DNA from: Spirochaetia bacterium
GTDB taxonomy: Bacteria > Spirochaetota > Spirochaetia > DSM-2461
NCBI GenBank assembly: GCA_963666985.2
Contig: CAXXIA010000002.1
Location: forward strand, 1,600,001 to 1,664,000
Direction of reading: 5' to 3'
Length of the DNA: 64,000 nucleotides
In this document: piece after piece, positions 1-64,000 of the stretch
Layout of the letters: each line of letters opens with the position of its first letter
Position numbering within the stretch: the stretch's first letter is position 1
The notes under the pieces: model-generated
Database searches by the model: none
The model's input: only the letters and a program-made list of their open reading frames with translations
Told to the model about the DNA's origin: nothing
Position numbers and translations under genes: made by a program

Positions 1-526
1 GTTCTTTTGAAAGATTCTCCAGCAAATACAGGAGTTTTCCTCTCAGAGTTCTCTGACTAAGCATTTGAACCTTCCTGTTCAGCATTACAATTTTTCCCGC
101 AAGGCCATAAACAAGATTCTGTAGAATCAGTGTGTAATAAGGACAAACGCTTTGCTTTCCATTTTCCCTGGATGGTAAAGTAAGATAGAGCATAATCGAA
201 TCACACGACGCTCTGATATCAAGAAAATCATTTATCGAAGAACTGCATACAAGCGCTTCTCCAAAAAGATCGCCTTTAATCATCCTGGAAATCAGTATTT
301 GGTGCCCGTCAATATTAAAATGAGCGATATCAACGGCTCCTTCAAGAATAACGGCCGCGGAGGTTGGTGTTTTACCCAATTCAAATATGGTGCACCCCTT
401 TTTAACCGCAGTTTTTTTCGCATCAAGACAAATCAAAGCTTTAGTGATTGTTAGCTCTGTAAAACCTGTAAAGAGAGGATTCTTCAGCAGTAGAGATATT
501 TCTTCTTTCTTGAAATTTTCAAGCAT
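1..526 (-). CDS. Crp/Fnr family transcriptional regulator (3' end runs off the window)
   Basis: Not in ORF track; translated by hand from ATG at 526: MLENFKKEEISLLLKNPLFTGF...VILEGAVDI...GDLFGEAL...LSQRTLRGKLLYLL, i.e. cNMP-binding barrel plus C-helix; open to position 1; divergent from ABC operon. Confidence 0.85.
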   Translation of the reverse strand, partial: MLENFKKEEISLLLKNPLFTGFTELTITKALICLDAKKTAVKKGCTIFELGKTPTSAAVILEGAVDIAHFNIDGHQILISRMIKGDLFGEALVCSSSINDFLDIRASCDSIMLYLTLPSRENGKQSVCPYYTLILQNLVYGLAGKIVMLNRKVQMLSQRTLRGKLLYLLENLSKE

Positions 527-535
527 TGATCAAAA

Positions 536-551
536 TGTTGTATTCGCAATT
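536..551. promoter_or_regulatory. Imperfect GTTGY-N4-GCAAY palindrome, candidate Crp/Fnr autoregulatory site
   Basis: TGTTGT-ATTC-GCAATT just upstream of the regulator ATG; resembles the perfect copy at 705-718. Confidence 0.4.
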
Positions 552-704
552 AACATTTACTAACATTTTTATTATCTTCTAATTATGGTTTTATTTCAAT
601 CCATCACATCATTTACCGTCTATCGGTCGGCATAAAAGGAAGGATTGAATTGAAAATTCTTAAATCACCGATATGTAGAGAATCCACGACAATCTTCTCG
701 TTCC

Positions 705-749
705 GTTGCGACCGCAACAGACCGGATTGTTAGCCATGCCTATTATAAT
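705..749 (+). promoter_or_regulatory. Candidate Crp/Fnr-activated promoter of ABC operon
   Basis: Perfect palindrome GTTGC-GACC-GCAAC (705-718) followed by consensus -10 TATAAT (744-749) with no good -35; geometry fits class II-like activation. Confidence 0.6.
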
Positions 750-777
750 TAAAAAATCTTAACGCGGGGTGTGGATA

Positions 778-1758
778 ATGAATAAGAAAACTCTGTCTCT
801 ATTTTTAGCTGTCTTATTATCCGTAGGATTCTCTTTATATGCCGGCGGTTCGCAGGAAACACCGGAATCGATAACAATACTGTGCGGTGTTCCAACGGCG
901 CCTCCGGCACTGCCTCTCCTGCACATGATCGAAACACAGGCTATGGGTGAAAATATCCGGCTTGAATACACCTTATGGACATCACCCGAACAGCTTGTTT
1001 CTATGATACAGGGCAGCGAAGGGGATATGTTTGCTTTTCCTCTGACTGTTGCCGCCAAATTGTACAACAAAGGGCTCGGCCTAACCCTTACCAATGTCAA
1101 TACTTGGGGAGTGACTTATTTCACGACGACAAATCCAAATTTTACAGATTGGCCGGATCTTAAAGACAAAACAATTTACATTCCTCTTCGTTCCTCTCCG
1201 CCGGACTGTCTGACGCAGGTGTTTCTTCAGAATGCCGGACTTGATCTTCAAGACGAAGTTGAAATTATCTACTCGACACAAGCGGAAATTGCCAATCTTA
1301 TGGCCGCTGGCAAAATCGAGTATGCCACCCAAATTGAACCTCAGTGCACCATGTCCATGATGAAAAATCCACAAATCCGCTCGGCGCTTTCCTTTACCGA
1401 TTGCTGGCGGGAATTAAAACAAACCGATAGTGATCAGCCGAATGCCGGGTGGGGAGCCCGAACATCCTTCATTGAGGAGCATCCCGAGTTAATCAAGAAA
1501 TTTGAAGAGGAATATAAAAAGTCGATTGAGTGGGTTGTCTCAAATCCGGCTGATGCCGCGCAACTCGCTCAAGAAAAACTGAACATGCCGGCGGCCGTTT
1601 TTGAAAGAGCAATTCCCCGGATGGGCATCGAATACAAAACCGCCCAGGAAGCAAAAGCCGATTGCTCTGAACTGTATGAATTGCTCTTTTCCTTTGAGCC
1701 TAAGACTATTGGAGGAAAAATCCCTGACGATGGTCTTTACTATGACGGGCAAGAATAG
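778..1758 (+). CDS. ABC transporter substrate-binding protein, NitT/TauT/SsuA-like
   Basis: Signal peptide MNKKTLSLFLAVLL; DLKDKTIYIP and GGKIPDDGLY motifs; followed by permease and ATPase. Confidence 0.85.
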   Translation: MNKKTLSLFLAVLLSVGFSLYAGGSQETPESITILCGVPTAPPALPLLHMIETQAMGENIRLEYTLWTSPEQLVSMIQGSEGDMFAFPLTVAAKLYNKGLGLTLTNVNTWGVTYFTTTNPNFTDWPDLKDKTIYIPLRSSPPDCLTQVFLQNAGLDLQDEVEIIYSTQAEIANLMAAGKIEYATQIEPQCTMSMMKNPQIRSALSFTDCWRELKQTDSDQPNAGWGARTSFIEEHPELIKKFEEEYKKSIEWVVSNPADAAQLAQEKLNMPAAVFERAIPRMGIEYKTAQEAKADCSELYELLFSFEPKTIGGKIPDDGLYYDGQE

Positions 1759-2464
1759 AGCAAAAATCATAGCCTTTATATTTGTTATGGGGGTGTGGTG
1801 GATTTTTTCTTTTATCTATCCGCCCCTTGTTGTACCAACAATACCATCCGTATGTATGAAAATTTTTGAAATATTCACACATGCGGATCTGCTGCAAATT
1901 ATTCCGGTTACCGTTCTCCGGCTCGTTACATCACTCGCGCTGGGAACGCTGAGTGGTTTTGCCGTCGGATTCGTTTGTGGGATTTCCCGAATCCTGCGTG
2001 AAATCATCGAACCCATTATCGGGGTTCTTCAGGTTATTCCGCCGGTAGCACTTCTTATACTGGCCATTCTCTGGTTCGGATTTAATGGGAAACCGGCCAT
2101 TTTTATCACCGTTATGGCGATTTCACCAACAATGGCGATCAGTGTACAACACGGAATTTTGAATATCGATCCTAATTTAATGGAAATGGGAAGAACCTTT
2201 CGGCTTAAAAAAAGATCCGTATTCTTTAATATCCTAATTCCGTCAATTCGGCCGTCATTGGCTTCCGGATGGAGGATTTCCTTGGGACTGGCCTGTAAGA
2301 CGATAGTGATGGGAGAAGTCCTCACCACACCTACGGGGATAGGCGGAGCTTTGTCACAGGCCAGGATGAATCTAGAACCGGAAACCGTCATAGCCTGGAC
2401 GGTGATAATACTTTTTATTTTTTATCTCATAGACCGAATTACAAAAAGAAAACCTCATGCTTGA
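1742..2464 (+). CDS. ABC transporter permease, NitT/TauT family
   Basis: Hydrophobic helices, IPPVALLILAILWFG, EAA-like loop (IDPNLMEMGRTF); start re-assigned to ATG 1742 overlapping upstream gene. Confidence 0.9.
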   Translation: MTGKNRAKIIAFIFVMGVWWIFSFIYPPLVVPTIPSVCMKIFEIFTHADLLQIIPVTVLRLVTSLALGTLSGFAVGFVCGISRILREIIEPIIGVLQVIPPVALLILAILWFGFNGKPAIFITVMAISPTMAISVQHGILNIDPNLMEMGRTFRLKKRSVFFNILIPSIRPSLASGWRISLGLACKTIVMGEVLTTPTGIGGALSQARMNLEPETVIAWTVIILFIFYLIDRITKRKPHA

Positions 2465-3152
2465 GATTAATACGTTTTCGAAGATCTACAGCGAAAAAGA
2501 ACTGAGGGTTCTTGATCATATCTCTCTTCAAGTCCACCCTTCCGAAATAGTCGTTCTAACAGGCCCTTCGGGCTGCGGTAAAACAACCCTGCTTCATGCC
2601 GTCTCCGGCAATATCAGGCATTTCGAAGGAACCATTAAAACAACATTCAACAAAATCGGTTTCGTTTTTCAGGAAGATAGACTCCTGGAATGGAAAACGG
2701 TTTTAGAAAACGTAACTCTGGTCGCACAGGAGGGAAAACGGGATAGGGCCATGGAACTTTTACATGAAGTCGGCCTTGAAGGATTCGAAAACTATTATCC
2801 CCGAGATTTAAGCGGCGGTATGAGGCAGCGCTGTGCAATAGCGCGCGCTTTATTTTATGGCTCCGACATTCTGTTGCTGGATGAACCTTTCAGATCACTT
2901 GACCATAAACTCAGTCGGGAAATGCTTAAACTTATACATAAAATCAGAACCGAAGAAAAAACAGCCGTTCTTTTTGTCACCCATGACATTGACGAAGCTG
3001 TATTGCTGGCCGACCGAATAATTGTATTAACAAAACAACCTGCAAAAATAACGGCCCAGCTTCAAATTCTTACGAACGTTGAAAAAAGAAATCCTGATTC
3101 TAGAAAATCTCTGCGCTACAAAGAACAAATCATTTCACTATTGGAGGAATAA
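2457..3152 (+). CDS. ABC transporter ATP-binding protein
   Basis: Walker A GPSGCGKT, signature LSGGMRQR, Walker B LLLDEPF, H-loop VTHD. Confidence 0.95.
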   Translation: MLEINTFSKIYSEKELRVLDHISLQVHPSEIVVLTGPSGCGKTTLLHAVSGNIRHFEGTIKTTFNKIGFVFQEDRLLEWKTVLENVTLVAQEGKRDRAMELLHEVGLEGFENYYPRDLSGGMRQRCAIARALFYGSDILLLDEPFRSLDHKLSREMLKLIHKIRTEEKTAVLFVTHDIDEAVLLADRIIVLTKQPAKITAQLQILTNVEKRNPDSRKSLRYKEQIISLLEE

Positions 3153-3155
3153 CTA

Positions 3156-3815
3156 ATGGAGTATATTCACAAACTTCAGAAGGCGAAAATCCTAAGCCTA
3201 TCAAAACTTCTTGAACCCTCACCCGGACAAATTTTCAGTACCGAGCTGGCAGAAAATACGATTTTCCGGCTTGAATTGTATGCTTTGGGAAAGGAAGAAT
3301 CGATAAGCGGACATAACCTTCTGGAAACAACGCTTTACCTTGTTACGGATGGGATTCTGAACATAAACGGCAACAACTTAAAAACCGGAGATTTTCAGAT
3401 CATTGAAAAATCAATCTGTTCGGAACTCAAAGCAATCGAAAACACTCAACTTTTAATCTATACGTTCATCAATGAAAAATCAGAATCCCCCATCAAACAC
3501 TTACCGCTGAATACTCCCGGCCTTTTGGCGGAACAAATTGATTTTCGAGAGCATTCGGTTTCCAGTAAAGCCGTTATACAAAAAAAGGAACTTACCTTGA
3601 CACTATTTTCTATGGATACACATGAAGGTTTAAACACACATGCCGCACCGGGAGACGCCATGGTAATACCTTTATTGGGTTCAAATCATGTAGAGATAGA
3701 TAGTGAACCCTTTGAAATAGAAAAAGGGGATTTTATCATTCTACCGGCAGGAATCCCGCATTCTTTGAAAGCCACGGCTCCATTTAAAATGCTTCTAACG
3801 GTTGTAAAGGAATAA
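3156..3815 (+). CDS. Double cupin domain protein
   Basis: Two repeated cupin halves (ESISGH... and EGLNTHAAPGDA...LPAGIPHSLKA). Confidence 0.8.
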   Translation: MEYIHKLQKAKILSLSKLLEPSPGQIFSTELAENTIFRLELYALGKEESISGHNLLETTLYLVTDGILNINGNNLKTGDFQIIEKSICSELKAIENTQLLIYTFINEKSESPIKHLPLNTPGLLAEQIDFREHSVSSKAVIQKKELTLTLFSMDTHEGLNTHAAPGDAMVIPLLGSNHVEIDSEPFEIEKGDFIILPAGIPHSLKATAPFKMLLTVVKE

Positions 3816-3920
3816 AAATGTCTCATTCTGCCCGCGAATGCACTAAGATTTTATTACCGCAAAACTTTGGACTTCGTAAAGATAAGACTCACTTCGGATT
3901 TCTCTGATAAACTAACTTTT

Positions 3921-4913
3921 ATGACCCCCGAAGCCGAATCGAAACACGCCTTTCCCGAATCGTCCCCGTCCGCTCCCGCCGAAACCGGCGGCCCCTCATC
4001 GGCCGCCGCCTCACCCTACCCGGGACCGCCTGCCCGGCATCCCCGCACACCGGCCTCCGGCACACCCGGCGCCCGGCCTCAAACCGAAAATCTCCTCACC
4101 GCCGGGCCCATCGGCCCCCGCGATCTGGCCACTCTCCCCGCGGACCTTCCGGCCGAATACCGCCCCGAAGGCGCCCGCCGGGCCGTTCTGCTCCTTCACG
4201 GCTACACCGGAAGCCCCCTGGACATGCGCTACCTCGCCAATCGGCTGGCCGCCGCGGGCTTCGCCGTCTCTCTCCCCCGCATGCCGGGCGCCGGAACCGA
4301 AATCGCCGACCTTTCCCGCACCAACAGACGGGACTGGCGCCGCCGCGTTTACGACTCCTGGCTGGATCTTCGGGCCGAATTCGACGACATCACCATCGTC
4401 GGGTATTCCATGGGCGGCCTTTTGGCTCTGGATCTGGCCGCCGTTGTCCGTCCCCAAGCCCTCATACTCCTGGCCCCGGCGGTGGAAACGGTCGCCGGCA
4501 TCATCCCCCTCACGCCGCTCCTAATCCCTTTTAACCGCCTAATTCCCGAAATTCCCACCAACTGGAAGCCGGAAAACGAAGAAAACAACGACGCCAGAGC
4601 CCACGGCTTTCGCTACTGGGTTCACCGCGACCTTCGAAGTCTCGCCCAGTTCGCGCGGCTCCAGGCCGAAGTCCGCCGGAAGCTGCCCAAAGTGAACGCA
4701 CCGGTCTATCTCGCCTCTTCCGACGACGACGGAACGGCCGCCACCGCGCCGTCTCGAAAAACCCTGAAAAAAAGACTTCCCAACGGACTGGCCGGAACCC
4801 TCGATTTAACCGGCTGCCGCCACGACGTACCCCAGGGAGTACACAAAAAACAGGTGGCCGACACCGTCCTTGAATGGCTGAAAGCCGGCGGCCCCACGGA
4901 AAAAACCCCGTAA
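3921..4913 (+). CDS. Alpha/beta hydrolase (carboxylesterase-like)
   Basis: LLLHGYTGSP oxyanion motif, GYSMGG nucleophile, C-terminal His; Pro/Ala-rich N-terminus; start uncertain. Confidence 0.85.
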   Translation: MTPEAESKHAFPESSPSAPAETGGPSSAAASPYPGPPARHPRTPASGTPGARPQTENLLTAGPIGPRDLATLPADLPAEYRPEGARRAVLLLHGYTGSPLDMRYLANRLAAAGFAVSLPRMPGAGTEIADLSRTNRRDWRRRVYDSWLDLRAEFDDITIVGYSMGGLLALDLAAVVRPQALILLAPAVETVAGIIPLTPLLIPFNRLIPEIPTNWKPENEENNDARAHGFRYWVHRDLRSLAQFARLQAEVRRKLPKVNAPVYLASSDDDGTAATAPSRKTLKKRLPNGLAGTLDLTGCRHDVPQGVHKKQVADTVLEWLKAGGPTEKTP

Positions 4914-5017
4914 AGAACCGAATCGGCCCCGCTGTTCTCACCCGCTTTCCCATCCGGCCGCCCGATTCGGAGATTCAGGCTCTCAACTCTTGCCGCCATT
5001 CGGCCGATAACGTTAAC

Positions 5018-5626
5018 GTGGAAGACTCAAAACCGATACTCCGCGATCTCCTCATCTCCCTTCTCGTTCTGGCCCTGGTTTTCGGCGCCCTCTTCGCGTG
5101 GGCCTGCTTCCCCAAAAACAAACCCGAATACGTCACCACCTTCGCCGACCCCAATGTCCCCGCGCCCAAAGAGCCGAAACCCGAACCGCCGGCCGAACCG
5201 GCCGAGAAAGAAATCGTCCGCTACGTCGTGAACAGCCACACCGTCCTCTACGGAGAATCCTTCTCGCTCATCACCGGCATGTACTGGGACGACGTCTTCC
5301 TCTGGCCCGATCTCTACGTCAGAAACGACATGAAATCCGAAGACCCCGACCTCATCTACCCGGATGAAATCGTCGACATCTACAACCGCCTGGGCCGCGG
5401 CGACGAATACACCCCCGCCGAAACCGAAATGATCCTCGACGCCTACATCCGCGTTTACGACCGCTTCAAAGCCCTCGGCCCGCAGAAAGACGGCTCGGCT
5501 TGGACCCTGCTCTGGTGCGGCGCCAAGTACAACCATGATTTCCTGGATCTCTACGCCCACCGCATCGACCCGGCCGATCTCGCGATGGCCCGTAAATACA
5601 TTGAAGAAGAAGGCTATCTCGACTGA
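5018..5626 (+). CDS. Membrane-anchored LysM-like peptidoglycan-binding protein
   Basis: N-terminal TM helix, Pro-rich linker, HTVLYGESFSLITGMYW...WPDLY..N...DPDLIYPD LysM pattern; GTG start inferred. Confidence 0.7.
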   Translation: MEDSKPILRDLLISLLVLALVFGALFAWACFPKNKPEYVTTFADPNVPAPKEPKPEPPAEPAEKEIVRYVVNSHTVLYGESFSLITGMYWDDVFLWPDLYVRNDMKSEDPDLIYPDEIVDIYNRLGRGDEYTPAETEMILDAYIRVYDRFKALGPQKDGSAWTLLWCGAKYNHDFLDLYAHRIDPADLAMARKYIEEEGYLD

Positions 5627-5699
5627 CCCCCGAAGCCGCCCCGCATTCCGCCGTCTGAAAACCACACCGAACCGACTCCGCCCGATATCAACTCGTCCC

Positions 5700-5877
5700 A
5701 AACAGGCTATTGAAAAATGCCTCGCTGTTTTGCGCCGCGAAACAGCTGTTGAAGAGATTTAGCTCGTATGCAAGGCCGCCGGAGCACAGAAAGCGCAGTG
5801 TAAATACTTTACATGAGCATTTCGAGCACCGCCGAACACCGCAAACGAGCTATAAGGTCCTTTTTCACAGCCTGTTT
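5700..5877. mobile_element. MITE-like / palindromic intergenic element
   Basis: Terminal inverted repeats AAACAGGCTATTGAAAAA / TTTTTCACAGCCTGTTT, nested inner pair TAGCTCGTATGC / GCAAACGAGCTA; lies between convergent genes and abuts the RluA stop codon. Confidence 0.6.
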
Positions 5878-6637
5878 AAAACGGCGGCGGCGACTCAATC
5901 ATAATCAATTCCCCGCTAAAAGGCTCCGGAAAGCAAATCGATTGGGCATGAAGCATCAATCGGCCTGCCGCCGCCGCCACATCCGGCGGCGCGTATAAGG
6001 CATCTCCGAGAATCGGAACGCCCATCTCGGCGCAGGCCAGCCGCAGCTGATGGGTTCGCCCGGTCAACGGCCGCAGTTCCAAACGAACACGTCCCTCGGC
6101 GGCCTCAAGAACCCGCCAAAGAGTAACGGCCTCCTTACCGTGCTCCGGGTCAAGAATCTGCCGAGGCCGATTCTCCGGATCGAGCCGCTGGAAGAGAACA
6201 CACCTCCCCGAGTCTCCCGCGGACGCGGTGGCGGGAAAAAGCCGCCAGCCCAAGCTCTTTCCGCCGCGCAAAGCCCCGCCGCCGGGAACCTCCTGTTCGC
6301 CGCGGCCCTCATCCGCTTCCGAAAACGGCGGCGGATCGCACAAGGCCCGCCCGCCGCGGCCGGCGGCGCAAATCGCGACATACGTCTTTTGGATTTTCCT
6401 TTCGGCGAACAAAGCGGAAAGACGCCTATGGGCCTCCGCGTCCCGGGCAAGAATCATCACCCCGGAAGTGGCCTCATCCAGCCTATGCGCTTCCCGAATC
6501 CATCCGAATTCCGCCGCGGCGCGGGCAACGGCGCAGTCCGCCTTTTGGGGACCGCGGCCGGGAACCGACAGAAGCCCGGACGGCTTGTACACGGCCAGCC
6601 AGCGCTCCTCCAAACGAAGAATTTTCAGATTCTTCAT
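5876..6637 (-). CDS. rluA: RluA family RNA pseudouridine synthase
   Basis: KPSGLLSVPG, HRLDEATSG (catalytic Asp), TGRTHQLR, GDALY, LMLHA; ATGA overlap with upstream gene. Confidence 0.9.
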   Translation of the reverse strand: MKNLKILRLEERWLAVYKPSGLLSVPGRGPQKADCAVARAAAEFGWIREAHRLDEATSGVMILARDAEAHRRLSALFAERKIQKTYVAICAAGRGGRALCDPPPFSEADEGRGEQEVPGGGALRGGKSLGWRLFPATASAGDSGRCVLFQRLDPENRPRQILDPEHGKEAVTLWRVLEAAEGRVRLELRPLTGRTHQLRLACAEMGVPILGDALYAPPDVAAAAGRLMLHAQSICFPEPFSGELIMIESPPPF

Positions 6638-7383
6638 CCGTTCCCGGTAAGCGGCGGCCAAAGAGAAACAAGCCAAAGCCCCCAGACAAGTACCGTAAAC
6701 GCCGCGGCAAAAAACCGGCCTCGGACCGCGCCGCTCAACCGGCCGCTCCCCGCGGGGCCGCCCCGCATATCCGGTTCGGACGATATCCCCGCGTCCCGCT
6801 GCCGCCCGTCGGCGGAATCACAGTCCGCCTCACCGCCGGAGCGCTCGCCGCCCGCGGCACGGTCTGCGGGCGCGTTAGGATTCAGTCTCTCCATCAAAAG
6901 CCGATCCAAACTGCCGAAGAAATCCTTGCGGTCAATCGCCCCCCGCCACTCAAGAAGCGATTCGAAATGAAAAAAGGTCCGCCCGAGAAGCCCGCCGAAC
7001 CGGCCGGGAAGCTCCAGTTCCGGACGAACGGCCGCCACCGAAAGGAACACCATGCCGATCAGAGTCACACCCCGCATCAATCCGCTTTTGAGCGCCCCGT
7101 CGGTAATCCGCAGCGGCCCGATCTCCGCCAAAACACGCCCCACGGGAATGAGCAGATGAAAAAAAACAATCGAAAAAAGAAGAACGGCAAAATATCCCCA
7201 CCGGATTCTTTTTCCCGCGCATACGGCCAAAACGGCGAAAAGGGCCGTTAATGCCGACTTGAAAACCAGGCTCTCAATAAAGAAGAAAGGCGGCAGCGCC
7301 GCCGCCGCCGCCCAGAATCGCAATGAGGCCGATACATGCAAACCGATGAAATCCTTCCGGCGCCGCCGCAACGTTCGTCTCAC
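6634..7383 (-). CDS. Membrane protein, possibly a divergent ECF T-component-like protein
   Basis: Several TM helices, GPLRITDGALKSGL segment reminiscent of EcfT; translationally coupled to the Gx gene. Confidence 0.45.
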   Translation of the reverse strand: MRRTLRRRRKDFIGLHVSASLRFWAAAAALPPFFFIESLVFKSALTALFAVLAVCAGKRIRWGYFAVLLFSIVFFHLLIPVGRVLAEIGPLRITDGALKSGLMRGVTLIGMVFLSVAAVRPELELPGRFGGLLGRTFFHFESLLEWRGAIDRKDFFGSLDRLLMERLNPNAPADRAAGGERSGGEADCDSADGRQRDAGISSEPDMRGGPAGSGRLSGAVRGRFFAAAFTVLVWGLWLVSLWPPLTGNG

Positions 7384-7952
7384 GGCGCTTCTCCTCCGCC
7401 CTTCGGCGCGGCCTCATCGCGATATCGGGCCTCGACGGCGGCAAGCCACTCGGATCGCTCGGCGAACACTTGAGCGAACCACCCGACCAGAAGCCCCGTA
7501 ATCAATCCCGAACCCAGAGAAAACGGAGCCATGAGTTTCGCAGCGCTCCCGAAGATGAAGGTAACGGCCAGAACAAGCTGCACAAGAGAACTCGCCATCG
7601 CACCGAACAGGGAAACGCCGATAAGACTCACCGAATTGCGTCCCAAACGATACACCAGGCTCATAGCCGCCAGCGACGCGGCCGATCCGGCGAAGGAAAA
7701 AAGAAACACGTAAGACGCCAGGGTTCCGTTTACAAGCCCCTGCCCCAGCACCTTCAGCAGAAGAACCAGAAGAAGATCGACGGGCGAAAGGAAGCGCAGG
7801 CCCAGAAGAAGCGGCAGATTGGCCAAACCGAGACGAAAAAACGGCATCGGCTTGGGAATGAGATACTCAATCGCCGAGAGAAAGAGACACAGGGCGCCGA
7901 AAATGGAAATGATTTCCGCCCGACCGCTTCGGGTATCAGAAGGCAACGGCAT
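7380..7952 (-). CDS. Gx transporter family protein (heptaprenyl diphosphate synthase component I-like)
   Basis: LSAIEYLIPKPMPFFRLGLANL and SLIGVSLFGA motifs, hydrophobic. Confidence 0.85.
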   Translation of the reverse strand: MPLPSDTRSGRAEIISIFGALCLFLSAIEYLIPKPMPFFRLGLANLPLLLGLRFLSPVDLLLVLLLKVLGQGLVNGTLASYVFLFSFAGSAASLAAMSLVYRLGRNSVSLIGVSLFGAMASSLVQLVLAVTFIFGSAAKLMAPFSLGSGLITGLLVGWFAQVFAERSEWLAAVEARYRDEAAPKGGGEAP

Positions 7953-8310
7953 CCGCACCGCCTTCGGAGGATTTTCCGCCGGTTATCCTGATAAAAACCC
8001 GATTCGGCAAACAAGCAATCCATTCGGAAGAGTGTGAAATTCCGCCGGCGGCCACGCAGATGTTGTCCCGGCAGTCCGAATGCGTTACCGCGGCCACGCC
8101 GTCATGAATCTCCAAAACCGTCTTACCCACGGGGCCTTCCAGCACCAAGTCGGTGTCGACGGATAACGGCAGGACATACTTTTGCCCCGCGGCTTCCACC
8201 TCCACCATGGCTTCTCCGGATCGGTCCGAAGACGACCATGCCGCGGAAGCCGCCACAGCGGACAGCGCCAGGAGGAAAATAAGGTAATCGAGAGTCTTTA
8301 AATGCCTCAT
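7936..8310 (-). CDS. NusG domain II-containing protein
   Basis: N-terminal anchor, GPVGKTVLEIHDG, SDCRDNICV, IACLPNRVFI. Confidence 0.85.
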   Translation of the reverse strand: MRHLKTLDYLIFLLALSAVAASAAWSSSDRSGEAMVEVEAAGQKYVLPLSVDTDLVLEGPVGKTVLEIHDGVAAVTHSDCRDNICVAAGGISHSSEWIACLPNRVFIRITGGKSSEGGADAVAF

Positions 8311-8525
8311 CCGGCCTTATTTTAGCCTAATTTACCCGGAATTAAATCAAATCTCTCCGGAGTTTCAAGACAATTAAAGACTCAAATTGACCCATTTTGA
8401 CCCATAGATAGGAAAAAATAGATATTTCTCAATATTTTTCATGTGAAGTAACGGAATTCCGGCCGATATGGGTATAACATCATGAGACGGCGGAGAAAAT
8501 TTATAAACCGCCAGGAGGTAATTAC

Positions 8526-9053
8526 GTGAAGAAAATTATCGTTTTGATTACTTTGTGCGTCCTTGTAACCGGATTTGCCGCTGCGGGCGGACTCGTATTC
8601 CAGCTCGGTGCCGGTTATCACTCTTCTTTCGGAACCTTCTCCGATGCGCCCTCAAGCGTCGATGATGTTAAGGCCATGCCTTTGGGCGTCGGCGGATATG
8701 CCGGTCTCGGATACGGTTTCGGCGACAAAAAAATGCTTTCTCTGGGCGCGGAATTCGCCCCAAGCTGGGATCTGTGTCTCAACCCCATGGGTGTTTCGAA
8801 TTTCAACTACCAACTTCGGGCTTTCGCAAAACTCAAACCCGCCGGCCTTTTGACTCTGACCGGATATGCCGGTTACGCGGGTGAAATTTTCCTCGGCGGA
8901 GATATCGACGACTACAAAGCCAACAGCAACCTCGCTCTTGGCGCCAGGCTGACTCTTCTCTTCCTTTACGCCGAATACGATGTTGTGATGCCCTGGGACT
9001 TCAGCGGCATCAACAAGCACGAAGTGGGACTCGGTTTCGCCATCTTTAAGTAA
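8526..9053 (+). CDS. Exported protein, probable small outer-membrane beta-barrel
   Basis: AGGAGG RBS, signal peptide, alternating Gly/aromatic strands, ends GLGFAIFK. Confidence 0.6.
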   Translation: MKKIIVLITLCVLVTGFAAAGGLVFQLGAGYHSSFGTFSDAPSSVDDVKAMPLGVGGYAGLGYGFGDKKMLSLGAEFAPSWDLCLNPMGVSNFNYQLRAFAKLKPAGLLTLTGYAGYAGEIFLGGDIDDYKANSNLALGARLTLLFLYAEYDVVMPWDFSGINKHEVGLGFAIFK

Positions 9054-9074
9054 ATCAAAATATTAAATTTCATG

Positions 9075-9104
9075 AGCCCGGCGGTTGAATCCGCCGGGCT
9101 TTTT
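9075..9104 (+). terminator. Rho-independent terminator
   Basis: 10-bp stem AGCCCGGCGG/CCGCCGGGCT with 6-nt loop followed by T tract. Confidence 0.85.
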
Positions 9105-9236
9105 ATTCCGGCACCATAGCCCTCTTCGATGGAAAGAACCGCCCGAACCGGCGATGAATCATCATGCAATCACGGCCGCTTGCCCAAGCGGAAAATTGCC
9201 GAAGACACGACAAAGCGATACACTTAAAAATCCGTT

Positions 9237-9719
9237 ATGACTCTTCCCGGAACCATGGAAATACTCGGAGAATTCGCCGCGCGGCATGCTCCCGTACTGA
9301 AAGGCCTGGCCATGGGTTCGGCCGTTTTTTTCATTCTCACGCCGCTGGTCGTTCCGTTCCTGATTATCCTGATGCCCGAAGACGCTCTGATCCGGCGAAA
9401 AACCGTCTTAAGCGGCATGACGGTGCTCCGTGCCGCGGCCCGTCTTTTGTGGCACGCGGTGAAAAACATCCTCGGAATCACTCTTATGGCCCTGGGCGTC
9501 GTACTTCTTTTTTTGCCGGGACAAGGCCTTCTGACTCTGTTCGCCGGAATACTGCTGGCCGATATCCCGGGAAGACGAACCCTCGCCGCGCGCCTTCTGG
9601 GTACGGGAAAAATCCGGCCGGCCGTCGACCGAATGCGTGCGCGGCATGGGAAAAGGCCGCTTCGGTTTCCTACGGATGCATCCGGAAAGAGCGAAGGAGA
9701 TAAAGAGAGCAAAGAATAA
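9237..9719 (+). CDS. PGPGW-domain membrane protein
   Basis: KNILGITLMALGVVLLFLPGQGLLT motif. Confidence 0.75.
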   Translation: MTLPGTMEILGEFAARHAPVLKGLAMGSAVFFILTPLVVPFLIILMPEDALIRRKTVLSGMTVLRAAARLLWHAVKNILGITLMALGVVLLFLPGQGLLTLFAGILLADIPGRRTLAARLLGTGKIRPAVDRMRARHGKRPLRFPTDASGKSEGDKESKE

Positions 9720-9801
9720 AGGCGCCCGCCGGGCGATGGTGATTAGAGGAAGAGTTCCCGACGGCCGCAATTGGTACCGAAGCCCCCTTCGGGCCGCCCC
9801 C

Positions 9802-11025
9802 TTATCCGAGAAGTCCCAAAAACTTGCCCACCATTACACCGAGATAATTCCCGAAGGCGTGTCCCAAAATCCCCACGGTAATCCCCGGAGCAATCAAATC
9901 CCGATTGCCGACGGCCGCCGCGGTAAGCCCGACAAAGGGCGGAGAGCAAATGGCGGCGGTGGATGTAACCAGAACCGTGTCGGTGTCTATCCCTGTTAAT
10001 CGGGCAAGCAGAATGTGGAGCAGAAAAGATCCGAACAGGCAGAACCCCACGAAAAGGAACAAAGCGGGCGCCGCTTCGACGAGAATCTTCAAATCGGCAA
10101 GAGCGCCGACGGAAACGCAGAACACCAGAATAAGAAACTGACCGGCCGGATAGCTCATTTTTCGGCGCCGCACCGCGGGAATAAAGGATGCCGCCAGACT
10201 CAGCGTCGTCAGAGCCAAAATGGTCAGCACGAACGCCGATCCCTCCGGAGCGATCAGGAAAACAGAGCCCCCCAGGGCGCCGACGATCAGAGCCAGGCCC
10301 AGAGAAACAAAGATTTCTTTAACGTTGGCGGCCTTCATAAGGACGGAATAAGAATCTTCTTCGGATGCCGCGTGGGCCGCGGCGTCGGCGGGCGGAACGG
10401 ATACGGGCCCGATTTTTTGCCCCTTTTCCAGGGCGTTTTTCTCGGCCGAACCGGCCGGCGCGGTATAAGGTTTCAGAAACAGGGAAAGCACCTTCTTCGC
10501 AGCGGTCATAACGAAAAGCAGATAAAGAGCGGACAGAACGAGGTCGGAGGTGTGAACCGTCAGATAGGCGTTTTGTGAAACCTGAAGGGCCTTGGATATC
10601 GCCGCGAGATTGGGCGTGCCCCCGGTATACACGCCGACGATCATTCCGGCAATATCGGCGCTCTCGCCGATGCGGCCGCGGAAGAGCAGATGTGCGATGA
10701 TAACAACGGTTACGATGCTCACGCCCGCCAGGGCCATGGACAAACCCGCCCGGCCGGTCAGAGACCGGGATCGGGAGAAATCCACCGAGAAAAGCAGCAG
10801 CGGTATGGAGAGCGCCACGGCCGCGGTCTGTACGGCGTCCAGCGGACCCGCGGCGTCTTCACCGACAAGTCCGGTATTGGCCAGAAGGATGCCCGCCACG
10901 TAGCAGGCGATGATGGGATTCACCTTCTTCATCCAGGCCCAGCCCGTCTTTTCCCGCAGAAGCAGAAGCAGGATGGGAAACAGAAAAGAGATAAGAGCGA
11001 TCGACCAGCCGGGCACCGTTACCAT
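9802..11025 (-). CDS. DUF819 family membrane protein
   Basis: Polytopic; IPLLLFSVD, GVYTGGTPNLAAI, STAAICSPPFV, GILGHAFGNYLG. Confidence 0.8.
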   Translation of the reverse strand: MVTVPGWSIALISFLFPILLLLLREKTGWAWMKKVNPIIACYVAGILLANTGLVGEDAAGPLDAVQTAAVALSIPLLLFSVDFSRSRSLTGRAGLSMALAGVSIVTVVIIAHLLFRGRIGESADIAGMIVGVYTGGTPNLAAISKALQVSQNAYLTVHTSDLVLSALYLLFVMTAAKKVLSLFLKPYTAPAGSAEKNALEKGQKIGPVSVPPADAAAHAASEEDSYSVLMKAANVKEIFVSLGLALIVGALGGSVFLIAPEGSAFVLTILALTTLSLAASFIPAVRRRKMSYPAGQFLILVFCVSVGALADLKILVEAAPALFLFVGFCLFGSFLLHILLARLTGIDTDTVLVTSTAAICSPPFVGLTAAAVGNRDLIAPGITVGILGHAFGNYLGVMVGKFLGLLG

Positions 11026-12359
11026 TCCCCCCGTTCCGCAAGGAGATTCTTCAGAACCTTGAACGCCGTTTCCCATTTGAACCCGGAAGCATGCCGGGAA
11101 GAAAAACGGAACCGATACTGAGCCTTCTCGTAGCGAAATTCAAATTTCTGCTGTTTGAAAGTGTTCACCGCCGTGATTTCCTTCAGAGGGAACGAGCGGC
11201 GGCGGCGGCCGGAACGGACTTCAATCCGATCGCGGTAAAGACGGGCCTCGCCGTGAAGAACGGGAAGCATGGGCATGGCCCGCTCGCCTTTCATCAGAGT
11301 CACTTCGGCATCGCTAAGGAGAATCGGGTCAGAGATAAGGGTGCCGGGATTTTTACCCGCGGGCGTCTTCCCGCCGCCAGCCTTGCCGGCAGCCTTGCGG
11401 CCTGCCGGAAGGGCGGCGGCGTCGGCCGCCGGACCGCTCTCCGGCGCCGCGGTTAAAAATTCGTTAAATCGCGTCTTCAGCAGATTCTCCTGCCATTGAA
11501 TCCAGTCGGCGGGATGATCAAAAGACGGTCCGGCTTTCGGATACCGAAAGAACCCGTAGACATCCACCTCAACGGTATAACCGCAAATACAGGAGATTGC
11601 GTTGCCCTCGGAGGTGATCGTGCCGATTCTTTTGCATGAAGGACAGGCCCAATGGGCCAATTCAAGACTCTCGGCTCGCCGTTCGCTTCTTATCGGAACT
11701 TTTTTCTCGGCCTGCCATTCGTATTCGTCATGGCGCAGAGCTTCTTCAATCCGCCGTTCGATTTCCGACAGCTTCAGAGTTTTAATTTCCTTGGAATCGA
11801 TGATGCGCCGGAAATAAATTTCAATACGGCAGCGGCGCTTTTTCCAGGCCCATCGAGGTTTGGTCAGATAGCCGCCTTTGAATACCGGAACAATAACCGG
11901 AACCTTCATAAACCGCACCAATTTGGCCGTTGCGGCGATCAAAGGGCCCGTGCGTCCGTCCCAGTTTTGATTGCCCTCCGGAAAGATTCCTCCGACTTCA
12001 CGCATTTCCATCGCATTTTTCAAATGCTGAAGCGAAATCATGTCAGATTGGCCCTTTACCTTGGGTATGGCTCCGAACGCGCTGAGCATCCACTTCAAAT
12101 CGCCGCGGAAGGCCGCATCGGATGCCAGCCAGCGAATCGGAGTCGGTGCCGCGAACGAGAGAAGAAACGGATCCCATTGGTTCACATGGTTCGGCAGCAT
12201 GAGATACGGCGGCCTTGTCGTGTAAAGCACTCCGAGATTTTTAAACCGAACATTGAAGAGAAGGGACATCCCCCAGAGAAGCGGTTTTAACGAGTAATTG
12301 ATGATGAACAACCATACGTGAAAAAGAGAAGATATGATTTTCTTCATTGTTATTGACAT
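11019..12359 (-). CDS. PlsC-like lysophospholipid acyltransferase with C-terminal Cys-rich extension
   Basis: NHVNQWD (HX4D) and IFPEG motifs; CPSC...CICG. Confidence 0.85.
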   Translation of the reverse strand: MSITMKKIISSLFHVWLFIINYSLKPLLWGMSLLFNVRFKNLGVLYTTRPPYLMLPNHVNQWDPFLLSFAAPTPIRWLASDAAFRGDLKWMLSAFGAIPKVKGQSDMISLQHLKNAMEMREVGGIFPEGNQNWDGRTGPLIAATAKLVRFMKVPVIVPVFKGGYLTKPRWAWKKRRCRIEIYFRRIIDSKEIKTLKLSEIERRIEEALRHDEYEWQAEKKVPIRSERRAESLELAHWACPSCKRIGTITSEGNAISCICGYTVEVDVYGFFRYPKAGPSFDHPADWIQWQENLLKTRFNEFLTAAPESGPAADAAALPAGRKAAGKAGGGKTPAGKNPGTLISDPILLSDAEVTLMKGERAMPMLPVLHGEARLYRDRIEVRSGRRRRSFPLKEITAVNTFKQQKFEFRYEKAQYRFRFSSRHASGFKWETAFKVLKNLLAERGEW

Positions 12360-12639
12360 TTCCAGGTGATGCGTAGTTTATACGAGGCCCGTTCCGGTGT
12401 CGAGACGAATATCTTTCAATTTGCGTGGGGAAAATCTTCAACCGTTTCTTATCAGACACTTTAAAAGCGGGTTCAAAAATCATCATGTATTGAATTGAAG
12501 CCGTTCCCAAGCGATTTGGGGGATTTCGACCGTCGAATAAAGGCAATTTCGTGAAATATGAAATGGCCCCACTTAACACAATATTGTATTTCATGTATTT
12601 CAGTAGTCTGATATTCATTCACCCCAGGGAGAATTAGCC

Positions 12640-13935
12640 ATGAATCCGCAAGCCGCCGAATTGAATGCCGTACTTCAAGCCGAGGGAGATGCCGCTTACA
12701 GACTTCTTTCCGACCGCGGGCGCCGGATCTATTTCCCGCGCAAGGGTCTGGTGGCCCAAGGCATGGACGCGAAAGGCAAGTCCATCAACGCGTCCATCGG
12801 AGAAGGCAAAGACGACGACGGCTCGCCTCTTCGGCTCTCGCCTCTCGCGAAGCGCATCAACCTTCCGCCGGACGAAGTCTTCCCCTACACGCCGAGCTTC
12901 GGTAAGCCCGCTCTGCGCGACCGCTGGGCGAAAATGATCCGGGAGAAAAATCCCACTCTGGGGAACACGCCCCTCTCCCGTCCGGTGGTTACAAACGCCC
13001 TTACCCACGGTCTTTCGGTCGTCGGATACCTCTTCCTCGACGAAGGTGATGAAATCATCATGCCCCGGCACTACTGGGGCAACTACAACCTGGTTTTTAC
13101 CGAAGCCTACGGTTCGGCGATGAAAACCTTTGAAACCTTCGACGGCGAGGGTCCCGATGCCGGATTCAATACCGCCGGTCTTGCCGAGGCCCTTGCCTCA
13201 CCCGGCGAGAAGAAAATCGTTCTTTTGAACTTCCCGAACAACCCGACCGGCTACACTCCGACCTTCGGCGAAGTCAATCGAATCGTCGATGCCGTTAAGA
13301 CGGCCGCGGAAGCGGGTAAAACCGTCCTTGTGGTTCTGGACGACGCCTACTTCGGACTTGTTTATCGGGAAGGCGTCGCCGTCGAATCCCCCTTCGCGAA
13401 GCTCGCCTCTCTTCATGAAAACGTCGTTGCCTGCAAAGTGGACGGCGCCACCAAAGAAGACTACGTATGGGGCTTCCGTGTGGGATTCGTCACCTTCGCC
13501 GGTAAAGGCCTGAGCGAAAAGGCTCTGGCCGCTCTGGAAGACAAGGCCGCCGGCCGTGTGCGCGGAAGCATATCCAGCGACTCACATCTGGCCCAGTCTC
13601 TGCTTCTTCATGCTTATGACGATCCGGCCTACGCGCCGGAGAAAAAACGGGCCTTTGATCTGCTGAAATCCCGGTATGACGCCCTGGCGGCAGAACTGAA
13701 AGCTCATCCCGAGTATAAAGAACGATTCGAAGCTCTGCCGTTCAACTCAGGGTATTTCATGTGCGTCAAGCTGGCGAACGGGGATGCGGAGTCCGTACGG
13801 CAAAAGCTGCTGGCCGACTACGACACCGGCGTCATCGCTCTGGGCGACTTGGTGCGGGTGGCCTATTCCTCGCTTCCTCAGGCACAGATTCCATTGCTGT
13901 TCGCCAATTTATATAAGGCCTGCGGCGAGGTTTAA
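12640..13935 (+). CDS. Class I/II PLP-dependent aminotransferase
   Basis: NFPNNPTGY, LDDAYFG, DGATKEDYVWGFRVG (PLP lysine). Confidence 0.9.
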   Translation: MNPQAAELNAVLQAEGDAAYRLLSDRGRRIYFPRKGLVAQGMDAKGKSINASIGEGKDDDGSPLRLSPLAKRINLPPDEVFPYTPSFGKPALRDRWAKMIREKNPTLGNTPLSRPVVTNALTHGLSVVGYLFLDEGDEIIMPRHYWGNYNLVFTEAYGSAMKTFETFDGEGPDAGFNTAGLAEALASPGEKKIVLLNFPNNPTGYTPTFGEVNRIVDAVKTAAEAGKTVLVVLDDAYFGLVYREGVAVESPFAKLASLHENVVACKVDGATKEDYVWGFRVGFVTFAGKGLSEKALAALEDKAAGRVRGSISSDSHLAQSLLLHAYDDPAYAPEKKRAFDLLKSRYDALAAELKAHPEYKERFEALPFNSGYFMCVKLANGDAESVRQKLLADYDTGVIALGDLVRVAYSSLPQAQIPLLFANLYKACGEV

Positions 13936-14022
13936 GGGCAACCGGCCGCCTCGGTTTTCGGCCGGCCGCGGAAGATTAAGCGGTCTTCCGTTCCGCCGGA
14001 TTCAAGCCGCAGACCGCCTGCG

Positions 14023-14970
14023 TTACACCCAGGAGTCTTCGGGCACCGAAAAGCACGGCGGCTCAAGGCCGAAATAGGCCAAAACGGCTCCTTTAACCTC
14101 TTCAAGCCGCCGAACTCCGTCGAAACAGGAGCGGCCCCGTTCATTCCGGCTCAAGAGGAGCACGGGCACCGGATTCCTGCTGTGGTCCGCGGAGCTCCTC
14201 TCTTCACAATTACCGTGATCGCTCACCAGAAGAATCGCCGTTTCCTCACGGTCCGTATCGGCCAAAAGAGCCCTCAGGAACCGATTGATTTCGGACAGGG
14301 CCCGATCCAAATCCTCATACATCTTCTTATGCGCGTACGTATCCGTAGCGAAGTATTCATGGAACACGAAATCGGCTTCGCCGAGGATTCCCGCCATCCT
14401 GCGGGCCGCTTCTTCCGGCTCGATAATCGGTATATCGTAACCTCGGCCCTGAATGAATCGATTCGTCAGGTCCGTATACACGGCCCGGCCCCGCAGGTAA
14501 TCCTCCGGCATGCGGAACGGAACGCCGGAACCCCGAATGGTAAGGGCCGAAACGGGAAAAGCGTTTCGTTTCCGACGCACTTCCAGCTCTTCCCGCCGCC
14601 GAAAGAACTCGGGCGTGTAAAGATTCGAGGCCGTCACGGAAACACCCGCCGACCGGAGAGCCGCCATCATCCCTTCCTCGGCGATAAGATCCGTCAGAGG
14701 TTCGTTCGGCAGTGCGGTCAAATGATACCCCAGCAGCGCCGGAGCATTCACGCCGGTCATCAAAGACGCCTGTCCCGTCGCCGACTGCGGCAGACCGGAA
14801 ACGCCTCCGGTGGCATCGGCGGCCCGCAGAATGCCTTCCGGGAAATCAGCCGGAGCCGAATCGACGGTAAAAGGAATCTCGGCGATGCCGTCAAGGAGTC
14901 TCCTCGCGGGATTCTCCGGCACATCCGCCCCCAGCCCCAAACCGTCGACAAAAAAAAGTAGAAGCTTCAT
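14023..14970 (-). CDS. Alkaline-phosphatase-superfamily metalloenzyme (phosphoglycerate mutase-like)
   Basis: FFVDGLG, PQSATGQ, TDTYAH, SDHGN, HSRNPVP; start re-assigned to MKLLLFF. Confidence 0.8.
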   Translation of the reverse strand: MKLLLFFVDGLGLGADVPENPARRLLDGIAEIPFTVDSAPADFPEGILRAADATGGVSGLPQSATGQASLMTGVNAPALLGYHLTALPNEPLTDLIAEEGMMAALRSAGVSVTASNLYTPEFFRRREELEVRRKRNAFPVSALTIRGSGVPFRMPEDYLRGRAVYTDLTNRFIQGRGYDIPIIEPEEAARRMAGILGEADFVFHEYFATDTYAHKKMYEDLDRALSEINRFLRALLADTDREETAILLVSDHGNCEERSSADHSRNPVPVLLLSRNERGRSCFDGVRRLEEVKGAVLAYFGLEPPCFSVPEDSWV

Positions 14971-15241
14971 TCGAAACAAACATACCGAATTGGAGTGGGT
15001 CCGTCCAATATGCCGCTTTTCACCAACCGATCGTCCCCGCTCAGGCCGCCTCCGCGATGCTGTCAAAGTCCGTCCGATACGGCCGAATCGGCATGGAAGA
15101 CCCCGGACGACCTCAATGCGAAATTTCCGGCATTGATTTGCCGCTAAAAGGCGTTGCGGAAATCGACTCCAACCAACATACTGATGGGCGATTGTCCGCA
15201 AAAGCGCCATCGGATATCCAATAAAGCATTTGAGGTACCTC

Positions 15242-16099
15242 ATGAACCGTATACTCCGCAAGAGACAACTTTCCGCCGATGTCTATCGATTCACGTTCGA
15301 GGCGGAAAACATCGCCCGGGAACGAAAAGCAGGCCAGTTTCTCATCATCCAGCTGGATAACGAATTCGCCGAGCGTATTCCGCTTACCATCGCGGACGCC
15401 GACAAAGACGCCGGCACCGTCGATATCATTTTCCAGGCCGTAGGAGCCACGACATTAAAACTGGCCGCCATGAACGAAGGTGACTCCATCGCCAACGTCC
15501 TCGGACCCCTTGGAACCCCCACCCACATTGAAAAATTCGACGGCCCTGTCGTCTGCGTCGGCGGCGGCATCGGCGTGGCCCCCATGCACCCCATAGCCCA
15601 GGCCATGAAGGCCGCCGGGAACGAACTCATCATCATCATGGGAGCCAGAAATAAAGATCTCCTCATCATGGAAGAAGAAATGTCCGCCCTGGCCGACGAA
15701 CTGATTATCTGCACCGACGACGGCTCCTACGGACGCAAGGCCCTGGTCACCGAGCCGCTGAAGGAACTCTGCGAGTCGGACAAGCCCCCCGCGCTTGCGG
15801 TTGCCATCGGTCCGCCCATCATGATGAAGTTCTGTGCCGCCACAACAAAGCCTTTCGGCGTTCATACGATGGTGTCGCTGAACACCATCATGGTCGACGG
15901 TACCGGAATGTGCGGCGGATGCCGGGTTACCGTCGGAGGAGAAACAAAATTCGTCTGCGTCGACGGCCCCGAATTCGACGGTCATCTGGTGGATTTCGAC
16001 AACATGATGCTCCGATTGAAAGCTTATAAAGATCAGGAGGATGATCACCGATGCCGAATCGGCCTAAACCATACCGGAGTCGCGGGAGGGAAAAAATGA
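15242..16099 (+). CDS. nfnA: NADH-dependent reduced ferredoxin:NADP+ oxidoreductase small subunit
   Basis: ERIPLTIAD, GGGIGVAP, TDDGSYG, MVDGTGMCGGCRV...CVDGPEFD [2Fe-2S] motif; coupled to large subunit. Confidence 0.9.
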   Translation: MNRILRKRQLSADVYRFTFEAENIARERKAGQFLIIQLDNEFAERIPLTIADADKDAGTVDIIFQAVGATTLKLAAMNEGDSIANVLGPLGTPTHIEKFDGPVVCVGGGIGVAPMHPIAQAMKAAGNELIIIMGARNKDLLIMEEEMSALADELIICTDDGSYGRKALVTEPLKELCESDKPPALAVAIGPPIMMKFCAATTKPFGVHTMVSLNTIMVDGTGMCGGCRVTVGGETKFVCVDGPEFDGHLVDFDNMMLRLKAYKDQEDDHRCRIGLNHTGVAGGKK

Positions 16100-17589
16100 G
16101 CGAATTCAAATCGCCCGAAGCCCTCGCGGCCGAAGCCGACGCCCTCTGGAATCAATACGCCGGCAAAGAACTGACCGCGAAAGAACGCCGAGAAATCCCC
16201 AAGCAGGACATGCCCTCGCAGGATCCCCTTACCCGCCGCTCCAATATGAACGAAGTGGCCCTCGGCTACACAGAATCTCAGGTTAAAGTCGAAGCCCTGC
16301 GCTGCCTGCAGTGCAAAAACGCGCCCTGCATCGCCGGATGCCCGGTTTCCATCGACATCCCCCGCTTCATTGAGCACGCCGCCAAAGGCGAATTCGCCGA
16401 ATCCATCGCCGTTATTAAAGAAGCCAGCCTTCTTCCGGCCGTCTGCGGCCGCGTCTGTCCCCAGGAAAAGCAATGCAAGCTTACCTGCACCGTGGGTAAA
16501 ATCTTCAAAGACACCGACAAAGCCGTCTCCATCGGCCGAATCGAACGCTTCGTTTCGGATTGGGAAGTCGAGCACGGCAAGGTCGCACCCATTCCCGTAG
16601 CCGCCCCGACGGGCAAAAAGGTGGCCGTCATCGGATCGGGTCCCTCCGGCCTCACCGCCGCCGCCGATATCCGCCGGGAAGGTCATGAGGTAACCGTCTT
16701 CGAGGCCTTCCACAAACCCGGCGGCGTCACCGTTTACGGCATTCCCGAATTCCGTCTTCCCAAAGCCATCGTTGAGCGGGACGTGGAAAACCTCGTTTCC
16801 ATGGGCGTCCGCTTTGAAACCAATTTCCTGGTCGGCCGCACCCGAAAAATCGACGACATGCTCTCCGAAGACGGCTGGGATGCGCTCTACATCGCCACGG
16901 GTGCCGGACTTCCGAAATTCATGAACATTCCGGGTGAAAACCTTGTCGGTGTATTCTCCGCCAACGAATACCTTACCCGGTCCAACCTGATGAAAGCCTA
17001 TGCGACGGGAAAAGCCTCCACCCCGATGTACAGCGCGAAAAAGGTCTGTGTTTTCGGCGGCGGGAATGTCACCATGGACGCGGCCAGAACCGCGGTTCGC
17101 CTCGGCGCGGAAGAAGTCCATATCGTCTACAGGAGAACCGAAAAGGAACTTCCCGCCCGGGCGGAAGAAGTTCATCATGCCCGGGAAGAAGGCGTAATCT
17201 TCGACATGCTTTCGGCTCCCATCGAAATCAAAGGAGACGAAAACGGCCGCGTCGTCGGCATCGTCTGCCAGCGCTATACACAGGGAGAGCCCGATGAATC
17301 CGGCCGACTCCGTCCCGTGCCCATCGAAGGCGATACCTATGAAATCGAATGCGACGCCTGTATCCCGGCCATCGGCAATGCTTCGAATCCGCTCATTTCC
17401 CAAACAACACCGGATCTGAACGTGAATAAGTGGGGAAATATCATCGTCGAGGAATCCACAGGGAAAACATCCATGGACAAGGTTTACGCGGGCGGCGACA
17501 TCGTCCTGGGCGCCGCGACTGTTATCCTGGCCATGGGCGAAGGACGAAGGGCGGCGAAAGCCATCAACGAAATGCTGGCCGGTGATTAG
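16096..17589 (+). CDS. nfnB: NADH-dependent reduced ferredoxin:NADP+ oxidoreductase large subunit (GltD-like)
   Basis: CLQCKNAPCIAGCP, CGRVCPQEKQC, GSGPSG, YGIPEFRLPK, GGGNVTMD, GAATVILAMG. Confidence 0.9.
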   Translation: MSEFKSPEALAAEADALWNQYAGKELTAKERREIPKQDMPSQDPLTRRSNMNEVALGYTESQVKVEALRCLQCKNAPCIAGCPVSIDIPRFIEHAAKGEFAESIAVIKEASLLPAVCGRVCPQEKQCKLTCTVGKIFKDTDKAVSIGRIERFVSDWEVEHGKVAPIPVAAPTGKKVAVIGSGPSGLTAAADIRREGHEVTVFEAFHKPGGVTVYGIPEFRLPKAIVERDVENLVSMGVRFETNFLVGRTRKIDDMLSEDGWDALYIATGAGLPKFMNIPGENLVGVFSANEYLTRSNLMKAYATGKASTPMYSAKKVCVFGGGNVTMDAARTAVRLGAEEVHIVYRRTEKELPARAEEVHHAREEGVIFDMLSAPIEIKGDENGRVVGIVCQRYTQGEPDESGRLRPVPIEGDTYEIECDACIPAIGNASNPLISQTTPDLNVNKWGNIIVEESTGKTSMDKVYAGGDIVLGAATVILAMGEGRRAAKAINEMLAGD

Positions 17590-17911
17590 CTCGGTATTTT
17601 CAGCGGCTTTGCTTCCTTAGCCTTCCGCCGATTTCATTCATGAGGATTCCGAGTGAATCATTCCATGCGGCAGGGTTCGCCGTCACGATACACCGATGAC
17701 AGGCGGACCTTGCCCATGGCGTTCTTGAGTTCACATCCCCCTGCGCGGAAGGATTTTTATTTTCAGAATGACTTCGATCCGCCGGCGCCATCCAAAAAGA
17801 CCGCTTCTTATAGCGGTTATTTATAGCGTGCTCGTTCCTTGTGTGACTGTTTCCAATGAAGAAGTTTTTCTTAATTTGAAATAAAAAGTTCCCGCTATTC
17901 TGAGCGGCGTT

Positions 17912-18877
17912 TTATTTTAAGTGTTGGATGGAGATTTCATTAATTCGGTTTTGTATTCGATTATGCAATCGAGAAAAATGAATTTTTCTTGTTATAAACT
18001 CAAGAAAAGGAAGCAAATAACCATAACGTTTTACTTTAAACAGCCATACGTTGACTTTATTCTGAACCATAAGCTTAAGCCGCATCGGCGGTGTTATATG
18101 AAGCGTGGATAATCCGCTTAATTCATATCCATGTTTATTTAGAATTGTATCTATTTTCGACTCAATGAGCCGAATTTCAGATTCCGACAGCCTGTCTTTC
18201 CATTGATAAGAATATGCGGGATCCGGTGAAGAATAACTGGTATTTTCAGGGTACGTCAGCATCCTATCGTCATACGGAACACCAATGAAGTCACAAATTT
18301 GTGTTAGCTTCAATTCTGGGTTTTCCACCAAATCTTCATATTTAAGCTCCATCCAAAAATCCGGAGGAAGCGTTTTTTTAAAAGAATCCCATTCACGTTC
18401 AGATTCTATCCAGTGTTCTACTCCATAATAGACATTACCGGCCCAACCCATGGGAATAAAGGAGTTCGCCACATCCCGACCGTCTCGCGTTAATCGAATA
18501 TAACGAGCATCGGGCCAAATAAAAGGAATTCGGCTGAAATTGTTATGAACCGTAGAACCAATAAAGGGTGTATTTTTTTTCTTTTGCTTTTGCGAGAGAA
18601 AACTGCGGCATAATTCTTTAAAAGTTAAGGACTCGTCAATATTAAGCCCCTCCATATTAAATGCAAGGTCTTGTTGCAAAAAAGAATAATATTGCTGAAG
18701 AGATGGAAAATCACCCCGATCAGAAATCATCGGCGTGACATATTCAAACTCTCCGGAAAAGGAAATTTCCGGATGATGGTCAATCATGAGACGCAGCATG
18801 GTTGTACCTGAACGCAAAGCACCTATAAGGAAAAAAATTTTTCTATCATCCGCAATCAATGTATTTTTATCGGCCAT
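17912..18877 (-). CDS. Sulfotransferase (PAPS-dependent)
   Basis: 5'-PSB GALRSGTTMLRLMIDHHP, 3'-PB RDGRDVANS, KYEDLVENPE. Confidence 0.9.
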   Translation of the reverse strand: MADKNTLIADDRKIFFLIGALRSGTTMLRLMIDHHPEISFSGEFEYVTPMISDRGDFPSLQQYYSFLQQDLAFNMEGLNIDESLTFKELCRSFLSQKQKKKNTPFIGSTVHNNFSRIPFIWPDARYIRLTRDGRDVANSFIPMGWAGNVYYGVEHWIESEREWDSFKKTLPPDFWMELKYEDLVENPELKLTQICDFIGVPYDDRMLTYPENTSYSSPDPAYSYQWKDRLSESEIRLIESKIDTILNKHGYELSGLSTLHITPPMRLKLMVQNKVNVWLFKVKRYGYLLPFLEFITRKIHFSRLHNRIQNRINEISIQHLK

Positions 18878-19391
18878 GGCTGGTAAGTTTTTTCAACATG
18901 TCTGTTAATTGGAATAAATCATACTACTCTAAATATTTTTTTGAATCAAATTTTTTTTGAAGGATCGGCCATGGTCAATTCTTAACACAAATACATATAT
19001 GATTATGGCTCTTTCCATCGCGCTGAATAAATCAGATGAATTATTCAAACCGCTTTCTAAAAAATGTTGATTTTAAGGCTCCAAAAAACAGCAGCAAGAA
19101 TATTAATTATTTTCTAATATAGAAAATAGAAATAAGACTGTTGCTCCATACGGCCGAAATCGCCGGAATAAGGGGAAGCATCCGGATTGAATTAACCGAT
19201 GGCCGCTGATTGTACCCCATAGCCACCTTGAGTTCATAAAATCCTGCCGGCCTTTATACCGCCGTACTCTTCACTCCACGGCTTTCGGCCGGAATTTCAT
19301 CCCATGCGAGTAGAAACCAGTTCTTGAACAAAAAAGCCGTTTCATCGCACCATACAAAGACTCAAATAGAATAATTACTAAGGAATATATC

Positions 19392-20114
19392 ATGAGTTGG
19401 AAACTGTTTCTCACGGCGTGCTTGAGTTTCTGTCTCTTCATTATCAGCGGAGTCGGCTGTCAGGGTGTCAATGACAATTATACCTACAGCGTCGAACTGG
19501 ACTTCACCGGGCCTGATTACACCATGGGAACTGATACTCATCAATATGCCTATGTTGCCTGGATTGAAGACTCCGACGGCACGAACCTTCAGAATCTGTA
19601 TCTTTGCGAAAGAGTCATCGGCGCCAATGGAACAAAAACTCTTCATGGAACCGCTCTGCCCTACTGGCACACAACGAAATACGATGAAGAGAATCCGGAT
19701 GATTATCCAACGGTCGACGGCGTCACCGGCGCGTCAACCCAAGTCTCGAAAACGGTTACCCGAAACCTGAAAATCGACGAAACAACCGAATTCAGAGTCT
19801 GCTTCGAAATAGACCGATCGAAAAATGAGAACGACTCCTTTACGGACAGACCGGCGTTCATCTACAAATCCGGCCTTATCACTTTAAGCGGCCTCGAAGA
19901 CTCCTATCCTCTGACTCTGGTAGCCTACATGCCGAACGATACCCTTGATGATTATTATGATGATGAATATACCCAGCTTCCAAAAGACGACGTAACCATT
20001 CCGGGCTTCGAAGCTTATGCGTATCTGACGAGCCTTTCGTATATCTGGGACTCAGGCGAAGAGTATTCCGACGATTTGGTAACGGGTCTGACGGCCAGAA
20101 TCATAGAGAATTAA
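19392..20114 (+). CDS. DUF2271-like lipoprotein
   Basis: Lipobox GVGC; YVAWIEDSDG, LPYW, DGVTGAST motifs. Confidence 0.6.
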   Translation: MSWKLFLTACLSFCLFIISGVGCQGVNDNYTYSVELDFTGPDYTMGTDTHQYAYVAWIEDSDGTNLQNLYLCERVIGANGTKTLHGTALPYWHTTKYDEENPDDYPTVDGVTGASTQVSKTVTRNLKIDETTEFRVCFEIDRSKNENDSFTDRPAFIYKSGLITLSGLEDSYPLTLVAYMPNDTLDDYYDDEYTQLPKDDVTIPGFEAYAYLTSLSYIWDSGEEYSDDLVTGLTARIIEN

Positions 20115-20152
20115 CGGTCTCCGCTCTTTTCCGTTCCGCCACGGGCGTTTTT

Positions 20153-20674
20153 TTAACCGTCCGATTCGTTCTCTTTCTCGGCGGCCGCGCCGGTTTGTTC
20201 TTCATCCTCGCCTGCGCCGGCTGCAGCGGCCTCTTCGGAGGCGTCGGTAACGCCGGCGGATTCCAATTCCTCATCCGTGTTTTCAGCCGCCTTCTCGGCC
20301 GTCAGTCTGTCATGGCAGGCGGGACAGGCATTATCGTCCATGAAATAAATCGTCCGGAATTCGAGCGATTTGCCGCATTCAACGCATTTCAGACTGTAGG
20401 GAAACACCTTGTCCCGAAACGCGACAAGAGCGGTGATCACCACAATAACGGCAATCCAGAGATAGAGATCTTTCAGATCCCTTTCCGCGATAAATGCCGC
20501 CGCCGAAGTTACGACGAAAACGGCGATTGCCTGAATCAAAGACGCCATACGTTTTTTGAGGGCGGCCTGTCCGTAGCGGCGAAACATTAAATTGGGCACA
20601 AGCATTACAACCAATGGCCAAATGCCGCCTTGAGCTATCCACGATGAGATTTGATTTCCGTTAATCAGGTCCAT
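20153..20674 (-). CDS. Hypothetical membrane protein with CxxC...CxxC motif and acidic tail
   Basis: Three hydrophobic segments, CVEC...CPAC. Confidence 0.55.
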   Translation of the reverse strand: MDLINGNQISSWIAQGGIWPLVVMLVPNLMFRRYGQAALKKRMASLIQAIAVFVVTSAAAFIAERDLKDLYLWIAVIVVITALVAFRDKVFPYSLKCVECGKSLEFRTIYFMDDNACPACHDRLTAEKAAENTDEELESAGVTDASEEAAAAGAGEDEEQTGAAAEKENESDG

Positions 20675-20770
20675 AGGGGCCTTATGATAATCTCTCGGAG
20701 TCTCCGGGTCGAGGCTTTTCGTCCGGCATTACAGCTCCGCTGAACACCGCCGCGCCGCACCGGCACCACA

Positions 20771-21640
20771 TCATCCCTTCACGGCCCCGGCGGCAATCCC
20801 CTTGATGTAATACTTCTGCATGGATAAAAAGAGAATCACCACAGGCGTCGCCGTTAAAACCAAGGACGCCGTCTGCCCGCCGTAGTCCGTGGAGAAGGTC
20901 CCGGTAAAGTTGGAAAACTGGAAAAGTACAAGGGTCCCCTTCTTCAGAATAATGAAGGGCAGAAGGAAATCGTTCCAAACCCAAATCAAATCCAAAATCC
21001 CCACCGTAACGGTAATGGACGTCAGCAGGGGAAACACAACCTGGAAAAACGTTCGGAACGGACCCGCGCCGTCGATGGACGCCGACTCTTCGAGCGTGGC
21101 GGGAACACCTTTAATAAATCCATGATAGAAGAATACGCCCGTGGGCGCGCCCAGGCCGAGGTACATCAGAACGAGCCCGAACAGACTCATGGAACTCATG
21201 TCCGTAGCCAAAACCACCAGGGGCACCATAATCACCTGGAACGGAATAACAAGAAAGAAAGCGAAAAAGAAAAACAGAAATCCCGAAAGAGCGCCCACAT
21301 TGCGAACCAGGGCCCAGGCCGCCATGGAACTGATCAGGATGATTCCCGTTACGCTGATCGCCGCGACAACGAAGGTATTCAGCAGGGCCCGAAAAAACGT
21401 AATGCCGTCTCCCGAAACGGTCAGAACCCGATGGAAGTTCTCCAATGTCACCTTCGACGGAAAGCCTATGGGATTGGTGGTAATCTCGCTGCCGATCTTG
21501 AACGCGTTAATGAACACAAAGACCACGGGGTAAATAAACACAAGCGCGGCGATAATCATGAAGATTTCCAAAACGAGAAGAATCGTTTTACGGCGGCGAA
21601 GTCCGCCGCGGTTATTCCGCTTTTGAAGGTTCTTCATCAC
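20771..21640 (-). CDS. Carbohydrate ABC transporter permease (MalG-like)
   Basis: LEESASIDGAG EAA motif, WVWNDFLLP, KGIAAGAVKG. Confidence 0.93.
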   Translation of the reverse strand: MMKNLQKRNNRGGLRRRKTILLVLEIFMIIAALVFIYPVVFVFINAFKIGSEITTNPIGFPSKVTLENFHRVLTVSGDGITFFRALLNTFVVAAISVTGIILISSMAAWALVRNVGALSGFLFFFFAFFLVIPFQVIMVPLVVLATDMSSMSLFGLVLMYLGLGAPTGVFFYHGFIKGVPATLEESASIDGAGPFRTFFQVVFPLLTSITVTVGILDLIWVWNDFLLPFIILKKGTLVLFQFSNFTGTFSTDYGGQTASLVLTATPVVILFLSMQKYYIKGIAAGAVKG

Positions 21641-23181
21641 AGTTCCACCTCCTTGTTCTTCGTGGCGCGAAGCTGGAGTCCCGTAACGAGTCCTATGGCC
21701 AGCATGAGCAGAATGGCCTTGGCGTTCGCCATGCCGGCCTGCCGGTCGACGAATGCGTTTCGGTAAATATTGATGGTCAGATTCTCCACGCCCATATTCC
21801 TCGTTGTGGACGGATAGAGGGCGAAAATAATATCGAAGGTTTTCAGAGATCCGGAAATGCTTAAAAAGAGCGCGATGGTGAAAGCCGGAACCAGCATGGG
21901 CAGAATGATTTTCGAAAATCTTCGGAAACCGCCGGCGCCGTCTATGGCGGCCGATTCAAGAATGTCCTGAGGAACATTCTGAAGTCCGGCCAGATAAATA
22001 ATCATGTAATACCCCATTCCCTGCCAGGTAGCCACCACGACGGTGAGAACGGGAGCCACATCGGGGTTGGAAAGCCAGCGGTCCATCCCCGTGAGAATCG
22101 GAAAAACATGACTGAACACCAATTGCCAGATGAAGGCGACGACAATCATGGACAAAACGTTGGGGATAAAAAAAACGGAACGAAGAATATTTTTCGTCTT
22201 TATCTTCTGATCCAGAGCCAGAGCGATGAGAAGAGCCGAAAGATTCACCAGAAGAACGTTGAAAAAGGAAAAGAAGACCGTAAAGAGCAGAACACCCATC
22301 CGGCGGCTCTCAACGAACCAATTCTCATTCAGGACACGCTTCAGTCTGGCCGCATCAAATAACTCCCGGGCTCCGCGCTCAAGGGCCTCCATGGATTCGC
22401 TGCCGATGGTACCCTCCCGTACGGCAGGAATGGTGCTTCGGGCAATGGCCGCAATATCAGGAGAGTCACCTTCCAATCCGGCTTCTTCTACCGCATCCAG
22501 GAAGGGTTCCCAAAAATCCCCCACATCCTCAAGCTCAATAAGTTCGCCGGCGATGGCGAATTTCTGTCCCTTCCGAGGAAAACGGCCGGAATCAAGGAGA
22601 TAGAAATCCCCGTCTTTTTTGTAGAGACTCTCTATAAAGGCTTTATCTTCGGAATCCCGAATTCGAACCAGAAAATAGTCCTCGAATTCCTCAATCGGTA
22701 TCGCCGCGGCCTTACTCAAAGGATCCCCCGTTTTAAAACGGTTCACCCGGACTTTCCGCGGCCAGAACGCCGGATCCGATTCGCTGGAGAAAACGGAACG
22801 GTAATTGGTCAATCCGACAAAATGGAAATTATCATTAACGTAACCGGCCGATGAGAAGGCCGCCATGGCCCGATATTTTCGCAAGCCCCGGAGATTCCGC
22901 CCCCCGGTCTCCTGCTTACGGTACGTTCCCTGCCCGTCGTCACGAAGATAAAACCCGAGCAGAAACTCCCGCTGAGAACTCGTCAGATCGGGAAGAATCT
23001 CGTTCTCAAAAACATCGATGGGAATTTGTACCGGAACCCAGGGACTTACACCGTCCCAATTGGTCGTGGAAAGCCAAGTTCCCATGAATAGAGGAATAAT
23101 GGCAAAAATAATATAAAGAGCGAGCGCCGGAGTAACGAAAACTGCGAACGTCGTCCATTTCTTCGTTTTATTTATTACCAT
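21637..23181 (-). CDS. Carbohydrate ABC transporter permease (MalF-like) with large extracytoplasmic insertions
   Basis: STTNWDG...FVGLTNY, YLAGLQNVP, ESAAIDGAG, LKTFD. Confidence 0.9.
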   Translation of the reverse strand: MVINKTKKWTTFAVFVTPALALYIIFAIIPLFMGTWLSTTNWDGVSPWVPVQIPIDVFENEILPDLTSSQREFLLGFYLRDDGQGTYRKQETGGRNLRGLRKYRAMAAFSSAGYVNDNFHFVGLTNYRSVFSSESDPAFWPRKVRVNRFKTGDPLSKAAAIPIEEFEDYFLVRIRDSEDKAFIESLYKKDGDFYLLDSGRFPRKGQKFAIAGELIELEDVGDFWEPFLDAVEEAGLEGDSPDIAAIARSTIPAVREGTIGSESMEALERGARELFDAARLKRVLNENWFVESRRMGVLLFTVFFSFFNVLLVNLSALLIALALDQKIKTKNILRSVFFIPNVLSMIVVAFIWQLVFSHVFPILTGMDRWLSNPDVAPVLTVVVATWQGMGYYMIIYLAGLQNVPQDILESAAIDGAGGFRRFSKIILPMLVPAFTIALFLSISGSLKTFDIIFALYPSTTRNMGVENLTINIYRNAFVDRQAGMANAKAILLMLAIGLVTGLQLRATKNKEVEL

Positions 23182-23240
23182 ACGGCCTTCCTCATTCTCA
23201 ATTTCGGTTTTATTTTAGTTCTTAACAGGCTTCATTTGTT

Positions 23241-23277
23241 AAAAAGAAAGGCGAACGCCGATTCGGTGTTCGCCTTT
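23241..23277 (-). terminator. Intra-operonic hairpin/terminator after the substrate-binding protein gene
   Basis: AAAGGCGAACGCCGA/TCGGTGTTCGCCTTT stem followed on the minus strand by a T-rich tract. Confidence 0.7.
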
Positions 23278-23337
23278 TCAATCCTTTAAATCGTGTTGAA
23301 GGCGCCGGCGGTAAGGACGCCGACTGTCTCCGGACGA

Positions 23338-24621
23338 TTACGGTACATAGTTTTTAACCCAGGATTCATTAATGCCGGCAACGACTTCCTCGGCGCTGGC
23401 GGTACCGAGAACATAGCTGTGAGCACCGTTCTTCGTTGCCTGTTCCCAAGTAGGCGTGGGACAAAGCTGAAATTCCCAAGGGTAGGCACCGGTTGCCGAA
23501 CTGGTCATCAAATCCTGGAAGGGCTTCTGCATACCGCTGAGGTCGGCGCCTTTAAAGGTGGACGTCAGCTTAATATCCTCGGTCCATATCTTTACGGCTT
23601 CAGGAGCATTCAGCCAATTGACAAACAGAAGAGCCCCTTCCTGCTCTTCGGGAGAGGACTGAGCGGATAAGGTGAAGGTGGAATCCACGTCGGCGAAAAA
23701 TTTATTCTCAGCGGCCTTGTTGGACCATGGGAAAGGAATAAAGCCGCAGTTCAAGGCGGGGTTTGTGCCGATGGCGGCGCCGTAAGACCAGAGTCCCTGG
23801 ACCATCATGGCGGCTTTTTCCTGCGCGAACGCGGCTTGCTGTTCGTCCCAGTTCATTTCGAACGCCGATTCGTCCATGTTCGCGACATACCAGTCGATAA
23901 TTCGGAACATTTTCTGCGTATCCACCACGGCACCCCAGTCGGCATCGCCGGTATTCATCTTGGCCGCGAACTCGGCAACGCCGCCGCCGCCGACTTTGGC
24001 CCCCAGCATGGAACCATGCAGCATCGAAAGAAAATGTCCGATGGACCAGTTTTCTTTAAGCAAACCGGCAAAGGGAGTAACACCGTTCTCTTTCAACGTT
24101 GCGGCAGCCTGCTGAAGTTCCAGATATGTGGTGGGAGGCTTAAGGCCGTATTTGTTGAAAATATCAATATTATAAATAATACCGATTCCCGCGAAATCCA
24201 TGGGAACCGCGTACTTCTTGCCGTTGTAGGTAACCGCCGGAAGAGCCGCGTCAATCACCTGACTCATAATCGGCTGACCGCTTAAATCCAGGATGTACCC
24301 GTTTTTAGCGTTTTCGATGATTGCCGACCAGCCGGGCTGCTGCATAATGTCCGGTAAGGTTCCGGCGGCGGCCGCGGCGGCATTCGTCGCCCCTCCGTCG
24401 TTGGGATGAATTTCCGTTACTATGGTAACATTGGGATATTTGGCGCTGAAGGCATCCAGCAGAATCGGAAGGCTGTCGGTAATTTCCTGCTTATAGTAGC
24501 TCATACTGAGCTCAATCGGGGGTTTTTCTTCCGCGCCGACAGCCTTCTCTTTCTTCGAACAGCCGGTGAAAGCCAGAGCAATCACCAAAACGACAATGAA
24601 AACGAGCGATAGTTTTTTCAT
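23338..24621 (-). CDS. Carbohydrate ABC transporter substrate-binding lipoprotein
   Basis: Lipobox FTGC, YNGKKYAVP, IIYNIDIF, KAAMMVQGLW. Confidence 0.92.
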   Translation of the reverse strand: MKKLSLVFIVVLVIALAFTGCSKKEKAVGAEEKPPIELSMSYYKQEITDSLPILLDAFSAKYPNVTIVTEIHPNDGGATNAAAAAAGTLPDIMQQPGWSAIIENAKNGYILDLSGQPIMSQVIDAALPAVTYNGKKYAVPMDFAGIGIIYNIDIFNKYGLKPPTTYLELQQAAATLKENGVTPFAGLLKENWSIGHFLSMLHGSMLGAKVGGGGVAEFAAKMNTGDADWGAVVDTQKMFRIIDWYVANMDESAFEMNWDEQQAAFAQEKAAMMVQGLWSYGAAIGTNPALNCGFIPFPWSNKAAENKFFADVDSTFTLSAQSSPEEQEGALLFVNWLNAPEAVKIWTEDIKLTSTFKGADLSGMQKPFQDLMTSSATGAYPWEFQLCPTPTWEQATKNGAHSYVLGTASAEEVVAGINESWVKNYVP

Positions 24622-24736
24622 GATTTTCTCCTTTCTGTTTTAAGAGTCTTTTAGTTCGGAATAATCCCGAACTCCCCTTTAAATTGTAGTTGATCGGCAT
24701 AACCGCCGACTCAAAATCAAACGCACATCACATTAC

Positions 24737-24785
24737 GTGCAAGCCCTTGCACAAACATTTTCCCCTCACGCGCAGGCGCTGTCAA
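24737..24785 (-). promoter_or_regulatory. Sigma70 promoter with overlapping LacI-type operator for the sugar ABC operon
   Basis: Minus strand TTGACA (24785-24780), 17 nt, GAAAAT (24762-24757); palindrome GTGCAAG-CC-CTTGCAC (24737-24752) over the predicted start site. Confidence 0.7.
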
Positions 24786-25000
24786 GAAAAACTACGGTTA
24801 AGAATCAATTTTCAACGTAATCCGATGCTGATTTCCCCTGAAATCCTCTTAATTCGGTCCATCATAAGTCAGGATTGCTGACGATTTACCCCGGATCGAC
24901 TCAAATTCGATATAAATATGGACATCCACACGAAAAACACTCATTCCTTTTGCATAAATTGTTTGGCAAATCAATGCAAATCTGACATTATTCATCTGAA

Positions 25001-26017
25001 ATGCGCGTTACCATCAATGAAGTTGCACAAAAAGCCGATGTCTCAACCTCCACCGTCTCCAGGGTTATCCACGACAATCCGAGAATCAGCGACGAAACAA
25101 AATCCAGGGTTCGAGCCGCTATGAAGGAACTGGGATACTACCCCAATGCCCTGGCCAGAGGATTGGCGAATTCGACAACCAGAAATTTAGGACTGATTCT
25201 TCCCAACTCCAGTGAAGATCTCTTCCTGAATCCATTCTTCATTGAAGCCATACGGGGAATCGGCGTTGAGTCGCAGGGTCGGGGATACAACATAATGTTC
25301 TCCTTTTCAAACAATGAAGAGGAAGAAGTCGGATTCATCCGCAACTATATAAAAAGCCGATGGGTCGACGGCATTATCCTTCTGACGATTCGGGAAAACG
25401 ACCGATGCGTCGCGTATCTTCAAGAAAAGAACTTTCCCTTCGTGGTCATCGGCCGCCCGGACAAAGCCGATGACGCACTTTGGGTGAACAACGATAATTT
25501 CCACGCCGTCTATGAAGTCGTGAACTTGCTGGCTGATCGCGGATACCGCTCCATGGCCTTTATCGGCGGTCCCGAATCCTTCAGCGTAACTCGCGATCGC
25601 CTGGACGGCTTCAAGAAAGCCCTTTCCGTCCGCGGAATCCCTGTGAATCAAAACCTAATCGGTCTGGGTTCGAATTTTTCCGAAGAAGAAGGCCGTCGAA
25701 ACATGAAAGCAATCCTATCGTCAGGCAGCCGGCCCGACGCCGTGGTTACCACCGACGACCACATCGCGTTCGGCGTCCTGGCGGCCTTGGCAGACGAAGG
25801 AATTCAGGATGTTGCGGTTACCGGATTCAACAACACCATGCGCGGACGCTACCAGTCCCCCACCCTGACCTCCGTGGACGTCAATCCCGCGGAGCTGGGC
25901 CGAAACGCCGCATCCCTGCTCATCGAAGCCGTAACGGGCACGATCGGCGCAGGCTCCCGTCACCGAATCGTGGAAACAAAGCTCATCGAACGGGAATCGA
26001 CCGAATGCCGTTCTTGA
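25001..26017 (+). CDS. LacI family transcriptional regulator (MalR-like)
   Basis: TINEVAQKADVSTSTVSRV HTH, LGYYPNALARGL hinge, periplasmic-binding-fold core. Confidence 0.95.
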   Translation: MRVTINEVAQKADVSTSTVSRVIHDNPRISDETKSRVRAAMKELGYYPNALARGLANSTTRNLGLILPNSSEDLFLNPFFIEAIRGIGVESQGRGYNIMFSFSNNEEEEVGFIRNYIKSRWVDGIILLTIRENDRCVAYLQEKNFPFVVIGRPDKADDALWVNNDNFHAVYEVVNLLADRGYRSMAFIGGPESFSVTRDRLDGFKKALSVRGIPVNQNLIGLGSNFSEEEGRRNMKAILSSGSRPDAVVTTDDHIAFGVLAALADEGIQDVAVTGFNNTMRGRYQSPTLTSVDVNPAELGRNAASLLIEAVTGTIGAGSRHRIVETKLIERESTECRS

Positions 26018-26114
26018 ATGAAAAAAGCTGCGCACCCCCCGAACCTTACTTTGTCCGCATTATTTCAATCCGTCCGCTCCTGAGTATCCGGCGTCAAATT
26101 GATATAATAACTGT

Positions 26115-26612
26115 ATGAAGCGCCTCCATATTATTCTCTTCGCTCTGATTCTTCTTCCCGCCGGCATCTTCGCAAGCCCCTGTATCGTCCCGTCGGCAGG
26201 AATAAACGTTGATGTCGCACTCCAGGAATCACCCATTTGGTACGCATCTCTTCAGGTTCCCATAATGTGGACAAATCAGGGACTCGTAGGATTCTCTCTC
26301 GTCCCGTCTTTTTCCTTCAACACAGCGGATTTCCAGGGATTTCTCACCGCCGAAGGAATGTTCGTCTTTCCCTTGGAAGAGAACGGAAAAATCCGGCTGC
26401 TGCTTCATTCGGGTATAGGACTGGGCGGATATCGGCACTCCGGAAGGTCGGAAATCCTTCCTCAGCTTACTTGCGGCACCACACTGCAAATTCATCGATT
26501 CTTCATCCGCCTTTCGGCCGAGGCGATGATAATGACCAAGTATTATCGGAATGTGGATACGTTTGGAACTGTCCTTGTGGGCTATGGATTGGAAAGTGCA
26601 AAAAGTCAATAG
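26115..26612 (+). CDS. Hypothetical exported protein
   Basis: Signal peptide, beta-strand-like pattern. Confidence 0.5.
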   Translation: MKRLHIILFALILLPAGIFASPCIVPSAGINVDVALQESPIWYASLQVPIMWTNQGLVGFSLVPSFSFNTADFQGFLTAEGMFVFPLEENGKIRLLLHSGIGLGGYRHSGRSEILPQLTCGTTLQIHRFFIRLSAEAMIMTKYYRNVDTFGTVLVGYGLESAKSQ

Positions 26613-26783
26613 AAGACAGAAAAAGGAATTTTTTGTGTTTTTTTACTTGACTTATGACAGTCACCGAATTAAAGGAATTTTAAACGGTTGCATACTAAGA
26701 AAAAATACATTCTCGGATGTAGAATGATAATATTGTGAAAATTTTACATCACTCTTTATTAGGTTGAAACAAAAAAAATAATT

Positions 26784-27578
26784 ATGTCCGAGAAGCAAAA
26801 AGCAGCCAATTTCTCAAAAGTCCGTATCGGCAATATCTCTATTGACAATATTTCGATGACCGGCACGCTTGAAAAAATTGATGATTATGTCCGAATGGGT
26901 CAACCTGTCTCAATCGTCACACCAAATGCCGATCATATCGTTCGCCTTCAGAATGACGGAGATTTTTTAAACACATATAAACAATCCGCCCTTATCCTTG
27001 CTGATGGAATGCCGCTTATTTGGGCCTCCAGGCTACTACAGACTCCCTTGGTATCCAGAGTTGCCGGGTCCGATTTATTCATTGAAGTCTGCCGGATTGC
27101 CCCGGAACGGGGATTTCGACTCTTTTTCTTGGGCGGTAGAGAAGGAGCGGCGGAAAAAGCGGTTGATGCAATGAAAGCAAGGTTTGGCGAGATCTCAATC
27201 GTTGGAACCTATTGCCCCCCGTATGGCTTTGAAAACGATAACGCTGAAAATCAGAAAATTGTCGATATCATACGAAACTCCAAGGCGGATATCTTATTCG
27301 TTGGTCTGGGTTCCCCGAAACAAGAAAAATGGATTAATAAACATATCCAAGAAATTTGTGTCCCCGTAAGTATTGGTGTGGGTGTTTCATTCGAATTTGC
27401 TGCCGGAATGGTTAAACGCGCCCCAAAATGGATGCAAAACATCGGTTTGGAGTGGCTTTGGCGACTCCTCATGGAACCAAAGCGGTTATGGAAGCGTTAT
27501 TTAGTTGATGATATGCGTTTTTTTAAAATAATTTTTCGCCAATGGCGAAATGAAAAGCGTTCCCGTCAAGAATCATGA
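26784..27578 (+). CDS. WecB/TagA/CpsF family glycosyltransferase (GT26)
   Basis: TPNADH, ADGMP, RVAGSDL, VGLGSPKQEKW, RAPKWMQNIGLEWLWRL..EPKRLWKRY. Confidence 0.95.
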   Translation: MSEKQKAANFSKVRIGNISIDNISMTGTLEKIDDYVRMGQPVSIVTPNADHIVRLQNDGDFLNTYKQSALILADGMPLIWASRLLQTPLVSRVAGSDLFIEVCRIAPERGFRLFFLGGREGAAEKAVDAMKARFGEISIVGTYCPPYGFENDNAENQKIVDIIRNSKADILFVGLGSPKQEKWINKHIQEICVPVSIGVGVSFEFAAGMVKRAPKWMQNIGLEWLWRLLMEPKRLWKRYLVDDMRFFKIIFRQWRNEKRSRQES

Positions 27579-27731
27579 TTGTATTTCTTTTTTTAAATAA
27601 AGAAATCCTATGCCATCGATGCACAAAAAACTGATTTATGAATATTCTAATTAATTACAGTAAACATTTGAAGAGGCTTCGTTAGCACAGGTTTGTTAAT
27701 CATTCCTTCGGCTTTAATCGGAATCTGCAAA

Positions 27732-28628
27732 TCAAGCACCTTCCGGGAACCAGTTATTTCGTCCCTTTATCCAAGGAAAAAGACGGCTCATCTGCTCTCT
27801 CCGAACAAAGTGAGCTTCGTTTTCAGGCAATTGCCGTTCCAAACGATTTAAGGCGGCAATATAATAACCTAGCAGCCGGAGTAACCCCGAAAGGATATAA
27901 GGTTTCTCAATAAATGCTCTTTTAACACATTTTGCATGAATAAACAGCGGATGCATACTCAGGCAATAATCTGTTTTCCCAAGATTAATTCGAGCCTTAA
28001 GTATACCGGAAGAATTTCCGGTTCCCAATGGTCTATTATGGGTAACAACAATCGAAGGAAAAGACCACGTTTCCCATCCGTTTAAACGAGCGGCGATCTC
28101 CATTCTCGAATCTTCACCGCCATACTTAAACGGGATGTAGCCGCCAAGAACTTCAAAGCATTCTCTACGAAAAACTTGAAGAGCTTTGGGCGTCGATCGA
28201 CGATCTATATTAATAATCTTTATTTTCCCTTTATGAGATTCCTGATAAACACCCGTTGCAATTCCCAATTCCGGAAACTTTGTCATTTTTTTATAGATCT
28301 GTTCGTAATAATTTTCTACAAGTTCGATATCAGCATCCAGAATAGCAAGATATTCATAATCTGTAACACCGGCCTCTTCAATACCATAATTTATAGCAAA
28401 AACATTACTGCTATAATATGTTTGACCCGGTACTCGTTTTCGATCCAACAACCGTATCCAATTATTATCTTTTAAATATTTTGATACAATGTTTTTTGAC
28501 TGATCAAGAGAACCATCATCTACGATGATCCATTGAATTGGTTTAATTGTCTGGGAGAGAACACTTCTAATTGTTTTTTCAATATAGCGTTCTTCATTAA
28601 ACATTGGTGTAATAATGATATATTTCAT
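27732..28628 (-). CDS. Glycosyltransferase family 2
   Basis: IITPMFNEE, IVDDGSLD, LDAD, GGED. Confidence 0.9.
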   Translation of the reverse strand: MKYIIITPMFNEERYIEKTIRSVLSQTIKPIQWIIVDDGSLDQSKNIVSKYLKDNNWIRLLDRKRVPGQTYYSSNVFAINYGIEEAGVTDYEYLAILDADIELVENYYEQIYKKMTKFPELGIATGVYQESHKGKIKIINIDRRSTPKALQVFRRECFEVLGGYIPFKYGGEDSRMEIAARLNGWETWSFPSIVVTHNRPLGTGNSSGILKARINLGKTDYCLSMHPLFIHAKCVKRAFIEKPYILSGLLRLLGYYIAALNRLERQLPENEAHFVRREQMSRLFPWIKGRNNWFPEGA

Positions 28629-28891
28629 CTGATGTTCTCTAACGGATCCTTTATAAAAATTAGGCTGAAAACGCATTAAAATCCAATCGGGCAATAATAC
28701 AATAATGCAAGAATAACACTATTTTTTCAGCCCTTTTCGCGATTGTAATATTTCATAATTAAACAAGATCTACAATCACTTCAATCATGAAATTGCTTTC
28801 AAGTCATGATGTTAATAGCTGTTTTTTTCTCATTTCCATCAATCCGGTTCCGATGATATCGGGTTACATTCATCAATTCTCTTCCAACAGA

Positions 28892-29875
28892 CTACTTATA
28901 TTCAATAATCGTATTCTTTCGGCGGAACCGATTATTTATACGATACTTACACAAACCAATAAATTGAGGTAATTTGGCCGCCATACAATGAATTGAATAA
29001 ATCACGGCTTCATTCTTTTTTAATCCTTGCCTCCGCCAAAGAGATAGAAAGATTTTCACTGTCATTAACGGGTAAACAATAAGGAAAAATAAACCCCTTC
29101 CGCCAAGTAGAATCAAGAAGATAACGGTAATCAGCGGAATTACCCCTATCCAAAAAAGAAGACTTCGCTTTTCCTTAACATAATAATGCTCCCGAGAGCG
29201 ACCATACATGGAAGAGCCCAAAGCATAGGCATATCCTCCTCTCATGGAACGACGCCACCATTGAAAAAAATGCGTCATCGCGACATCATGAAACCCCATT
29301 TCGTCTGGGATTCTCCATATTTTATAGCCGATGGAACGAATTCTTATGCACAGTTCCCCCTCTTCTCCTGCGATAACGGTCTTATTCATTCCACCAAGAC
29401 GGCGATATACTTCTGATCGAACTACAAAAATCCCGCCGCAGGCTTCTATTTCGCCTACAGGGCCCCTCCATTCGATATCACAAATCCTATTATAAATAGT
29501 CTTCTCGGGATATTGTTCATAAAGAAATCCGCAGACAACCGCGACGTTCTTCGATTCGTTAAGAAAAGAGACTGCCTTCTCCAGCCATCCGTTACTCAGC
29601 TCACAGTCTCCGTCAACAAATTGGACGTATTCAAGCTCAGGGTATCGTTCCGTCAGCTTTTCAAAGCCCTCGTTCCTTCCGCGGGCTGCTGAAAATGGCT
29701 CATCGGCGCTAAGCTCCCATACAAGCACGCCCATTTCTTTCGCCAAAAAAACACTATTGTCCGAAGAACCCGAATCAACATAGATAACCTTCTCGGTAAC
29801 ATGTAAAACGGACTTCAAACAAAGCGGAAGACGCTTGCCCTCATTTCTTCCGATAACAACGACACCGATATTCAT
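28892..29875 (-). CDS. Glycosyltransferase family 2
   Basis: IGVVVIGRNEG, YVDSGSSD, FSAARGRNEG, FVDGD, AGEEGELC. Confidence 0.9.
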   Translation of the reverse strand: MNIGVVVIGRNEGKRLPLCLKSVLHVTEKVIYVDSGSSDNSVFLAKEMGVLVWELSADEPFSAARGRNEGFEKLTERYPELEYVQFVDGDCELSNGWLEKAVSFLNESKNVAVVCGFLYEQYPEKTIYNRICDIEWRGPVGEIEACGGIFVVRSEVYRRLGGMNKTVIAGEEGELCIRIRSIGYKIWRIPDEMGFHDVAMTHFFQWWRRSMRGGYAYALGSSMYGRSREHYYVKEKRSLLFWIGVIPLITVIFLILLGGRGLFFLIVYPLMTVKIFLSLWRRQGLKKNEAVIYSIHCMAAKLPQFIGLCKYRINNRFRRKNTIIEYK

Positions 29876-31119
29876 ATACTTTTCACTTCCGTTCTTTCCG
29901 ATGGATGTAAAATATCTTCAAAGAAGTTCGCCATGCTTCGACAATTTTTTCTCAGATCATAATCTTCCAGAATTGTTTTCCTTCCGCTTTCACCAAGCCG
30001 CTTTCTTTTTGAAGGATCATTTATGAGGTCTCGAATAGCCTCTACCAGCGACGTGGTTTCGGAGGCATAGACAAGCCGGCCATTCTCGCCGTCCCGGATC
30101 AACTCCGGGATTCCGTTTATATATGTGGATATCGTTGCAATGCCTTTAGCCATTGATTCCATAAGAACCACGGGCAAGCCTTCGGCAAAACTGGGAAGAA
30201 TGAAAATATCAGCTTTATCGTAGTATTGATGAACTTCCGCTTGTCCAACGGCACCGGTAAAGCTAACGGCCTCTTCCCAGCCATGCTCCGCTACGGCTCG
30301 CTCTAATCCCGCACGATCCGGGCCGTCGCCAACAAATGTCAAATGAACATTTAGACCTTCCGAAAGGAGAAGTCCAACCGCCTCCAGAAGAATATGCTGA
30401 CCCTTAGCCGGAACAAGACGACCCAGGCAGAGAATCTCTGGAATATTATTGCCGGGTTCGGGCCGAAGATCGAAAACATCGGGATCAATTCCACAGCGTA
30501 TAATTCGAAATTTGGTCCAATCCTCTGTCGGAACAAGGCGCATGGCTTGACTGCAGCAATAATGACTGATACATCGAACACCGGCCGCTCTCTGAATCTT
30601 ACGAACCAACGCGTTCCCGGGAATGTCGAAAAAAACATCCGGTCCATGGAGACTAATGCTGTACTCAAAAGATCCATAACTCGCGGCAATCATCGCAACC
30701 GTGGCCGCAGGATTCGCAAAATGAACATGAAGATGAACGGCTTCATTTCTTTTCATCCAGCGAATTATAAGGACGGCCTCGAAGAAGTACATTGTTCTTT
30801 TAATCCAAGAAACCGAAGTCTCATCCAATAACCTATGCGCATTAATAAATAAGCGCAAATAGCGAAAAGGAGAAGAAAAGAAAAGACTTAGGTGATCCCT
30901 AAAGACAGTCATCTTCCCGGCCGACTTAATATAAAAGGTCTCTTGTTTGTCCCGCTGTTCTTCGGGGGTCATTCTTTCAACATTCTTTGAATCGTTAATA
31001 GATGCTGTTATAACACTATACCCCCGGTCGCGAAGAATCCGTACCTCTCGAAAAATAAAGGTATGAGAGATAGCCGGGTACTCGCTCGCAAGATAGCCAA
31101 TTTTTTGATTAGTTATCAT
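29872..31119 (-). CDS. Glycosyltransferase family 4 (WcaL-like)
   Basis: YPAISHTFIFRE, HLHVHFAN, GRLVPAKG, PSFAEGLPVVLMESMA. Confidence 0.92.
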   Translation of the reverse strand: MITNQKIGYLASEYPAISHTFIFREVRILRDRGYSVITASINDSKNVERMTPEEQRDKQETFYIKSAGKMTVFRDHLSLFFSSPFRYLRLFINAHRLLDETSVSWIKRTMYFFEAVLIIRWMKRNEAVHLHVHFANPAATVAMIAASYGSFEYSISLHGPDVFFDIPGNALVRKIQRAAGVRCISHYCCSQAMRLVPTEDWTKFRIIRCGIDPDVFDLRPEPGNNIPEILCLGRLVPAKGQHILLEAVGLLLSEGLNVHLTFVGDGPDRAGLERAVAEHGWEEAVSFTGAVGQAEVHQYYDKADIFILPSFAEGLPVVLMESMAKGIATISTYINGIPELIRDGENGRLVYASETTSLVEAIRDLINDPSKRKRLGESGRKTILEDYDLRKNCRSMANFFEDILHPSERTEVKSI

Positions 31120-31258
31120 CGGATCACCTTCTACCGAAAAGGCCTCTCCGGAGAAGGACTCTTTGGTATTTTCACTCCTTAAATGAGTTATTCAAATTCC
31201 CTATACGTTTATCCGGAGTATGTTAACCATGGAAAATCTCATAAAAGACGCATGTTAC

Positions 31259-32389
31259 TCAATCATCCGTTTCGGATACATCGGCCGGTTTCGTACCCCG
31301 AAGCTTCGCCGAAAGCGATTCGGTAAGCATTACCAGAATCGCCCAGGGAGTTTTCAAGATAATCCAAACGTCATTAAGAAAGGTTATCTTTTTGCAATAG
31401 GCGATGTCCAGACGAATCATCTGTTTGAAAGTTAACTTGTTCTTTCCGCTAACCTGCCAAAGGCCTGTAAGACCCGGCATTGTATCGAATCTGTGTGTGT
31501 GCCAACGAAGATATTCCTGTGCCTCGTAGGGTATACAGGGACGGGGACCGACCAGACTCATATCTCCTTTTAATATATTCCAAAGCTGAGGCAACTCGTC
31601 GATACAGGTCGCTCTTAGGATTTTTCCCCCGGGGATAATGCGAGGATCGTGTCCGTCCAGTTTATCCATGGGAACATTTCCATCCTTGATAAAATTTTGT
31701 GAATGTTTGCCATGAAAATCCTGATCGTTCCCATGTTTCATAGATCTGAACTTGTGGAATTGAAACGGGATTCCCTTATAGCCGATTCTTTCCTGATGAA
31801 AGAAAATAGGACCCGGTGAAATTATTTTTATATACAACCCGACAAAAATAAGGAGTGGCGAGAGAAGCAATATCATCAAAAAGGAAATAAGGATGTCCAT
31901 TGTCCTTTTCCAGATAGGCATCTTATAAACAAAGATAGCTTCCATGGCGGCTTTGCTTTCGCTGGAGAGAAAATCCTGATGCAAACCACCGCCGAGATAA
32001 TTCGCAACCCAATGATCCGGATAGGTATACACATTTAACTCGAAGTAGTGTCGATAATGACCGAGGATACCCCGACATTTTTCGCAAAAAACGCGGGCTC
32101 CCTCGTTGTCGGTATCCGGCAGAAGAATGGAAATATTCCCCTGTTTATCCCATGCAACTCGATCTACGGATCTGATGGAATGGAAAATTGCGATAAGGAG
32201 TTCATTAAAAATGACCTCTTCTTTGAGTATAAAATCTAAAACAACCATAGAAAACGGATTCCCGAATCGATTTGACCTAACCCGTTCGTGATTGACGAGG
32301 ACTCGAAACTCTTCAGGTGAAAGAATAATCCCCGTTTCCGGGAACTGAAGACCATGCGCGGCCGATTTTTTTATCTTTGAGGCTATCAT
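31259..32389 (-). CDS. Priming phosphoglycosyl transferase (bacterial sugar transferase) with N-terminal degenerate GGDEF-like domain
   Basis: KRTMD, KFRSM, DPR, IDELPQLWNILKGDMSLVGPRP; N-terminal ERVRSNR...RSVD...ILLPDT. Confidence 0.9.
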   Translation of the reverse strand: MIASKIKKSAAHGLQFPETGIILSPEEFRVLVNHERVRSNRFGNPFSMVVLDFILKEEVIFNELLIAIFHSIRSVDRVAWDKQGNISILLPDTDNEGARVFCEKCRGILGHYRHYFELNVYTYPDHWVANYLGGGLHQDFLSSESKAAMEAIFVYKMPIWKRTMDILISFLMILLLSPLLIFVGLYIKIISPGPIFFHQERIGYKGIPFQFHKFRSMKHGNDQDFHGKHSQNFIKDGNVPMDKLDGHDPRIIPGGKILRATCIDELPQLWNILKGDMSLVGPRPCIPYEAQEYLRWHTHRFDTMPGLTGLWQVSGKNKLTFKQMIRLDIAYCKKITFLNDVWIILKTPWAILVMLTESLSAKLRGTKPADVSETDD

Positions 32390-32517
32390 TCTTTTTAACC
32401 TTGTTTGGGAAGTCCTCTAATTAACCGATATCAATACTCAAGCCCAATAAGGCTCTCAGAAAATTACGATATTGAAAATATCGCACTATGGACCAACTAT
32501 CAGACACTTGATGGAAA

Positions 32518-33558
32518 TTAATGCTGCTTTTCTTCTATTTCGCTCAGGATCCCTTTCGACGGCTTCCTGCGGATCAGCGCCCGCCGGGCCTTTACCCAAA
32601 ATTCACAGATATAAACAATAATCATTATTTGGACTATTGAGATTAAAAAGGAAGAGAAGACATCATTGGAAAAGCCGCCGAAAACAAAAGCTAGAGATTT
32701 TTTAATCAACCCGCCGATTATTGTATGAAAGGCTAGAAGCGGGATTGCATAGCGATTGATCAGCCTTGTTAAGCTGGTCGGTTTAAGGCTTCTGGAGGCA
32801 ATGATTACAGTATAAATACCGAAAAGCGACGCAGGAATAAGGATCATGACTTTTCCCGCTTCATGATAATATAAATCTAATCGGCCGTTTGAAAACGCAA
32901 GAAATATTGATATGAGAAAGAATGGAATCAATAAATGTTCCTCAATTTTCAACAATCCGGGCGATTCTTTTGAATTGTAGATCGCACCTAAGTGAAAATA
33001 AAACAGCCCGATAAAGGCAATATCGATACTCCACGGTAATGCGAATTTGAATTTAAAAAGATATATCCCAAAAATGGTCAGCAACAAAAAAACAATTGTA
33101 TTTATCAGCGCTCCAAGTTGAAGCTTTTCGAATAACCAATAGAATTCATTCATTAGAAAAAGACAGGGTAAAAACCACATAGGTATTCCCCATTCCATAT
33201 ATTTCGGGCCACCCTGAGCGTAAAATATACCTATTACGTTTTTTATTACCCTCTCACAACTTGTAATCCCTCCCGACAGCCATCCCAAAGAAAGCCATTT
33301 AAGAAATAAAATTGCAGCGAATATAAAATAGGGAAGAACAAGTCGGTGAATCTTCTTCCGTGTAAAAGTCGCAAATGATGATTCTCTTTTGCAGTTAAAA
33401 ACAACACCGCTAATAAAAAAGAACAAGGGAATATGAAAAGAATATACATAGTGAAAAACCGGATTCTGAATGTGATGGCCCCAAATCACGCAAAAAATGC
33501 CGATTGCGCGCGCAGTATCAATGTATTGCAGTCTATCCTGCTGAGTTATTTGATTCAT
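32518..33558 (-). CDS. Acyltransferase family 3 (membrane O-acyltransferase)
   Basis: RLQYIDTARAIGIFCVIWGH, YSFHIPLFFFISG, RLVLPY, MWFLPCLF; about 10 TM helices. Confidence 0.9.
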   Translation of the reverse strand: MNQITQQDRLQYIDTARAIGIFCVIWGHHIQNPVFHYVYSFHIPLFFFISGVVFNCKRESSFATFTRKKIHRLVLPYFIFAAILFLKWLSLGWLSGGITSCERVIKNVIGIFYAQGGPKYMEWGIPMWFLPCLFLMNEFYWLFEKLQLGALINTIVFLLLTIFGIYLFKFKFALPWSIDIAFIGLFYFHLGAIYNSKESPGLLKIEEHLLIPFFLISIFLAFSNGRLDLYYHEAGKVMILIPASLFGIYTVIIASRSLKPTSLTRLINRYAIPLLAFHTIIGGLIKKSLAFVFGGFSNDVFSSFLISIVQIMIIVYICEFWVKARRALIRRKPSKGILSEIEEKQH

Positions 33559-33572
33559 TGTTGCTGTGTTTC

Positions 33573-36500
33573 CTAAATTGCGTTGTTTTCTAAAGCCTGT
33601 TTTATTTTATTAGCCGTCTCTTCGGCATAAGGCGCTTTCAGGATTTCCAAATGTGTCCCCGGTGTATTTTCAATAAACAAGTTATCTCCGAAATACTCAG
33701 CCCAGCCATACTTGGGATCAAAATAGAATCCGGGCTTATTCTGCTCTCCAATTGCTTTTATTAGCAATGTTTTTCCTTGATACTTATATTTGTGAGAAAT
33801 ATTATTTTTTTCGAATTGTTTGGTGGCAACTTGGTAAACTCGAATTCTTTGCAGAAGATTCATATCATTCTCTGTTTGTGTATTATGCTTCAGACTATCG
33901 ATTTTTTCCTTGATGGCTTTTAGGGTGGCAGGAACTCCCCTCTTAAAACTTTTTTTAATTTGATTCATCAATTTCTCAATTGGCTTTCGCTTGATTGCCG
34001 AAAGAAGTAATGTGTCAAGTATAATCAGTAATTCCACCTCTTGTCCGGCTTCCTTAAGTTTCTTTGCCACATCATATGCCACAACCCCGCCGAAAGATAA
34101 ACCGATGATGGAAACAGGTCTTCCCTGACTATGCTGTCGGATAATATTACAATAATCGGAAGCAAATGCTTCAATATTCCATTCGTCCTGACCTTGATCC
34201 CCAATAAGCAGATTTACTTCCCTGGGATGGTATGTAGCATAGCATTTTGCAATATCGGCCAAATGAACCGCTAATTCATGGTACATCTGAACACCAATGA
34301 CAAAATAGAAAAGCCGATCTGCAGAAGATTTATTGATTTCGATAACATTCTTTAATTCATATTCCGGTTGAGAATGAAGAAGCTCATAATTTTCCGCGTT
34401 TCTGGATAAACTTCCCAACAATCCTCTTAAGATATGATTACAATCTATAAAATTCGTTTGCAGAACATCGCCCTGCTCCGCTTCGGAGTTAATGTAACTG
34501 AGTAATTTCAAGGTTCCATTATCTTCACGGACATCCAGGTACAGTGGATTTTTCTCCCAAATTCGCGGGTTGAATGAATATTCAAACTCAAGCCCCGGAA
34601 AGTCCAAGTCACCTTCTTTATAGGCGGCACTATTATTAATGACAAAATCAGCTTGCGGTATTCTATCCCCTAATTCCACTCGTAAACTTTCTATATCAAC
34701 CAAATGATCATAAGCATTTAAAAAAGCCGTTTGTGTTGCCTTCACAATATCTAGAAAACTACTTTTAGTTGTAAGGTCCAAATTCAACAAAACAAGATTG
34801 GCACAGTTCCCGATCAAGTCGTGTTTGTTAACCCATAACTGACCGGCGATTGGAACTCCAATGGTAATGTTTGATCGTCCGAATGTATCTCTCAAAATGG
34901 AGTACATCATCGATACCATCAAAATAAACACGCTGTAGTTTGTTGTTGCGCTTACGTTCTTTAACTGACGGTACACATCACCGTCTATTGAAAACTCTCT
35001 ATACCTTGTCTTAATTGTTGAGCAGGAACCTATCTTAATAATTGGCTGCACGGTTTTTGCTCTGAATTGATCAAAACGCTCATTCCAATAATTTATTATG
35101 CCTTGATAAGTTTCTTCTTCTTTTCGACTTTTCAAGAAATGTACATAATCATGGAAATCGAATACCGTAGTTTGGGACTTGGATTCGACCCCGAGGGTAT
35201 ACGCCTCGGACAATTTTTTTAAAATAATATCGAAGGACCATCCGTCACATATGGATCTGTGATACAGAAGAAGTACGATCCATTCATCTCTTGTTTTTCG
35301 TAGGATATGAACTCTGATCAACGGACCGTCGGTAAGATTGAAGGGCGATTGGTGTTCATGTAAAAGAAGATCGTTATAGAACGCATCCTGTGTTTTTTCG
35401 GGAGATTCCCTCAGATCATGAAATTCATATAACGGAAAGAAATTTTTGCGAACGCGAAATCCTGTTCCCTCTTGTGTATAGACCGCATGCAATATTTCAT
35501 TATTGCTGATTACCTTGTTGAAAGAATCGGTAAATCGATCCTTGTCAAAATCACCTTTGAAAAACAATCTAACCGAATCGATATATAAGCAGGAACGTGT
35601 TTCGTCTTTGCATTCTTGCCATATCGATATTTGGGCGTCGGTGGCCGGAATTTCATAATTCCCGAGATTTTTTCTTTCAAGTATTTCATTCTCTGAAATA
35701 GATACTTCGACATTTCGTGAAGGATTTAAATTCTTCTTGTGAGTATCGATATATTCAAAAAGAAGCCTGATATTGGGGTATTCTTGGAGTAACTGGCCAA
35801 AGGTTACGTTAACCTTAAATTCTTTACTAACCCGATATGCAATCTGAGTTAATAAAAGAGAATCCATCCCCATTTCCATAAAGGTAGATTCTTCATCGAA
35901 GTCATCAAGGGAAAACCCGGAGGTCTCTTCAAAAAGAGAAACGAGTTTCTCAACGCTTCCGGAGGTCTTATCCTCCGTCAATTCCTCGGACGCTCCCGTT
36001 GAGAATCCGTTTTCACGCTCCCCGTCGTTATCACCTGTTTCCATCACCTTAATAACAACAGGATCAACCCAATAACTTTTCCGATCAAACTGATATGTGG
36101 GAATAGGAATCTTCCTTCTTATTTCATTCTGGTAGAACGATTCCCAATCTATGGAATATCCGTAAAGCCAGAGCTGGCCAACGGCTCTTAAGACCGCCGT
36201 ATATTCGGCATTATTCTCCGCTTTAGAATCCATGGAAGAAATAATTCCCCGCGCTTTATTCGGTTGAAGATGCTGTCGGGTAAGTGTCGCAAGTGTATTC
36301 CGTGGGCCAACTTCCAAGAAAACAGCATTCTCTCTTTCGGAAAGGTATTGAATTGCATTGGAAAAAAGCACCGGGTTTTTAACGTGATTACCCCAATAAG
36401 ACGGTTCCGTTAATTCTTCTGAAACCGCTCTGCCCAGAACCGTAGAGACAATAGGAATCTGAGGCGTCCGTAAAGAAACCTTGGCCACCTCTTCCGTAAA

Positions 36501-39500
36501 AACAGGAACAACCGGTTCCATCATCTCCGAATGAAAAGCATGAGAGGTATGAAGAAGACTGTGCGGAATCTCTTCTTTCTCCAGAGTCACGATAACTCCG
36601 TTTATGGCCTCATCCGGTCCCGATAAAACACAGAGATTTGGACTATTAACCGCCGCAAGCTGAATGGATTCGGATAAATACTTCTCCACCTCTGCAACCG
36701 GCGCCTTCACGGAAAGCATACATCCGCCGGGCATCTCTTTGACTAATCGACCTCGGGCGGCTACAAGAGTCAGAGCTTCTTCTAAGGTAAATACACCGGA
36801 AAGACAGGCACATACAAACTCACCAATGCTGTGCCCAACCAGAATTGACGGCTTTATTCCCCAAGACATCAGGAGCATGGATAAAGCATACTCAATCACA
36901 AAAATAGCAGGCTGAGTAAAAAATGTATCCTTTAATGCTTCATAAGAGGCTTTTTCATCTTGTGAATCAGGATAAACAACCGTCCGAAGATCTCGACCAA
37001 GAAGATTCTCCAGAAAATCACAGCACTGATCGACAGCTTGTTTGAAGATAGGCTCTCCCGCATAAAGCTGTTTTCCCATATTGATGTATTGCGATCCCTG
37101 TCCGGGAAACATAAAGACGATTTCAGGCTCTTTCTCCAAACACGTTCGCGATCCTGTTGTTAACGGCGACCTCTTGCCGAATGCCTCCTGAGGATTTACA
37201 TCATCAGGAACAACAAGAAATCTCCTTTCGGAAAAACCTCTCCGCCCCGTCTGAAGAGTATAGGCCGCATCGGCTTTGACATTGGCTTTTTCAGCCGATA
37301 AAAAATGCCCCATCTTGGCTGTTACTTCCTCTAAGCTTGAAGAAGTTTTCGCAGACAGAAGAAACAATTGAACGGGCCGGGAAGGGCCTGATTCGTTATA
37401 GACTGGAGCTTCCTTTACAACAGCATGAACGTTTGTTCCGCCGAAACCGAAACTTGAAACGGCCGCAATTCTTTTTTTCCCGCCTCTTTTCCAAGCAGTC
37501 CTTTTATTAACAACCCAAAACGGACTGCTTGGAAAATCAATTTGCGGATTCTGAGATTTATAATTAAGCGTTGCGGGGATCTCCTCATGATAAAGACAGA
37601 GCGCCGCCTTGATTAAACCGGTAACTCCAGATGCAATCGTTGGGTGACCGATATTTCCCTTTATGGATCCAATTCCGCAAAATTGTGTCTTGTCCGTTTG
37701 CTTCCTGAATGCTTTAGTCAATGCTTCGATTTCTATGGGATCACCTATCGGCGTAGCCGTCCCATGAGCTTCAATGTAGCCGATATCTTCACTCACTACA
37801 TTTGCTTCGGCTTGAGCCCTTTCTATCACATCGGATTGTCCGGAAACACTCGGAGCAAGAAAACTGATCTTTTGTGATCCGTCGTTGTTTTTCGCGGATC
37901 CGATAATCGTGGCGTAAATCGTATCATTATCTTCCAAGGCTTCTTCCAGCCTTTTCAGCACAACAACACCAACACCATCGCAAAACATCGTTCCGGATGC
38001 CTCGGCGTCAAAGGGGCGGCAATGACCGTCTTTGGAAAAGGTTCCGCTCGGTTGATACAGGAATCCCCTTCTTTGAGGAATCCCTATATCGGAACCTCCG
38101 GCTATGGCGATATCACATTCATAATCCCTTAATGCCCGAAAGGCCAAATCCACAGCAAGAAGACTCGTTGAACAGCCAGTGTTTACGCTTACACCCGGTC
38201 CGGTTAAGTCAAGGGCATAGCACGTTCTTGTAGCGATATAATCCTTTTGGTTCCCATACTCAACGGTAAGATTGCCTACGGTATCAAGTAAATCTTTATG
38301 TCCGATTAAATTGACTGAGTAGTAGTGATTATCTCCGACTCCCGCGAAAGCGCCTATCGTGCCCGGATACGACTCCGAATCATAGCCGGCATGTTCCAGC
38401 GCCTTCCATGCCTCTTCAAGAAAAACCCGCTGCTGGGGGTCCATTACTTTTGCTTCCAGAGGAGAAACCCCAAAGAAAGAGGCATCAAAAAGATCTGCGT
38501 TATTTACGATACCTCTTGCAAGAATGTAATTCGGATTGTCCAGGAGATCTTCGTCGATACCCGGGCTCAATTGATCACGGGTAAAACGCGTAATTGACTC
38601 AACCTCGTTTATAATATTTTGCCAAAGTTCATCAATTGAATCGGCTCCCGGAAAACGGCCGGACATACCGATAATTGCGATTCCTTCGATATTATTGTGA
38701 TGCTTTTTGGAATAAAGATGTTTCTTTAACGACGAATTCCTTGCATTGCCGTCAAGCAGATCGGCAAATTGAGCTATCGTCGGATATTGAAATATTCTGA
38801 GGACCTGATAATCGGTACCAAAAGTGTCGTTTATTCTCGAAATCAGCTGGATTGCCAGAAGAGAAGATCCCCCAACTTCGAAAAAGCTGTCGTCAATTCC
38901 AATTCGGTCAAGATCAAGCTGTTCCTGCCAGAGACCTACGAGCTTTTTCTCCGTTTCACTCCTCGGGTTAATATAGGGAGTGGAAATATCCGGACGTGTT
39001 TGAACGGGTTTCGGTAATAATTTTCTATCCAGTTTACCATTGGAACTAAGCGGAAATTCATCTATACGTACATAGTGGCTCGGCACCATATACTCTGGGA
39101 GTTTCTGCCTGAGATGATCTTTGTATATTGAGATTGGGACGGATTTTTCCGTATTGGTTTTAACATATCCAACAAGACGTTTGAAACCCGGAACATCTTC
39201 CCTTAAAATCACAACCGCCTGATCCACAATCTCAAGTTCTTCAAGGCAAGATTCAATTTCTTCCAGTTCTACACGGAAGCCGCTGATTTTTACTTGTGAA
39301 TCAATCCTGCCCAGATATTCCACCGCACCATCGTCCCTGATCTGAGCCAAATCTCCCGTTTTATAGAATCTTATACAGCACCCTTGTGCATCCGCTTGCG
39401 TTATGAATTTTTCCGCCGTCAGTTCGGGCTTATTGATATATCCTCTCGCAACACCTATACCTGAAATATACAGCTCACCGCTTTCCCCTCTCTTAACCTC

Positions 39501-40529
39501 ATTACCGTTTTCGTCATGAATCGTAATATTGATATTGGAAATCGGAAAACCAATGGGCACACGGGAAAGATTTTTATCAGGACGACAATGCCAGCTGGTT
39601 ACATCAACGGCAGCTTCGGTAGGACCATATAGATTGTATAAATCGCCCTTACATAAATCAAAAAATCGATTATGAACGGCAACGTCCAAAGCCTCCCCGC
39701 TACAAATGACAAACCGAAGGGAATCGGAACGCTCCATTCTTTGTGATTCAAGAAATATCCGAAGCATAGAGGGAACGAAATGAACTATTGTTACGTTCTC
39801 CTCATCGATTAAATTAAGCAGATATTCAGGATCTTTATGTCCCTCGGGACGGGCAATTACCAATCGGGCGCCGATCATAAGCGGCCAAAAGAACTCCCAT
39901 ACGGATACATCAAATGAATACGGAGTTTTTTGAAGAACCGTATCCTCTTGTGTCATCTGAAATTCAGACTGCATCCACAGCAATCGGTTAACAATGCCGT
40001 CGTGCTGGTTCATAACGCCTTTAGGCATTCCCGTTGAACCGGAGGTATAAATTAAATACGCCAAATTTTCAGGAGTAACGGAGACTTCCGGATTTTCAAT
40101 GGCCGCCTCAGTCGGATCTAAATATTCACCAATACTGATAAAACGTATGGAAGATGTTATTTTCTCTTTAAATTTTATTTGCCCCAAGACAAGCAAAGCA
40201 CAGCTTTCTTCCAGCATATAATGAATTCGTTTTTCAGGCAGTGACGGATCTATCGGCAAATAAGCACCGCCTGCTTTGAGAATAGCAAGAAGAGCTATGA
40301 CCATCTCAAAAGATCTTTCCGCACAGACTCCGACGATTATATCTGCTTGCACACCAGCACGAATTAAATCTCGGGCGAGTATATTGGCTCTGAGATTCAT
40401 TTCAAAATAACTGAGAGATTGCTTTTCAAATTTCAGGGCTATTTGGCTGGGAAATCTGCTCGCCTGCTCTTCAATATAATGATGTAAACACTTTTCCCGA
40501 ATAAATTTATCATTCCCCGTGGCCGACAT
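33573..40529 (-). CDS. Hybrid NRPS / type I PKS: A-T-KS-AT-ACP-C(degenerate)-TE
   Basis: A: YTSGSTGMPKG, FDVSVWE, YGPTE, YKTGD, NGKLDR; T: FFEVGGSSL; KS: TGCSTSL, EAHGTAT, NIGH; AT: GQGSQ, GHSIGE, HAFH; ACP: MGMDSL; C: HRSICDG; TE: GLSFGG...GTH. Confidence 0.93.
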   Translation of the reverse strand: MSATGNDKFIREKCLHHYIEEQASRFPSQIALKFEKQSLSYFEMNLRANILARDLIRAGVQADIIVGVCAERSFEMVIALLAILKAGGAYLPIDPSLPEKRIHYMLEESCALLVLGQIKFKEKITSSIRFISIGEYLDPTEAAIENPEVSVTPENLAYLIYTSGSTGMPKGVMNQHDGIVNRLLWMQSEFQMTQEDTVLQKTPYSFDVSVWEFFWPLMIGARLVIARPEGHKDPEYLLNLIDEENVTIVHFVPSMLRIFLESQRMERSDSLRFVICSGEALDVAVHNRFFDLCKGDLYNLYGPTEAAVDVTSWHCRPDKNLSRVPIGFPISNINITIHDENGNEVKRGESGELYISGIGVARGYINKPELTAEKFITQADAQGCCIRFYKTGDLAQIRDDGAVEYLGRIDSQVKISGFRVELEEIESCLEELEIVDQAVVILREDVPGFKRLVGYVKTNTEKSVPISIYKDHLRQKLPEYMVPSHYVRIDEFPLSSNGKLDRKLLPKPVQTRPDISTPYINPRSETEKKLVGLWQEQLDLDRIGIDDSFFEVGGSSLLAIQLISRINDTFGTDYQVLRIFQYPTIAQFADLLDGNARNSSLKKHLYSKKHHNNIEGIAIIGMSGRFPGADSIDELWQNIINEVESITRFTRDQLSPGIDEDLLDNPNYILARGIVNNADLFDASFFGVSPLEAKVMDPQQRVFLEEAWKALEHAGYDSESYPGTIGAFAGVGDNHYYSVNLIGHKDLLDTVGNLTVEYGNQKDYIATRTCYALDLTGPGVSVNTGCSTSLLAVDLAFRALRDYECDIAIAGGSDIGIPQRRGFLYQPSGTFSKDGHCRPFDAEASGTMFCDGVGVVVLKRLEEALEDNDTIYATIIGSAKNNDGSQKISFLAPSVSGQSDVIERAQAEANVVSEDIGYIEAHGTATPIGDPIEIEALTKAFRKQTDKTQFCGIGSIKGNIGHPTIASGVTGLIKAALCLYHEEIPATLNYKSQNPQIDFPSSPFWVVNKRTAWKRGGKKRIAAVSSFGFGGTNVHAVVKEAPVYNESGPSRPVQLFLLSAKTSSSLEEVTAKMGHFLSAEKANVKADAAYTLQTGRRGFSERRFLVVPDDVNPQEAFGKRSPLTTGSRTCLEKEPEIVFMFPGQGSQYINMGKQLYAGEPIFKQAVDQCCDFLENLLGRDLRTVVYPDSQDEKASYEALKDTFFTQPAIFVIEYALSMLLMSWGIKPSILVGHSIGEFVCACLSGVFTLEEALTLVAARGRLVKEMPGGCMLSVKAPVAEVEKYLSESIQLAAVNSPNLCVLSGPDEAINGVIVTLEKEEIPHSLLHTSHAFHSEMMEPVVPVFTEEVAKVSLRTPQIPIVSTVLGRAVSEELTEPSYWGNHVKNPVLFSNAIQYLSERENAVFLEVGPRNTLATLTRQHLQPNKARGIISSMDSKAENNAEYTAVLRAVGQLWLYGYSIDWESFYQNEIRRKIPIPTYQFDRKSYWVDPVVIKVMETGDNDGERENGFSTGASEELTEDKTSGSVEKLVSLFEETSGFSLDDFDEESTFMEMGMDSLLLTQIAYRVSKEFKVNVTFGQLLQEYPNIRLLFEYIDTHKKNLNPSRNVEVSISENEILERKNLGNYEIPATDAQISIWQECKDETRSCLYIDSVRLFFKGDFDKDRFTDSFNKVISNNEILHAVYTQEGTGFRVRKNFFPLYEFHDLRESPEKTQDAFYNDLLLHEHQSPFNLTDGPLIRVHILRKTRDEWIVLLLYHRSICDGWSFDIILKKLSEAYTLGVESKSQTTVFDFHDYVHFLKSRKEEETYQGIINYWNERFDQFRAKTVQPIIKIGSCSTIKTRYREFSIDGDVYRQLKNVSATTNYSVFILMVSMMYSILRDTFGRSNITIGVPIAGQLWVNKHDLIGNCANLVLLNLDLTTKSSFLDIVKATQTAFLNAYDHLVDIESLRVELGDRIPQADFVINNSAAYKEGDLDFPGLEFEYSFNPRIWEKNPLYLDVREDNGTLKLLSYINSEAEQGDVLQTNFIDCNHILRGLLGSLSRNAENYELLHSQPEYELKNVIEINKSSADRLFYFVIGVQMYHELAVHLADIAKCYATYHPREVNLLIGDQGQDEWNIEAFASDYCNIIRQHSQGRPVSIIGLSFGGVVAYDVAKKLKEAGQEVELLIILDTLLLSAIKRKPIEKLMNQIKKSFKRGVPATLKAIKEKIDSLKHNTQTENDMNLLQRIRVYQVATKQFEKNNISHKYKYQGKTLLIKAIGEQNKPGFYFDPKYGWAEYFGDNLFIENTPGTHLEILKAPYAEETANKIKQALENNAI

Positions 40530-40543
40530 AAAAAGACCTCTTG

Positions 40544-41476
40544 TTAACTAAAAACATCACTTTGTAAAAATTTGATTATGCTGTCTTGGTCCATCACACC
40601 ATGCCCGCCGCGAAGTTTCAACCACCTTACCCGATAGCCTAGACTTACAGCCTTTTCCGCCATTAATTTATTTCCCGAATAGAGCCCTAAAGCATCCTGT
40701 TTCCCACAGGAAATATAAACGCTGTTTTCTTTCGGCGCGGTTCTCATCGTTTGGAAAATGTTATACCGATTCCAGTCGTCTTCAGTCGTTAAATAGCGTT
40801 TTTGAATGGATAAAACCGATTGGGCGCCATCCGTCCAGAGTTCTTTACGCAACACAATGTTTTTTATTTTTTCTCTTATCGTATTTCCGCCGTTCCTTTT
40901 CAGAAATCCATTAATTTCTTCATCTGTTGCGGTAAATGGAATGGGATAAATTCCTGCGGAAATCAAGATGGCGGAATTAAAGAAATCTGGATGATTGAAA
41001 AAGAGATACGAAGCACTCGTCCCGCCCATTGAAAAGCCCATTATAATTCTTTGATGATTCTTCCACCCCAGTTTTGACTCTATTTCCGGAATAACATCTT
41101 GAATTAAACGCTGTCCATAATCATTCTGCGGATCCGTAGGATTGGGTATGCACATAGTTTCCGGACCCGCCGAAAGCGATACAACCGCAATATTTTTACT
41201 TGTTGTTTTAAAATATTGATCATAATAACCCATCTCGGAATACCATGAGTCTTCGTTTCCGCCCTGGCCGTGCAGGTAATAGAAAACAAATTCCGGAGGA
41301 GTATGCTCCTCATTACCATAAAGCAAAACAACAGCACGAAAAGAATGTAATTCCATTCGTTCCATCTCAACTCGTTCTCCGCTCGTATTTTCGAAAAAAG
41401 CCTCCGCCTTTTGCCTTGGGATACAACCCGTGATGAACAATATCAACAGTAAAAAGGGAAGACTTCCTTTCTTCAT
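40544..41476 (-). CDS. Lipoprotein alpha/beta-fold esterase
   Basis: Lipobox ITGC, YYLHGQGG, GFSMGG, CGKQD, GGH. Confidence 0.85.
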   Translation of the reverse strand: MKKGSLPFLLLILFITGCIPRQKAEAFFENTSGERVEMERMELHSFRAVVLLYGNEEHTPPEFVFYYLHGQGGNEDSWYSEMGYYDQYFKTTSKNIAVVSLSAGPETMCIPNPTDPQNDYGQRLIQDVIPEIESKLGWKNHQRIIMGFSMGGTSASYLFFNHPDFFNSAILISAGIYPIPFTATDEEINGFLKRNGGNTIREKIKNIVLRKELWTDGAQSVLSIQKRYLTTEDDWNRYNIFQTMRTAPKENSVYISCGKQDALGLYSGNKLMAEKAVSLGYRVRWLKLRGGHGVMDQDSIIKFLQSDVFS

Positions 41477-41642
41477 ATTACCTCTCCGCAAAATCAACAA
41501 GACCCAATCAAAGCCAAATCGTAACGTTTCCTCTAATTTTGACCGCTGACTGTTTACGGCCTTGCAGCATCGCCGACTGTCTTTAACTCTATCACAAATC
41601 TCCGGCGCATCACCAGCAACAGACTATAATTACAAGAGGTTG

Positions 41643-42818
41643 TTAGTTTGGGTTAACATTATTGGAGCGCACATTTTCATTCGTTTCATTTAATTTGGAT
41701 TCGGCGGAATGCCGACGTTTCGCTTTTTGATGAACATAAGAAACAAAATGTCCGATCATCACGGGAACCGTTTTCAGAATAATTCCAAGGTCTTTCCAAA
41801 AAGAAAGATTTTCTCCATATCTGATATCCAATCGAATCATTTCCTTGAACGTCAGAGTATGCTTTCCACCAACCTGCCATGAACCCGTTAATCCCGGAAC
41901 GATATCGAATCGTTTTTTGTGCCAGTGAAGATACAGCTCGGCTTCATCGGGAAGGCACGGACGAGGGCCAACAAGGCTCATATCACCGCCCAGAACATTA
42001 AAAAGCTGAGGAATCTCATCCAAACCCATGGCTCGAAAGAAACCGCCACCGGGAATGAGATGCGGATCCCAATAATCGGTACCCATCGGTGTATTGCCAT
42101 CACGAATGAAACTTAACAAATCGTTATTTGCTTCCTCTTTATTACCATCGAGCTTCATCGTTCGAAATTTAAGAATTTTTATAATACGTCCGCCAAGACC
42201 GACCCGCTCTTCATGCTGAAAAATTGGTCCGGAAGACACACAGATAATGTAGAGAGGAATAAAAAGGAAAAGGGGGAACGAAACAACCAAGCCTAAAACG
42301 CTTACAAAGACATCAAGGTATCTCTTCCATCGCGGAGGTTTCTTGCAAAACATATCCGCAAGTTTGGCATCGTAGGTAGAGTAGTACTCAGGTTCCTCTT
42401 CATCGTCGTCCACAACCATTGTGATATTGCTTATTCTGGGATACATGCTCAAGCCGACGGATTTAACCAATTTAAAATCCGCAGTGGAGTCATGAACATT
42501 TTTAATAAATGCTTGAGCCCCGCTTATGGTTGTATCGGGCAGAAGAATGCCGATTTTTGAGTCCGAATGCCACCCCGCGTAATCGGTAATACGCATGTTT
42601 ATAAATATTGTTGCGAGAAAACGGCGAAACGTATAAAGAGTAACGGCATCAAAGTCAATTTCAATAAAAACCAAACAAAAACGACTTTTGGTTCGATCGG
42701 CCCGCATTCTTTCGTAACGTATGAGCTGGTGGAAGGCGTCGCGTCTAAGCGCGCCTTCCTGGTGGGTGTGCGTTACTTGAAAAGCATTAAGGGGAGTCCA
42801 TCTCGTTTTCTTGCCCAC
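41643..42818 (-). CDS. Second priming phosphoglycosyl transferase with N-terminal degenerate GGDEF-like domain
   Basis: KRYLD, KFRTM, LDEIPQLFNVLGGDMSLVGPRP; N-terminal ERMRADR...RITD...ILLPDT; GTG start uncertain. Confidence 0.88.
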   Translation of the reverse strand: MGKKTRWTPLNAFQVTHTHQEGALRRDAFHQLIRYERMRADRTKSRFCLVFIEIDFDAVTLYTFRRFLATIFINMRITDYAGWHSDSKIGILLPDTTISGAQAFIKNVHDSTADFKLVKSVGLSMYPRISNITMVVDDDEEEPEYYSTYDAKLADMFCKKPPRWKRYLDVFVSVLGLVVSFPLFLFIPLYIICVSSGPIFQHEERVGLGGRIIKILKFRTMKLDGNKEEANNDLLSFIRDGNTPMGTDYWDPHLIPGGGFFRAMGLDEIPQLFNVLGGDMSLVGPRPCLPDEAELYLHWHKKRFDIVPGLTGSWQVGGKHTLTFKEMIRLDIRYGENLSFWKDLGIILKTVPVMIGHFVSYVHQKAKRRHSAESKLNETNENVRSNNVNPN

Positions 42819-43042
42819 AATACCCAGTATAGAACGAATTACGGACTATAAATAGTCGGCCGCGACTCTTTTAATATTGTGACGATCCTCCTTGACTTCG
42901 TAAGAATTTCATGAATGAGGCCGATTTCCTTACCGTCTCATTGACATGCGCAGATGAAGTAGATAACTTTATTCATAGATAGTCGCTTTTTTTTTCCACA
43001 AGTTTTTTTTTTGAAATAAAGCGCGTTACTTTAAGGTTCATA

Positions 43043-43525
43043 ATGAACGGGAAGAATCGTAAACTCCTAGCTCACCTCAATGCTCTCGGCCTGTATACGG
43101 AGAAAGAATTCTATCGTATTCATGATTATGAGAAACTCCGCTCCGACAGAAACGGTATGCAATTCTCTTATATTATTCTCAATCTCGATACTAAGGCTAT
43201 TCCTTTGCGATCAGTCAAAAAACTGATAATGGGCATCCTCGGACAACTCCGCATTATCGACCATATCGGTTTGAGCGGGACGGATCGTATCGGTATTCTC
43301 CTTCCCGGTACCGAAAAAAGCGGCGCTTTGGGTTTCCTGAAGAATATTAATCATCTCCTTTCGGAGTTCCCTGGAATTTCCGTTGATGACATTATAACCT
43401 ATCCGGAACCCCAAGCTCTGATGACGGCAGTATCGGCATCCGTGGCTTCCGCAGCCATAGTGGAATCGTCCGATACCGCTGAAGCGGAGGAAGTCGTCAT
43501 TATCCCCTTTGAAATAAGCAAGTAG
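43043..43525 (+). CDS. Stand-alone degenerate GGDEF-like protein
   Basis: GLYTEKEF...EKLRSDR...RIID-HIGLS-GTDRI-GILLPGT...TYP; aligns with the N-termini of both sugar transferases. Confidence 0.7.
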   Translation: MNGKNRKLLAHLNALGLYTEKEFYRIHDYEKLRSDRNGMQFSYIILNLDTKAIPLRSVKKLIMGILGQLRIIDHIGLSGTDRIGILLPGTEKSGALGFLKNINHLLSEFPGISVDDIITYPEPQALMTAVSASVASAAIVESSDTAEAEEVVIIPFEISK

Positions 43526-43577
43526 TTCCACAGCAAGAGAAACAAGACCTTTACGGTCGGAGAACGGGACTGCTAAT

Positions 43578-44819
43578 ATGGCCGTAATGAATAAACTTCC
43601 CACTCTCACAGAACCGATTGAAACACCGGATAAACCAAAAAGTATTATAGATATCCTTCTTAAATACCTCATAATGCTCTGGCGTTACCGCGTGTTGATG
43701 GGAATTATCACAGCCTCGGGAACCTTCGTCGTTTTTACATTCTGCCTGCTTACCAAACTGCTGCCGCCGGAGATCAATCCTATGCCGAATCAATATACGG
43801 CCCAAGCGGTTCTCCTTGTCGATCGAGACAGTTCCGGCGGAGGGATCGGTTCCATTTTAGCCAGTTACGGTATGAATCTCGGCTTAGGATCATCTTCCGG
43901 CGGTAATAATATCGACCTGATTCTGACCATCTTGGACAGCCGTCCTTTTCTCGACCTTTTGGTGGAAGAATTTGATATTATCAACGAGAGAAGAATCAAA
44001 CTCGACCCAAAAACGAATTCCCGTCTAATAATTCAGAACATGTCCTCTCATTGGTATGATAAAACTTCAAATACGCTTACTTTAAGCTGTACCCACACAG
44101 ATCCGGAGTATGCGGCCGATTTCGTTAACAGACAGATTGAACTTCTCGAACAATGGTATACGCAATTCGGCGGACAGCGCGCCGAAAAGGATCTTCACCT
44201 CCTCGAGGTTCAGCTGGCCAACCAGGAAGGCCAAATAGCCCGGCTTGAAGATGAAATTAAAAAATTTCAACAGGAAAACAACACCATTTCGATCGAAGAT
44301 TTGGCCGCTCTTCAAGCGAAAATGATTGGCGATCTTCGAACCCAAATAACCCAGATTGATTTACAAATTCAAACGGCCCAGCAGTTTTCACAAGCCGCGA
44401 TTGAAAGCGAAAGCCTCATCAACTTAAGACTCCAGCGCAACAATCTGAACTATATGATTTCACAGTTGGAAAAAGGATATTCCGGCGGTGTAAAAATCAT
44501 GCCTTCGGCGGAAGAACTTCCGGACCTGGCCATCAAATATACAAAACTCCGTCAGGAAGCGGAGATTCAAGCAACTGTCTACCAAAAACTTCGGGAACAA
44601 TACGAAATAGCCAATCTCAATCAGGAACGAGCCGAAGCGTTCTCCGTGATGGAATATGCGGAAGTTCCCGAGTTAAAAGACTCTCCCCGCCGTTCGGTGA
44701 TTGTTGTCGGAGGCTTCTTCGTTTCTCTGCTCATCAGCATCCTCGTCGCATTCATTCTGGAATATTCGGGTCAAGTCATCGATATAATCAAGGAGAAAAT
44801 CAAGAATGAACAATCGTAA
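43578..44819 (+). CDS. Polysaccharide co-polymerase / chain-length determinant (Wzz/GumC-like, no kinase domain)
   Basis: TM-YTAQAVLL...coiled coil...EYAEVPELKDSPRRS-TM. Confidence 0.85.
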   Translation: MAVMNKLPTLTEPIETPDKPKSIIDILLKYLIMLWRYRVLMGIITASGTFVVFTFCLLTKLLPPEINPMPNQYTAQAVLLVDRDSSGGGIGSILASYGMNLGLGSSSGGNNIDLILTILDSRPFLDLLVEEFDIINERRIKLDPKTNSRLIIQNMSSHWYDKTSNTLTLSCTHTDPEYAADFVNRQIELLEQWYTQFGGQRAEKDLHLLEVQLANQEGQIARLEDEIKKFQQENNTISIEDLAALQAKMIGDLRTQITQIDLQIQTAQQFSQAAIESESLINLRLQRNNLNYMISQLEKGYSGGVKIMPSAEELPDLAIKYTKLRQEAEIQATVYQKLREQYEIANLNQERAEAFSVMEYAEVPELKDSPRRSVIVVGGFFVSLLISILVAFILEYSGQVIDIIKEKIKNEQS

Positions 44820-46314
44820 ACCACTATTACTTCTCTCCCTGATACTCCTCGGGGGTTTTGCCTGGGGGCAGGCTACTCCCGGAACCGACGAACAGGCCAA
44901 TTCGCCCAGCAGCGACCAAATGACGGCCATGGCTCTCGCCGATTCAACTTATCCGGTTACGCCCGGCGACCAATACAGCCTCTCTTTCTCCTTTCGCGGT
45001 CAGATGCAAGACGTTCCCATTTCCGTAACCACCGATTACCGTCTCGATCTTGGAATTTTCGGATCGGTTGAAGCCGACGGCTTAACATTCCCTGAACTTA
45101 AAACTCTCGCCGAACAGACGGTCAACGGGTTCTATCCGGGAAGCCACCCTCAGCTCACCATTGAAAGCATCGGTGAATTCCAAGTCAGTATCTTCATGGA
45201 AGGCAAAGGACCCGTTTCCATCAATGCCAGCGGATTAACCCGGCTTAAGGACGTCATCGACAATCTTGTTCCCGATGATGAATACTCTCAGCGGAAAATC
45301 CTCATTACAAACCGTTCCGGTGAGAGTTCCTATTACGACTACTATCGGTATCTTTACCGTCACGAAGAACGATCTAATCCCCACCTTCAGCCGGGCCAAA
45401 GAGTTCATTTCTCTTATTCGGATCTTGTTGTTGAGATTACCGGCGCGGTCCGGGAACCAAAGACAATCTCCATAATTGCCCGGGATACGATGGACTCAAT
45501 CATTTCCTATGTCGGAGGATTCACACAGGAAGCCGACCGATCCCGTATTCAAAAATGGCAAATCGTCGAGGGCGAGCAGATTTACAGTCTCCACGAATGG
45601 GGCGACAAGGAACTGCTGACCGCACGTTCAAGCCATCTGCGGATTAACGTCCCCGCCCGGGGAGAAACCCGTAAGGTTATGACCGTCGAAATCAATACGC
45701 CGGCGATAGATAATGACGATGATGATGTAACAATGTACGACGAAGTTCAGGGCGAGTCGGTTACGGGTGAATACATTCGTCTTACAATACCGGTATTCGA
45801 AGGTATGCTGGTTTCAGACGTACTGGAAGAAGTAAAACCCTACTTCACGCATATGACCGATCTTCGTTTCAGCAGTATTGTCCGCGAAGGCGAAGAAGAG
45901 CCCCTTCACGTTAATCTGGAAGATGTTCTCAACACCTCGGGCAGTCCTTATAACATAACGGTTAAGCCTAACGACATTCTGGGCATCCCAGCACGAATGG
46001 TATTCGTTTCGGTCTCGGGCGGCGTCTATGTTCCCGGCCGTTATTACTACACACCGATGAGAACCGCCGATTATTACATCACCATGGCCGGGGGTATCGA
46101 TCCCGAACAAAATTCCCATAGAAACATCGTGGTATATGATGAAACGGGAAACCAGAAAGACCGAAAGGCGTTAATAAAACCGGGCGACAATATCGTCGTC
46201 GTTCAAGACAACATGGTTTTTCAGTTTAACGAGAAATTTGCGGCCGTTACCACTGGACTGACATTCATCACGACTTTGACTCTTCTGATAACAACACTTG
46301 CCGGCGGACTTTAG
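44806..46314 (+). CDS. Polysaccharide export protein with SLBB domains (Wza/OPX-like)
   Basis: Signal peptide, YPVTPGD, VEITGAVREP, VSGGVYVPG...YITMAGG, C-terminal hydrophobic helix. Confidence 0.82.
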   Translation: MNNRKPLLLLSLILLGGFAWGQATPGTDEQANSPSSDQMTAMALADSTYPVTPGDQYSLSFSFRGQMQDVPISVTTDYRLDLGIFGSVEADGLTFPELKTLAEQTVNGFYPGSHPQLTIESIGEFQVSIFMEGKGPVSINASGLTRLKDVIDNLVPDDEYSQRKILITNRSGESSYYDYYRYLYRHEERSNPHLQPGQRVHFSYSDLVVEITGAVREPKTISIIARDTMDSIISYVGGFTQEADRSRIQKWQIVEGEQIYSLHEWGDKELLTARSSHLRINVPARGETRKVMTVEINTPAIDNDDDDVTMYDEVQGESVTGEYIRLTIPVFEGMLVSDVLEEVKPYFTHMTDLRFSSIVREGEEEPLHVNLEDVLNTSGSPYNITVKPNDILGIPARMVFVSVSGGVYVPGRYYYTPMRTADYYITMAGGIDPEQNSHRNIVVYDETGNQKDRKALIKPGDNIVVVQDNMVFQFNEKFAAVTTGLTFITTLTLLITTLAGGL

Positions 46315-46927
46315 ATTTCTTCGTTTCGAATCGATAATAAACACCGATTTTCATCTCCGTGAAGGGCACAATAACGTCGTAACTCGTCCTGAAGCGTTTC
46401 TGAACACCGCTGCCGGTATCGTACCAGCGATAACTGAGATCCAACCTTAACACGTCCATCGTCGCCCGAAGCGATAGGAACTCCGTCGGATTAATTTCAA
46501 CCATCAGCGGCCAAGCGGCGGATAGAGCCAAGGTAACATCCAGATCATACGTCGGATCGGTTACCGCCCAGCGTGTATCCAAACCGGTGGAAACTCCTGT
46601 CGCGAAACGAAAATGTTGTGTTCGGAACAAATGAAAATTGACATCGAATCCGCCCCCAAAAGTCACATAGCGCTCCAAAAGGCTGTCACCATCCTTTTCC
46701 GTTTCAATTGCGAAAACAGCAAAGGGAACATATTCCCGAAGTTCGCTTTTCATAATTGAAAATGACGGGGTTAGCTCAAGAGATAAATCTCGAGCTTTGT
46801 AACCGTCCATTGTAACATCCGTGATATTGTATAAATACGCTTCCAGCCCCGCTCCGTAAGTGGGGTATTCCGCCCAAAGACCAGCTGTAAGTAAAATCAG
46901 TAATGCTGATAAAAAAAACCTTTTCAT
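46268..46927 (-). CDS. Exported protein, probable outer-membrane beta-barrel
   Basis: Signal peptide MKRFFLSALLILLTAGLWA, amphipathic strands, IGVYYRF near C-terminus. Confidence 0.55.
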   Translation of the reverse strand: MKRFFLSALLILLTAGLWAEYPTYGAGLEAYLYNITDVTMDGYKARDLSLELTPSFSIMKSELREYVPFAVFAIETEKDGDSLLERYVTFGGGFDVNFHLFRTQHFRFATGVSTGLDTRWAVTDPTYDLDVTLALSAAWPLMVEINPTEFLSLRATMDVLRLDLSYRWYDTGSGVQKRFRTSYDVIVPFTEMKIGVYYRFETKKSKVRRQVLLSEESKS

Positions 46928-46962
46928 ATTCCCTCTCTCCATGGAATCTCTTCCGGAGTCGC

Positions 46963-46984
46963 AGTATGTTATAGATAACATACT
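46963..46984. promoter_or_regulatory. Perfect 10-bp inverted repeat, candidate operator
   Basis: AGTATGTTAT-AG-ATAACATACT in a divergent intergenic region. Confidence 0.45.
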
Positions 46985-47101
46985 TTGGCACTAGCTAAAA
47001 ATCATTCCATGTTGTCAGAAGTCTATAAAAAACGACCATATTCCTCGGTTAATTCGTGGATCTCGTGGTAATCTCTGTCAATGGAATAACAGGAGATATC
47101 A

Positions 47102-47737
47102 TTGAAGATACTTGATATTCAAGAACTGGAAATTAGAGACATCAAAGTAATACGGTTCGCCAGATTCTGCGACAATCGCGGCTACTTCACCGAACCATTT
47201 CGCCGAAGTCAATTCGATCAGGAAGTTCCCTTTCTAAAAGAACAATCCTTCGTTCAGGCCAATGAAAGCTATTCGGTTGCCGGTGTGGTCCGCGGACTCC
47301 ATTTTCAATGGAATCCCTATATGGGAAAACTGGTACGAACCGTCCAGGGACGCATGGTTGATCTCTTCCTTGATATACGAAAAGGTTCCCCAACTTACGG
47401 TAAGGCGGCGGCCTATGATGTGAAAGGAAATCCCGCGGACGAGTATGCCGAATGGATCTGGATTCCACCGGGATTCGCTCACGGAAATTTCTTTACGGAA
47501 AATACAATGATTGAATATTTCTGTACGGGCGAATACAGTCCGGGGTGTGAAGCCGGGATTTCTCCTCTTTCAAAAGATATCGACTGGTCACTCTGTGAGG
47601 ATTCCTTGAAAAATGAATTCGATTCTCTTACCTCTGGTAATGCCGTAATGTCGGAGAAAGATCGAAACGGCCTTTCCCTCGCCCAATGGACATCGGATGA
47701 AAGATCCGATAATTTTCTTTACGAGAATCTTAAATGA
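47102..47737 (+). CDS. rmlC: dTDP-4-dehydrorhamnose 3,5-epimerase family protein
   Basis: DNRGYFTE, VVRGLHFQ, KLVR, DIRKGSPTYG, IPPGFAHG. Confidence 0.85.
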   Translation: MKILDIQELEIRDIKVIRFARFCDNRGYFTEPFRRSQFDQEVPFLKEQSFVQANESYSVAGVVRGLHFQWNPYMGKLVRTVQGRMVDLFLDIRKGSPTYGKAAAYDVKGNPADEYAEWIWIPPGFAHGNFFTENTMIEYFCTGEYSPGCEAGISPLSKDIDWSLCEDSLKNEFDSLTSGNAVMSEKDRNGLSLAQWTSDERSDNFLYENLK

Positions 47738-48459
47738 TCAACACGGCGCAAATACTTATTACAGGCGGCTCCGGACTCCTCGGCGGAGAATTAAAAAAAA
47801 ATCTTCCCGAAGCACTTTTCCCCACTCATGAAGAATTCAACGTGGAAAACCCCGACCGCATGGATTCCTACATCGCCGGCCGGGATATCAAACTGATCCT
47901 CCATGCCGCCGCTTTTACTTCCCCTCCCCGCATTAATGAGAATCCTGAAAACGCCTTAAAAGCAAACATCATCGGAACGGCCAACGTCACCGGTCTCTGC
48001 ATGCGGCGCAACATCCGGCTGGTTTACATCAGTACGGATTACGTTTTTTCAGGAGACAAAGGATCTTATGCCGAGAACGATCCGGTCCTTCCCGTGAATA
48101 AATATGCCTGGTCCAAACTCGGCGGCGAATGCGCCGTTCAAATGCACGACGACTCCATGATTATCAGAACATCTTTCGGTGAAAATCAATTTCCGTACGA
48201 AAAGGCTTTTATCGATCAATGGACCAGTCGGCAGTCCGTTACGGAAGTTGCAAAAAAAATTACATCGTTACTGCAGCATACGGATTATCGCGGTGTTATC
48301 CATGTCGGCGGTCCGCGAAGAACCGTGTATGAATATGCTTTATCCGTTGCTCAAGGAAAAAAAATCGGCGAACTCTCCGTTAAGGATGTTTCCTTCACGG
48401 TCCCCGTTGATACATCATTCGATATCAGTCGTTTCCTGGAACTTACGAACCGGGATTAA
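47734..48459 (+). CDS. RmlD-like NDP-4-keto-sugar reductase (short form)
   Basis: ITGGSGLLG, HAAAFT, YISTDYVF, YAWSK. Confidence 0.8.
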   Translation: MINTAQILITGGSGLLGGELKKNLPEALFPTHEEFNVENPDRMDSYIAGRDIKLILHAAAFTSPPRINENPENALKANIIGTANVTGLCMRRNIRLVYISTDYVFSGDKGSYAENDPVLPVNKYAWSKLGGECAVQMHDDSMIIRTSFGENQFPYEKAFIDQWTSRQSVTEVAKKITSLLQHTDYRGVIHVGGPRRTVYEYALSVAQGKKIGELSVKDVSFTVPVDTSFDISRFLELTNRD

Positions 48460-48473
48460 TAAAGGAAGTCATT

Positions 48474-49427
48474 ATGAAAATACTCGTCGCCGGCGGAGCC
48501 GGATACATTGGAAGCATGCTCGTACCTTATCTCCTCGATCATGGCTATGAGGTTGAAGTCATCGACCTTCTTTGGTTTGGAAACTATCTTCCCGATTCTG
48601 TTAAAGTCGTTAAAAAGGATCTATTCGAATGCCGTGTTGAAGATTTTCAGGGATTCGATCAGGTTATCTTCCTTGCGGGGTTGTCGAACGATCCCATGGC
48701 GGAATTTAATCCATCGATGAATTTCGTCCATAACGGCGCTTTACCTTCCTACTTGGCCTACCTGGCGAAACTGGCCGGAGTAAAACGCTTCATTTACGGA
48801 TCCTCCTGTTCCGTATACGGATATACCGTAAATGAGCTTTATGATGAGGAAGCACCTGTAATTTCCGGTTATCCGTATGGAATTTCCAAACTCCAGGGAG
48901 AACGAGGTGTTCTCCAGATGAACGATGAAGGCTTTTCCACCATCGCGTTAAGAAAGGGAACCGTCAGCGGATACAGCCCGCGCATGCGATTGGATTTGAT
49001 TGTTAACACCATGTATAAAAGCGCTATAAAAGACGGAGTAATAACCGTTAACAATCCATCGATTTGGCGGCCGATTTTGGATATCCGGGATGCCGTCAGA
49101 GGATATCTTCGCGCCGTACAGGCGGATTATTCCATCCATGGCGTATTCAATATCACTTCGGATAACTACACCGTCGGACAGGTCGGAGATTTGGTTAAAG
49201 AAGAACTCGAAGAACTCGGTATCTCCGTGAAGATTAATATTAAATCCATTCAGGATTTCCGGAACTATAAAGTTACAAACGCAAAAGCCAGAACCATTTT
49301 GGGGTATGAAGCGAAGTTCACAATTTCGGATATCGTCCGGGAACTTCACAATAAAAAAGAAGAATTCTCCGATTTCGACGATGATCGATTCTATAACATT
49401 AGACAATTTAAAAAACTGGGTCTGTAG
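48474..49427 (+). CDS. NAD-dependent epimerase/dehydratase (extended SDR)
   Basis: GGAGYIG, LAGLSNDP, SSCSVYG, YGISK. Confidence 0.88.
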   Translation: MKILVAGGAGYIGSMLVPYLLDHGYEVEVIDLLWFGNYLPDSVKVVKKDLFECRVEDFQGFDQVIFLAGLSNDPMAEFNPSMNFVHNGALPSYLAYLAKLAGVKRFIYGSSCSVYGYTVNELYDEEAPVISGYPYGISKLQGERGVLQMNDEGFSTIALRKGTVSGYSPRMRLDLIVNTMYKSAIKDGVITVNNPSIWRPILDIRDAVRGYLRAVQADYSIHGVFNITSDNYTVGQVGDLVKEELEELGISVKINIKSIQDFRNYKVTNAKARTILGYEAKFTISDIVRELHNKKEEFSDFDDDRFYNIRQFKKLGL

Positions 49428-49430
49428 ATT

Positions 49431-50387
49431 ATGGCAAAATACGATATCAGCATCATCGTCGTTGCCTGGAACGTTAAAGAGCTCCTTATCGAGTGTTTTG
49501 ACGCCTTACGGGCCTCTACAGATACGCTGAAAAAGCAAATCCTTTTAGTTGATAACGGCTCGGTAGACGGTTCCGCGGATTTTATCGAAGAGCATTATCC
49601 CGAAGTAACAGTCATTCGAAGCCCGACGAACCTTGGTTTTATTCGAGCAAACAACCTTGCATACAAACAAGCCGAAGGCGAATACATCCTGATGCTGAAT
49701 TCCGATGCATTTGTATATCCGGATTCACTACAGACCGTTTACGACTTTATGGAAAAAACTCCCGAATGCGGAGTAACCGGTGCCAGACTTATCGGGCGTG
49801 ACGGCGTACTTCAGCCTTCCGCCCGATACTTTCCGACACCATTTAAATTGTTTTTACAAAAATGCGGATTAGACGGAAAGTTTCCTTTCGTCGGCCCGTT
49901 GGATGATCTTTCCTGGGATCATCAGTCGATCCGAGAATGTGACTGGGTTGTTGGTTGCTTTCTTCTTACACGGAAAAGGCTCGTAGATCAAATGGGATTC
50001 TTTCTCCGCGAAGACTACTTTATGTATAACGATGATAATGATCTTTGCTTAAGGATAAAAAAACTTGGATATAAAGTTTTCTTTATACCTGTAGATGTTA
50101 TCCATGTCGGCGGAGCGAATGTTATAAAAATGAAACAGACGAGAGGTACGGATAATCAGGTTTTAGAATACCAAATTGAAAGCCAAATTATCTATTTTCG
50201 AAAAAATTATTCATTGTTCAAAACATTTTCCAATATATTTTTTACCCAACTGTTTTACATGGCCGTTCTTTTAAAATGCTTACTTACACTTCGCTTCCGT
50301 AGAATTTCTACAGATATTTGGCCTAAAGTTCTGTTGGTAAATCGCATTTTTAGAAAAACCGGTTTCGGGCAATATTCTATTCATTAA
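49431..50387 (+). CDS. Glycosyltransferase family 2 (rhamnosyltransferase-like)
   Basis: VDNGSVDGS, NLGFIRANN, LNSD, FMYNDDNDLC. Confidence 0.88.
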   Translation: MAKYDISIIVVAWNVKELLIECFDALRASTDTLKKQILLVDNGSVDGSADFIEEHYPEVTVIRSPTNLGFIRANNLAYKQAEGEYILMLNSDAFVYPDSLQTVYDFMEKTPECGVTGARLIGRDGVLQPSARYFPTPFKLFLQKCGLDGKFPFVGPLDDLSWDHQSIRECDWVVGCFLLTRKRLVDQMGFFLREDYFMYNDDNDLCLRIKKLGYKVFFIPVDVIHVGGANVIKMKQTRGTDNQVLEYQIESQIIYFRKNYSLFKTFSNIFFTQLFYMAVLLKCLLTLRFRRISTDIWPKVLLVNRIFRKTGFGQYSIH

Positions 50388-50612
50388 AATTATTTTATCT
50401 CATGCTGAAAATTTAGAAGAACCAATAAATAACTAATTGCACGTTAACAAGAATTTTTTACATATCCACTTTTTGTTTCTATAAACATTAATCCATGGTA
50501 TATTATCAGGACTGTTAAGTTTTTAGTTCCTATTATACTTATATATAATATTTTTGCGGCTGGGTAATTAATTATATTTCAAACTATCAACATATTATAA
50601 AGGTTAATAATA

Positions 50613-51617
50613 GTGTTGGGTAATAAAAGATATGAAATTGTAACTTTTCTACGCGGCTTCTCAATATTAGCAATAATCTTATTTCACTATTTAATGTATG
50701 CCAATCTTAAGCCTCCCTTTAACAAGTTAATATATGGAGGAGGAACCGGCGTTCATGTGTTTATTCTCTTATCCGGCTTTGGACTATACCTTTCAGACAA
50801 AAAAAATCCTTTACCGTTTTTTCATTTTTTGAAGAAGCGTTTAGTCAAAATATATATACCATATATAATTATTGTCTCCCTAACTGCATTGATATCTTTT
50901 TTTATTCCTCTTTATAAAAACTCAATGCATGCCTTCCTTGGTCATATTTTTTTATATAAAATGTTTGATGAAGCCATAATTGGTTCATATGGATATCCAT
51001 TATGGTTTATTTCGATGCTAATACAGTTCTATTTATTGTTTAAAGTTTTTGTTTTTTTTATAAAAAAATTTCCAACAATTCTTTTCTTTACTATTTGTTT
51101 GATATTATCAATATTTTGGTCTTTTATCGTAATTCGAACAGGACATTCCACTGTAAGAGTTTGGAATAGCTTCTTTCTGCAATATTTATGGGAATTTTCC
51201 TTAGGAATGATATTAGCAGATAAGATAACGAACCTTGAAGAAATTGTTATCCGCATCAAAAATAGAAAGCCGCCTTTATTTACTTTGTTTTTTCTGCTAA
51301 TTGGAATATCAGCTTGTATAATTTATGGATATTTAGCAATAAAAACTGGAACAATAGGCAAAACTTTAAATGATATACCTGCCCTATTTGGATTCTCTTT
51401 TATAGCTATATTTATATATTTATTGAATATTAAGCCAATTATTCGTTTCCTTCATTTTACAGGAGAGATATCATTTCAAATATATTTATTGCATATGCTT
51501 ATATTTGACTTATTTACTTTTTTTTACTCACCCTCTATTGTATCAATTATGTTTTCACTTCTCTTAAGTTATATATTAGGATTCTATTTTAAGAAGTTAT
51601 CAGATAGATTTTTTTAA
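50613..51617 (+). CDS. Acyltransferase family 3
   Basis: LRGFSILAIILFH, GVHVFILLSGFGL, KKRLVKIYIPY, LWFISMLIQFYLLF, SFQIYLLH. Confidence 0.88.
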   Translation: MLGNKRYEIVTFLRGFSILAIILFHYLMYANLKPPFNKLIYGGGTGVHVFILLSGFGLYLSDKKNPLPFFHFLKKRLVKIYIPYIIIVSLTALISFFIPLYKNSMHAFLGHIFLYKMFDEAIIGSYGYPLWFISMLIQFYLLFKVFVFFIKKFPTILFFTICLILSIFWSFIVIRTGHSTVRVWNSFFLQYLWEFSLGMILADKITNLEEIVIRIKNRKPPLFTLFFLLIGISACIIYGYLAIKTGTIGKTLNDIPALFGFSFIAIFIYLLNIKPIIRFLHFTGEISFQIYLLHMLIFDLFTFFYSPSIVSIMFSLLLSYILGFYFKKLSDRFF

Positions 51618-51924
51618 TATAATTCTTTTAGCAAATCATAATGGATACCCAAGGAAAGAAATCAAATTCAAGGGAATTGCTGCGAAATATTGATAATTAG
51701 AGCGGAAGGTGAAACGGCTTTGTTTGAATATAATATAGGAGATAAGATTTAATGCCCATTAAAAATACTTTTTTGCATAATATCCTAATCGTTTATTCAT
51801 ACAATGCTTTTTAATGATTTAGTTTCTATTACAAAAAATGTAATATACCTTGAAAAGGATTTTTTTTGTAGTATTTTTTCTAATAATGAAATGATTGTTA
51901 AAGGATGACTATAGTAATTATATT

Positions 51925-53043
51925 ATGAAAATATGTACTATTACTTGCCATAATGTCTATAATTATGGAGCGACGCTTCAAACTGTTGCGTTATATCAAT
52001 ATTTAAAATCTTGTGGCTATGAAGTTGAAATTATTGATTACAGGCCTTCCTGGCTGAATAGAAGATATAACCTCTGGATGAGAGGCGGCAAATGGAAAAG
52101 AAGATCTGTTTTTGTCCAGCTTCTTTACTATTTTCTATTTGTACCCCTCAGACATGTCAAATGGAAAGGAATGCGTCGATTCGATACATATTCTTTAAAA
52201 AATTTTAAAACAACAGCTCGAGAGTATCACGACTTTCGTGAACTTTCACTTGATACACCCATTGCTGATGTTTATATCGTCGGAAGCGATCAGGTATGGA
52301 ATCCGGAAACAAGCGGTTACTTTGATCCGGCTTTTTTCCTTGGTTTTGTTCCTGAAGGAAAAATTAAACTTTCATATGCGGCCAGTTTTGGTGTATCGGA
52401 TATAGTTCCCGAATTACGTCCTATTCTCAAAAGCTATTTATCATCATTCACGGGGATTTCTGTACGAGAATCAATCGGTCTGAAGATACTTGAATCTTCC
52501 GGAATTATGAATGCCACAACGACTGTTGACCCTGTTTTTCTTTTAGATTCGGCTTTATGGAGTTCGATGGCGGCAAAAAGGGTTTCAGACGTACCTTATC
52601 TTCTGGTTTATGATTTTGAAAATAATCCGATGATTGAAAAAATTGTTAAAAATTATGCTGAAACGAATAATTACAAAATTTATTCTGTAAACAACTATAG
52701 TAAAACTCATTTTGCGGATATGGATTTTAATGAGACCGGACCGGATGTTTTTCTTTCCCTTATTATTCACGCGGAAAGTATCTTTACCAACTCTTTTCAT
52801 GCAACAGCTTTTTCGATTATTTTTAGAAAAAATTTTTATGTTTTTAACCGTATTCATTCCGAAATAAATTCCCGAATATTGAATATTTTAGAATTGTGTA
52901 ATCTTTCGGATAGGCTCATAACCGATGATGAATCTATTCCCGCTAAAGTTGAAGATGAACGGTTTCAAGATGCTATTTCGCGTTTATCTCCTTGCATTCA
53001 GGCATCAAAGGATTTCCTTAAAACCAACATTCGCTCTTCTTAG
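51925..53043 (+). CDS. Polysaccharide pyruvyl transferase family protein
   Basis: NYGATLQ, VGSDQVWN, SYAASFG, ISVRE, DPVFLL, TNSFHATAFSIIF. Confidence 0.9.
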   Translation: MKICTITCHNVYNYGATLQTVALYQYLKSCGYEVEIIDYRPSWLNRRYNLWMRGGKWKRRSVFVQLLYYFLFVPLRHVKWKGMRRFDTYSLKNFKTTAREYHDFRELSLDTPIADVYIVGSDQVWNPETSGYFDPAFFLGFVPEGKIKLSYAASFGVSDIVPELRPILKSYLSSFTGISVRESIGLKILESSGIMNATTTVDPVFLLDSALWSSMAAKRVSDVPYLLVYDFENNPMIEKIVKNYAETNNYKIYSVNNYSKTHFADMDFNETGPDVFLSLIIHAESIFTNSFHATAFSIIFRKNFYVFNRIHSEINSRILNILELCNLSDRLITDDESIPAKVEDERFQDAISRLSPCIQASKDFLKTNIRSS

Positions 53044-53088
53044 TATTTTTGTCTCTATTTTGAATTCTGCAATAAAAGAGAATATGTT

Positions 53089-54417
53089 TTGAAAAATAAA
53101 TCGATCGTTAAGGCTACAATTTTTGTAACGATAAGCTATGGGCTTTCCTTGATTTTTAGGTTCGCTAATAACCTTATATTAACTCGACTTCTTGTCCCCG
53201 AGTATTTTGGCCTGATGACCCTGGCCAACATTTTTTTACAAGGATTGGTTCTATTTTCGGATATTGGTTTGGCACCGGCTATAATTCGAAGTTCTAAATC
53301 ACATGATGAACTATATCTCAATACCGCTTGGACTATACAGATCTTTCGCGGAGTAATTCTTGGTTTACTGGCAACCATTATTGCTATTCCCGCTTCTTTG
53401 TTTTATGAAGAATCAATTCTTGGAAAAATATTGCCGGTACTTGGTTCAATATTTATTTTTAATGGTTTTAATTCAATACAGCTTATACTTTGTGACCGTG
53501 ATTTCAAACAGGGATTATTATCCTTAGTCAATTTGATATCACAAATTATTAGTATGGCTGTAATGATCTTATTGGCTTATTTAACAAAATCTATTTGGTC
53601 TTTGGTTATCGGCAATATTGTTGCGGCCGTATGTACTCTGATTTCAAGTTTCCTTATTCCAACTTCACATAAATTGCGTATTAAATTTGATAAGTCTTCC
53701 GCAAAAGAAATTGTATCTTTTGGAAAATGGGTGTTTATCTCTACCGCTTCGATGTTTATGGCGTCTCAGTTTGATAAATTTTTTATAGGGAAAAAATTTC
53801 CCATGGCAATTTTAGGTGTGTATGGAATTGCTTCAATGTTTGCGGATCTTCCAAAGCAATTTTTTACAGTATTAAAATCTAAAATATTATTTCCGGTAAC
53901 AAATACATTTCGCGATAAATCTAATATTGAAATCCGAAATCTCCTGAGAAAACCCAGAAGCCAAATTCTGATAATTCTTGCAACAATGGTTGCCGTTATT
54001 GCTGGTTTTGGTGATTTCATTATTATAAAACTTTATGATTTTCGATACCATGAAGCCGCTTGGATGCTTCCCCTTCTCGTTGTCGGAACTTGGCCCTATA
54101 TTGTCCATTCAACAAATAGCAGTTCTTTGTACGTAATAGGCAAACCACAATTTGCAGCATATGGCAACATTGCAAAACTCGCTTATATGATCCTAATAAT
54201 TCCAATAGTATTCAGAATGTTTGGAATTTTTGGAACTGTTGTTGCTGTAGCACTCAATGATATACCTTTCTATATTATTATAAATATTGGTTTGTATAGA
54301 GAGAATATGTCTGAAATTACTCGAGATTTACTATTAACTTTATATTTAATCTGTTTGACGGCTGTGCTTATAGCAATACGTTACGCTCTTGGATTTGGTA
54401 TTCCTGGAATTGGTTGA
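53089..54417 (+). CDS. wzx: Oligosaccharide flippase
   Basis: NLILTRLLVPEYFG, FSDIG, NTAWTIQIFRG; polytopic membrane protein. Confidence 0.88.
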   Translation: MKNKSIVKATIFVTISYGLSLIFRFANNLILTRLLVPEYFGLMTLANIFLQGLVLFSDIGLAPAIIRSSKSHDELYLNTAWTIQIFRGVILGLLATIIAIPASLFYEESILGKILPVLGSIFIFNGFNSIQLILCDRDFKQGLLSLVNLISQIISMAVMILLAYLTKSIWSLVIGNIVAAVCTLISSFLIPTSHKLRIKFDKSSAKEIVSFGKWVFISTASMFMASQFDKFFIGKKFPMAILGVYGIASMFADLPKQFFTVLKSKILFPVTNTFRDKSNIEIRNLLRKPRSQILIILATMVAVIAGFGDFIIIKLYDFRYHEAAWMLPLLVVGTWPYIVHSTNSSSLYVIGKPQFAAYGNIAKLAYMILIIPIVFRMFGIFGTVVAVALNDIPFYIIINIGLYRENMSEITRDLLLTLYLICLTAVLIAIRYALGFGIPGIG

Positions 54418-54523
54418 TATCACCTTTATTATCTTTTAAACGTATTGCCGGTAGAAACAAACAACTGATCTGCGTGTGGATTGATTAAGAATTTAGCTAT
54501 TGCCCATAAATTCCAATCATTTT

Positions 54524-55924
54524 TTATACCGGATTACTCTCTCTAGAATCTACAGCTTTTTCGCTTAAAGCACTTTTGTTCTCGGTTAATCCCTTTTGTG
54601 GTCTGTTTTTTATGGCAAATCCTAATAGCGATCCGACAAGAAGGTAAAGAATCTGGTTGTGTGTAGCATTGAGAAGTTTATCTGAAGTAAATAACAAAGC
54701 AATAGAGATAAGAGGAATAAGTGTACTCTTAAGAAAGCCTGATTCGTAGGTTCTCTTGATGAGTGTGCGGTTTTTCAAAATTAAAAATGGCCCTAATAAA
54801 AGAGAAAGAAAAAACGCGGTTAACCCAACATAGCCATACGTATTGGAAATAATGACAAAGAGAGAGTCTACCATTGGAAGAGCAAGATCGCCTGTCTGCT
54901 GATTTATCGGCCAGCCCCGATTATATCCACCCCAACCGAATAAGGGTCTTAGCTTTGTTCGCTCTCCGAAAAGATCTTCTTGTAACAAACGCCAGGTTAA
55001 AGAGCTGATTCTATCACCGTCGTACACATGACTTAAAAGTTCGAGGATATCATTAATAGTAATGAGATTTAACGTTCGGACAATTATATATGTAACGATT
55101 ATGAGAATATACAGCTTGAAAAATACAAGTGTTTGAAAATGTTTCCATATAAAGAACATAAGAAGTATTAGGAACAGATACGTCCAAACCCCAACCGATT
55201 TACAAAGGATGGTTATGGCCAGTAATACCAGAACCACAAACCATGAAGGCATTTTTGCAATTTTATCATTATCAGAATCCCCACTCCTCCATAACGCACA
55301 AACAAATGCGGACATCATCCAAAAAGCTACTATTATTCCATGTTCCAAGAAGATAACCGGACGGTATCCTCCATAACGAATTTGCTGCGCAAATGAAAAA
55401 GGAGCGAATCCATAAATCATTCTATGAAGGCTTGGACTCATCCGTAACTCAAAAAGAGCCAGGGGAACATAAATCAAACCTCCGATAATAATTGCTTTAC
55501 TTAAAGCATCAAGACTATCGTCGCTTGTCAGGTATCGCCTACCGGTCCAATAGACAACACCCCAACGGAAGATATTACTGAGAACCCCTGATATCCCGTC
55601 GTATAATCCAAGCCGATTCGACAGAGACGTAAGAATCGGCGAAAAAACGCATAAAACCAACATCGGAAAATCCCATTTGGTAAAACCGGGGATTCTGACC
55701 GAGAATTTTTCTTTGGAAAACTGAATACCAATCAATATTCCCAAAGAGACCGCCATATCTTTGTTATAAGCGGGAATTACCGGTATATCATAAGAAGCGG
55801 CGGGTAGAAAAAGGACTCCGCCGATAATGGATAGGAGTATAGCTTTGTTCAAGGGATATCGAGAAAAAAAGACGCTACAAACCAGTGGCCAACCGAACAA
55901 AACGATAGGTACAAGTGGTGTCAT
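54524..55924 (-). CDS. Wzy / O-antigen-ligase-like polysaccharide polymerase
   Basis: Polytopic; FELRMSPSLH, RYGGYRPVIFLEHG, RPLFGWGG. Confidence 0.75.
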   Translation of the reverse strand: MTPLVPIVLFGWPLVCSVFFSRYPLNKAILLSIIGGVLFLPAASYDIPVIPAYNKDMAVSLGILIGIQFSKEKFSVRIPGFTKWDFPMLVLCVFSPILTSLSNRLGLYDGISGVLSNIFRWGVVYWTGRRYLTSDDSLDALSKAIIIGGLIYVPLALFELRMSPSLHRMIYGFAPFSFAQQIRYGGYRPVIFLEHGIIVAFWMMSAFVCALWRSGDSDNDKIAKMPSWFVVLVLLAITILCKSVGVWTYLFLILLMFFIWKHFQTLVFFKLYILIIVTYIIVRTLNLITINDILELLSHVYDGDRISSLTWRLLQEDLFGERTKLRPLFGWGGYNRGWPINQQTGDLALPMVDSLFVIISNTYGYVGLTAFFLSLLLGPFLILKNRTLIKRTYESGFLKSTLIPLISIALLFTSDKLLNATHNQILYLLVGSLLGFAIKNRPQKGLTENKSALSEKAVDSRESNPV

Positions 55925-55983
55925 CTGGCTCTAATCATAGCAGGAAGTTCCTCATAGCGTCGATGACACCCTTTATATTATCC

Positions 55984-57609
55984 CTATCGAGAAGTATTGA
56001 TATCTATAAGTGCTTGGTACTTCGGGGCATCATAGAATATCGCGTTCTCAACCTGATCAAGATTTTCCAAATGTCCCCAGGAGCCCCAGATAGAACAGCG
56101 CTCACTCATTAATCGATAGGCCATAAACAGCTGACAATCGACTTCAGGTTCTATATGCACTGAAAAGTTATACATATAGAGATCATACATTTGCGGGCTA
56201 ACTTGGAAATCGTAAAGATTATCGGTGTAACTCCACGATTCACTGTGATCCCGCAGAACCATATGCTGGCCGCCTTCATATATAATATATGGAACTCCAT
56301 ATTTATTGGCGACCGCCGCGGACAAACGCGTCCATCCGGCAACTTCTTCCATACGGGATTTCATATCCTGGTACATTTGTTCATAGGTAAGAGATGAGCC
56401 TGCGGTTAGCCAGCTGTTGTGCTGTTCGTCCCCATAGGGGAAATATCCCGCGACGCTCAACATATCACAGCCGCCGCCGTCGACATCGAAAAGATACTTC
56501 ATCATCCTTTCGGTGTTTCCCGCCCACGCCTGTTGACCGGTTGCGACACGGATAACCCTGCTTCCTTGTGCGCCGAAAACATCCTTCCAAATCTCAAAAG
56601 TCCTTGCCATCATATAACCGTGCTTCTCAGGAAGACCTGCGAGGCTCGACAGAGCGGATGTAATATAGGAATCCGCGGATCCGGGGGCATTCTGGTAGAC
56701 CCATGTCGTTTGCTCAAATCCCCAATTCCAGACTTCGTTGGAATATTCGAGATAGATATTAAGTCCCGAATCAAGATTGTCACGCCAGAGTTCGGCCATC
56801 TGGGTGATATAGTCGTCGGAGGCCATATGCGGAACGCAAATCCAGGCATCGGCTTGAAGCTCGTTACACAACTCAATCGCACACTCGTAAGAGGCACCGA
56901 ACTGAGTGCTCTGGGAAATCCAATCCTCTGGGGTTCTATCGGACCATTCAACTTCTTCCGAATTATTGGTTGCACAGAAATCCATAAAACGCAAAGCATG
57001 GAAGGGTTCCAGCGCATCGAGATAGGCTTGCTGAAAGGTTGGAACGGTATCACTCTCTTCATATTGTTCCGGAACGATTCGAAGATTCCTTACATGATCA
57101 CTCTCTTGGCTTGAAAGAATATAAATAACCGTATTTGAACCCGAACCGTCCAAATCGATATAATATCCCTTGGTATCCTGCCGCAATTTCGTTCCTTCGA
57201 ACTCTCCAACACCGTCGTAAAAGAGCCTGTAGCGACCACTATAGTAATTATTAATTACAATACGAAGATCCTCCCATCCCGATTGTGGAAAATAGGTAGG
57301 ATAACCTTGCTCATCAATTTCCAGAACCTCGTAATATTCGCTCGATTTGTCACCGACATAGATTGAGGCCGATTTCATTAAATCGGTAAAAATCAGATTG
57401 GGGGACCAGTAGGATTCTGTGTCGATATTCATACCGATTGGAATCTGATTGTAAATCGGATCCGGATGCTCAAAATCCCCTGTTGTTTCGGAGTCTTCGT
57501 CTCCGGAAGAAATATGGATACCCCAGGGTGGTGATATCGTTTGAGCCGAGAGAGCCGTCTGTGCAAGAATTGTTAGGATTGTAAGGAAATAACACTTATT
57601 GAATCTCAT
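55984..57609 (-). CDS. Secreted carbohydrate-active protein, putative clan GH-A-like glycoside hydrolase
   Basis: AAGGAG RBS and signal peptide from ATG 57609; LRFMDF, WICVPH, EYSNEVWN, IYEGGQH. Confidence 0.55.
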   Translation of the reverse strand: MRFNKCYFLTILTILAQTALSAQTISPPWGIHISSGDEDSETTGDFEHPDPIYNQIPIGMNIDTESYWSPNLIFTDLMKSASIYVGDKSSEYYEVLEIDEQGYPTYFPQSGWEDLRIVINNYYSGRYRLFYDGVGEFEGTKLRQDTKGYYIDLDGSGSNTVIYILSSQESDHVRNLRIVPEQYEESDTVPTFQQAYLDALEPFHALRFMDFCATNNSEEVEWSDRTPEDWISQSTQFGASYECAIELCNELQADAWICVPHMASDDYITQMAELWRDNLDSGLNIYLEYSNEVWNWGFEQTTWVYQNAPGSADSYITSALSSLAGLPEKHGYMMARTFEIWKDVFGAQGSRVIRVATGQQAWAGNTERMMKYLFDVDGGGCDMLSVAGYFPYGDEQHNSWLTAGSSLTYEQMYQDMKSRMEEVAGWTRLSAAVANKYGVPYIIYEGGQHMVLRDHSESWSYTDNLYDFQVSPQMYDLYMYNFSVHIEPEVDCQLFMAYRLMSERCSIWGSWGHLENLDQVENAIFYDAPKYQALIDINTSR

Positions 57610-57652
57610 GCTCTTTACTCCTTGCATGTAAAGTAATCTATCCCTTAGGTAG

Positions 57653-57668
57653 TGCAAAAACCGCGCCA
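57653..57668 (-). promoter_or_regulatory. Sigma54 (-24/-12) promoter
   Basis: Minus strand TGGCGC-GGTTT-TTGCA, 43 nt upstream of ATG 57609. Confidence 0.8.
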
Positions 57669-57739
57669 CTTTTTCTAATATCATTTCATTCGAAAACCGC
57701 TTTGATCGGTTCCAGAGAAGGAACCAAATCATTCTTCAT

Positions 57740-57755
57740 ATTACGATTCCGTAAT
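57740..57755. promoter_or_regulatory. Candidate enhancer (UAS) for sigma54 activator
   Basis: Palindrome ATTACG-ATTC-CGTAAT starting 72 bp beyond the -24 element. Confidence 0.55.
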
Positions 57756-57968
57756 GTGGTTACAGACCTCTCGAATTTCATTTCCTGACTTGAAAATCAC
57801 TCAAATAAATAGTTTTCGGCACTATTATTACAAACATGAAAATTCAACGCTTCACGGTGCATCTCCCAAAAAAGATTCCGATTATCAAGATTGAGCAAAA
57901 GCAAGCATTGAAAAGAAAAATCACCTAACGGTCGTTGAAACCGAAGAAGGGAAGTATAATAGGAAATC

Positions 57969-58634
57969 ATGAAACGAAATACTGTCCTCATTTTTTTTCT
58001 TTTTCTCCTTTCTTCGGGAGTGTTCGCTCAAAGCACATACCTTCCGCTTGGTCTTAACGGAACCTCTTTCGAAATTTCATCGCAGTTTAACGAAACCGGA
58101 ATTCAAAACGTTATGTTTGATACCGGATATTCAATCGGCGGCCGAATGGACCTCAGTCTTCTCGGCGGTGTTCAATTTGAAACCATTGACGGTAATGAAG
58201 AGGTAATTCCGTCGTTTACGTTCAAATACGACATAATCATGATTAAGCAGCAAAAATCGGTTCCCTTCTCGGTAAAAGCCGGTTTGGGGATAGGATTTTC
58301 AAGTTCCCTGAAAGACAACCGATCGATTTTCGGCACCGATTATGGTTATAATATGCAACTGACGCGCTCCTTTTCCATTCATCGCCTCTATTTAGGATTA
58401 AACGGCCTTTTCGAATACAATCGCATCCTTTACGAAATCCGCAGCCCGGCCTCGGCGGAAGATCCAACCTCAACCTTGCGTTTACATACCTTTTGCTATG
58501 GATTCGCCCTTGATCTCGGCTATAAGTATTCCAATGAAAACATGATTTTACTCCGGGGTGATTTCCTGTTTAATCAAGACGCTCAGTTTAATATCCGACT
58601 CAAAGTCATACTGCTGGTTCCTTCGGCAAAGTAG
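57969..58634 (+). CDS. Exported protein, possible outer-membrane beta-barrel
   Basis: Signal peptide ending VFA-Q, amphipathic beta-strand pattern. Confidence 0.55.
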   Translation: MKRNTVLIFFLFLLSSGVFAQSTYLPLGLNGTSFEISSQFNETGIQNVMFDTGYSIGGRMDLSLLGGVQFETIDGNEEVIPSFTFKYDIIMIKQQKSVPFSVKAGLGIGFSSSLKDNRSIFGTDYGYNMQLTRSFSIHRLYLGLNGLFEYNRILYEIRSPASAEDPTSTLRLHTFCYGFALDLGYKYSNENMILLRGDFLFNQDAQFNIRLKVILLVPSAK

Positions 58635-58646
58635 TACCGAAAAATA

Positions 58647-59585
58647 TTATATTTGCCACTCCAAGTACCATCCGGAAGTAGGATCTGCCGTAGTATCCAG
58701 ACATGAATGGATTTCACTGACCTCTCCCGAATCACCTATTGATTTCAAACCGAAGTCCCAGCTGCCGGCGCCAAGATCTGTTGCGGAAGAATAAATCGTA
58801 TATTCAAGAGTATCATTCGACCGAATTTCCCCCAAGAAATCCCAATCAAAGGATCCATGCTCACGATAATAAAGTTCGTACAACACGATATCTTCATCAT
58901 CTACCGGGGCGCTCCAAGAAAGAGTAAAGTGATCGTCGGTAATCTCAACTACTTCATATGGCGAATAAATCGTATAAATTAAAGGATAAAAACCCGAGGC
59001 ATTTCCCGTTGTATCAACGGCATAAGCCTCCAGAGTATATTCACCGAGACTCAACGTCCCGTATACATCCAAGGTGGAGCCGGTTCCCACGAGATCTCCA
59101 TCTTCATACCAGAAATAGGAATAACTTCCACTGCCTCCCGCGGCAATGCTTTCGGCCAGATACTGCTTCCCGACGCCAACATAGGCCGGAAGATCATCAA
59201 TGGAAACCTGAAGCGTATCGGTTTCCATAAGAAAAACCGATACGCTTTGACTAACGGTTTTTCGGCTCTCCGCTTGAATTGTTTCAGATGCAAATCCAAG
59301 GAGAACGGAGTCCTCGTCACGAACCAGAACCGAGAATTCCCATTCCCCGTCAAGCAGACCTCGAAAAACAATGTTTCCCCATTCCTGGTCTTCGGCCGTA
59401 AGAATCGTACCATCCGGACCCTGGGCAAAAACATCGGCCGAATAAACATTCAAAGAGGCATCCCCGGCGGAAAGATCCAATTCAACAACACCGCCGAAGG
59501 CTCTCATTAAGTCGGTAAAACCACATGAGGAAAGCATAACGGTGAATAGAATCCAACATAGAAATAAATATATATTACTTCTCAT
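58647..59585 (-). CDS. Acidic lipoprotein with Ig-like and fibronectin-III-like domains
   Basis: GGGAGGG RBS, lipobox LSSC, YSYFWYEDG, FTLSWSAP...YELYYR. Confidence 0.65.
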   Translation of the reverse strand: MRSNIYLFLCWILFTVMLSSCGFTDLMRAFGGVVELDLSAGDASLNVYSADVFAQGPDGTILTAEDQEWGNIVFRGLLDGEWEFSVLVRDEDSVLLGFASETIQAESRKTVSQSVSVFLMETDTLQVSIDDLPAYVGVGKQYLAESIAAGGSGSYSYFWYEDGDLVGTGSTLDVYGTLSLGEYTLEAYAVDTTGNASGFYPLIYTIYSPYEVVEITDDHFTLSWSAPVDDEDIVLYELYYREHGSFDWDFLGEIRSNDTLEYTIYSSATDLGAGSWDFGLKSIGDSGEVSEIHSCLDTTADPTSGWYLEWQI

Positions 59586-59611
59586 TGTATCCCTCCCGGA
59601 TACAACCAATA

Positions 59612-59627
59612 AGCAAAATCTGTACCA
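59612..59627 (-). promoter_or_regulatory. Sigma54 (-24/-12) promoter
   Basis: Minus strand TGGTAC-AGATT-TTGCT, 26 nt upstream of ATG 59585. Confidence 0.75.
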
Positions 59628-59698
59628 GTCCGCATTTGCTTTAAAACCGGCTTTAAGGCTTCCGGAATTACATTATTGAAACGGAATCATACATGGTG

Positions 59699-59714
59699 AT
59701 TACAAATCTGTATT
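59699..59714. promoter_or_regulatory. Candidate enhancer (UAS) for sigma54 activator
   Basis: ATTACA-AATC-TGTATT, 12/16 identical to the site at 57740 and also starting 72 bp beyond the -24 element; overlaps the activator stop codon. Confidence 0.5.
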
Positions 59715-61106
59715 CATCTCGGTACTGGAATTCACAATCCACTTTTCATGGGTTATTTCAAATCTCTTTATTTTGTAATTAAGAACTCTCGGTGAAATAT
59801 TCAGCAATGCGGCCGCTTTCTTTTGAACCCACCCTGTGGCTTCCAACGCCTGGATAATCAGAGAGCGTTCAACCTCTTCCAAATGAATTCCCTCTTCCGG
59901 AATAACGAAAGGAGAATTTGAGATATTCGGCTGCTTTTCAAGTTCATCGGATTTTTCCAATCCCAAATCGGAAATGCTTACAAATTCTTCCTCCGCAAAG
60001 AGCACCGCTCTTTCAACGCAATTCTTTAATTCCCGGATATTCCCCGGCCAAGAATGACGCGTTAATACATCTTCGGCTCTATATTCAAACCCGAGAATGT
60101 ATCGATTCATCGAGGATGAAAACTTCCCAAGAAAATGCCTGGCCAAAGGCAGGATATCTTCCGTTCTCGACCGTAAAGGCGGCAGATGAAAGGAAACAAC
60201 ATTGAGCCGATAAAAGAGATCCTCACGAAAACGACCGGATTTAATTTCTTCCTGAAGATTTTTGTTCGTCGCTGAAATAACACGAACATCAACTTTGATT
60301 GTTCGATTACTCCCGACACGTTCGAACTCTTGCTCCTGCAAGACTCGAAGAACTTTTGCCTGCGTCCGAAGACTCATGTCCCCAATCTCATCGAGAAAAA
60401 TCGTCCCTCCGTTCGCCTGCTCGAACCTTCCCTGACGACTGTTGACGGCTCCTGTAAAAGCGCCTTTCTCATGCCCAAAAAGTTCCGTTTCCAATAAATC
60501 CTCATGCAGGGCGGCGCAGTTTACACGGACAAAGGCATGTTTCCGTCGAAGACTGTTATAATGAATTACGCCGGCGATAACTTCCTTTCCGGTTCCCGAT
60601 TCACCTAAAAGAAGAACGCTCGAATCACTTCGGGCGACTTTGTTAACCCCTTTGAGAATTTCCTGAAATTCGGGGCTGTGACCGACCAAATCCCCGCTCC
60701 AATAGATTAAATCCCTATCTCCCCTGAGGTTTTGTGTTTCTAATTTTAATCGTTTATAGCGAACCGCCGTTTCTACTCTGTTATAGAGACTCCCGAGCTT
60801 ATAGGGCTTCGTAAGAGCATCGAATCCTCCCTGGTGCACTAAGGAAACGGCATTGGCCGTAAAATCTTCATCATGAACCAGAATGGACATAATTTCCTCG
60901 TTATCGTCCAGAAAACTCTTAACGGCATTATCTTTCATTCCGCCATCAATATCGATTACGGCAACATCAAAGAGGCTCTTTTGAGTAAGAGTTCGAGCCT
61001 CTTCCAATGTTTTCGCCGTTGATACGGAATAGCCGTCCAAAGAGAAAAAGCTGGTAAGACGTCTTTGCTGATCCGCATCCGCGGAAATGACAAGAAGCGA
61101 ATTCAT
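59700..61106 (-). CDS. Sigma54-dependent Fis-family transcriptional activator with atypical receiver domain
   Basis: GESGTGKE, ELFGHEKGAFTGA, FLDEIG, FREDLFYRL, WPGNIREL, C-terminal HTH. Confidence 0.93.
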   Translation of the reverse strand: MNSLLVISADADQQRRLTSFFSLDGYSVSTAKTLEEARTLTQKSLFDVAVIDIDGGMKDNAVKSFLDDNEEIMSILVHDEDFTANAVSLVHQGGFDALTKPYKLGSLYNRVETAVRYKRLKLETQNLRGDRDLIYWSGDLVGHSPEFQEILKGVNKVARSDSSVLLLGESGTGKEVIAGVIHYNSLRRKHAFVRVNCAALHEDLLETELFGHEKGAFTGAVNSRQGRFEQANGGTIFLDEIGDMSLRTQAKVLRVLQEQEFERVGSNRTIKVDVRVISATNKNLQEEIKSGRFREDLFYRLNVVSFHLPPLRSRTEDILPLARHFLGKFSSSMNRYILGFEYRAEDVLTRHSWPGNIRELKNCVERAVLFAEEEFVSISDLGLEKSDELEKQPNISNSPFVIPEEGIHLEEVERSLIIQALEATGWVQKKAAALLNISPRVLNYKIKRFEITHEKWIVNSSTEMNTDL

Positions 61107-61324
61107 TTCGCCAATAACTTTATAGACACCCGAATAACAATCTCAACCTTCAATACTATTCTGAACTAAAATAACACTTAAGATGGCGGATATCCATGAA
61201 AGTCTTGTTTTTTTACAGTTCTATTTGTGTTTTCTCTGTTGGTAATTTATAACAATGTGATATTTTTTATAATAAGTTTCATCTTTTTTACTCTTTCAGT
61301 TGGTGTTACTTAAGGATATACATC

Positions 61325-62506
61325 ATGGCTAGAAAACTTTCCTTTGGAGCTGCTGCGGCTCTAATAACGGCATTAATCGTCCTCGCCTGCTCCGATCCTT
61401 CCGGTCTGCATTCGACGATTACGTTATATCCGGAAAATCCCGATTCCGAACCTTACGATTCCGACGATCCTTATGATTTTCCGGACGGCGTAAGTTATAT
61501 GGTCTATGCGAATGTGGAAAACACCATCTATCGTTTCGCCATCGACGACTCTTCTGTGGACGGCTGTGACGTCGTCGCCGAAAATGTGGATTCCCGAAAC
61601 CCAATCTTTTCGGTCTCGGAAGATAATAAATACATCGCTTTCACACGAAGTACCGATGAAGACGGAAATTCGGGATATTTCCTCGTTGTAAAAAATCTGG
61701 ACTCCGATACGGAAACTTACGTCGTAAAAACGACCTCCACTCAGTCCCTTTATCGGGAATTCCTCATTGCCGGAAATAATCTTGTTTTCTCCAATGAGGG
61801 ATACCTTGAAAGCCGGCCCCTCGCTTCCGCCGAGACCGACGAATCATCGGTAGACATTAACCAAGACAGAACAAACCAAATTTACTGCAGCCACACCCTT
61901 AATTACGGTTACGATGGATACCTCACCTTCCTCGAACAAAGTTCTGTTGAAGAAGTCACCGCCATAGTCCACCTACTTCCCTACGATGCCTCAACTCCCG
62001 AACCCGCGAGTTGCGAAACGCCGACCCTTACCTATGAAAATAAAGTCTTTTCATCCCAGGTTTATCCGGTTAATTTCGAAAACAGAGGCCTCATGGCCCT
62101 TGCTTCTCCGGATACAGCCGGTAATGCAATCCAAAATAATTTCGGTGGCGGCCAAAAAGAAGATACTGTTCTTTGCGACGATACAACAGCGGTGGAATTT
62201 AATAAAATCTACCAAACGCCGCTTGGAACCTGGAATTTTCTGTACGGCGGCGATTCGGTGTATTGGTTTAAGAGCGCAGATCGGACCGCTACCGGTGATT
62301 TATCTGTTTCCGGGCGGGATTTCGCCTCGGATATCGAATGGATAAAAGCCACACCGGATGAAGATTACGTTCTGATGCAGGATACTCATGGTATTTGGGT
62401 GTACCAATACGATGAAAGTCAGGATTCTTTCGACCAGCTCTACTGCACCTATGAATGGCTGAACCAAGAAGATGAGGTTCTTTGGATAGAAATTACCGAC
62501 AATTAA
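61325..62506 (+). CDS. Acidic lipoprotein, possible beta-propeller
   Basis: Lipobox VLAC; SVSEDNKYIAF and ATPDEDYVL TolB-like repeats. Confidence 0.55.
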   Translation: MARKLSFGAAAALITALIVLACSDPSGLHSTITLYPENPDSEPYDSDDPYDFPDGVSYMVYANVENTIYRFAIDDSSVDGCDVVAENVDSRNPIFSVSEDNKYIAFTRSTDEDGNSGYFLVVKNLDSDTETYVVKTTSTQSLYREFLIAGNNLVFSNEGYLESRPLASAETDESSVDINQDRTNQIYCSHTLNYGYDGYLTFLEQSSVEEVTAIVHLLPYDASTPEPASCETPTLTYENKVFSSQVYPVNFENRGLMALASPDTAGNAIQNNFGGGQKEDTVLCDDTTAVEFNKIYQTPLGTWNFLYGGDSVYWFKSADRTATGDLSVSGRDFASDIEWIKATPDEDYVLMQDTHGIWVYQYDESQDSFDQLYCTYEWLNQEDEVLWIEITDN

Positions 62507-62565
62507 TGCTATCCTCAAAGGCCTGTAGAAAAACTCATTGAATAAGAAGGCCTGGATATACCTTT

Positions 62566-63009
62566 ATGCTGTTCGGTAACAAAGAGAATACAAGCGCCGA
62601 GGATTTCTGGCGAAGCAAAGAAGAAGAACTCGGGGAACCGGTCCTTGGAAAAACACTGGGCCGAATCACCGGAGAAAAAAACTCCGTACCCATTTGGGGC
62701 TTGTTTTACACCACGGCCAAAGCCGTCTATTTCCAAACCTTCGAATCCCAGAACTGGCTGTCGATGATCTTCTCAGGCGGAAAAGCCGGCAGCCGAACAA
62801 AAAACGAAACGCTGGAAATCATGGAAAAAGACATCCGGGTCTTTGCCGTCCGGTCCCAAAAAGGCGGATTGCTGCGCTTCATGCGCCAGCCGCCGCAGAT
62901 TGAACTGATCTGGACGAATCCCATAACAGGCAATACGTCGGAAATGCTCTTCGACATGGAAGGCGACGCCGAAGCCTTCGTGGCCACATTGCCCAGAACA
63001 ACCGGCTGA
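62566..63009 (+). CDS. Hypothetical protein
   Basis: 147-aa ORF with backbone-like codon usage; no recognised motif. Confidence 0.55.
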   Translation: MLFGNKENTSAEDFWRSKEEELGEPVLGKTLGRITGEKNSVPIWGLFYTTAKAVYFQTFESQNWLSMIFSGGKAGSRTKNETLEIMEKDIRVFAVRSQKGGLLRFMRQPPQIELIWTNPITGNTSEMLFDMEGDAEAFVATLPRTTG

Positions 63010-63102
63010 CCGGTACCGCACCGCTTAGGCGCACAGCTGCCCCTGAAATCCGCCTCTCCGTTTAAAACCCGCCGCCCCAAACTCCGCCGATTTCTCCCGC
63101 GC

Positions 63103-63744
63103 TCACCCGTGACGCCGATCCAGCTCCCCCAGAACATCCGCCCAGCTCAAATCCGAAGCCTCCAGAAGAACCAGAAGGTGGTAAACCAAATCCGCCGCCT
63201 CGTAAACAACATCCTTCGGCTCCCTGGCCAGCAGCAGCTCCACGGCCTCCTCGCCCGCCTTCTTCCGAATCTTGTCCAACCCCTTTTCAAACAAAAGCGT
63301 CGTGTACGACCCCTCCGGCATGCTCTCTCTTCGCTCAGCAATAACATCCGCCAGTTTTTGGATGACCCCCGAGGGCCCGCCCTCGGGGTCGAAGCGGCCC
63401 TTCATGCCGGCCCCGTCATCCGGTCCGGCATCTCTTCCGATACCCCCGTTCATGGCCGAACGGTCGTCGGGATCAATCACCGGCGGAAGGGCCGGGCCGA
63501 ACGGCTGCGAAACAGCCCCCTCGGGCAGAACCAAATCGAATCGGCCCGGCCCTTCACTCAGCGATACAAACACAGGGTCGCCGGGCCAGCTTAAAACCCT
63601 GCCCGTGGCCGGATGAACCACCCAGGGAACGCCCGTTTCCAGACTCTTCCTGTAAGCCTTTCGGTTCATCAAAGCCGCGGCCGCCGCCTTCTCTCCGGAA
63701 CCGAAACGAACCAGAACCGGCCAGGCGACATCGTTCGTGCTCAT
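63103..63744 (-). CDS. hisE: Phosphoribosyl-ATP diphosphatase with degenerate HisI-like N-terminus
   Basis: PEGSYTTLLFEKGLDKIRKKAGEEAVE...EAADLVYHLLVLL. Confidence 0.9.
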   Translation of the reverse strand: MSTNDVAWPVLVRFGSGEKAAAAALMNRKAYRKSLETGVPWVVHPATGRVLSWPGDPVFVSLSEGPGRFDLVLPEGAVSQPFGPALPPVIDPDDRSAMNGGIGRDAGPDDGAGMKGRFDPEGGPSGVIQKLADVIAERRESMPEGSYTTLLFEKGLDKIRKKAGEEAVELLLAREPKDVVYEAADLVYHLLVLLEASDLSWADVLGELDRRHG

Positions 63745-64000
63745 CGCGTTCCTCCTAAGAGGCCGACCGCTTCCTTTAAATCGATACAGCCTTCATAAAG
63801 AGCCTTACCGAAAATCACGCCGGTCACACCCTCCGGAGGATCCGCCGCCAGGGAGCGAAGATCGTCCATGCCGCTTACGCCGCCGGAAATCACCACGGGC
63901 AGACCCGAAGCCTTGGCCACAGCGACCGTCTCCGGAACATTCGGACCCGTCAGAGTTCCGTCCCGGGAAATGTCGGTATAGATAATCTCCGCCATTCCGA
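63741..64000 (-). CDS. hisA: ProFAR isomerase, 3' part only
   Basis: IIYTDISRDGTLTGPN, VVISGGVS, GVIFGKALYEG; upstream of hisE. Confidence 0.9.
   Translation of the reverse strand, partial: GMAEIIYTDISRDGTLTGPNVPETVAVAKASGLPVVISGGVSGMDDLRSLAADPPEGVTGVIFGKALYEGCIDLKEAVGLLGGTR

Follow-up and report, generated by a model that had tools for sequence, protein, structure and literature searches.

A truncated, catalytically degenerate GGDEF domain with a conserved RxxD motif is fused to the putative priming enzymes of a spirochaete Wzx/Wzy-type locus

The two initiating enzymes encoded in a stretch of 64,000 nt from a spirochaete genome (the window; every coordinate is counted from its first letter) are, on sequence criteria, small monotopic PGTs preceded by an N-terminal GGDEF-fold domain of approximately 105 residues, from which the catalytic motifs have been lost. 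Both monotopic PGTs of the genome have this architecture. The domain retains the RxxD motif of the c-di-GMP inhibitory site (I-site), together with an upstream ExxRxxR motif, and a third, soluble copy is encoded nearby (Table 1). The reading favored here, on balance, is that c-di-GMP cross-links PGT dimers and gates, most likely on, the priming of a Wzx/Wzy polysaccharide.

Table 1. Features of the window, with coordinates and strands.
Feature	Coordinates	Strand	Remarks
Elongating glycosyltransferases adjoining PGT-A	26784..31119	+ and -	WecG-type (+); two GT2 and one GT4 (-)
PGT-A	31259..32389	-	376 aa; truncated degenerate GGDEF domain (aa ~23-124) and small monotopic PGT (Pfam Bac_transf, aa 161-352)
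GGDEF-fold domain of PGT-A	32018..32323	-	Catalytic motifs lost
RxxD I-site of PGT-A	32162..32173	-	RSVD, aa 73-76
ExxRxxR of PGT-A	32267..32287	-	ERVRSNR, aa 35-41; R41 aligns with WspR R198
PGT-B	41643..42818	-	391 aa; architecture as PGT-A (Bac_transf, aa 165-355); 39% identity to PGT-A
RxxD I-site of PGT-B	42582..42593	-	RITD, aa 76-79
ExxRxxR of PGT-B	42693..42713	-	ERMRADR, aa 36-42
Stand-alone domain copy	43043..43525	+	160 aa, soluble; first gene of the wzz/OPX run
ExxRxxR of stand-alone copy	43130..43150	+	EKLRSDR
RxxD of stand-alone copy	43250..43261	+	RIID
Polysaccharide co-polymerase (Wzz/PCP-like)	43578..44819	+	GNVR E=4e-5, TIGR03007 E=7e-14; below curated cut-offs
OPX/Wza-like export protein	44806..46314	+	SLBB domains
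Wzx flippase	53089..54417	+	PF13440 E=1e-51, above cut-off
Candidate Wzy polymerase or ligase-like membrane protein (weak)	54524..55924	-	Wzy_C E=0.0017, below cut-off

The assignment of the two enzymes is based on the Bac_transf core (PF02397), a single hydrophobic re-entrant segment in each protein, and the intact KFR, DE, and PRP motifs, the Asp-Glu dyad and PRP motif being hallmarks of the small monotopic PGTs (PMC10186338). The catalytic core matches PglC of C. concisus in Foldseek (E=3e-13, 34% identity), and 14 of the 90 family-conserved columns are changed in PGT-B. No NCBIfam PGT model scored above its cut-off for the PGTs of the window. Small monotopic PGTs such as PglC do not have the N-terminal domain described here, although regulatory fusions, for example with receiver domains, have been reported in this class (cited in PMC12802240).

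The first-pass annotation had proposed that both sugar transferases begin with a GGDEF-like segment, in which KQGNI or SDSKI replaces the catalytic pentapeptide and the DxFKxxND.GH stretch is missing, and this description is borne out. The replacements are present in the two reading frames, each followed by [GS]ILLP, with the RxxD motif lying five residues ahead, at the coordinates originally given; the spacing to the GGDEF position is the same in all three copies of the window. The DxxxFKxxND stretch is shortened and unrecognizable in the alignment, and the signature of an active cyclase (GG[DE]EF plus DxxxFKxxND) is absent from the window domains. Scans of the three window proteins against Pfam (PF00990) and NCBIfam returned no GGDEF family match, and a single-sequence search with the PGT-A domain recovered only one relative. 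A profile of the three copies, by contrast, matches diguanylate cyclases of known structure (best E=7.3e-7); RxxD falls on the I-site of these enzymes, and the substituted pentapeptide aligns with GGEEF. A profile of 87 sequences matches them at E=2.9e-14. The Pfam GGDEF model is matched weakly by 43 of the 87 short family members (best E=4e-6), and Pfam PelD_GGDEF by one.

The top Foldseek ranks for the domain are all GGDEF domains. In the structure comparison (VIA), the best matches are 6khu (Z 12.6, rmsd 2.8, 112 residues aligned), PleD (Z 11.6), and WspR 3bre (Z 11.5, rmsd 2.1, 110 aligned), followed by PelD (Z 9.7, rmsd 2.8, 98 aligned) and BcsE (Z 8.3), with the first non-GGDEF row at Z 7.7. 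The match spans some 110 residues (WspR 174-304) and ends at WspR residue 304. By its fold, the domain belongs to the GGDEF superfamily, and its descent from the cyclases is clear from the sequence profiles.

The conservation of the motifs was assessed in 120 relatives chosen by the PGT region alone and aligned to a profile in which the motif columns were masked. The domain is present in 116 of them, with RxxD in register in all 116, extending the motif of the two window enzymes to their homologs; each arginine of ExxRxxR is found in 115 of 115, and RxxD occurs together with both arginines in all 114 scorable relatives, at a mean domain identity of 38%. The PGTs of the 116 relatives are 60-76% identical, and, as kin, do not represent independent draws. 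Given background frequencies of approximately 7% each for arginine and aspartate, the alignments nevertheless indicate that the register of RxxD is not due to chance. The 150 best matches from a set of 1.84 billion representatives have a mean identity of 33%; the arginine and the aspartate of RxxD are each retained in 163 of 164 domains, and the two arginines of ExxRxxR in 159 and 161 of 165. The exceptions include a lysine in place of the RxxD arginine (locus L003), AEHD at the RxxD position in a Nitrospira fusion (L045), and a frame without ExxRxxR (L041).

The 23 canonical cyclases of the same genome provide a control: 18 contain RxxD, but only four contain ExxRxxR as well. As RxxD is thus the consensus of ordinary GGDEF domains, its presence in a single protein means little, and the argument for an I-site depends on its retention across the family. 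Glycine, threonine, and Tyr-Pro positions that are not known to take part in c-di-GMP binding are about equally conserved, so part of the invariance is structural. A comparison of representatives with and without the fusion shows no difference at the motif columns or at the tryptophan following Tyr-Pro, and no fusion-specific interface residue is therefore identified. It is nonetheless very improbable that the domain is a residual cyclase or a functionless relic in decay. Its clear cyclase ancestry and the weak Pfam matches in half of the short members would be in keeping with such an origin, but the 116 domains contain no GGDEF-like motif, an FKxxND-like pattern occurs in only one of the 120 N-termini, and the fold stops where the WspR match ends, all of which argue against residual synthesis, while the invariance of four residues in such divergent sequences is unlike decay.

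The role of the ExxRxxR motif, like the third copy of the domain, had escaped the first-pass annotation. The last arginine of this motif corresponds to R198 of WspR (register counted on the 3i5b alignment), which is contributed by a symmetry-related domain to complete the I-site; the R198A and R242A variants of WspR are reported to purify without nucleotide (De et al. 2008, PMC2270323). The analogy with PelD, which had been put forward initially, holds for a shortened, dead GGDEF domain with RxxD, but does not extend to the rest of the binding site. PelD needs a third arginine from the same domain, R402 in P. aeruginosa and R395 in B. cereus (PMC7112168), which lies some 32-35 residues past the RxxD arginine according to the positions given in that source, whereas no arginine is conserved in the family between +26 and +36 (no single position exceeding 32 of 165). 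The retention of the WspR-type arginine, but not the cis arginine, makes the cross-linking of domains likelier than a self-contained pocket of the PelD kind. Tandem copies of the domain, found in 12 of the best 150 representatives, fit a site made of two domains.

A dimer modeled with four supplied c-di-GMP molecules scored 0.64, against 0.00 for the best of three controls, and the mark applied to such models is attained for 20 of 30 pairs of known structure, and for one of 23 single chains; the score may, however, simply reproduce the WspR and PleD complexes, which have already been solved. The contacts agree in at least 95% between runs, with a pLDDT of at least 78, and the contact of lowest error joins residue 41 to residue 73 of the other copy. 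The two copies are thus predicted to pair symmetrically, with R41 of one subunit facing R73 of its partner. The full-length model of PGT-A (pTM 0.86, pLDDT 90) predicts that the domain packs against the PGT in a defined arrangement.

A different explanation, and a rather unlikely one, is that the domain binds no nucleotide and serves in dimerization or protein docking, with the invariant arginine, aspartate, and glutamate residues playing a structural role. GGDEF domains can dock, as in GdpS of S. aureus, which recruits DgkB (PMC11962490), the large monotopic PGTs function in dimeric form, and a partner protein activates EpsZ (PMC12802240); the similar conservation of the non-binding positions would also be expected. 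The invariant charged set, however, coincides with the I-site and the R198 position of WspR, a combination that is rare among the cyclases of the genome, and the modeled interface pairs two arginines, which is hard to accommodate without an anionic ligand (supplied in the model).

The family comprises 1127 clusters (50% identity) at E values of up to 1e-10, the weaker part of which may include ordinary cyclases. Its members are found in spirochaetes, Desulfobulbaceae, Acidobacteriota, Nitrospirota, Planctomycetota, and one betaproteobacterium, and are annotated as "sugar transferase" or "hypothetical protein", so that standard annotation overlooks the family despite its wide taxonomic spread. 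The domain is present in 10 of 80 loci among the matches listed for generic PGT patterns, which is a sample rather than a census. In a FastTree phylogeny, fusions to the domain occur in at least three distinct clades of PGTs, with five label changes, at least three of which are forced by well-supported branches. Domain-less PGTs are nested within the same 99%-supported clade as the fusions (5 of 53 rows), which indicates that the domain can be lost.

The stand-alone copy of the window is transcribed divergently from PGT-B, and similar copies are found elsewhere, beside a wzz-like gene (G175), immediately ahead of a gene for an RmlA-like nucleotidyl transferase, at a distance from the PGT fusion (G417 and G422), and in the Nitrospira locus noted above. 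Clusters from the Atlas consist of hypothetical proteins of 126-163 aa (score 0.96-0.97). Of the 98 representatives without a PGT, many may be fragments at contig edges, and one 134-aa cluster of this type includes a member of 394 aa. These enzyme-free copies, together with the precedent of BcsE (PMC8892547), would suit a scaffold or local store that binds c-di-GMP and positions the initiating enzyme with the co-polymerase, the exporter, or the nucleotide-sugar enzymes, leaving PGT catalysis unchanged. This is unlikely, although it is the least improbable of the alternatives considered here: direct coupling fits better with the association of the domain with at least three PGT clades, and with the defined two-domain arrangement of the full-length model.

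The Wzx/Wzy setting proposed initially is upheld by the sequence matches in the locus, which contains a Wzx flippase above its cut-off and a recognizable co-polymerase and OPX protein, the latter two partly below their cut-offs. The genome encodes 35 GGDEF domains over the cut-off, and all five fusion-bearing relatives tested have 6-32 each. Regulators of the LuxR type with a W[IV]SR motif adjoin the fusion in five of eight spirochaete loci, and PilZ genes are found nearby in two of the eight; both recur at locus L141, and one REC-domain-PilZ fusion was found (P0127). No PilZ, VpsT-like, or cyclase gene was detected in the 32 ORFs scanned in the window, or among the scanned neighbors at 10 non-spirochaete fusion loci, in a scan that covered 79 of the 157 ORFs around all the loci. 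A sigma-54 consensus gave five matches, compared with 11.3 expected, none of them upstream of the three domain genes, and scans of positions 41400-43700 for sigma-70-like promoters and terminators returned nothing usable.

The co-located PilZ and VpsT-like genes belong to families of c-di-GMP receptors, and RxxD combined with the R198 arginine is a documented c-di-GMP site (PMC2270323). Both points weigh against the binding of another signal or metabolite, such as 3'3'-cGAMP, (p)ppGpp, or UDP-sugar/UMP as feedback, which is improbable, even though complexes of PleD with (p)ppGpp have been solved (9g85 and 9g86, by title), and Hypr GGDEF enzymes of Geobacter are reported to make cGAMP, the Desulfobulbaceae being among the hosts of the family.

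The conserved motifs indicate that the domain quite probably binds c-di-GMP. Overall, it is somewhat probable that this binding would alter the transfer of sugar phosphate to undecaprenyl phosphate, and, given such an effect, activation appears a rather better expectation than inhibition. In the cross-linking reading, c-di-GMP would link two domains head-to-tail through both halves of the WspR-type site, and may dimerize the enzyme or pull an inhibitory domain off the catalytic core, which would switch priming on at the first committed step of the Wzx/Wzy surface-polysaccharide pathway. The stand-alone copy may tune this response through mixed dimers, or target another partner of the pathway. 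A broader reading, offered tentatively, is that minimal GGDEF-derived modules make the initiating Wzx/Wzy enzyme a direct c-di-GMP switch in several phyla, with the messenger stapling enzymes or tandem domains via the old product-inhibition site, while free copies and two paralogous enzymes combine to determine the choice of sugar and the timing of its priming. Priming draws on a limited pool of undecaprenyl phosphate shared with cell-wall synthesis, which would make a second-messenger gate at this step logical.

Such a gate would represent a control point undescribed in the literature searched. The post-translational control of Wzx/Wzy pathways is considered to be incompletely understood, whereas c-di-GMP control is well characterized for the synthase-dependent polymers (PMC12802240, 2025). 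No GGDEF-PGT fusion is described in the titles and abstract openings searched, although the fusion catalog of O'Toole (2021, PNAS) could include it, and the term "GGDEF" is absent from the main text of PMC11257628 and PMC12802240.

Among known systems, PelD likewise has a shortened and inactive GGDEF domain that retains RxxD, and is encoded in a polysaccharide locus. It serves a synthase-dependent system, however, and is a membrane protein in its own right that also contains a GAF domain; its layout, with a transmembrane anchor and a GAF domain in a pel operon, is absent from the window proteins. BcsE, of the E. coli cellulose system, has a degenerate GGDEF domain, with a second domain completing its I-site (PMC8892547), but differs in having two RxxD motifs (REC and GGDEF) and no fused enzyme, and in serving a synthase. 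In EpsW-EpsZ of M. xanthus and CapB1-CapM of S. aureus, the first committed Wzx/Wzy step is likewise controlled post-translationally, EpsW being proposed to promote an active EpsZ dimer (PMC12802240), although the signal comes from a phosphorylated response regulator or a tyrosine kinase, rather than from an enzyme-bound second messenger. The HfsK enzyme of C. crescentus is a c-di-GMP effector in the biogenesis of the holdfast polysaccharide, and is a precedent for the opposite direction of control, given its inactivation by c-di-GMP (PMC5362036); it belongs to the N-acetyltransferase family, has no GGDEF fold, binds through a C-terminal extension, and does not act in priming. The closest likeness is to WspR and PleD, which share the fold, an RxxD at the matching place, and the arginine at the R198 position, and the PGT-A clade also resembles WspR in having a basic residue, mostly lysine, 31 positions past the RxxD arginine. 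WspR and PleD are active cyclases, however, whose cross-linking blocks their own catalysis, whereas the family described here has lost both the catalytic motifs and the C-terminal portion of the domain, and its output would be the fused transferase.

The source genome (4.86 Mb in three contigs, with the window on contig C2) encodes only two Bac_transf-type proteins, the phosphoglycosyl transferases (PGTs) PGT-A and PGT-B, which share 39% identity, and in which Pfam recognises Bac_transf alone, in the C-terminal halves. The fusion of a degenerate GGDEF domain to the N-terminus of each is a real feature. The first-pass annotation had read an RxxD inhibition-site motif (I-site) in both, five residues ahead of the replaced pentapeptides KQGNI (PGT-A) and SDSKI (PGT-B), and both its positions and this spacing are correct. 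A third copy of the domain stands alone, and no hydrophobic segment was found in it. The PGT catalytic motifs KFR, DE, and PRP are intact. PGT-B keeps the catalytic dyad and differs at 14 of 90 family-conserved columns (median 1), some near the predicted sugar pocket, in an alignment rich in the kin of PGT-A, where six other rows deviate equally or more; it may use a different sugar donor, or may be a regulatory partner or paralogue.

Features of the window in and around the polysaccharide locus
Feature	Coordinates	Strand	Description
PGT-A	31259-32389	-	376 aa; ORF judged real
RSVD of PGT-A	32162-32173		RxxD motif
Membrane acyltransferase and esterase	32518-33558, 40544-41500		flank the NRPS-PKS
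Hybrid NRPS-PKS	33573-40529	-	2318 aa; A-T-KS-AT-T-C-TE by Pfam
PGT-B	41643-42818	-	391 aa; ORF judged real
RITD of PGT-B	42582-42593		RxxD motif
Stand-alone domain copy	43043-43525	+	160 aa; RIID in the register of the PGT-A/PGT-B RxxD
Low-G+C segment	50001-56000		G+C 28-38% (genome ~51%)
NtrC-family sigma-54 activator	59700-61106	-	edge of the polysaccharide locus

The N-terminal segment is a dead GGDEF fold, as had been proposed, and a truncated one. When the three copies are combined into a profile, its best hit among solved cyclases has E=7.3e-7, with RxxD falling on the cyclase I-site and the dead pentapeptide aligned to GGEEF; an 87-sequence profile reaches E=2.9e-14. The stand-alone copy was modelled with AlphaFold2 (pLDDT 87), and in a Foldseek search with this model, a comparison suggested by the first-pass annotation, GGDEF domains fill all the top ranks. 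In structural comparison, GGDEF-type entries range from Z 12.6 (rmsd 2.8, 112 aligned) down to 8.2, with PelD at 9.7, BcsE at 8.3, and the first unrelated fold at 7.7. The match is limited to residues 174-304 of WspR; compared with the usual 161-position GGDEF domain, the segment therefore lacks a C-terminal part, and the alignment bears out the loss of the DxxxFKxxND stretch, approximately nine residues of which are deleted. In the full-length model of PGT-A (pLDDT 90, pTM 0.86), the core matches PglC and WbaP, and the N-terminus matches GGDEF domains.

An 11-sequence profile recovered 1127 of 1.84 billion representatives at E up to 1e-10. In the best 150 of these 1127 (166 domain rows), a set biased to the motifs of the query, the Arg and the Asp of RxxD are each kept in 163 of 164 rows, the second motif, ExxRxxR, keeps its Glu in 164, its first Arg in 159, and its last Arg in 161 of 165, and the GGDEF positions are variable. 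Given this bias, the best 120 relatives were chosen by the PGT region alone and aligned with a profile whose motif columns were masked. The domain is present in 116 of them, the remaining four being proteins of 224-274 aa with short N-termini. In these relatives, which are kin rather than independent samples (mean pairwise identity of the domains, 38%), the predicted conservation of RxxD holds in 116/116 domains, each ExxRxxR arginine in 115/115, and all four motif residues in 114/114, and a GGDEF-like motif occurs in none of the 116. As a control, the 23 canonical cyclases of this genome carry RxxD in 18 cases and both motifs in four. At the level of sequence, both halves of the WspR-type site are selectively retained; beside these counts, it is barely conceivable that the domain is a relic or a cyclase, and quite unlikely that it is a ligand-free docking module. 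The exceptions are locus L003, with K for the Arg of RxxD, a frame without ExxRxxR (L041), and a Nitrospira fusion (L045) that reads AEHD, having lost this Arg. Near the latter (L045:746-1315 and 2311-3498), a stand-alone copy keeps RDTD and ExxRxxR, and natural trans-complementation of the fused domain is possible.

The first Arg of ExxRxxR aligns with WspR R195, which we take to be the position of PleD R313, and the last is WspR R198 (counted on the 3i5b alignment, with the offset set by R242). In WspR, R198 comes from a symmetry-related domain to complete the I-site, and the R198A and R242A variants are free of nucleotide when purified (De et al. 2008, PMC2270323). PelD uses a third Arg from the same domain (PMC7112168), and no such cis Arg is conserved 26-36 residues past the RxxD Arg in the domain family. 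Since the R198-type Arg is kept and the PelD-type Arg is not conserved, a putative c-di-GMP site built from two domains is likely. Tandem double or triple domains, found in 12 of the best 150 representatives (nine of the 12 with a PGT), would fit this geometry. When PGT-A 14-132 was modelled as a pair of chains together with four c-di-GMP, the complex prediction scored 0.64 (best control, 0.00); of the solved pairs, 20 of 30 reach the mark, and of the single chains, 1 of 23. At least 95% of contacts recur between runs, pLDDT is at least 78, and the lowest-error contact joins residue 41 to residue 73 of the other copy. The model may be recall by the predictor, as the WspR and PleD dimers are solved; it is compatible with c-di-GMP-bridged pairing, and does not show binding. 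The putative site probably binds c-di-GMP, and is very unlikely to bind another nucleotide instead.

Binding of c-di-GMP may well change priming activity. If so, c-di-GMP would probably raise it, because exopolysaccharide is in general favoured by c-di-GMP and because the existence of domain-less sister enzymes suggests a PGT core that can do without the domain. A scaffold or sink without catalytic effect is unlikely. For the regulatory reading, a head-to-tail dimer of the domains is predicted, as is the packing of the degenerate domain on the PGT core. According to PMC12802240, small monoPGTs function as monomers and large ones as dimers, so ligand-driven pairing could either free the core from an inhibitory contact or form the active dimer.

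This genome encodes c-di-GMP enzymes, with 35 GGDEF domains over the cut-off, and all five fusion-bearing relatives tested have 6-32 each. LuxR regulators with W[IV]SR, which resembles the VpsT motif, adjoin the fusion in five of eight spirochaete loci; in two of the eight, Pfam PilZ genes do so; both recur near the fusion in L141, and LuxR in L140. Neither was found in the window, or beside 10 non-spirochaete fusions (79 of the 157 neighbouring ORFs of all loci scanned). One representative (P0127, 371 aa) joins a receiver domain, the degenerate GGDEF domain, and a PilZ domain.

The polysaccharide locus is of the Wzx type, encoding WecG-type, GT2, and GT4 transferases, two acyltransferases, a pyruvyl transferase, RmlC, RmlD, an epimerase, a PCP-like co-polymerase, an OPX protein, Wzx, and a weak Wzy candidate. 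The NRPS-PKS and its flanking genes lie between the two PGT genes in a same-strand run, and the NRPS-PKS possibly supplies acyl decoration for the polysaccharide. No sigma-54-like site was found upstream of the genes of PGT-A, PGT-B, or the stand-alone copy. The fall in G+C over the acyltransferase, pyruvyl transferase, wzx, and wzy-like genes suggests a recently exchanged segment.

The search of 401 genomes of the phylum gave 29 best non-self loci, of which eight are the same fusion and the others ordinary GGDEF-type proteins. The 15 non-self loci of 41 nearer genomes include seven fusions and two stand-alone copies, all nine with both motifs, and no domain match came from the 13 genomes of the same genus that were searched (71-95% complete), so the distribution is patchy. 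Among the matches listed, 10 of 80 named loci have the domain (seven Acidobacteriota, Nitrospira, a planctomycete, and a betaproteobacterium), and a triple-domain form is named Desulfobulbaceae. A FastTree phylogeny of 140 PGT cores needs five domain gains or losses, at least three of them forced by well-supported branches, and places five domain-less PGTs inside the clade (53 rows) to which the window's enzymes belong.

Stand-alone copies lie beside wzz-like genes in the window and in genome G175. In G422 (L137:8589-9071), one runs up to or into the start of an RmlA-like nucleotidyl transferase gene; the cluster also includes RmlC and a dehydratase, and the copy lies 1.2 Mb from the PGT fusion of the genome. 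In G417 (L139:8522-8959), a copy at the matching place likewise adjoins or overlaps the start of the gene that follows. At these sites, c-di-GMP possibly feeds into the supply of nucleotide sugars. In P0047 (271 aa), the N-terminal membrane region of a large PGT (weak TIGR03025 match, 1-135) is followed by the degenerate domain, which replaces the usual continuation. One spirochaete clade of the fusion (L033:7584-9143, L034:8142-9707, L035, L036, L037, and L038) carries, C-terminal to the PGT core, a further conserved helical extension of ~90 aa, and a NusG-family gene lies within ~1.5 kb of the fusion in four of seven Acidobacteriota loci (L043, L048, L052, and L053).

The inhibition site of WspR and PleD would here be redeployed as a receptor, and the window domains do not qualify as cyclases. 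The analogy with PelD drawn in the first-pass annotation stands as a likeness in purpose, which extends to BcsE, but not as membership, as the cis Arg, GAF domain, and membrane anchor of PelD are all absent. Initiating PGTs are already known to be controlled post-translationally, by EpsW and by tyrosine kinases (PMC12802240), and holdfast synthesis has a c-di-GMP effector in HfsK (PMC5362036). The fusion is not described in the literature searched, mostly at the title level and outside the O'Toole 2021 catalogue of PGT fusions, nor is it named in the effector table and consulted text of a 2025 review (PMC12564702).

Follow-up and report, generated by a model that had tools for sequence, protein, structure and literature searches.

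A predicted exported esterase associated with small NRPS-PKS synthases in exopolysaccharide loci of spirochaetes

Results

Organization of the locus

The window analysed in this study is a stretch of 64,000 nucleotides from a Spirochaetia bacterium (assembly GCA_963666985.2, contig CAXXIA010000002.1), and all positions given below refer to it. Three co-directional ORFs on the minus strand lie within what a Pfam scan of the window ORFs delineates as a Wzx/Wzy exopolysaccharide locus: a predicted lipoprotein alpha/beta-hydrolase of 310 aa (40544..41476; Pfam Esterase PF00756, E 1e-11), a hybrid NRPS-PKS of 2318 aa with the domain order A-T-KS-AT-ACP-C-TE and no KR, assigned by Pfam and motifs (33573..40529), and a stand-alone AT3 acyltransferase of 346 aa (32518..33558; Acyl_transf_3, E 3e-18). 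The upstream flank bears a minus-strand priming glycosyl-phosphate transferase (41643..42818; Bac_transf), 39% identical to a paralogue in the downstream flank (26784..32389), where profile matches also identify a GT4, two GT2 and a WecG-type glycosyltransferase. The rest of the locus (43578..55924) encodes a chain-length protein, an OPX export protein, rmlC, rmlD, an epimerase, a GT2, a second AT3 (50613-51617), a pyruvyl transferase, Wzx and a Wzy-like protein. The 30 window ORFs that were scanned include no LbH, GNAT or MBOAT transferase and no dedicated exporter for a small molecule; MBOAT (PF03062) has no match in this genome (assembly 93% complete).

The ORF coordinates bear out the first-pass annotation in that both intergenic gaps of the trio are exactly 14 nt. 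An identical 14-nt gap separates rmlD (end 48459) from the epimerase gene (start 48474) in the same window, and thus the spacing indicates a likely operon and nothing beyond that. The esterase gene starts with ATG, with GGAGAGG 5 nt upstream; a promoter scan returned 28 sites versus 36 expected. The trio is covered by contigs of the source sample with zero differing letters, which is not independent support.

The synthase

All synthase domains are on the minus strand. The pocket segments of the adenylation domain (39033..40472; FDVSVWEFFWP, HFVPSML, CSGEAL, NLYGPTEA) match those of EntF, Txo1/2 and FscH, which we take to be Ser-specific, and L-Ser is the predicted substrate; the domain scores above the TIGR01733 cut-off and matches the DltA model at E 2e-93, below its cut-off. 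It is followed by a peptidyl carrier (38754..38945; GGSSLL, Pfam and motif), KS with cis-AT (36213..38684; KS Cys in TGCSTS and His in EAHGT and GHPT; AT motifs GHSIG and HAFH, the latter presumably of malonyl type) and an ACP (35721..35945; GMDSLL, Pfam and motif). The condensation domain (34503..35654) is degenerate, with HRSICDG in place of HHxxxDG, and no carrier domain comes after it. The type I thioesterase (33597..34298) retains the Ser (GLSFGG), Asp (ILDT) and His (GTHL) motifs. The active-site motifs of KS, AT and TE and both carrier serines are thus present, and the synthase is predicted to join serine to malonate. Only two marginal membrane segments were seen in a hydropathy scan, in line with the cytoplasmic location proposed earlier.

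The KS is 66% identical to acidobacterial relatives and 63% to its orthologue in the spirochaete genome G562. The A domains of the acidobacterial relatives have the pattern FDIS..E / MQATP, which we assume to be Gly-type. The C domain is at most 24% identical to any relative compared, and the C domain at the same position in the G562 orthologue has lost its histidines too. The TE has its best matches among the TEs of synthases in spirochaete EPS loci (27-30%), and a search with the C-TE part gave generic NRPS matches only (19-27%). A DNA search of 61 relatives gave matches in 10 other genomes, all of them short NRPS/PKS fragments.

A phosphopantetheinyl transferase of the Sfp type stands beside the synthase in four other spirochaetes (G350, G538, G045 and G562) and in 21 of 52 acidobacterial-type loci; the source genome, with its assembly 93% complete, yielded an AcpS-type gene only in searches with PF01648 and with a profile of 26 sequences. 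Since its C domain has no catalytic His and no Sfp-type enzyme was found, this copy of the cassette may be decaying.

The esterase

The esterase begins with MKK, a hydrophobic stretch and FITG-C18, a lipobox, we assume, by general lipobox rules, and a Cys at the end of the hydrophobic leader is present in all seven NRPS-linked members. It is therefore predicted to be an exported lipoprotein, as the first-pass annotation had it. The catalytic triad consists of Ser149 (GFSMGG), Asp261 and His292, with a helical lid at about 185-243; in the alignment, Ser and His are conserved in 40/40 rows and Asp in 39/40. The structure model (pLDDT 90.6) is closest in fold to EstA (Z 21.0) and CE1 feruloyl esterases (Z 20-21), followed by MPT51 (Z 19.8) and antigen 85A (Z 18.3), at identities of 14-22%. 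Pfam and the fold comparison place it with the GxSxG alpha/beta hydrolases, in the CE1/antigen-85 fold group, and not with SGNH proteins such as AlgJ/AlgX, PatB and the OafA domain.

An exhaustive search for relatives returned 723 sequences and a word-index search none. A quick tree without bootstrap places six of the seven synthase-linked members in one lipoprotein group (support 88), with that of G045 outside. Roughly 20 members of the lipoprotein clade are represented by protein sequences alone, among them a deltaproteobacterial one (P0123). None of 75 metagenome loci with an esterase match had a synthase match; these are mostly distant hydrolases on short contigs, and the lipoprotein clade is represented once only, by a member (L115) with no synthase in the 5 kb downstream, on a contig cut upstream.

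The AT3 protein

The AT3 protein matches PF01757 with 66 bits (cut-off 31), and five strong membrane segments in a simple hydropathy scan, a lower bound, agree with its supposed polytopic nature. Its R17-X10-H28 motif is kept, the two alignment columns holding K or R and H, respectively, in 54/54 rows; the RXXR position reads K69-I-H-R72, with R or K in 51/54 rows at column 69 and variation at column 72. At least 87 other homologues exist, mostly 25-36% identical (best full-length 36% among the matches listed), and several are annotated as 'fucose 4-O-acetylase-like'. In the available part of PMC9833829, the Arg of R-X10-H coordinates CoA in simulations, and AT3s assayed in vitro take acyl-CoA, not ACP, as donor, as far as the available part of PMC9558356 covers them.

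Co-occurrence of the three genes

A KS of such type is present in only 14 of 401 genomes of the phylum. The close esterase group (A1 profile above 200 bits) comprises the source genome (G000), G023, G045, G562, G350, G538 and G539, from three families including the source genome's own. All seven members abut an NRPS/PKS gene (five) or its PPTase (two) in glycan loci, often by LbH, GNAT or AsnB-type transferases, and those of G045 and G562 turned up after the link to the synthase had been proposed. This association is the firmest new result of the study. Of the distant esterases, four were inspected together with wide flanking regions, and all of these lie outside NRPS/PKS glycan loci. Unrelated predicted exported alpha/beta hydrolases occur at the end of the synthases in G014 and G242.

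The AT3 gene is more loosely linked. Some AT3 or MBOAT gene lies within 13 kb in six of the seven esterase loci and a same-subfamily AT3 in four, so that the conservation expected of the trio holds in part: a trio with orthologous parts exists also in G045, G562 and G538, making four genomes from three families. However, G350, of the same genus as G538 and with an assembly line 71-81% and an esterase 69% identical to those of the latter, has no AT3 or MBOAT on the 310-kb contig bearing synthase and esterase. AT3 thus appears to be dispensable, not an obligate member.

In a quick tree, also without bootstrap, the AT3s of the source genome, G045 and G562 form one clade (SH-aLRT 96) that excludes the seven other spirochaete members of the subfamily, which have no synthase nearby; the trio AT3s are mutually only 24-31% identical, and their clustering was not significant versus shuffles (47/500). 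The subfamily is common to synthases with different predicted products, a Ser-ketide here and, in G562 and G538, longer chains rich in Gly. An analogous trio in G014 has an AT3 and a hydrolase unrelated to those of the source genome, and in G022 an AT3 gene is located 3 nt before a KS-AT-ACP-TE gene. No AT3 was found within 5 kb of 46 close synthase relatives, mostly acidobacterial, among the matches listed; this count rests on PF01757, as the A3 profile is subfamily-specific and missed the AT3 of G023, leaves 14 weak matches aside and includes many short contigs. A search of 22 genomes for synthase-free sister loci to serve as a control yielded only two, one of them incomplete, which does not suffice to estimate a base rate. 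In G019, the sister locus, which is PKS-free, also has an AT3.

Discussion

Based on gene content, motifs, fold and co-occurrence, the best reading, which we hold tentatively, is that the conserved unit is a pair: synthase and esterase would decorate the polysaccharide, and AT3 would be an interchangeable O-acetylase. The group that the two probably put on the polymer would be an unusual one. As predicted from motifs, the A domain would load L-Ser onto the first carrier and the KS would extend it once with malonate to 4-amino-5-hydroxy-3-oxopentanoyl-ACP. With the C domain presumably inactive and acting only as a spacer, the TE would take the chain directly from the ACP. Like Pks13 with trehalose, it may act as a transacylase on a cytoplasmic acceptor, possibly a lipid-linked repeat unit or a small sugar carrier, which would then be flipped; the lipoprotein esterase could move or trim the group outside the membrane via a Ser149 acyl-enzyme. 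AT3 would use an acyl-CoA, most likely acetyl-CoA, to O-acylate either this polymer or what the synthase makes, and would be useful and yet replaceable by other AT3 or MBOAT/SGNH genes. In favour of this reading are the consistent link of esterase and synthase, the rarity of such KS genes in the phylum, the unrelated hydrolases next to the synthases of G014 and G242, the apparent dispensability of AT3 and its occurrence in the PKS-free locus of G019, the retained R-X10-H motif and the division of labour in the mycolate pathway. Several observations count against it. A same-subfamily AT3 within 13 kb in four of seven esterase loci is more than expected of an unrelated passenger; this esterase is lacking from seven spirochaete genomes that do have NRPS/PKS glycan loci (G014, G017, G022, G111, G168, G242 and G437) and, within the flanks examined, from 52 of 52 mostly acidobacterial synthase loci; L115 has no synthase in the 5 kb downstream; an Sfp-type PPTase was not found in the source genome; and esterase and synthase are on opposite strands in six of seven loci.

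The first-pass annotation proposed a full relay. Spelled out in detail, the ACP/TE, or a CoA thioester derived from it, would hand the Ser-ketide to AT3 for passage across the membrane and thence to Ser149 of the lipoprotein and to the exopolysaccharide; this would be a carrier-fed pathway of new build, similar to Dlt or PatA/PatB, with an alpha/beta hydrolase replacing SGNH. We consider it unlikely, and the order from donor through AT3 to esterase is one that we only infer. Predicted export of the esterase and recurrence of the trio stand, and the separate AT3 clade, the arrangements in G014 and G022, the frequency of AT3 or MBOAT near the esterases and the lack of LbH, GNAT and MBOAT matches among the ORFs scanned all argue for it, as does the phosphopantetheine arm, which resembles CoA. 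Moreover, stand-alone AT3s have been proposed to have a missing partner (PMC9833829). On the other side are the presence of AT3 in G538 but not on the contig of G350, one AT3 subfamily alongside differing products, the low identity and insignificant clustering of the trio AT3s, the absence of AT3 within 5 kb of the close synthase relatives, and the acyl-CoA donors observed in vitro.

A similarly doubtful reading is that the synthase product is a small molecule, set free or bound to lipid, which the esterase matures, recycles or detoxifies, the glycan locus reflecting co-regulation only. The aminoketo-acyl chain can cyclise to a 5-hydroxymethyl-tetramic acid, 4-amino-3-oxoacyl thioesters being known to cyclise readily; the TE motifs are intact, and the proteins closest to the esterase in fold are ordinary hydrolases. 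At the same time, all seven esterase-linked synthases are in glycan loci, and a dedicated exporter was not seen among the scanned ORFs.

Least probable is a cassette in decay, left over from a larger assembly line and making nothing. This is suggested by the C domain deprived of its catalytic His and its carrier, by the AcpS-type PPTase as the only one found, and by 13 same-genus genomes (several of them incomplete), none of which gave a match to the KS or the esterase. Against it, all three frames are open in an assembly 93% complete, the KS, AT, TE, carrier and esterase residues are intact, and a dead C need not block function, since A-T-KS-AT-ACP-TE without C recurs in G014, G045 and G242.

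Comparison with known systems

In the Dlt system (DltA/C/B/D), as in this locus, an adenylation domain and a carrier precede a membrane acyltransferase and a protein anchored on the outer side; it differs in that DltB is an MBOAT, none of which was found in the source genome, and in that PKS extension and a TE are present here. The relays of the AT3-SGNH (OafA/OafB, OatA) and MBOAT/SGNH (PatA/PatB, AlgI/AlgJ/AlgX) types likewise combine, within one glycan locus, a membrane acyltransferase with a neighbouring exported Ser hydrolase, and the AT3 R-X10-H is shared with the former. Their established donor is acetyl-CoA; here, in contrast, the exported partner is an alpha/beta hydrolase and is accompanied most constantly by the synthase, not by AT3.

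The mycolate pathway (Pks13, TmaT, MmpL3, antigen 85) is an envelope pathway in which a type I PKS likewise works together with a stand-alone AT3 and an exported hydrolase of PF00756, as far as the available parts of PMC10171966 and PMC9558356 describe it. In that pathway, Pks13 itself adds trehalose, TmaT only acetylates, an RND transporter exports and antigen 85 transfers outside (PMC10171966, available part), whereas here we predict a tiny amino-acid ketide, in a spirochaete host and a Wzx/Wzy context, with no MmpL3-like gene among the scanned ORFs. Antigen-85-type transacylases have in common with our esterase the PF00756 fold, the Ser-acid-His triad and export (here by leader motif only); its fold scores are lower to Ag85A and MPT51 than to EstA and the feruloyl esterases.

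The orphan NRPS/PKS/glycosyltransferase/PPTase cluster of the Roseobacter group is, by its description, another small NRPS-PKS tied to glycosyltransferase genes; it consists of four separate genes, with no esterase or AT3 in the available part of that description (PMC4337385). The acidobacterial A(Gly)-T-KS-AT-ACP-C-T-TE synthases, 54-68% identical over T-KS and also in glycan loci, neighbour glycosyltransferase, exosortase and PPTase genes, and differ in their Gly-type A domain, intact HHxxxD, third carrier, and the lack of an esterase and an adjacent AT3. A description of the present combination was not found in the literature searched, which mostly does not cover subscription journals and does not include supplements.

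In many phyla, polysaccharide loci repeatedly contain small orphan NRPS-PKS genes. The locus described here is a minimal case: the predicted chain takes up a single amino acid and a single malonate, there is one TE, and the ORFs scanned include no transferase of the LbH, GNAT or MBOAT type; therefore product and acceptor are testable with three purified proteins, and G350 and G538 offer a natural comparison without and with AT3. The relay, if true, would mean an AT3 fed by an assembly line, together with a new glycan substituent, and would make the alpha/beta hydrolase the missing partner postulated for stand-alone AT3s, for which the esterase is in any case a concrete candidate (PMC9833829, available part). 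The partner of the spirochaete synthase is an undescribed esterase predicted to be exported, and its clade would be a first dedicated extracytoplasmic component for orphan NRPS-PKS lines.

Trio and surrounding locus

The genes for the esterase (40544-41476), the synthase (33573-40529; a 2318-aa NRPS-PKS) and the AT3 (32518-33558) are confirmed: all three frames are open and run in one direction, on the minus strand, separated by the 14-nt gaps that the first-pass annotation reported. The same spacing is present between rmlD and an epimerase gene in the window, and it is ordinary for a ribosome-binding site. The trio is flanked on both sides by paralogous priming glycosyl-phosphate transferases (31259-32389 and 41643-42818; 39% identical to each other). 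The surrounding Wzx/Wzy locus also includes genes for chain length and export, several glycosyltransferases, rmlC/D, a pyruvyl transferase gene and another AT3. Both priming transferases have a non-Pfam N-terminal domain, which also occurs as a stand-alone 160-aa gene (43043-43525; 27% identical) and, judged by eye only, resembles a degenerate GGDEF fold. The trio genes have a GC content of 0.38-0.42, lower than the genome value of 0.51. Lipoprotein style and gene content point to a spirochaete host. The cassette is patchy, since neither a KS nor an esterase match was found in any of 13 same-genus genomes, some of them incomplete. GC is very low (0.28-0.35) across the second AT3, the pyruvyl transferase and Wzx (50613-54417), a block that is a separate acquisition; this AT3 gave no significant BLAST match to that of the trio.

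Esterase and its link to synthases

Relatives of the esterase (723 proteins at E up to 0.001) are at most 41% identical to it; Ser149 and His292 of the triad are invariant across all 40 aligned rows, and Asp261 is conserved in 39 of them. The structural model (pLDDT 90.6) has EstA, CE1 feruloyl esterases, MPT51 and antigen 85A among its fold matches (Z 18-21), which makes the esterase an alpha/beta hydrolase rather than an SGNH protein.

Profile searches of overlapping sets of 401, 122, 38 and 401 genomes (thresholds 1e-25 to 1e-45; in the two large sets scoring was limited to five candidates per genome) gave esterase matches above 200 bits in seven genomes, representing three families and about four independent lineages. 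The esterase abuts an NRPS/PKS gene in five of them (G000, the genome of the window, G023, G045, G539 and G562) and the PPTase at the end of the block of synthase genes in the other two (G350 and G538). All seven lie inside glycan loci, six being convergent with the synthase block; the background frequency of such a KS is 14 of 401 genomes. G045 and G562 surfaced only after the link had been proposed, the G562 esterase being already a profile row with its genomic context unseen until then.

A further 10 places in 6 genomes gave weaker matches (95-136 bits). Those included in the tree fell into a clade of their own, and none of the four examined with wide flanks lies in a glycan or NRPS locus. 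No synthase match was found at 75 metagenome loci with esterase matches; the lipoprotein clade is represented there by L115 only, where the genes in the 5 kb downstream are unrelated and the cut tail of a second, tandem esterase copy (L115:1-300) lies directly upstream. The link is one-way, not reciprocal: the esterase is absent from seven spirochaete genomes with NRPS/PKS glycan loci, and neither this esterase nor this AT3 subfamily was found in the fetched flanks of the 52 loci whose T-KS is most similar (mostly from Acidobacteriota). In G014 and G242, unrelated predicted exported alpha/beta hydrolases stand at the synthase end.

Occurrence of the AT3

The AT3 retains R17-X10-H28 and has widespread homologues, of which the best full-length match is 36% identical. 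In four genomes the esterase has an AT3 of this subfamily no more than 13 kb away: G000, G562 (1 kb), G538 (4.5 kb) and G045 (12.7 kb). The G023 locus has an AT3 of another kind and MBOAT/AlgX, G539 has MBOAT/GDSL with the nearest AT3 about 95 kb off, and the esterase contig of G350 carries neither AT3 nor MBOAT. The strongest argument that the trio is not obligate is that G350 and G538 belong to one genus and share the cassette (synthase, PPTase and esterase 69-81% identical), with the AT3 missing from the G350 contig. Both G350 and G538 have 11 MBOAT matches, yet one AT3 each.

The 401-genome sample contains another seven members of the subfamily, all without a synthase or esterase gene within 11-20 kb. 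The neighbours of the two best (L214:9248-12153 in G104 and L213:9623-15790 in G164) include FabH with 3-hydroxyacyl-CoA dehydrogenase, or acyl-ligase genes, a hint that the subfamily may use donors other than acetyl groups. A quick tree was built from 58 rows, 16 of them AT3s of the loci and 42 drawn from the 87 homologues (odd-numbered ids of at least 300 aa). Three trio AT3s form one clade in it that excludes these seven members, the G538 AT3 falling outside; the clustering is not significant (47/500 shuffles). AT3s are common in such loci regardless, with two in the G000 locus, three in that of G562 and one in the G019 sister locus, which lacks a PKS; in G014 and G022 the PKS is flanked by AT3s of another subfamily, 35% identical to each other. 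A PF01757 search of 46 genomes with the closest T-KS loci placed the nearest AT3 12.4 kb from a synthase, with none within 5 kb and two within 15 kb, among the matches listed.

Synthase and its relatives

The Pfam domain order is A-T-KS-AT-ACP-C-TE, and the protein is a mosaic. For the A domain the best identity is with spirochaete C-A(Ser)-T modules (53%), for the KS with acidobacterial synthases (66%) and the spirochaete orthologue in G562 (63%), and for the TE with the TEs of spirochaete EPS-locus synthases (27-30%); the C domain is at most 24% identical to anything compared. The A-domain pocket segments match those of EntF, Txo1/2 and FscH, which are Ser-activating.

A block recurring in spirochaete EPS loci (L197, L223, L233, L104, L110, L111 and L113, from G014, G045, G242, G111, G017 and G022) comprises C-A(Ser)-T, an AsnB-type amidotransferase and (A(Gly)-T-)KS-AT-ACP(-TE), and four loci add a second amidotransferase-like gene. 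Some acidobacterial relatives (L037:8444-16648, L048:8399-16780 and L075:8429-16729; 2725-2793 aa) have a C-terminal region without a Pfam match where the TE would stand. Lasso-peptide-like genes, encoding a transglutaminase-like B protein, a nucleotidyltransferase and an ABC transporter, adjoin the EPS synthase loci of genus g5 (L111:17464-20000, L113:4860-8457 and L245).

Discussion

Because the link between esterase and synthase is closer than that of either one to the AT3, we tentatively favour a reading in which synthase and esterase together decorate the polymer, the TE would act as a cytoplasmic transacylase, and the AT3 may be an acyl-CoA O-acylase. The same three enzyme classes occur in a known pathway, where Pks13 acylates trehalose, TmaT, a stand-alone AT3 (PMC9558356), acetylates, and antigen 85 transfers outside (PMC10171966); this division of labour matches the favoured reading. 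The full relay of the first-pass annotation, from synthase through AT3 to esterase, appears unlikely. What keeps it in consideration is that a trio of orthologous genes is present in four genomes, that no LbH, GNAT or MBOAT transferase was found among the 30 window ORFs scanned, and that stand-alone AT3s have been postulated to have a partner (PMC9833829); however, a review favours acyl-CoA over ACP as the AT3 donor on in vitro data (PMC9558356), and G350 combines synthase and esterase without an AT3 on the contig.

The predicted chain is 4-amino-5-hydroxy-3-oxopentanoyl, which the TE would take from the ACP; that the product is instead free and tetramic-acid-like also seems unlikely. No carrier domain follows the C domain, its motif is HRSICDG, and the histidines are lost in the corresponding domain of the G562 orthologue too; forms without C (A-T-KS-AT-ACP-TE) are seen in G014, G045 and G242. 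The finding of only an AcpS-type PPTase in the G000 genome is a real caveat on synthase activity. That the cassette is a decaying remnant we consider the least probable reading; the motifs of the KS, the AT (HAFH, malonyl type), both carrier serines and the TE are intact.

NRPS/PKS genes adjoining glycosyltransferases are already known as orphans, as in a Roseobacter cluster (PMC4337385). A search of literature listings found no published description of the esterase clade or its synthase link.

Follow-up and report, generated by a model that had tools for sequence, protein, structure and literature searches.

A hybrid NRPS-PKS gene within a spirochaete polysaccharide island as a possible source of an acyl group for glycan decoration

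INTRODUCTION

In D-alanylation by DltABCD and lipid A glycylation by AlmEFG, an adenylation domain and a carrier supply a membrane acyltransferase, which in turn modifies a polymer of the cell surface. In tetramate-forming NRPS-PKS enzymes (TAS1, Dieckmann type), an N-acylated amino acid is closed by Dieckmann cyclisation, and in glycopeptide assembly lines the X domain is placed before the thioesterase (TE). The viosamine island of Pseudomonas syringae makes a custom acyl group, 3-hydroxybutanoyl, for its sugar, according to the part of that report available to us (PMC3927599). Membrane acyltransferase-3 (AT3) proteins attach groups other than acetyl, succinyl among them, to exopolysaccharides, as described in the available sections of PMC9558356. 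Here, we describe a hybrid NRPS-PKS gene that lies between an esterase and an AT3 gene in a spirochaete polysaccharide island, and we consider whether it could supply an acyl group for glycan decoration.

RESULTS

The synthase lies in a low-GC polysaccharide island of the window, by which we mean the whole 64-kb stretch of DNA analyzed (Table 1). The gene set is that of a Wzx/Wzy-dependent locus, with priming transferase, glycosyltransferases, flippase, chain-length and export proteins, and a polymerase recognized by weak Pfam and Atlas matches. The synthase interrupts a co-oriented run, with a priming-transferase gene of that run to either side. An initial annotation had it flanked by priming transferases and glycosyltransferases; the priming transferases are indeed on both sides, but as second neighbors. 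The direct neighbors are the esterase (before) and AT3 (after), each at a gap of 14 bp, forming a tight three-gene unit. The claim that no exporter is nearby held insofar as no MFS, RND, or ABC exporter family was matched between 25001 and 63744, although 11 ORFs there have no Pfam match and may still include one. Amino-sugar aminotransferase, VioB-like N-acyltransferase, and CoA ligase families were not matched in the island, and no tRNA gene was found in the window. A promoter and terminator scan gave counts close to the shuffled level.

Table 1. Features of the island, in window coordinates
Feature	Coordinates	Strand	Remarks
Whole low-GC polysaccharide island	26784..62506	.	gene GC 0.28-0.50, GC3 0.24-0.54; genome GC 0.51
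WecG/TagA-family glycosyltransferase	26784..27578	+	
GT4 (29872-31119) and two GT2 genes (28892-29875, 27732-28694)	27732..31119	-	
Priming glycosylphosphotransferase (Bac_transf)	31259..32389	-	
Membrane acyltransferase-3, AT3 (PF01757)	32518..33558	-	DxxRx10H intact
Hybrid NRPS-PKS gene, A(Ser, predicted)-T-KS-AT-ACP-C*-TE	33573..40529	-	2318 aa
Thioesterase	33597..34298	-	Ser-Asp-His triad; directly after C*, no third carrier
Condensation-fold domain C*	34503..35654	-	second His to Arg (HRSICDG at 35261-35241); Pfam, motif
Acyl carrier domain	35748..35951	-	GMDSL
Acyltransferase	36213..37118	-	GHSIG/HAFHS; Pfam and motifs
Ketosynthase	37410..38693	-	intact C-H-H triad; family motif KGNIGHPTIASG; 72-75% to closest relatives
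Peptidyl carrier domain	38754..38945	-	GGSSL
Adenylation domain	39015..40472	-	code DVWHISLVDK (serine, predicted); 57-60% identity to P0007/P0009/P0013
Alpha/beta esterase (PF00756)	40544..41500	-	lipobox-like ITGC, GFSMGG, GGH; likely start ~41476
Priming glycosylphosphotransferase (Bac_transf)	41643..42818	-	
Divergent arm: chain-length protein, SLBB export protein, RmlC, RmlD-like, epimerase, GT2	within 43578..54417	+	
Divergent arm, rest: second AT3, pyruvyl transferase, Wzx flippase	within 43578..54417	+	
Wzy/O-antigen-ligase-like membrane protein	54524..55924	-	weak Pfam E 0.0017; Atlas look-alikes

As initially annotated, the synthase is a single A-T-KS-AT-ACP-C-TE gene, given that its frame has no internal stops and that Pfam places AMP-binding at residues 20-364/424-499, PP-binding at 529-592, KS at 616-990, AT at 1138-1439, a second carrier at about 1529-1603, Condensation at 1626-2009, and Thioesterase at 2078-2311. 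Between positions 26500 and 44000, the contigs of two runs from one sample, possibly the source of this DNA, showed no variant letters or gaps. The motif-placed pocket residues of the A domain (D207, V208, W211, H250, I275, S277, L300, V308, D309, and K499) bear out the serine code read earlier, which is identical to the code printed for RlpB module 1, inserting L-serine into variovoracins, in the available part of PMC12964202. On the strength of this exact match, the A domain is predicted to activate and load L-serine. The KS triad (C786/H922/H962) is intact, as reported before. The AT motifs are of the malonyl type, again in agreement with the annotation, which was also right that KR, DH, and aminotransferase domains are missing (no Pfam match in the synthase at E<=1e-4). 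An A domain and carrier followed by KS, AT, and ACP in cis, all with intact catalytic residues, make this a cis-AT hybrid NRPS-PKS, and the proposed extension of serine by one malonyl unit would follow from the code and these active sites.

The C* domain departs from a canonical condensation domain in lacking the second His of HHxxxDG and in having no downstream acceptor module. Its Arg codon is AGA, two changes away from a His codon, and this, together with the agreement of two runs that share a sample and are not independent, led us to reject a sequencing error. The TE triad is formed by S2145/D2172/H2293. Overall, the synthase is mosaic, in that A, KS, and AT share 56-75% identity with their closest relatives, whereas neither C nor TE exceeds 28% to any relative found in several searches, one of which covered the best 150 of 59966 matches, ranked by summed score. 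The C-domain branch is very long in the tree (1.64), and the model of C*-TE shows a fully formed fold, at a mean pLDDT of 84.6. A fold search assigned no C subtype (LovB-type 6ad3 ranked 21st), and 4tx2 was only a weak sequence match to C* (E 4.8e-4). A common origin of C* with other HR proteins (L053, P0062, P0063, and P0079) was unsupported, given that KS and C trees separate them, although the C branch is long.

The KS motif and tree placement (SH-aLRT 99 versus nine outgroups in a quick tree) put the synthase in the GHP[TS]-KS clade. This is an uncharacterized, cross-phylum family (P0007, P0009, P0013, and P0023-P0036; loci L010-L112) that shares the A-T-KS-AT-ACP core and KS clade with the synthase and often lies in polysaccharide loci. 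Most members have an intact C (HH), followed by a third carrier and by a TE of the Cys type in which Pro occupies the His column; the synthase, in contrast, has the His-to-Arg change, a TE of the Ser-Asp-His type without a third carrier before it, and a tail whose likeness to theirs does not exceed 28%. In the literature searched (mostly outside subscription journals), we found no product of any member, in line with the annotation, and no description of the family in work on NRPS-PKS genes in polysaccharide loci or on AT3 with polyketides.

Hybrid NRPS-PKS genes occur within polysaccharide loci in at least six phyla. With marker HMMs built from family loci and our own window, and in a count dominated by Acidobacteria, at least two polysaccharide marker families were detected at 28 of the 59 full-length family loci; the corresponding figures were 1 of 18 for other NRPS/PKS loci of spirochaetes and 1.1% for windows drawn at random from the genome of the synthase. 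At least one marker was present at 36/59 family loci and at 7/18 of the other spirochaete loci. The linkage of homologues to such genes that the annotation expected is thus seen in part. No marker lay within ~6-7 kb at 23 of the 59 loci, the family loci of Curvibacter, Teredinibacter, and Desulfobacterales had none, and the serine-code loci, 15 of 25 of them shorter than 18 kb, carried at least one marker in 10/25 and at least two families in 6/25.

The AT3 beside the synthase scored 66.3 bits against PF01757 (cut-off 31) and carries DxxRx10H as DTARAIGIFCVIWGH. All four AT3 relatives with known context adjoin acyl-building genes, namely NRPS-PKS plus Sfp in G042 and G033, FabH-like plus 3-hydroxyacyl-CoA dehydrogenase in G100, and acyl ligase, SDRs, and FabH-like in G160. 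The four best-scoring esterase relatives (G042, G023, G347, and G033) are at most one gene from the TE end of an NRPS(-PKS), and two weaker ones (G133 and G196) lie away from such ends. A full-length AT3 was found at 7 of 19 loci with C altered or absent versus 0 of 64 with intact C (a fragment in 2/64). A type II thioesterase role for the esterase is unlikely, given the lipobox-like N-terminus of 7/7 homologues (regex and eye), and its orthology to hydrolases beside L064/L104/L111 was unsupported (E>=0.05). The AT3s beside family members are mostly not orthologous to each other or to the island AT3 (~27% over 90-150 aa).

Related islands in G042 (Marispirochaeta; L044/L127-L129) and G033 (L161/L179) also have this esterase and AT3, there flanking NRPS/PKS genes that belong to other lineages, so that both partners were retained at the slot when the synthase was exchanged. 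Identity to our island is 30-39% for export and chain-length proteins, 25-29% for the esterase, and 30-31% for AT3 (~330 aa). An Sfp-type gene touches AT3 in both. We do not treat them as independent cases, given their common flanking genes and that they probably belong to one genus.

The PPTase that the annotation sought elsewhere in the genome was located only as an AcpS-size protein, the single PF01648 match; no Sfp/EntD-type enzyme was found in this 93%-complete genome, which leaves its absence unproven. PF22624, PF17837 (over cut-off), an Sfp protein, and three local Sfp/EntD profiles (read through stops) had no genome match. Sfp-size PPTases are present in 4/4 genomes of other family members and within the locus at 26 of 59 full-length family loci, so this synthase copy may be without its activating enzyme. 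The pairing exists elsewhere, given that G015 (96% complete) has a C-A-T-R NRPS and only an AcpS-size PPTase. The initial annotation had not remarked on AcpS as the only PPTase found, the C-histidine loss, the esterase and AT3 neighbors, or the mosaic make-up.

DISCUSSION

We tentatively favor, at a little under an even chance, a reading in which the synthase joins serine and malonate into a C5 acyl donor with which the glycan is decorated, with esterase, synthase, and AT3 acting as an acyl-decoration unit of the Wzx/Wzy island. After serine loading, KS and AT would add malonyl once to give 4-amino-5-hydroxy-3-oxopentanoyl-ACP; C* would form no peptide bond and may be a spacer or docking surface, and TE would remove the chain from the ACP. 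From their co-inheritance, AT3 could move the C5 unit, an acyl residue of +129.04 Da, across the membrane, and the exported esterase could place it on the glycan or trim it off. The tight spacing, the related islands with these two partners, the positions of the best esterase relatives, the acyl-building neighbors of AT3 relatives, the share of family loci with two or more marker families, the occurrence of full-length AT3 at loci with C altered or absent but not at those with intact C, and the known transfer of non-acetyl groups by AT3 proteins all argue for this reading. Its weakest step is the passing of the chain from TE to AT3. Against it, a gamma-amino beta-keto thioester set free should cyclise unaided, no Sfp/EntD PPTase was found in the genome, the island has no CoA ligase, AT3 genes beside family members are mostly not orthologous, and G347 combines esterase and NRPS-PKS with zero polysaccharide markers in 37 kb. 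The low share of serine-code loci with two or more marker families, the smaller contrast at the one-marker level, and the probable single genus behind the two related islands weigh against it as well. Furthermore, the AT3 donors demonstrated in vitro are acyl-CoAs, not ACP, in the available sections of PMC9558356, and DxxRx10H is described as the CoA-binding motif in those of PMC12423673. Given these donors, the conserved motif, and the missing ligase, the island AT3 is possibly a plain O-acetylase.

A broader proposal, which we regard as somewhat unlikely, is that the spirochaete islands carry a modular acyl-delivery device, in which AT3 and exported esterase are fixed and an interchangeable NRPS-PKS sets the amino-acid-ketide group; the family would then have two off-loading routes, one with active C, third carrier, and His-less Cys-TE and the other with dead C, full TE, and AT3. 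Retention of both partners at the slot weighs against the rather unlikely possibility that the synthase is an ordinary stand-alone mini assembly line whose TE frees a small molecule. Such a molecule may serve as a signal or as cargo regulated together with the polysaccharide, while AT3 and esterase would independently acetylate or deacetylate the glycan. Candidate products would be 5-(hydroxymethyl)pyrrolidine-2,4-dione at 129.04 Da, the linear acid at 147.05 Da, and 3-amino-4-hydroxybutan-2-one, formed by decarboxylation, at 103.06 Da. A canonical TE immediately after a dead C fits such release, as does the tracking of C-histidine loss by the triad, complete in 10/10 rows of alignment A3 without the histidine versus 2/34 with it, which is expected if TE release replaced transfer. 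The family loci free of polysaccharide markers point the same way; the lack of a matched exporter family and the position between two priming-transferase genes do not.

It is distinctly unlikely, in our judgment, that the synthase is an inactive or decaying passenger of an island that came or persisted without an Sfp-type PPTase, its carriers apo and its C drifting. The lone AcpS-size match, the Sfp-size enzymes of other family members and both sister islands, the long C branch, and the failure to match the synthase in 13 same-genus genomes are consistent with decay. The intact 7-kb frame, the retention of all active sites other than C, the complete modeled fold, the incompleteness of the genome, and the G015 pairing argue against it, and HRxxxDG domains can be essential, according to the available part of PMC13492342. 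It is very improbable that the product serves as a linker or lipid anchor on which the polysaccharide is started or by which it is tethered. Priming transferases on both sides would suit it, and an NRPS/PKS line with a glycosyltransferase makes gamma-amino-acid glycolipopeptides, the myxoglucamides, in the sections of PMC13638107 available. The synthase, however, has no fatty-acyl ligase, starter C, reductive domain, or aminotransferase, and the Wzx, Wzy-like, chain-length, and export genes indicate an undecaprenyl-linked pathway, for which no special anchor is required. The initial interpretation as substituent, linker, or anchor is partly supported: its substituent part gains support from the conserved esterase and AT3 partners, and its linker and anchor parts find none, with fatty-acyl loader and starter C missing.

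If family synthases decorate glycans, many clusters mined as antibiotics would be surface-modification genes, and AT3 enzymes would take donors beyond primary acyl-CoAs. If the modular device is real, it would mark the first time that an assembly-line product is handed through AT3 to a glycan, and it would generate chemical serotype variation. The synthase is a handy test case, with one gene, one predicted C5 product of defined mass, and two named partners, but a weak flagship, given that it is maybe unprimed in its host and that its tail is unique.

Among known systems, DltABCD and AlmEFG differ from the synthase in having no ketide extension, discrete proteins, and other transferase families. 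In contrast to TAS1-like tetramate enzymes, the synthase has no starter C or acyl loader before its A domain, and any ring formed from its product would arise by lactamisation. Like C*, the LovB-type C-terminal C (HRxxxDG) and the glycopeptide X domain (HRxxxDD) have Arg for the second His, and the X domain belongs to the terminal module, in the parts of PMC13492342 and PMC11546977 available. The motif of C* ends in DG rather than DD and no p450 was matched in the window, unlike X domains with their P450 partners, and the likeness to both types is probably convergent. As the available sections of PMC13638107 describe, the myxoglucamide line joins NRPS/PKS gamma-amino acid chemistry to a sugar, with the C-fold MxgH O-acylating glucose; MxgH, however, requires the second His that C* lacks, and its product is a small glycolipopeptide with a fatty-acid start. 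ExoH, ExoZ, IcaC, and OafB are, as here, PF01757 proteins with DxxRx10H in an exopolysaccharide locus, and by analogy the separate exported serine hydrolase could act as the SGNH domain of AT3-SGNH enzymes, although the donors of those systems are acyl-CoAs of primary metabolism and the partner here is a PF00756 esterase; the available parts of PMC9558356, PMC9833829, and PMC12423673 name no assembly-line product as an AT3 donor. The viosamine island (vioS, acp, vioR, and vioB) differs in its discrete type II enzymes, in loading no amino acid, and in N-acylation of a nucleotide sugar by VioB, but, like the locus described here, it places dedicated KS and carrier genes in a glycan locus (PMC3927599, available part).

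RESULTS

The synthase in the island belongs to an uncharacterized family and is a genuine NRPS-PKS hybrid. Most of what the initial annotation had observed in this gene was borne out: it lies where it was placed, is real and intact, and encodes, according to Pfam, the order A, carrier, KS, AT, carrier, C, TE, with no KR, DH, or aminotransferase domain. The KS triad (C786/H922/H962) and the AT motifs (GHSIG/HAFHS) are present as read, and the A-domain pocket, its positions fixed via the flanking motifs, is the serine-type DVWHISLVDK. The same code is printed for the module inserting L-serine into variovoracins (PMC12964202). Both carriers have their serine, and the TE has S2145/D2172/H2293. What had been overlooked is the altered condensation domain, C*, whose motif reads HRSICDG, with Arg (R1758, codon AGA) replacing the second histidine. 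C* leads directly into the TE, with neither a carrier nor an A domain between the two or after C*. An AlphaFold model of C*-TE (44-row alignment; mean pLDDT, 84.6) resembled C-family folds in a fold search, with no single subtype singled out.

Relatives of the synthase share the KS motif KG[NH][IV]GHP[TS], and we found no paper on this GHP[TS]-KS family in our partial coverage of the literature. A DNA pattern for the motif retrieved 85 loci in GTDB genomes (80 with flanks), and a serine-type DNA pattern retrieved 14 metagenome loci. The hosts are Acidobacteriota (the majority), Spirochaetota, Myxococcota, Thermodesulfobacteriota, Pseudomonadota, and one Fibrobacter-labeled bin; the serine code occurs in most nonacidobacterial members, and the acidobacterial code is one that we take to be of the glycine type. 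At E<=1e-30, no match to the synthase was found in 13 genomes of its own genus, several of which are incomplete. The usual family form is A-T-KS-AT-ACP-C(HH)-T-TE, with a TE whose nucleophile is Cys and whose His column holds Pro. In most members (L013-L109), this terminal TE also has Glu for Asp, and it follows a carrier lacking a dedicated A domain. Other synthases (L030, L039, L054, L061, L069, L074, L077, and L088) end in C-T plus about 450 residues unmatched by the TE profile, and those of L016, L032, L034, L036, L043, L059, L062, L081, L084, and L105 are spread over two or more frames, which reflects either faulty assembly or disrupted genes.

In a quickly built KS tree of 132 rows, with SH-aLRT as the only support measure, the window protein grouped with P0007, P0009, and P0038 (support 97), and P0013 came next (support 85), these four proteins all being of the usual form. 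The synthase is 57-60% (A), 72-75% (KS), and 56-58% (AT) identical to P0007, P0009, and P0013, whereas its C domain is only 23-24% identical to theirs and its TE is barely alignable, a disparity that points to either a mosaic gene or very fast divergence of the tail. No relative of C*-TE above 28% identity was found, and the synthase is a new tail variant within its family.

The C-TE alignment held the window and 43 of 57 available regions; the 14 omitted were acidobacterial, of the usual form, and close to redundant. In all 10 rows lacking the C histidine, the TE triad (nucleophile, Asp, and His) is complete, as against only 2 of the 34 rows retaining that histidine (L081 and L089); four more of the latter, flagged by script with the His one column off, were excluded by eye (Asp absent or Pro at the column). 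A full-length AT3 gene occurs in 5/12 loci that have lost the C histidine, 1/5 without a C domain, 1/2 with a PH motif, and 0/64 with an intact C domain (two carry 180-aa fragments), with six loci left unassigned. This tail pattern represents about two or three independent events, and some loci are near duplicates. The genes scored with the AT3 profile had also served to train it; Pfam scans of the neighbors, which omitted singleton ORFs of <170 aa in acidobacterial loci, placed AT3 identically.

The gene had been described as flanked by priming transferases and glycosyltransferases. Priming transferases do lie on both sides with glycosyltransferases beyond, but the synthase is directly bordered, at a distance of 14 bp on either side, by an esterase (PF00756) upstream and an AT3 acyltransferase (PF01757) downstream, the priming transferases being one gene further out. 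GT4, GT2, GT2, and WecG come next, and the divergent arm encodes proteins for chain length and export, Rml enzymes, a pyruvyl transferase, and a second AT3, along with Wzx and a Wzy-like protein. Island genes have a GC of 0.28-0.50, against 0.51 for the genome. Labeled relatives indicate that the host belongs to the spirochaete class.

Coordinates of the synthase and of further features in the window and in other loci
Location	Strand	Feature	Observation
Window 17912-18877	-	Sulfotransferase	Lies beyond the island; a metalloenzyme-superfamily gene and a sugar ABC importer are close by
Window 26500-44000		Region containing the synthase	Same letters throughout in the contigs of two sequencing runs on a single sample (possibly the window's own source)
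Window 33573-40529	-	Synthase	2318 aa
Window 43043-43525	+	160-aa ORF	No family match; clusters with N-terminal halves of both priming transferases; by eye, looks like a possible degenerate GGDEF-type fold
Window 50613-54417		Second AT3, pyruvyl transferase, Wzx	Sub-block with a markedly lower GC (0.28-0.35), probably inserted later
Window 55984-57732		Protein without Pfam or NCBIfam match	Probably exported
Window 57969-58634		Protein without Pfam or NCBIfam match	Probably exported; homologue in G042
Window 58647-59609		Protein without Pfam or NCBIfam match	Probably exported; homologues beside the L053 synthase and in the G042 island
Window 59700-61106	-	Sigma-54 response regulator	Island edge; homologue (39%) also beside the L064 synthase
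Window 61325-62506		Protein without Pfam or NCBIfam match	Probably exported
L158:10248-13964		AT3 relative	Candidate for non-acetyl O-acylation
L159:10623-16790		AT3 relative	Candidate for non-acetyl O-acylation
L160:6038-10276		Stand-alone C-A-T-R NRPS of G015	Genome 96% complete
G000:C2:2255919-2259275 (L097)		Second carrier-domain protein of the window's genome, 1118 aa	Judged by eye, its start resembles a fatty-acyl AMP ligase; an acyltransferase-like ORF and a GT2 come before it; would likewise depend on a PPTase

The strongest new evidence for an esterase/AT3 partnership is the sister islands of two related spirochaetes. In G042 (Marispirochaeta), an NRPS/PKS set made up of several genes, together with an Sfp gene, is surrounded by homologues of the window's export protein (34% identity), chain-length protein (38%), priming transferase (45%), AT3 (30%, 336 aa aligned), and esterase (29%, 252 aa aligned). 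The G033 island shares the export and chain-length genes as well as the esterase (25%) and AT3 (31%, 327 aa aligned), and its synthase slot is occupied by another pair, A-T-KS-AT-T-TE plus C-A-T, with an Sfp gene. Both islands keep the esterase and AT3 around other synthases; thus, the synthase changes and these two genes stay. G033 and G042 have flanking genes in common and are probably one genus.

Esterase homologues are rare (1/37 family genomes and 3/400 genomes of the phylum). The four best relatives lie at most one gene from an NRPS TE end and two weak ones do not; in G347, an esterase and NRPS pair occurs without a polysaccharide marker. A lipobox-like N-terminus in all seven esterases suggests that the enzyme is probably exported and probably not a type II thioesterase. 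The same esterase stands beside spirochaete KS-AT-T-C-A-T-TE lines (L127, L128, L132, L138, and L044), in which the C motif begins PH and the TE motif is GEC[LV]GG. Among the 400 genomes, the two other AT3 relatives (L158 and L159) lie in surface-glycan loci beside FabH-like, reductase, dehydrogenase, or acyl-ligase genes.

Homologues unlinked to polysaccharide genes would have counted against the initial annotation, and linkage proved partial: among the 59 family loci of >=18 kb, 36 have at least one polysaccharide marker (28 have at least two marker families) but 23 have none, with marker profiles derived from the scored loci themselves and related loci not independent. The corresponding values were 5.5% and 1.1% for random own-genome windows, 7/18 and 1/18 for a control of 18 other spirochaete NRPS/PKS loci, and 10/25 and 6/25 for serine-code loci. 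The two-family measure distinguishes the family from the control, and the one-marker measure hardly does. Curvibacter gracilis ATCC BAA-807 (L072) and Teredinibacter waterburyi Bs02 (L081) represent a stand-alone subtype of the family.

A PPTase was to be sought elsewhere in the genome. The single match, on contig C1 near position 1200666, is of AcpS size, and six further queries found no Sfp- or EntD-type enzyme in the assembly, which is 93% complete. Such an enzyme is present in 4/4 genomes of other family members and inside the locus in 26/59 full family loci. Only an AcpS-size PPTase accompanies the NRPS of G015, and G020 and G024, of the same genus, have one PPTase match each.

DISCUSSION

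Starting from the observed domain order, motifs, neighbors, and co-inheritance, we tentatively favor a route whose loading, extension, and off-loading steps we infer. Seryl-T would be formed on the synthase, one malonyl extension would give 4-amino-5-hydroxy-3-oxopentanoyl-ACP, the TE would off-load the chain, with C* serving as a noncondensing spacer or dock, and AT3 and the esterase would deliver the C5 unit to the glycan, raising its mass by 129.04 Da. This reading has two gaps, one being that the uncapped intermediate should readily cyclize. The other is that AT3 enzymes use acyl-CoA donors (PMC9558356, PMC9833829, and PMC12423673). An HR-type C domain can be essential without its Arg being needed (PMC13492342), and the X domain, which is of HR type, can recruit enzymes (PMC11546977). 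C* itself is unlikely to be the glycan transferase, by analogy with MxgH, in which C-fold sugar O-acylation requires the second His (PMC13638107).

The initial annotation had the product used as a glycan substituent, linker, or anchor. The evidence bears this out in part, and an anchor appears highly improbable. We consider it rather unlikely that the product is released as a free small molecule, for which a mass of 129.04, 147.05, or 103.06 Da would be expected. It is unlikely that the synthase is an inactive passenger: AcpS rarely primes NRPS carriers and no Sfp/EntD-type PPTase was found, but the assembly is incomplete and G015 offers a precedent for an NRPS coexisting with an AcpS-size PPTase only, so the chance of a working gene is lowered, not removed.

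Features new here are the apparently dead C domain combined with a full TE, the putatively mosaic tail, the retention of esterase and AT3 while the synthase beside them is exchanged, and the failure to find an Sfp gene. If delivery of a C5 unit to the glycan holds, the purpose would be similar to that of the Dlt and Alm systems, although the synthase is a member of neither. A similar purpose would then also be shared with the viosamine island (PMC3927599), to which the synthase likewise does not belong.
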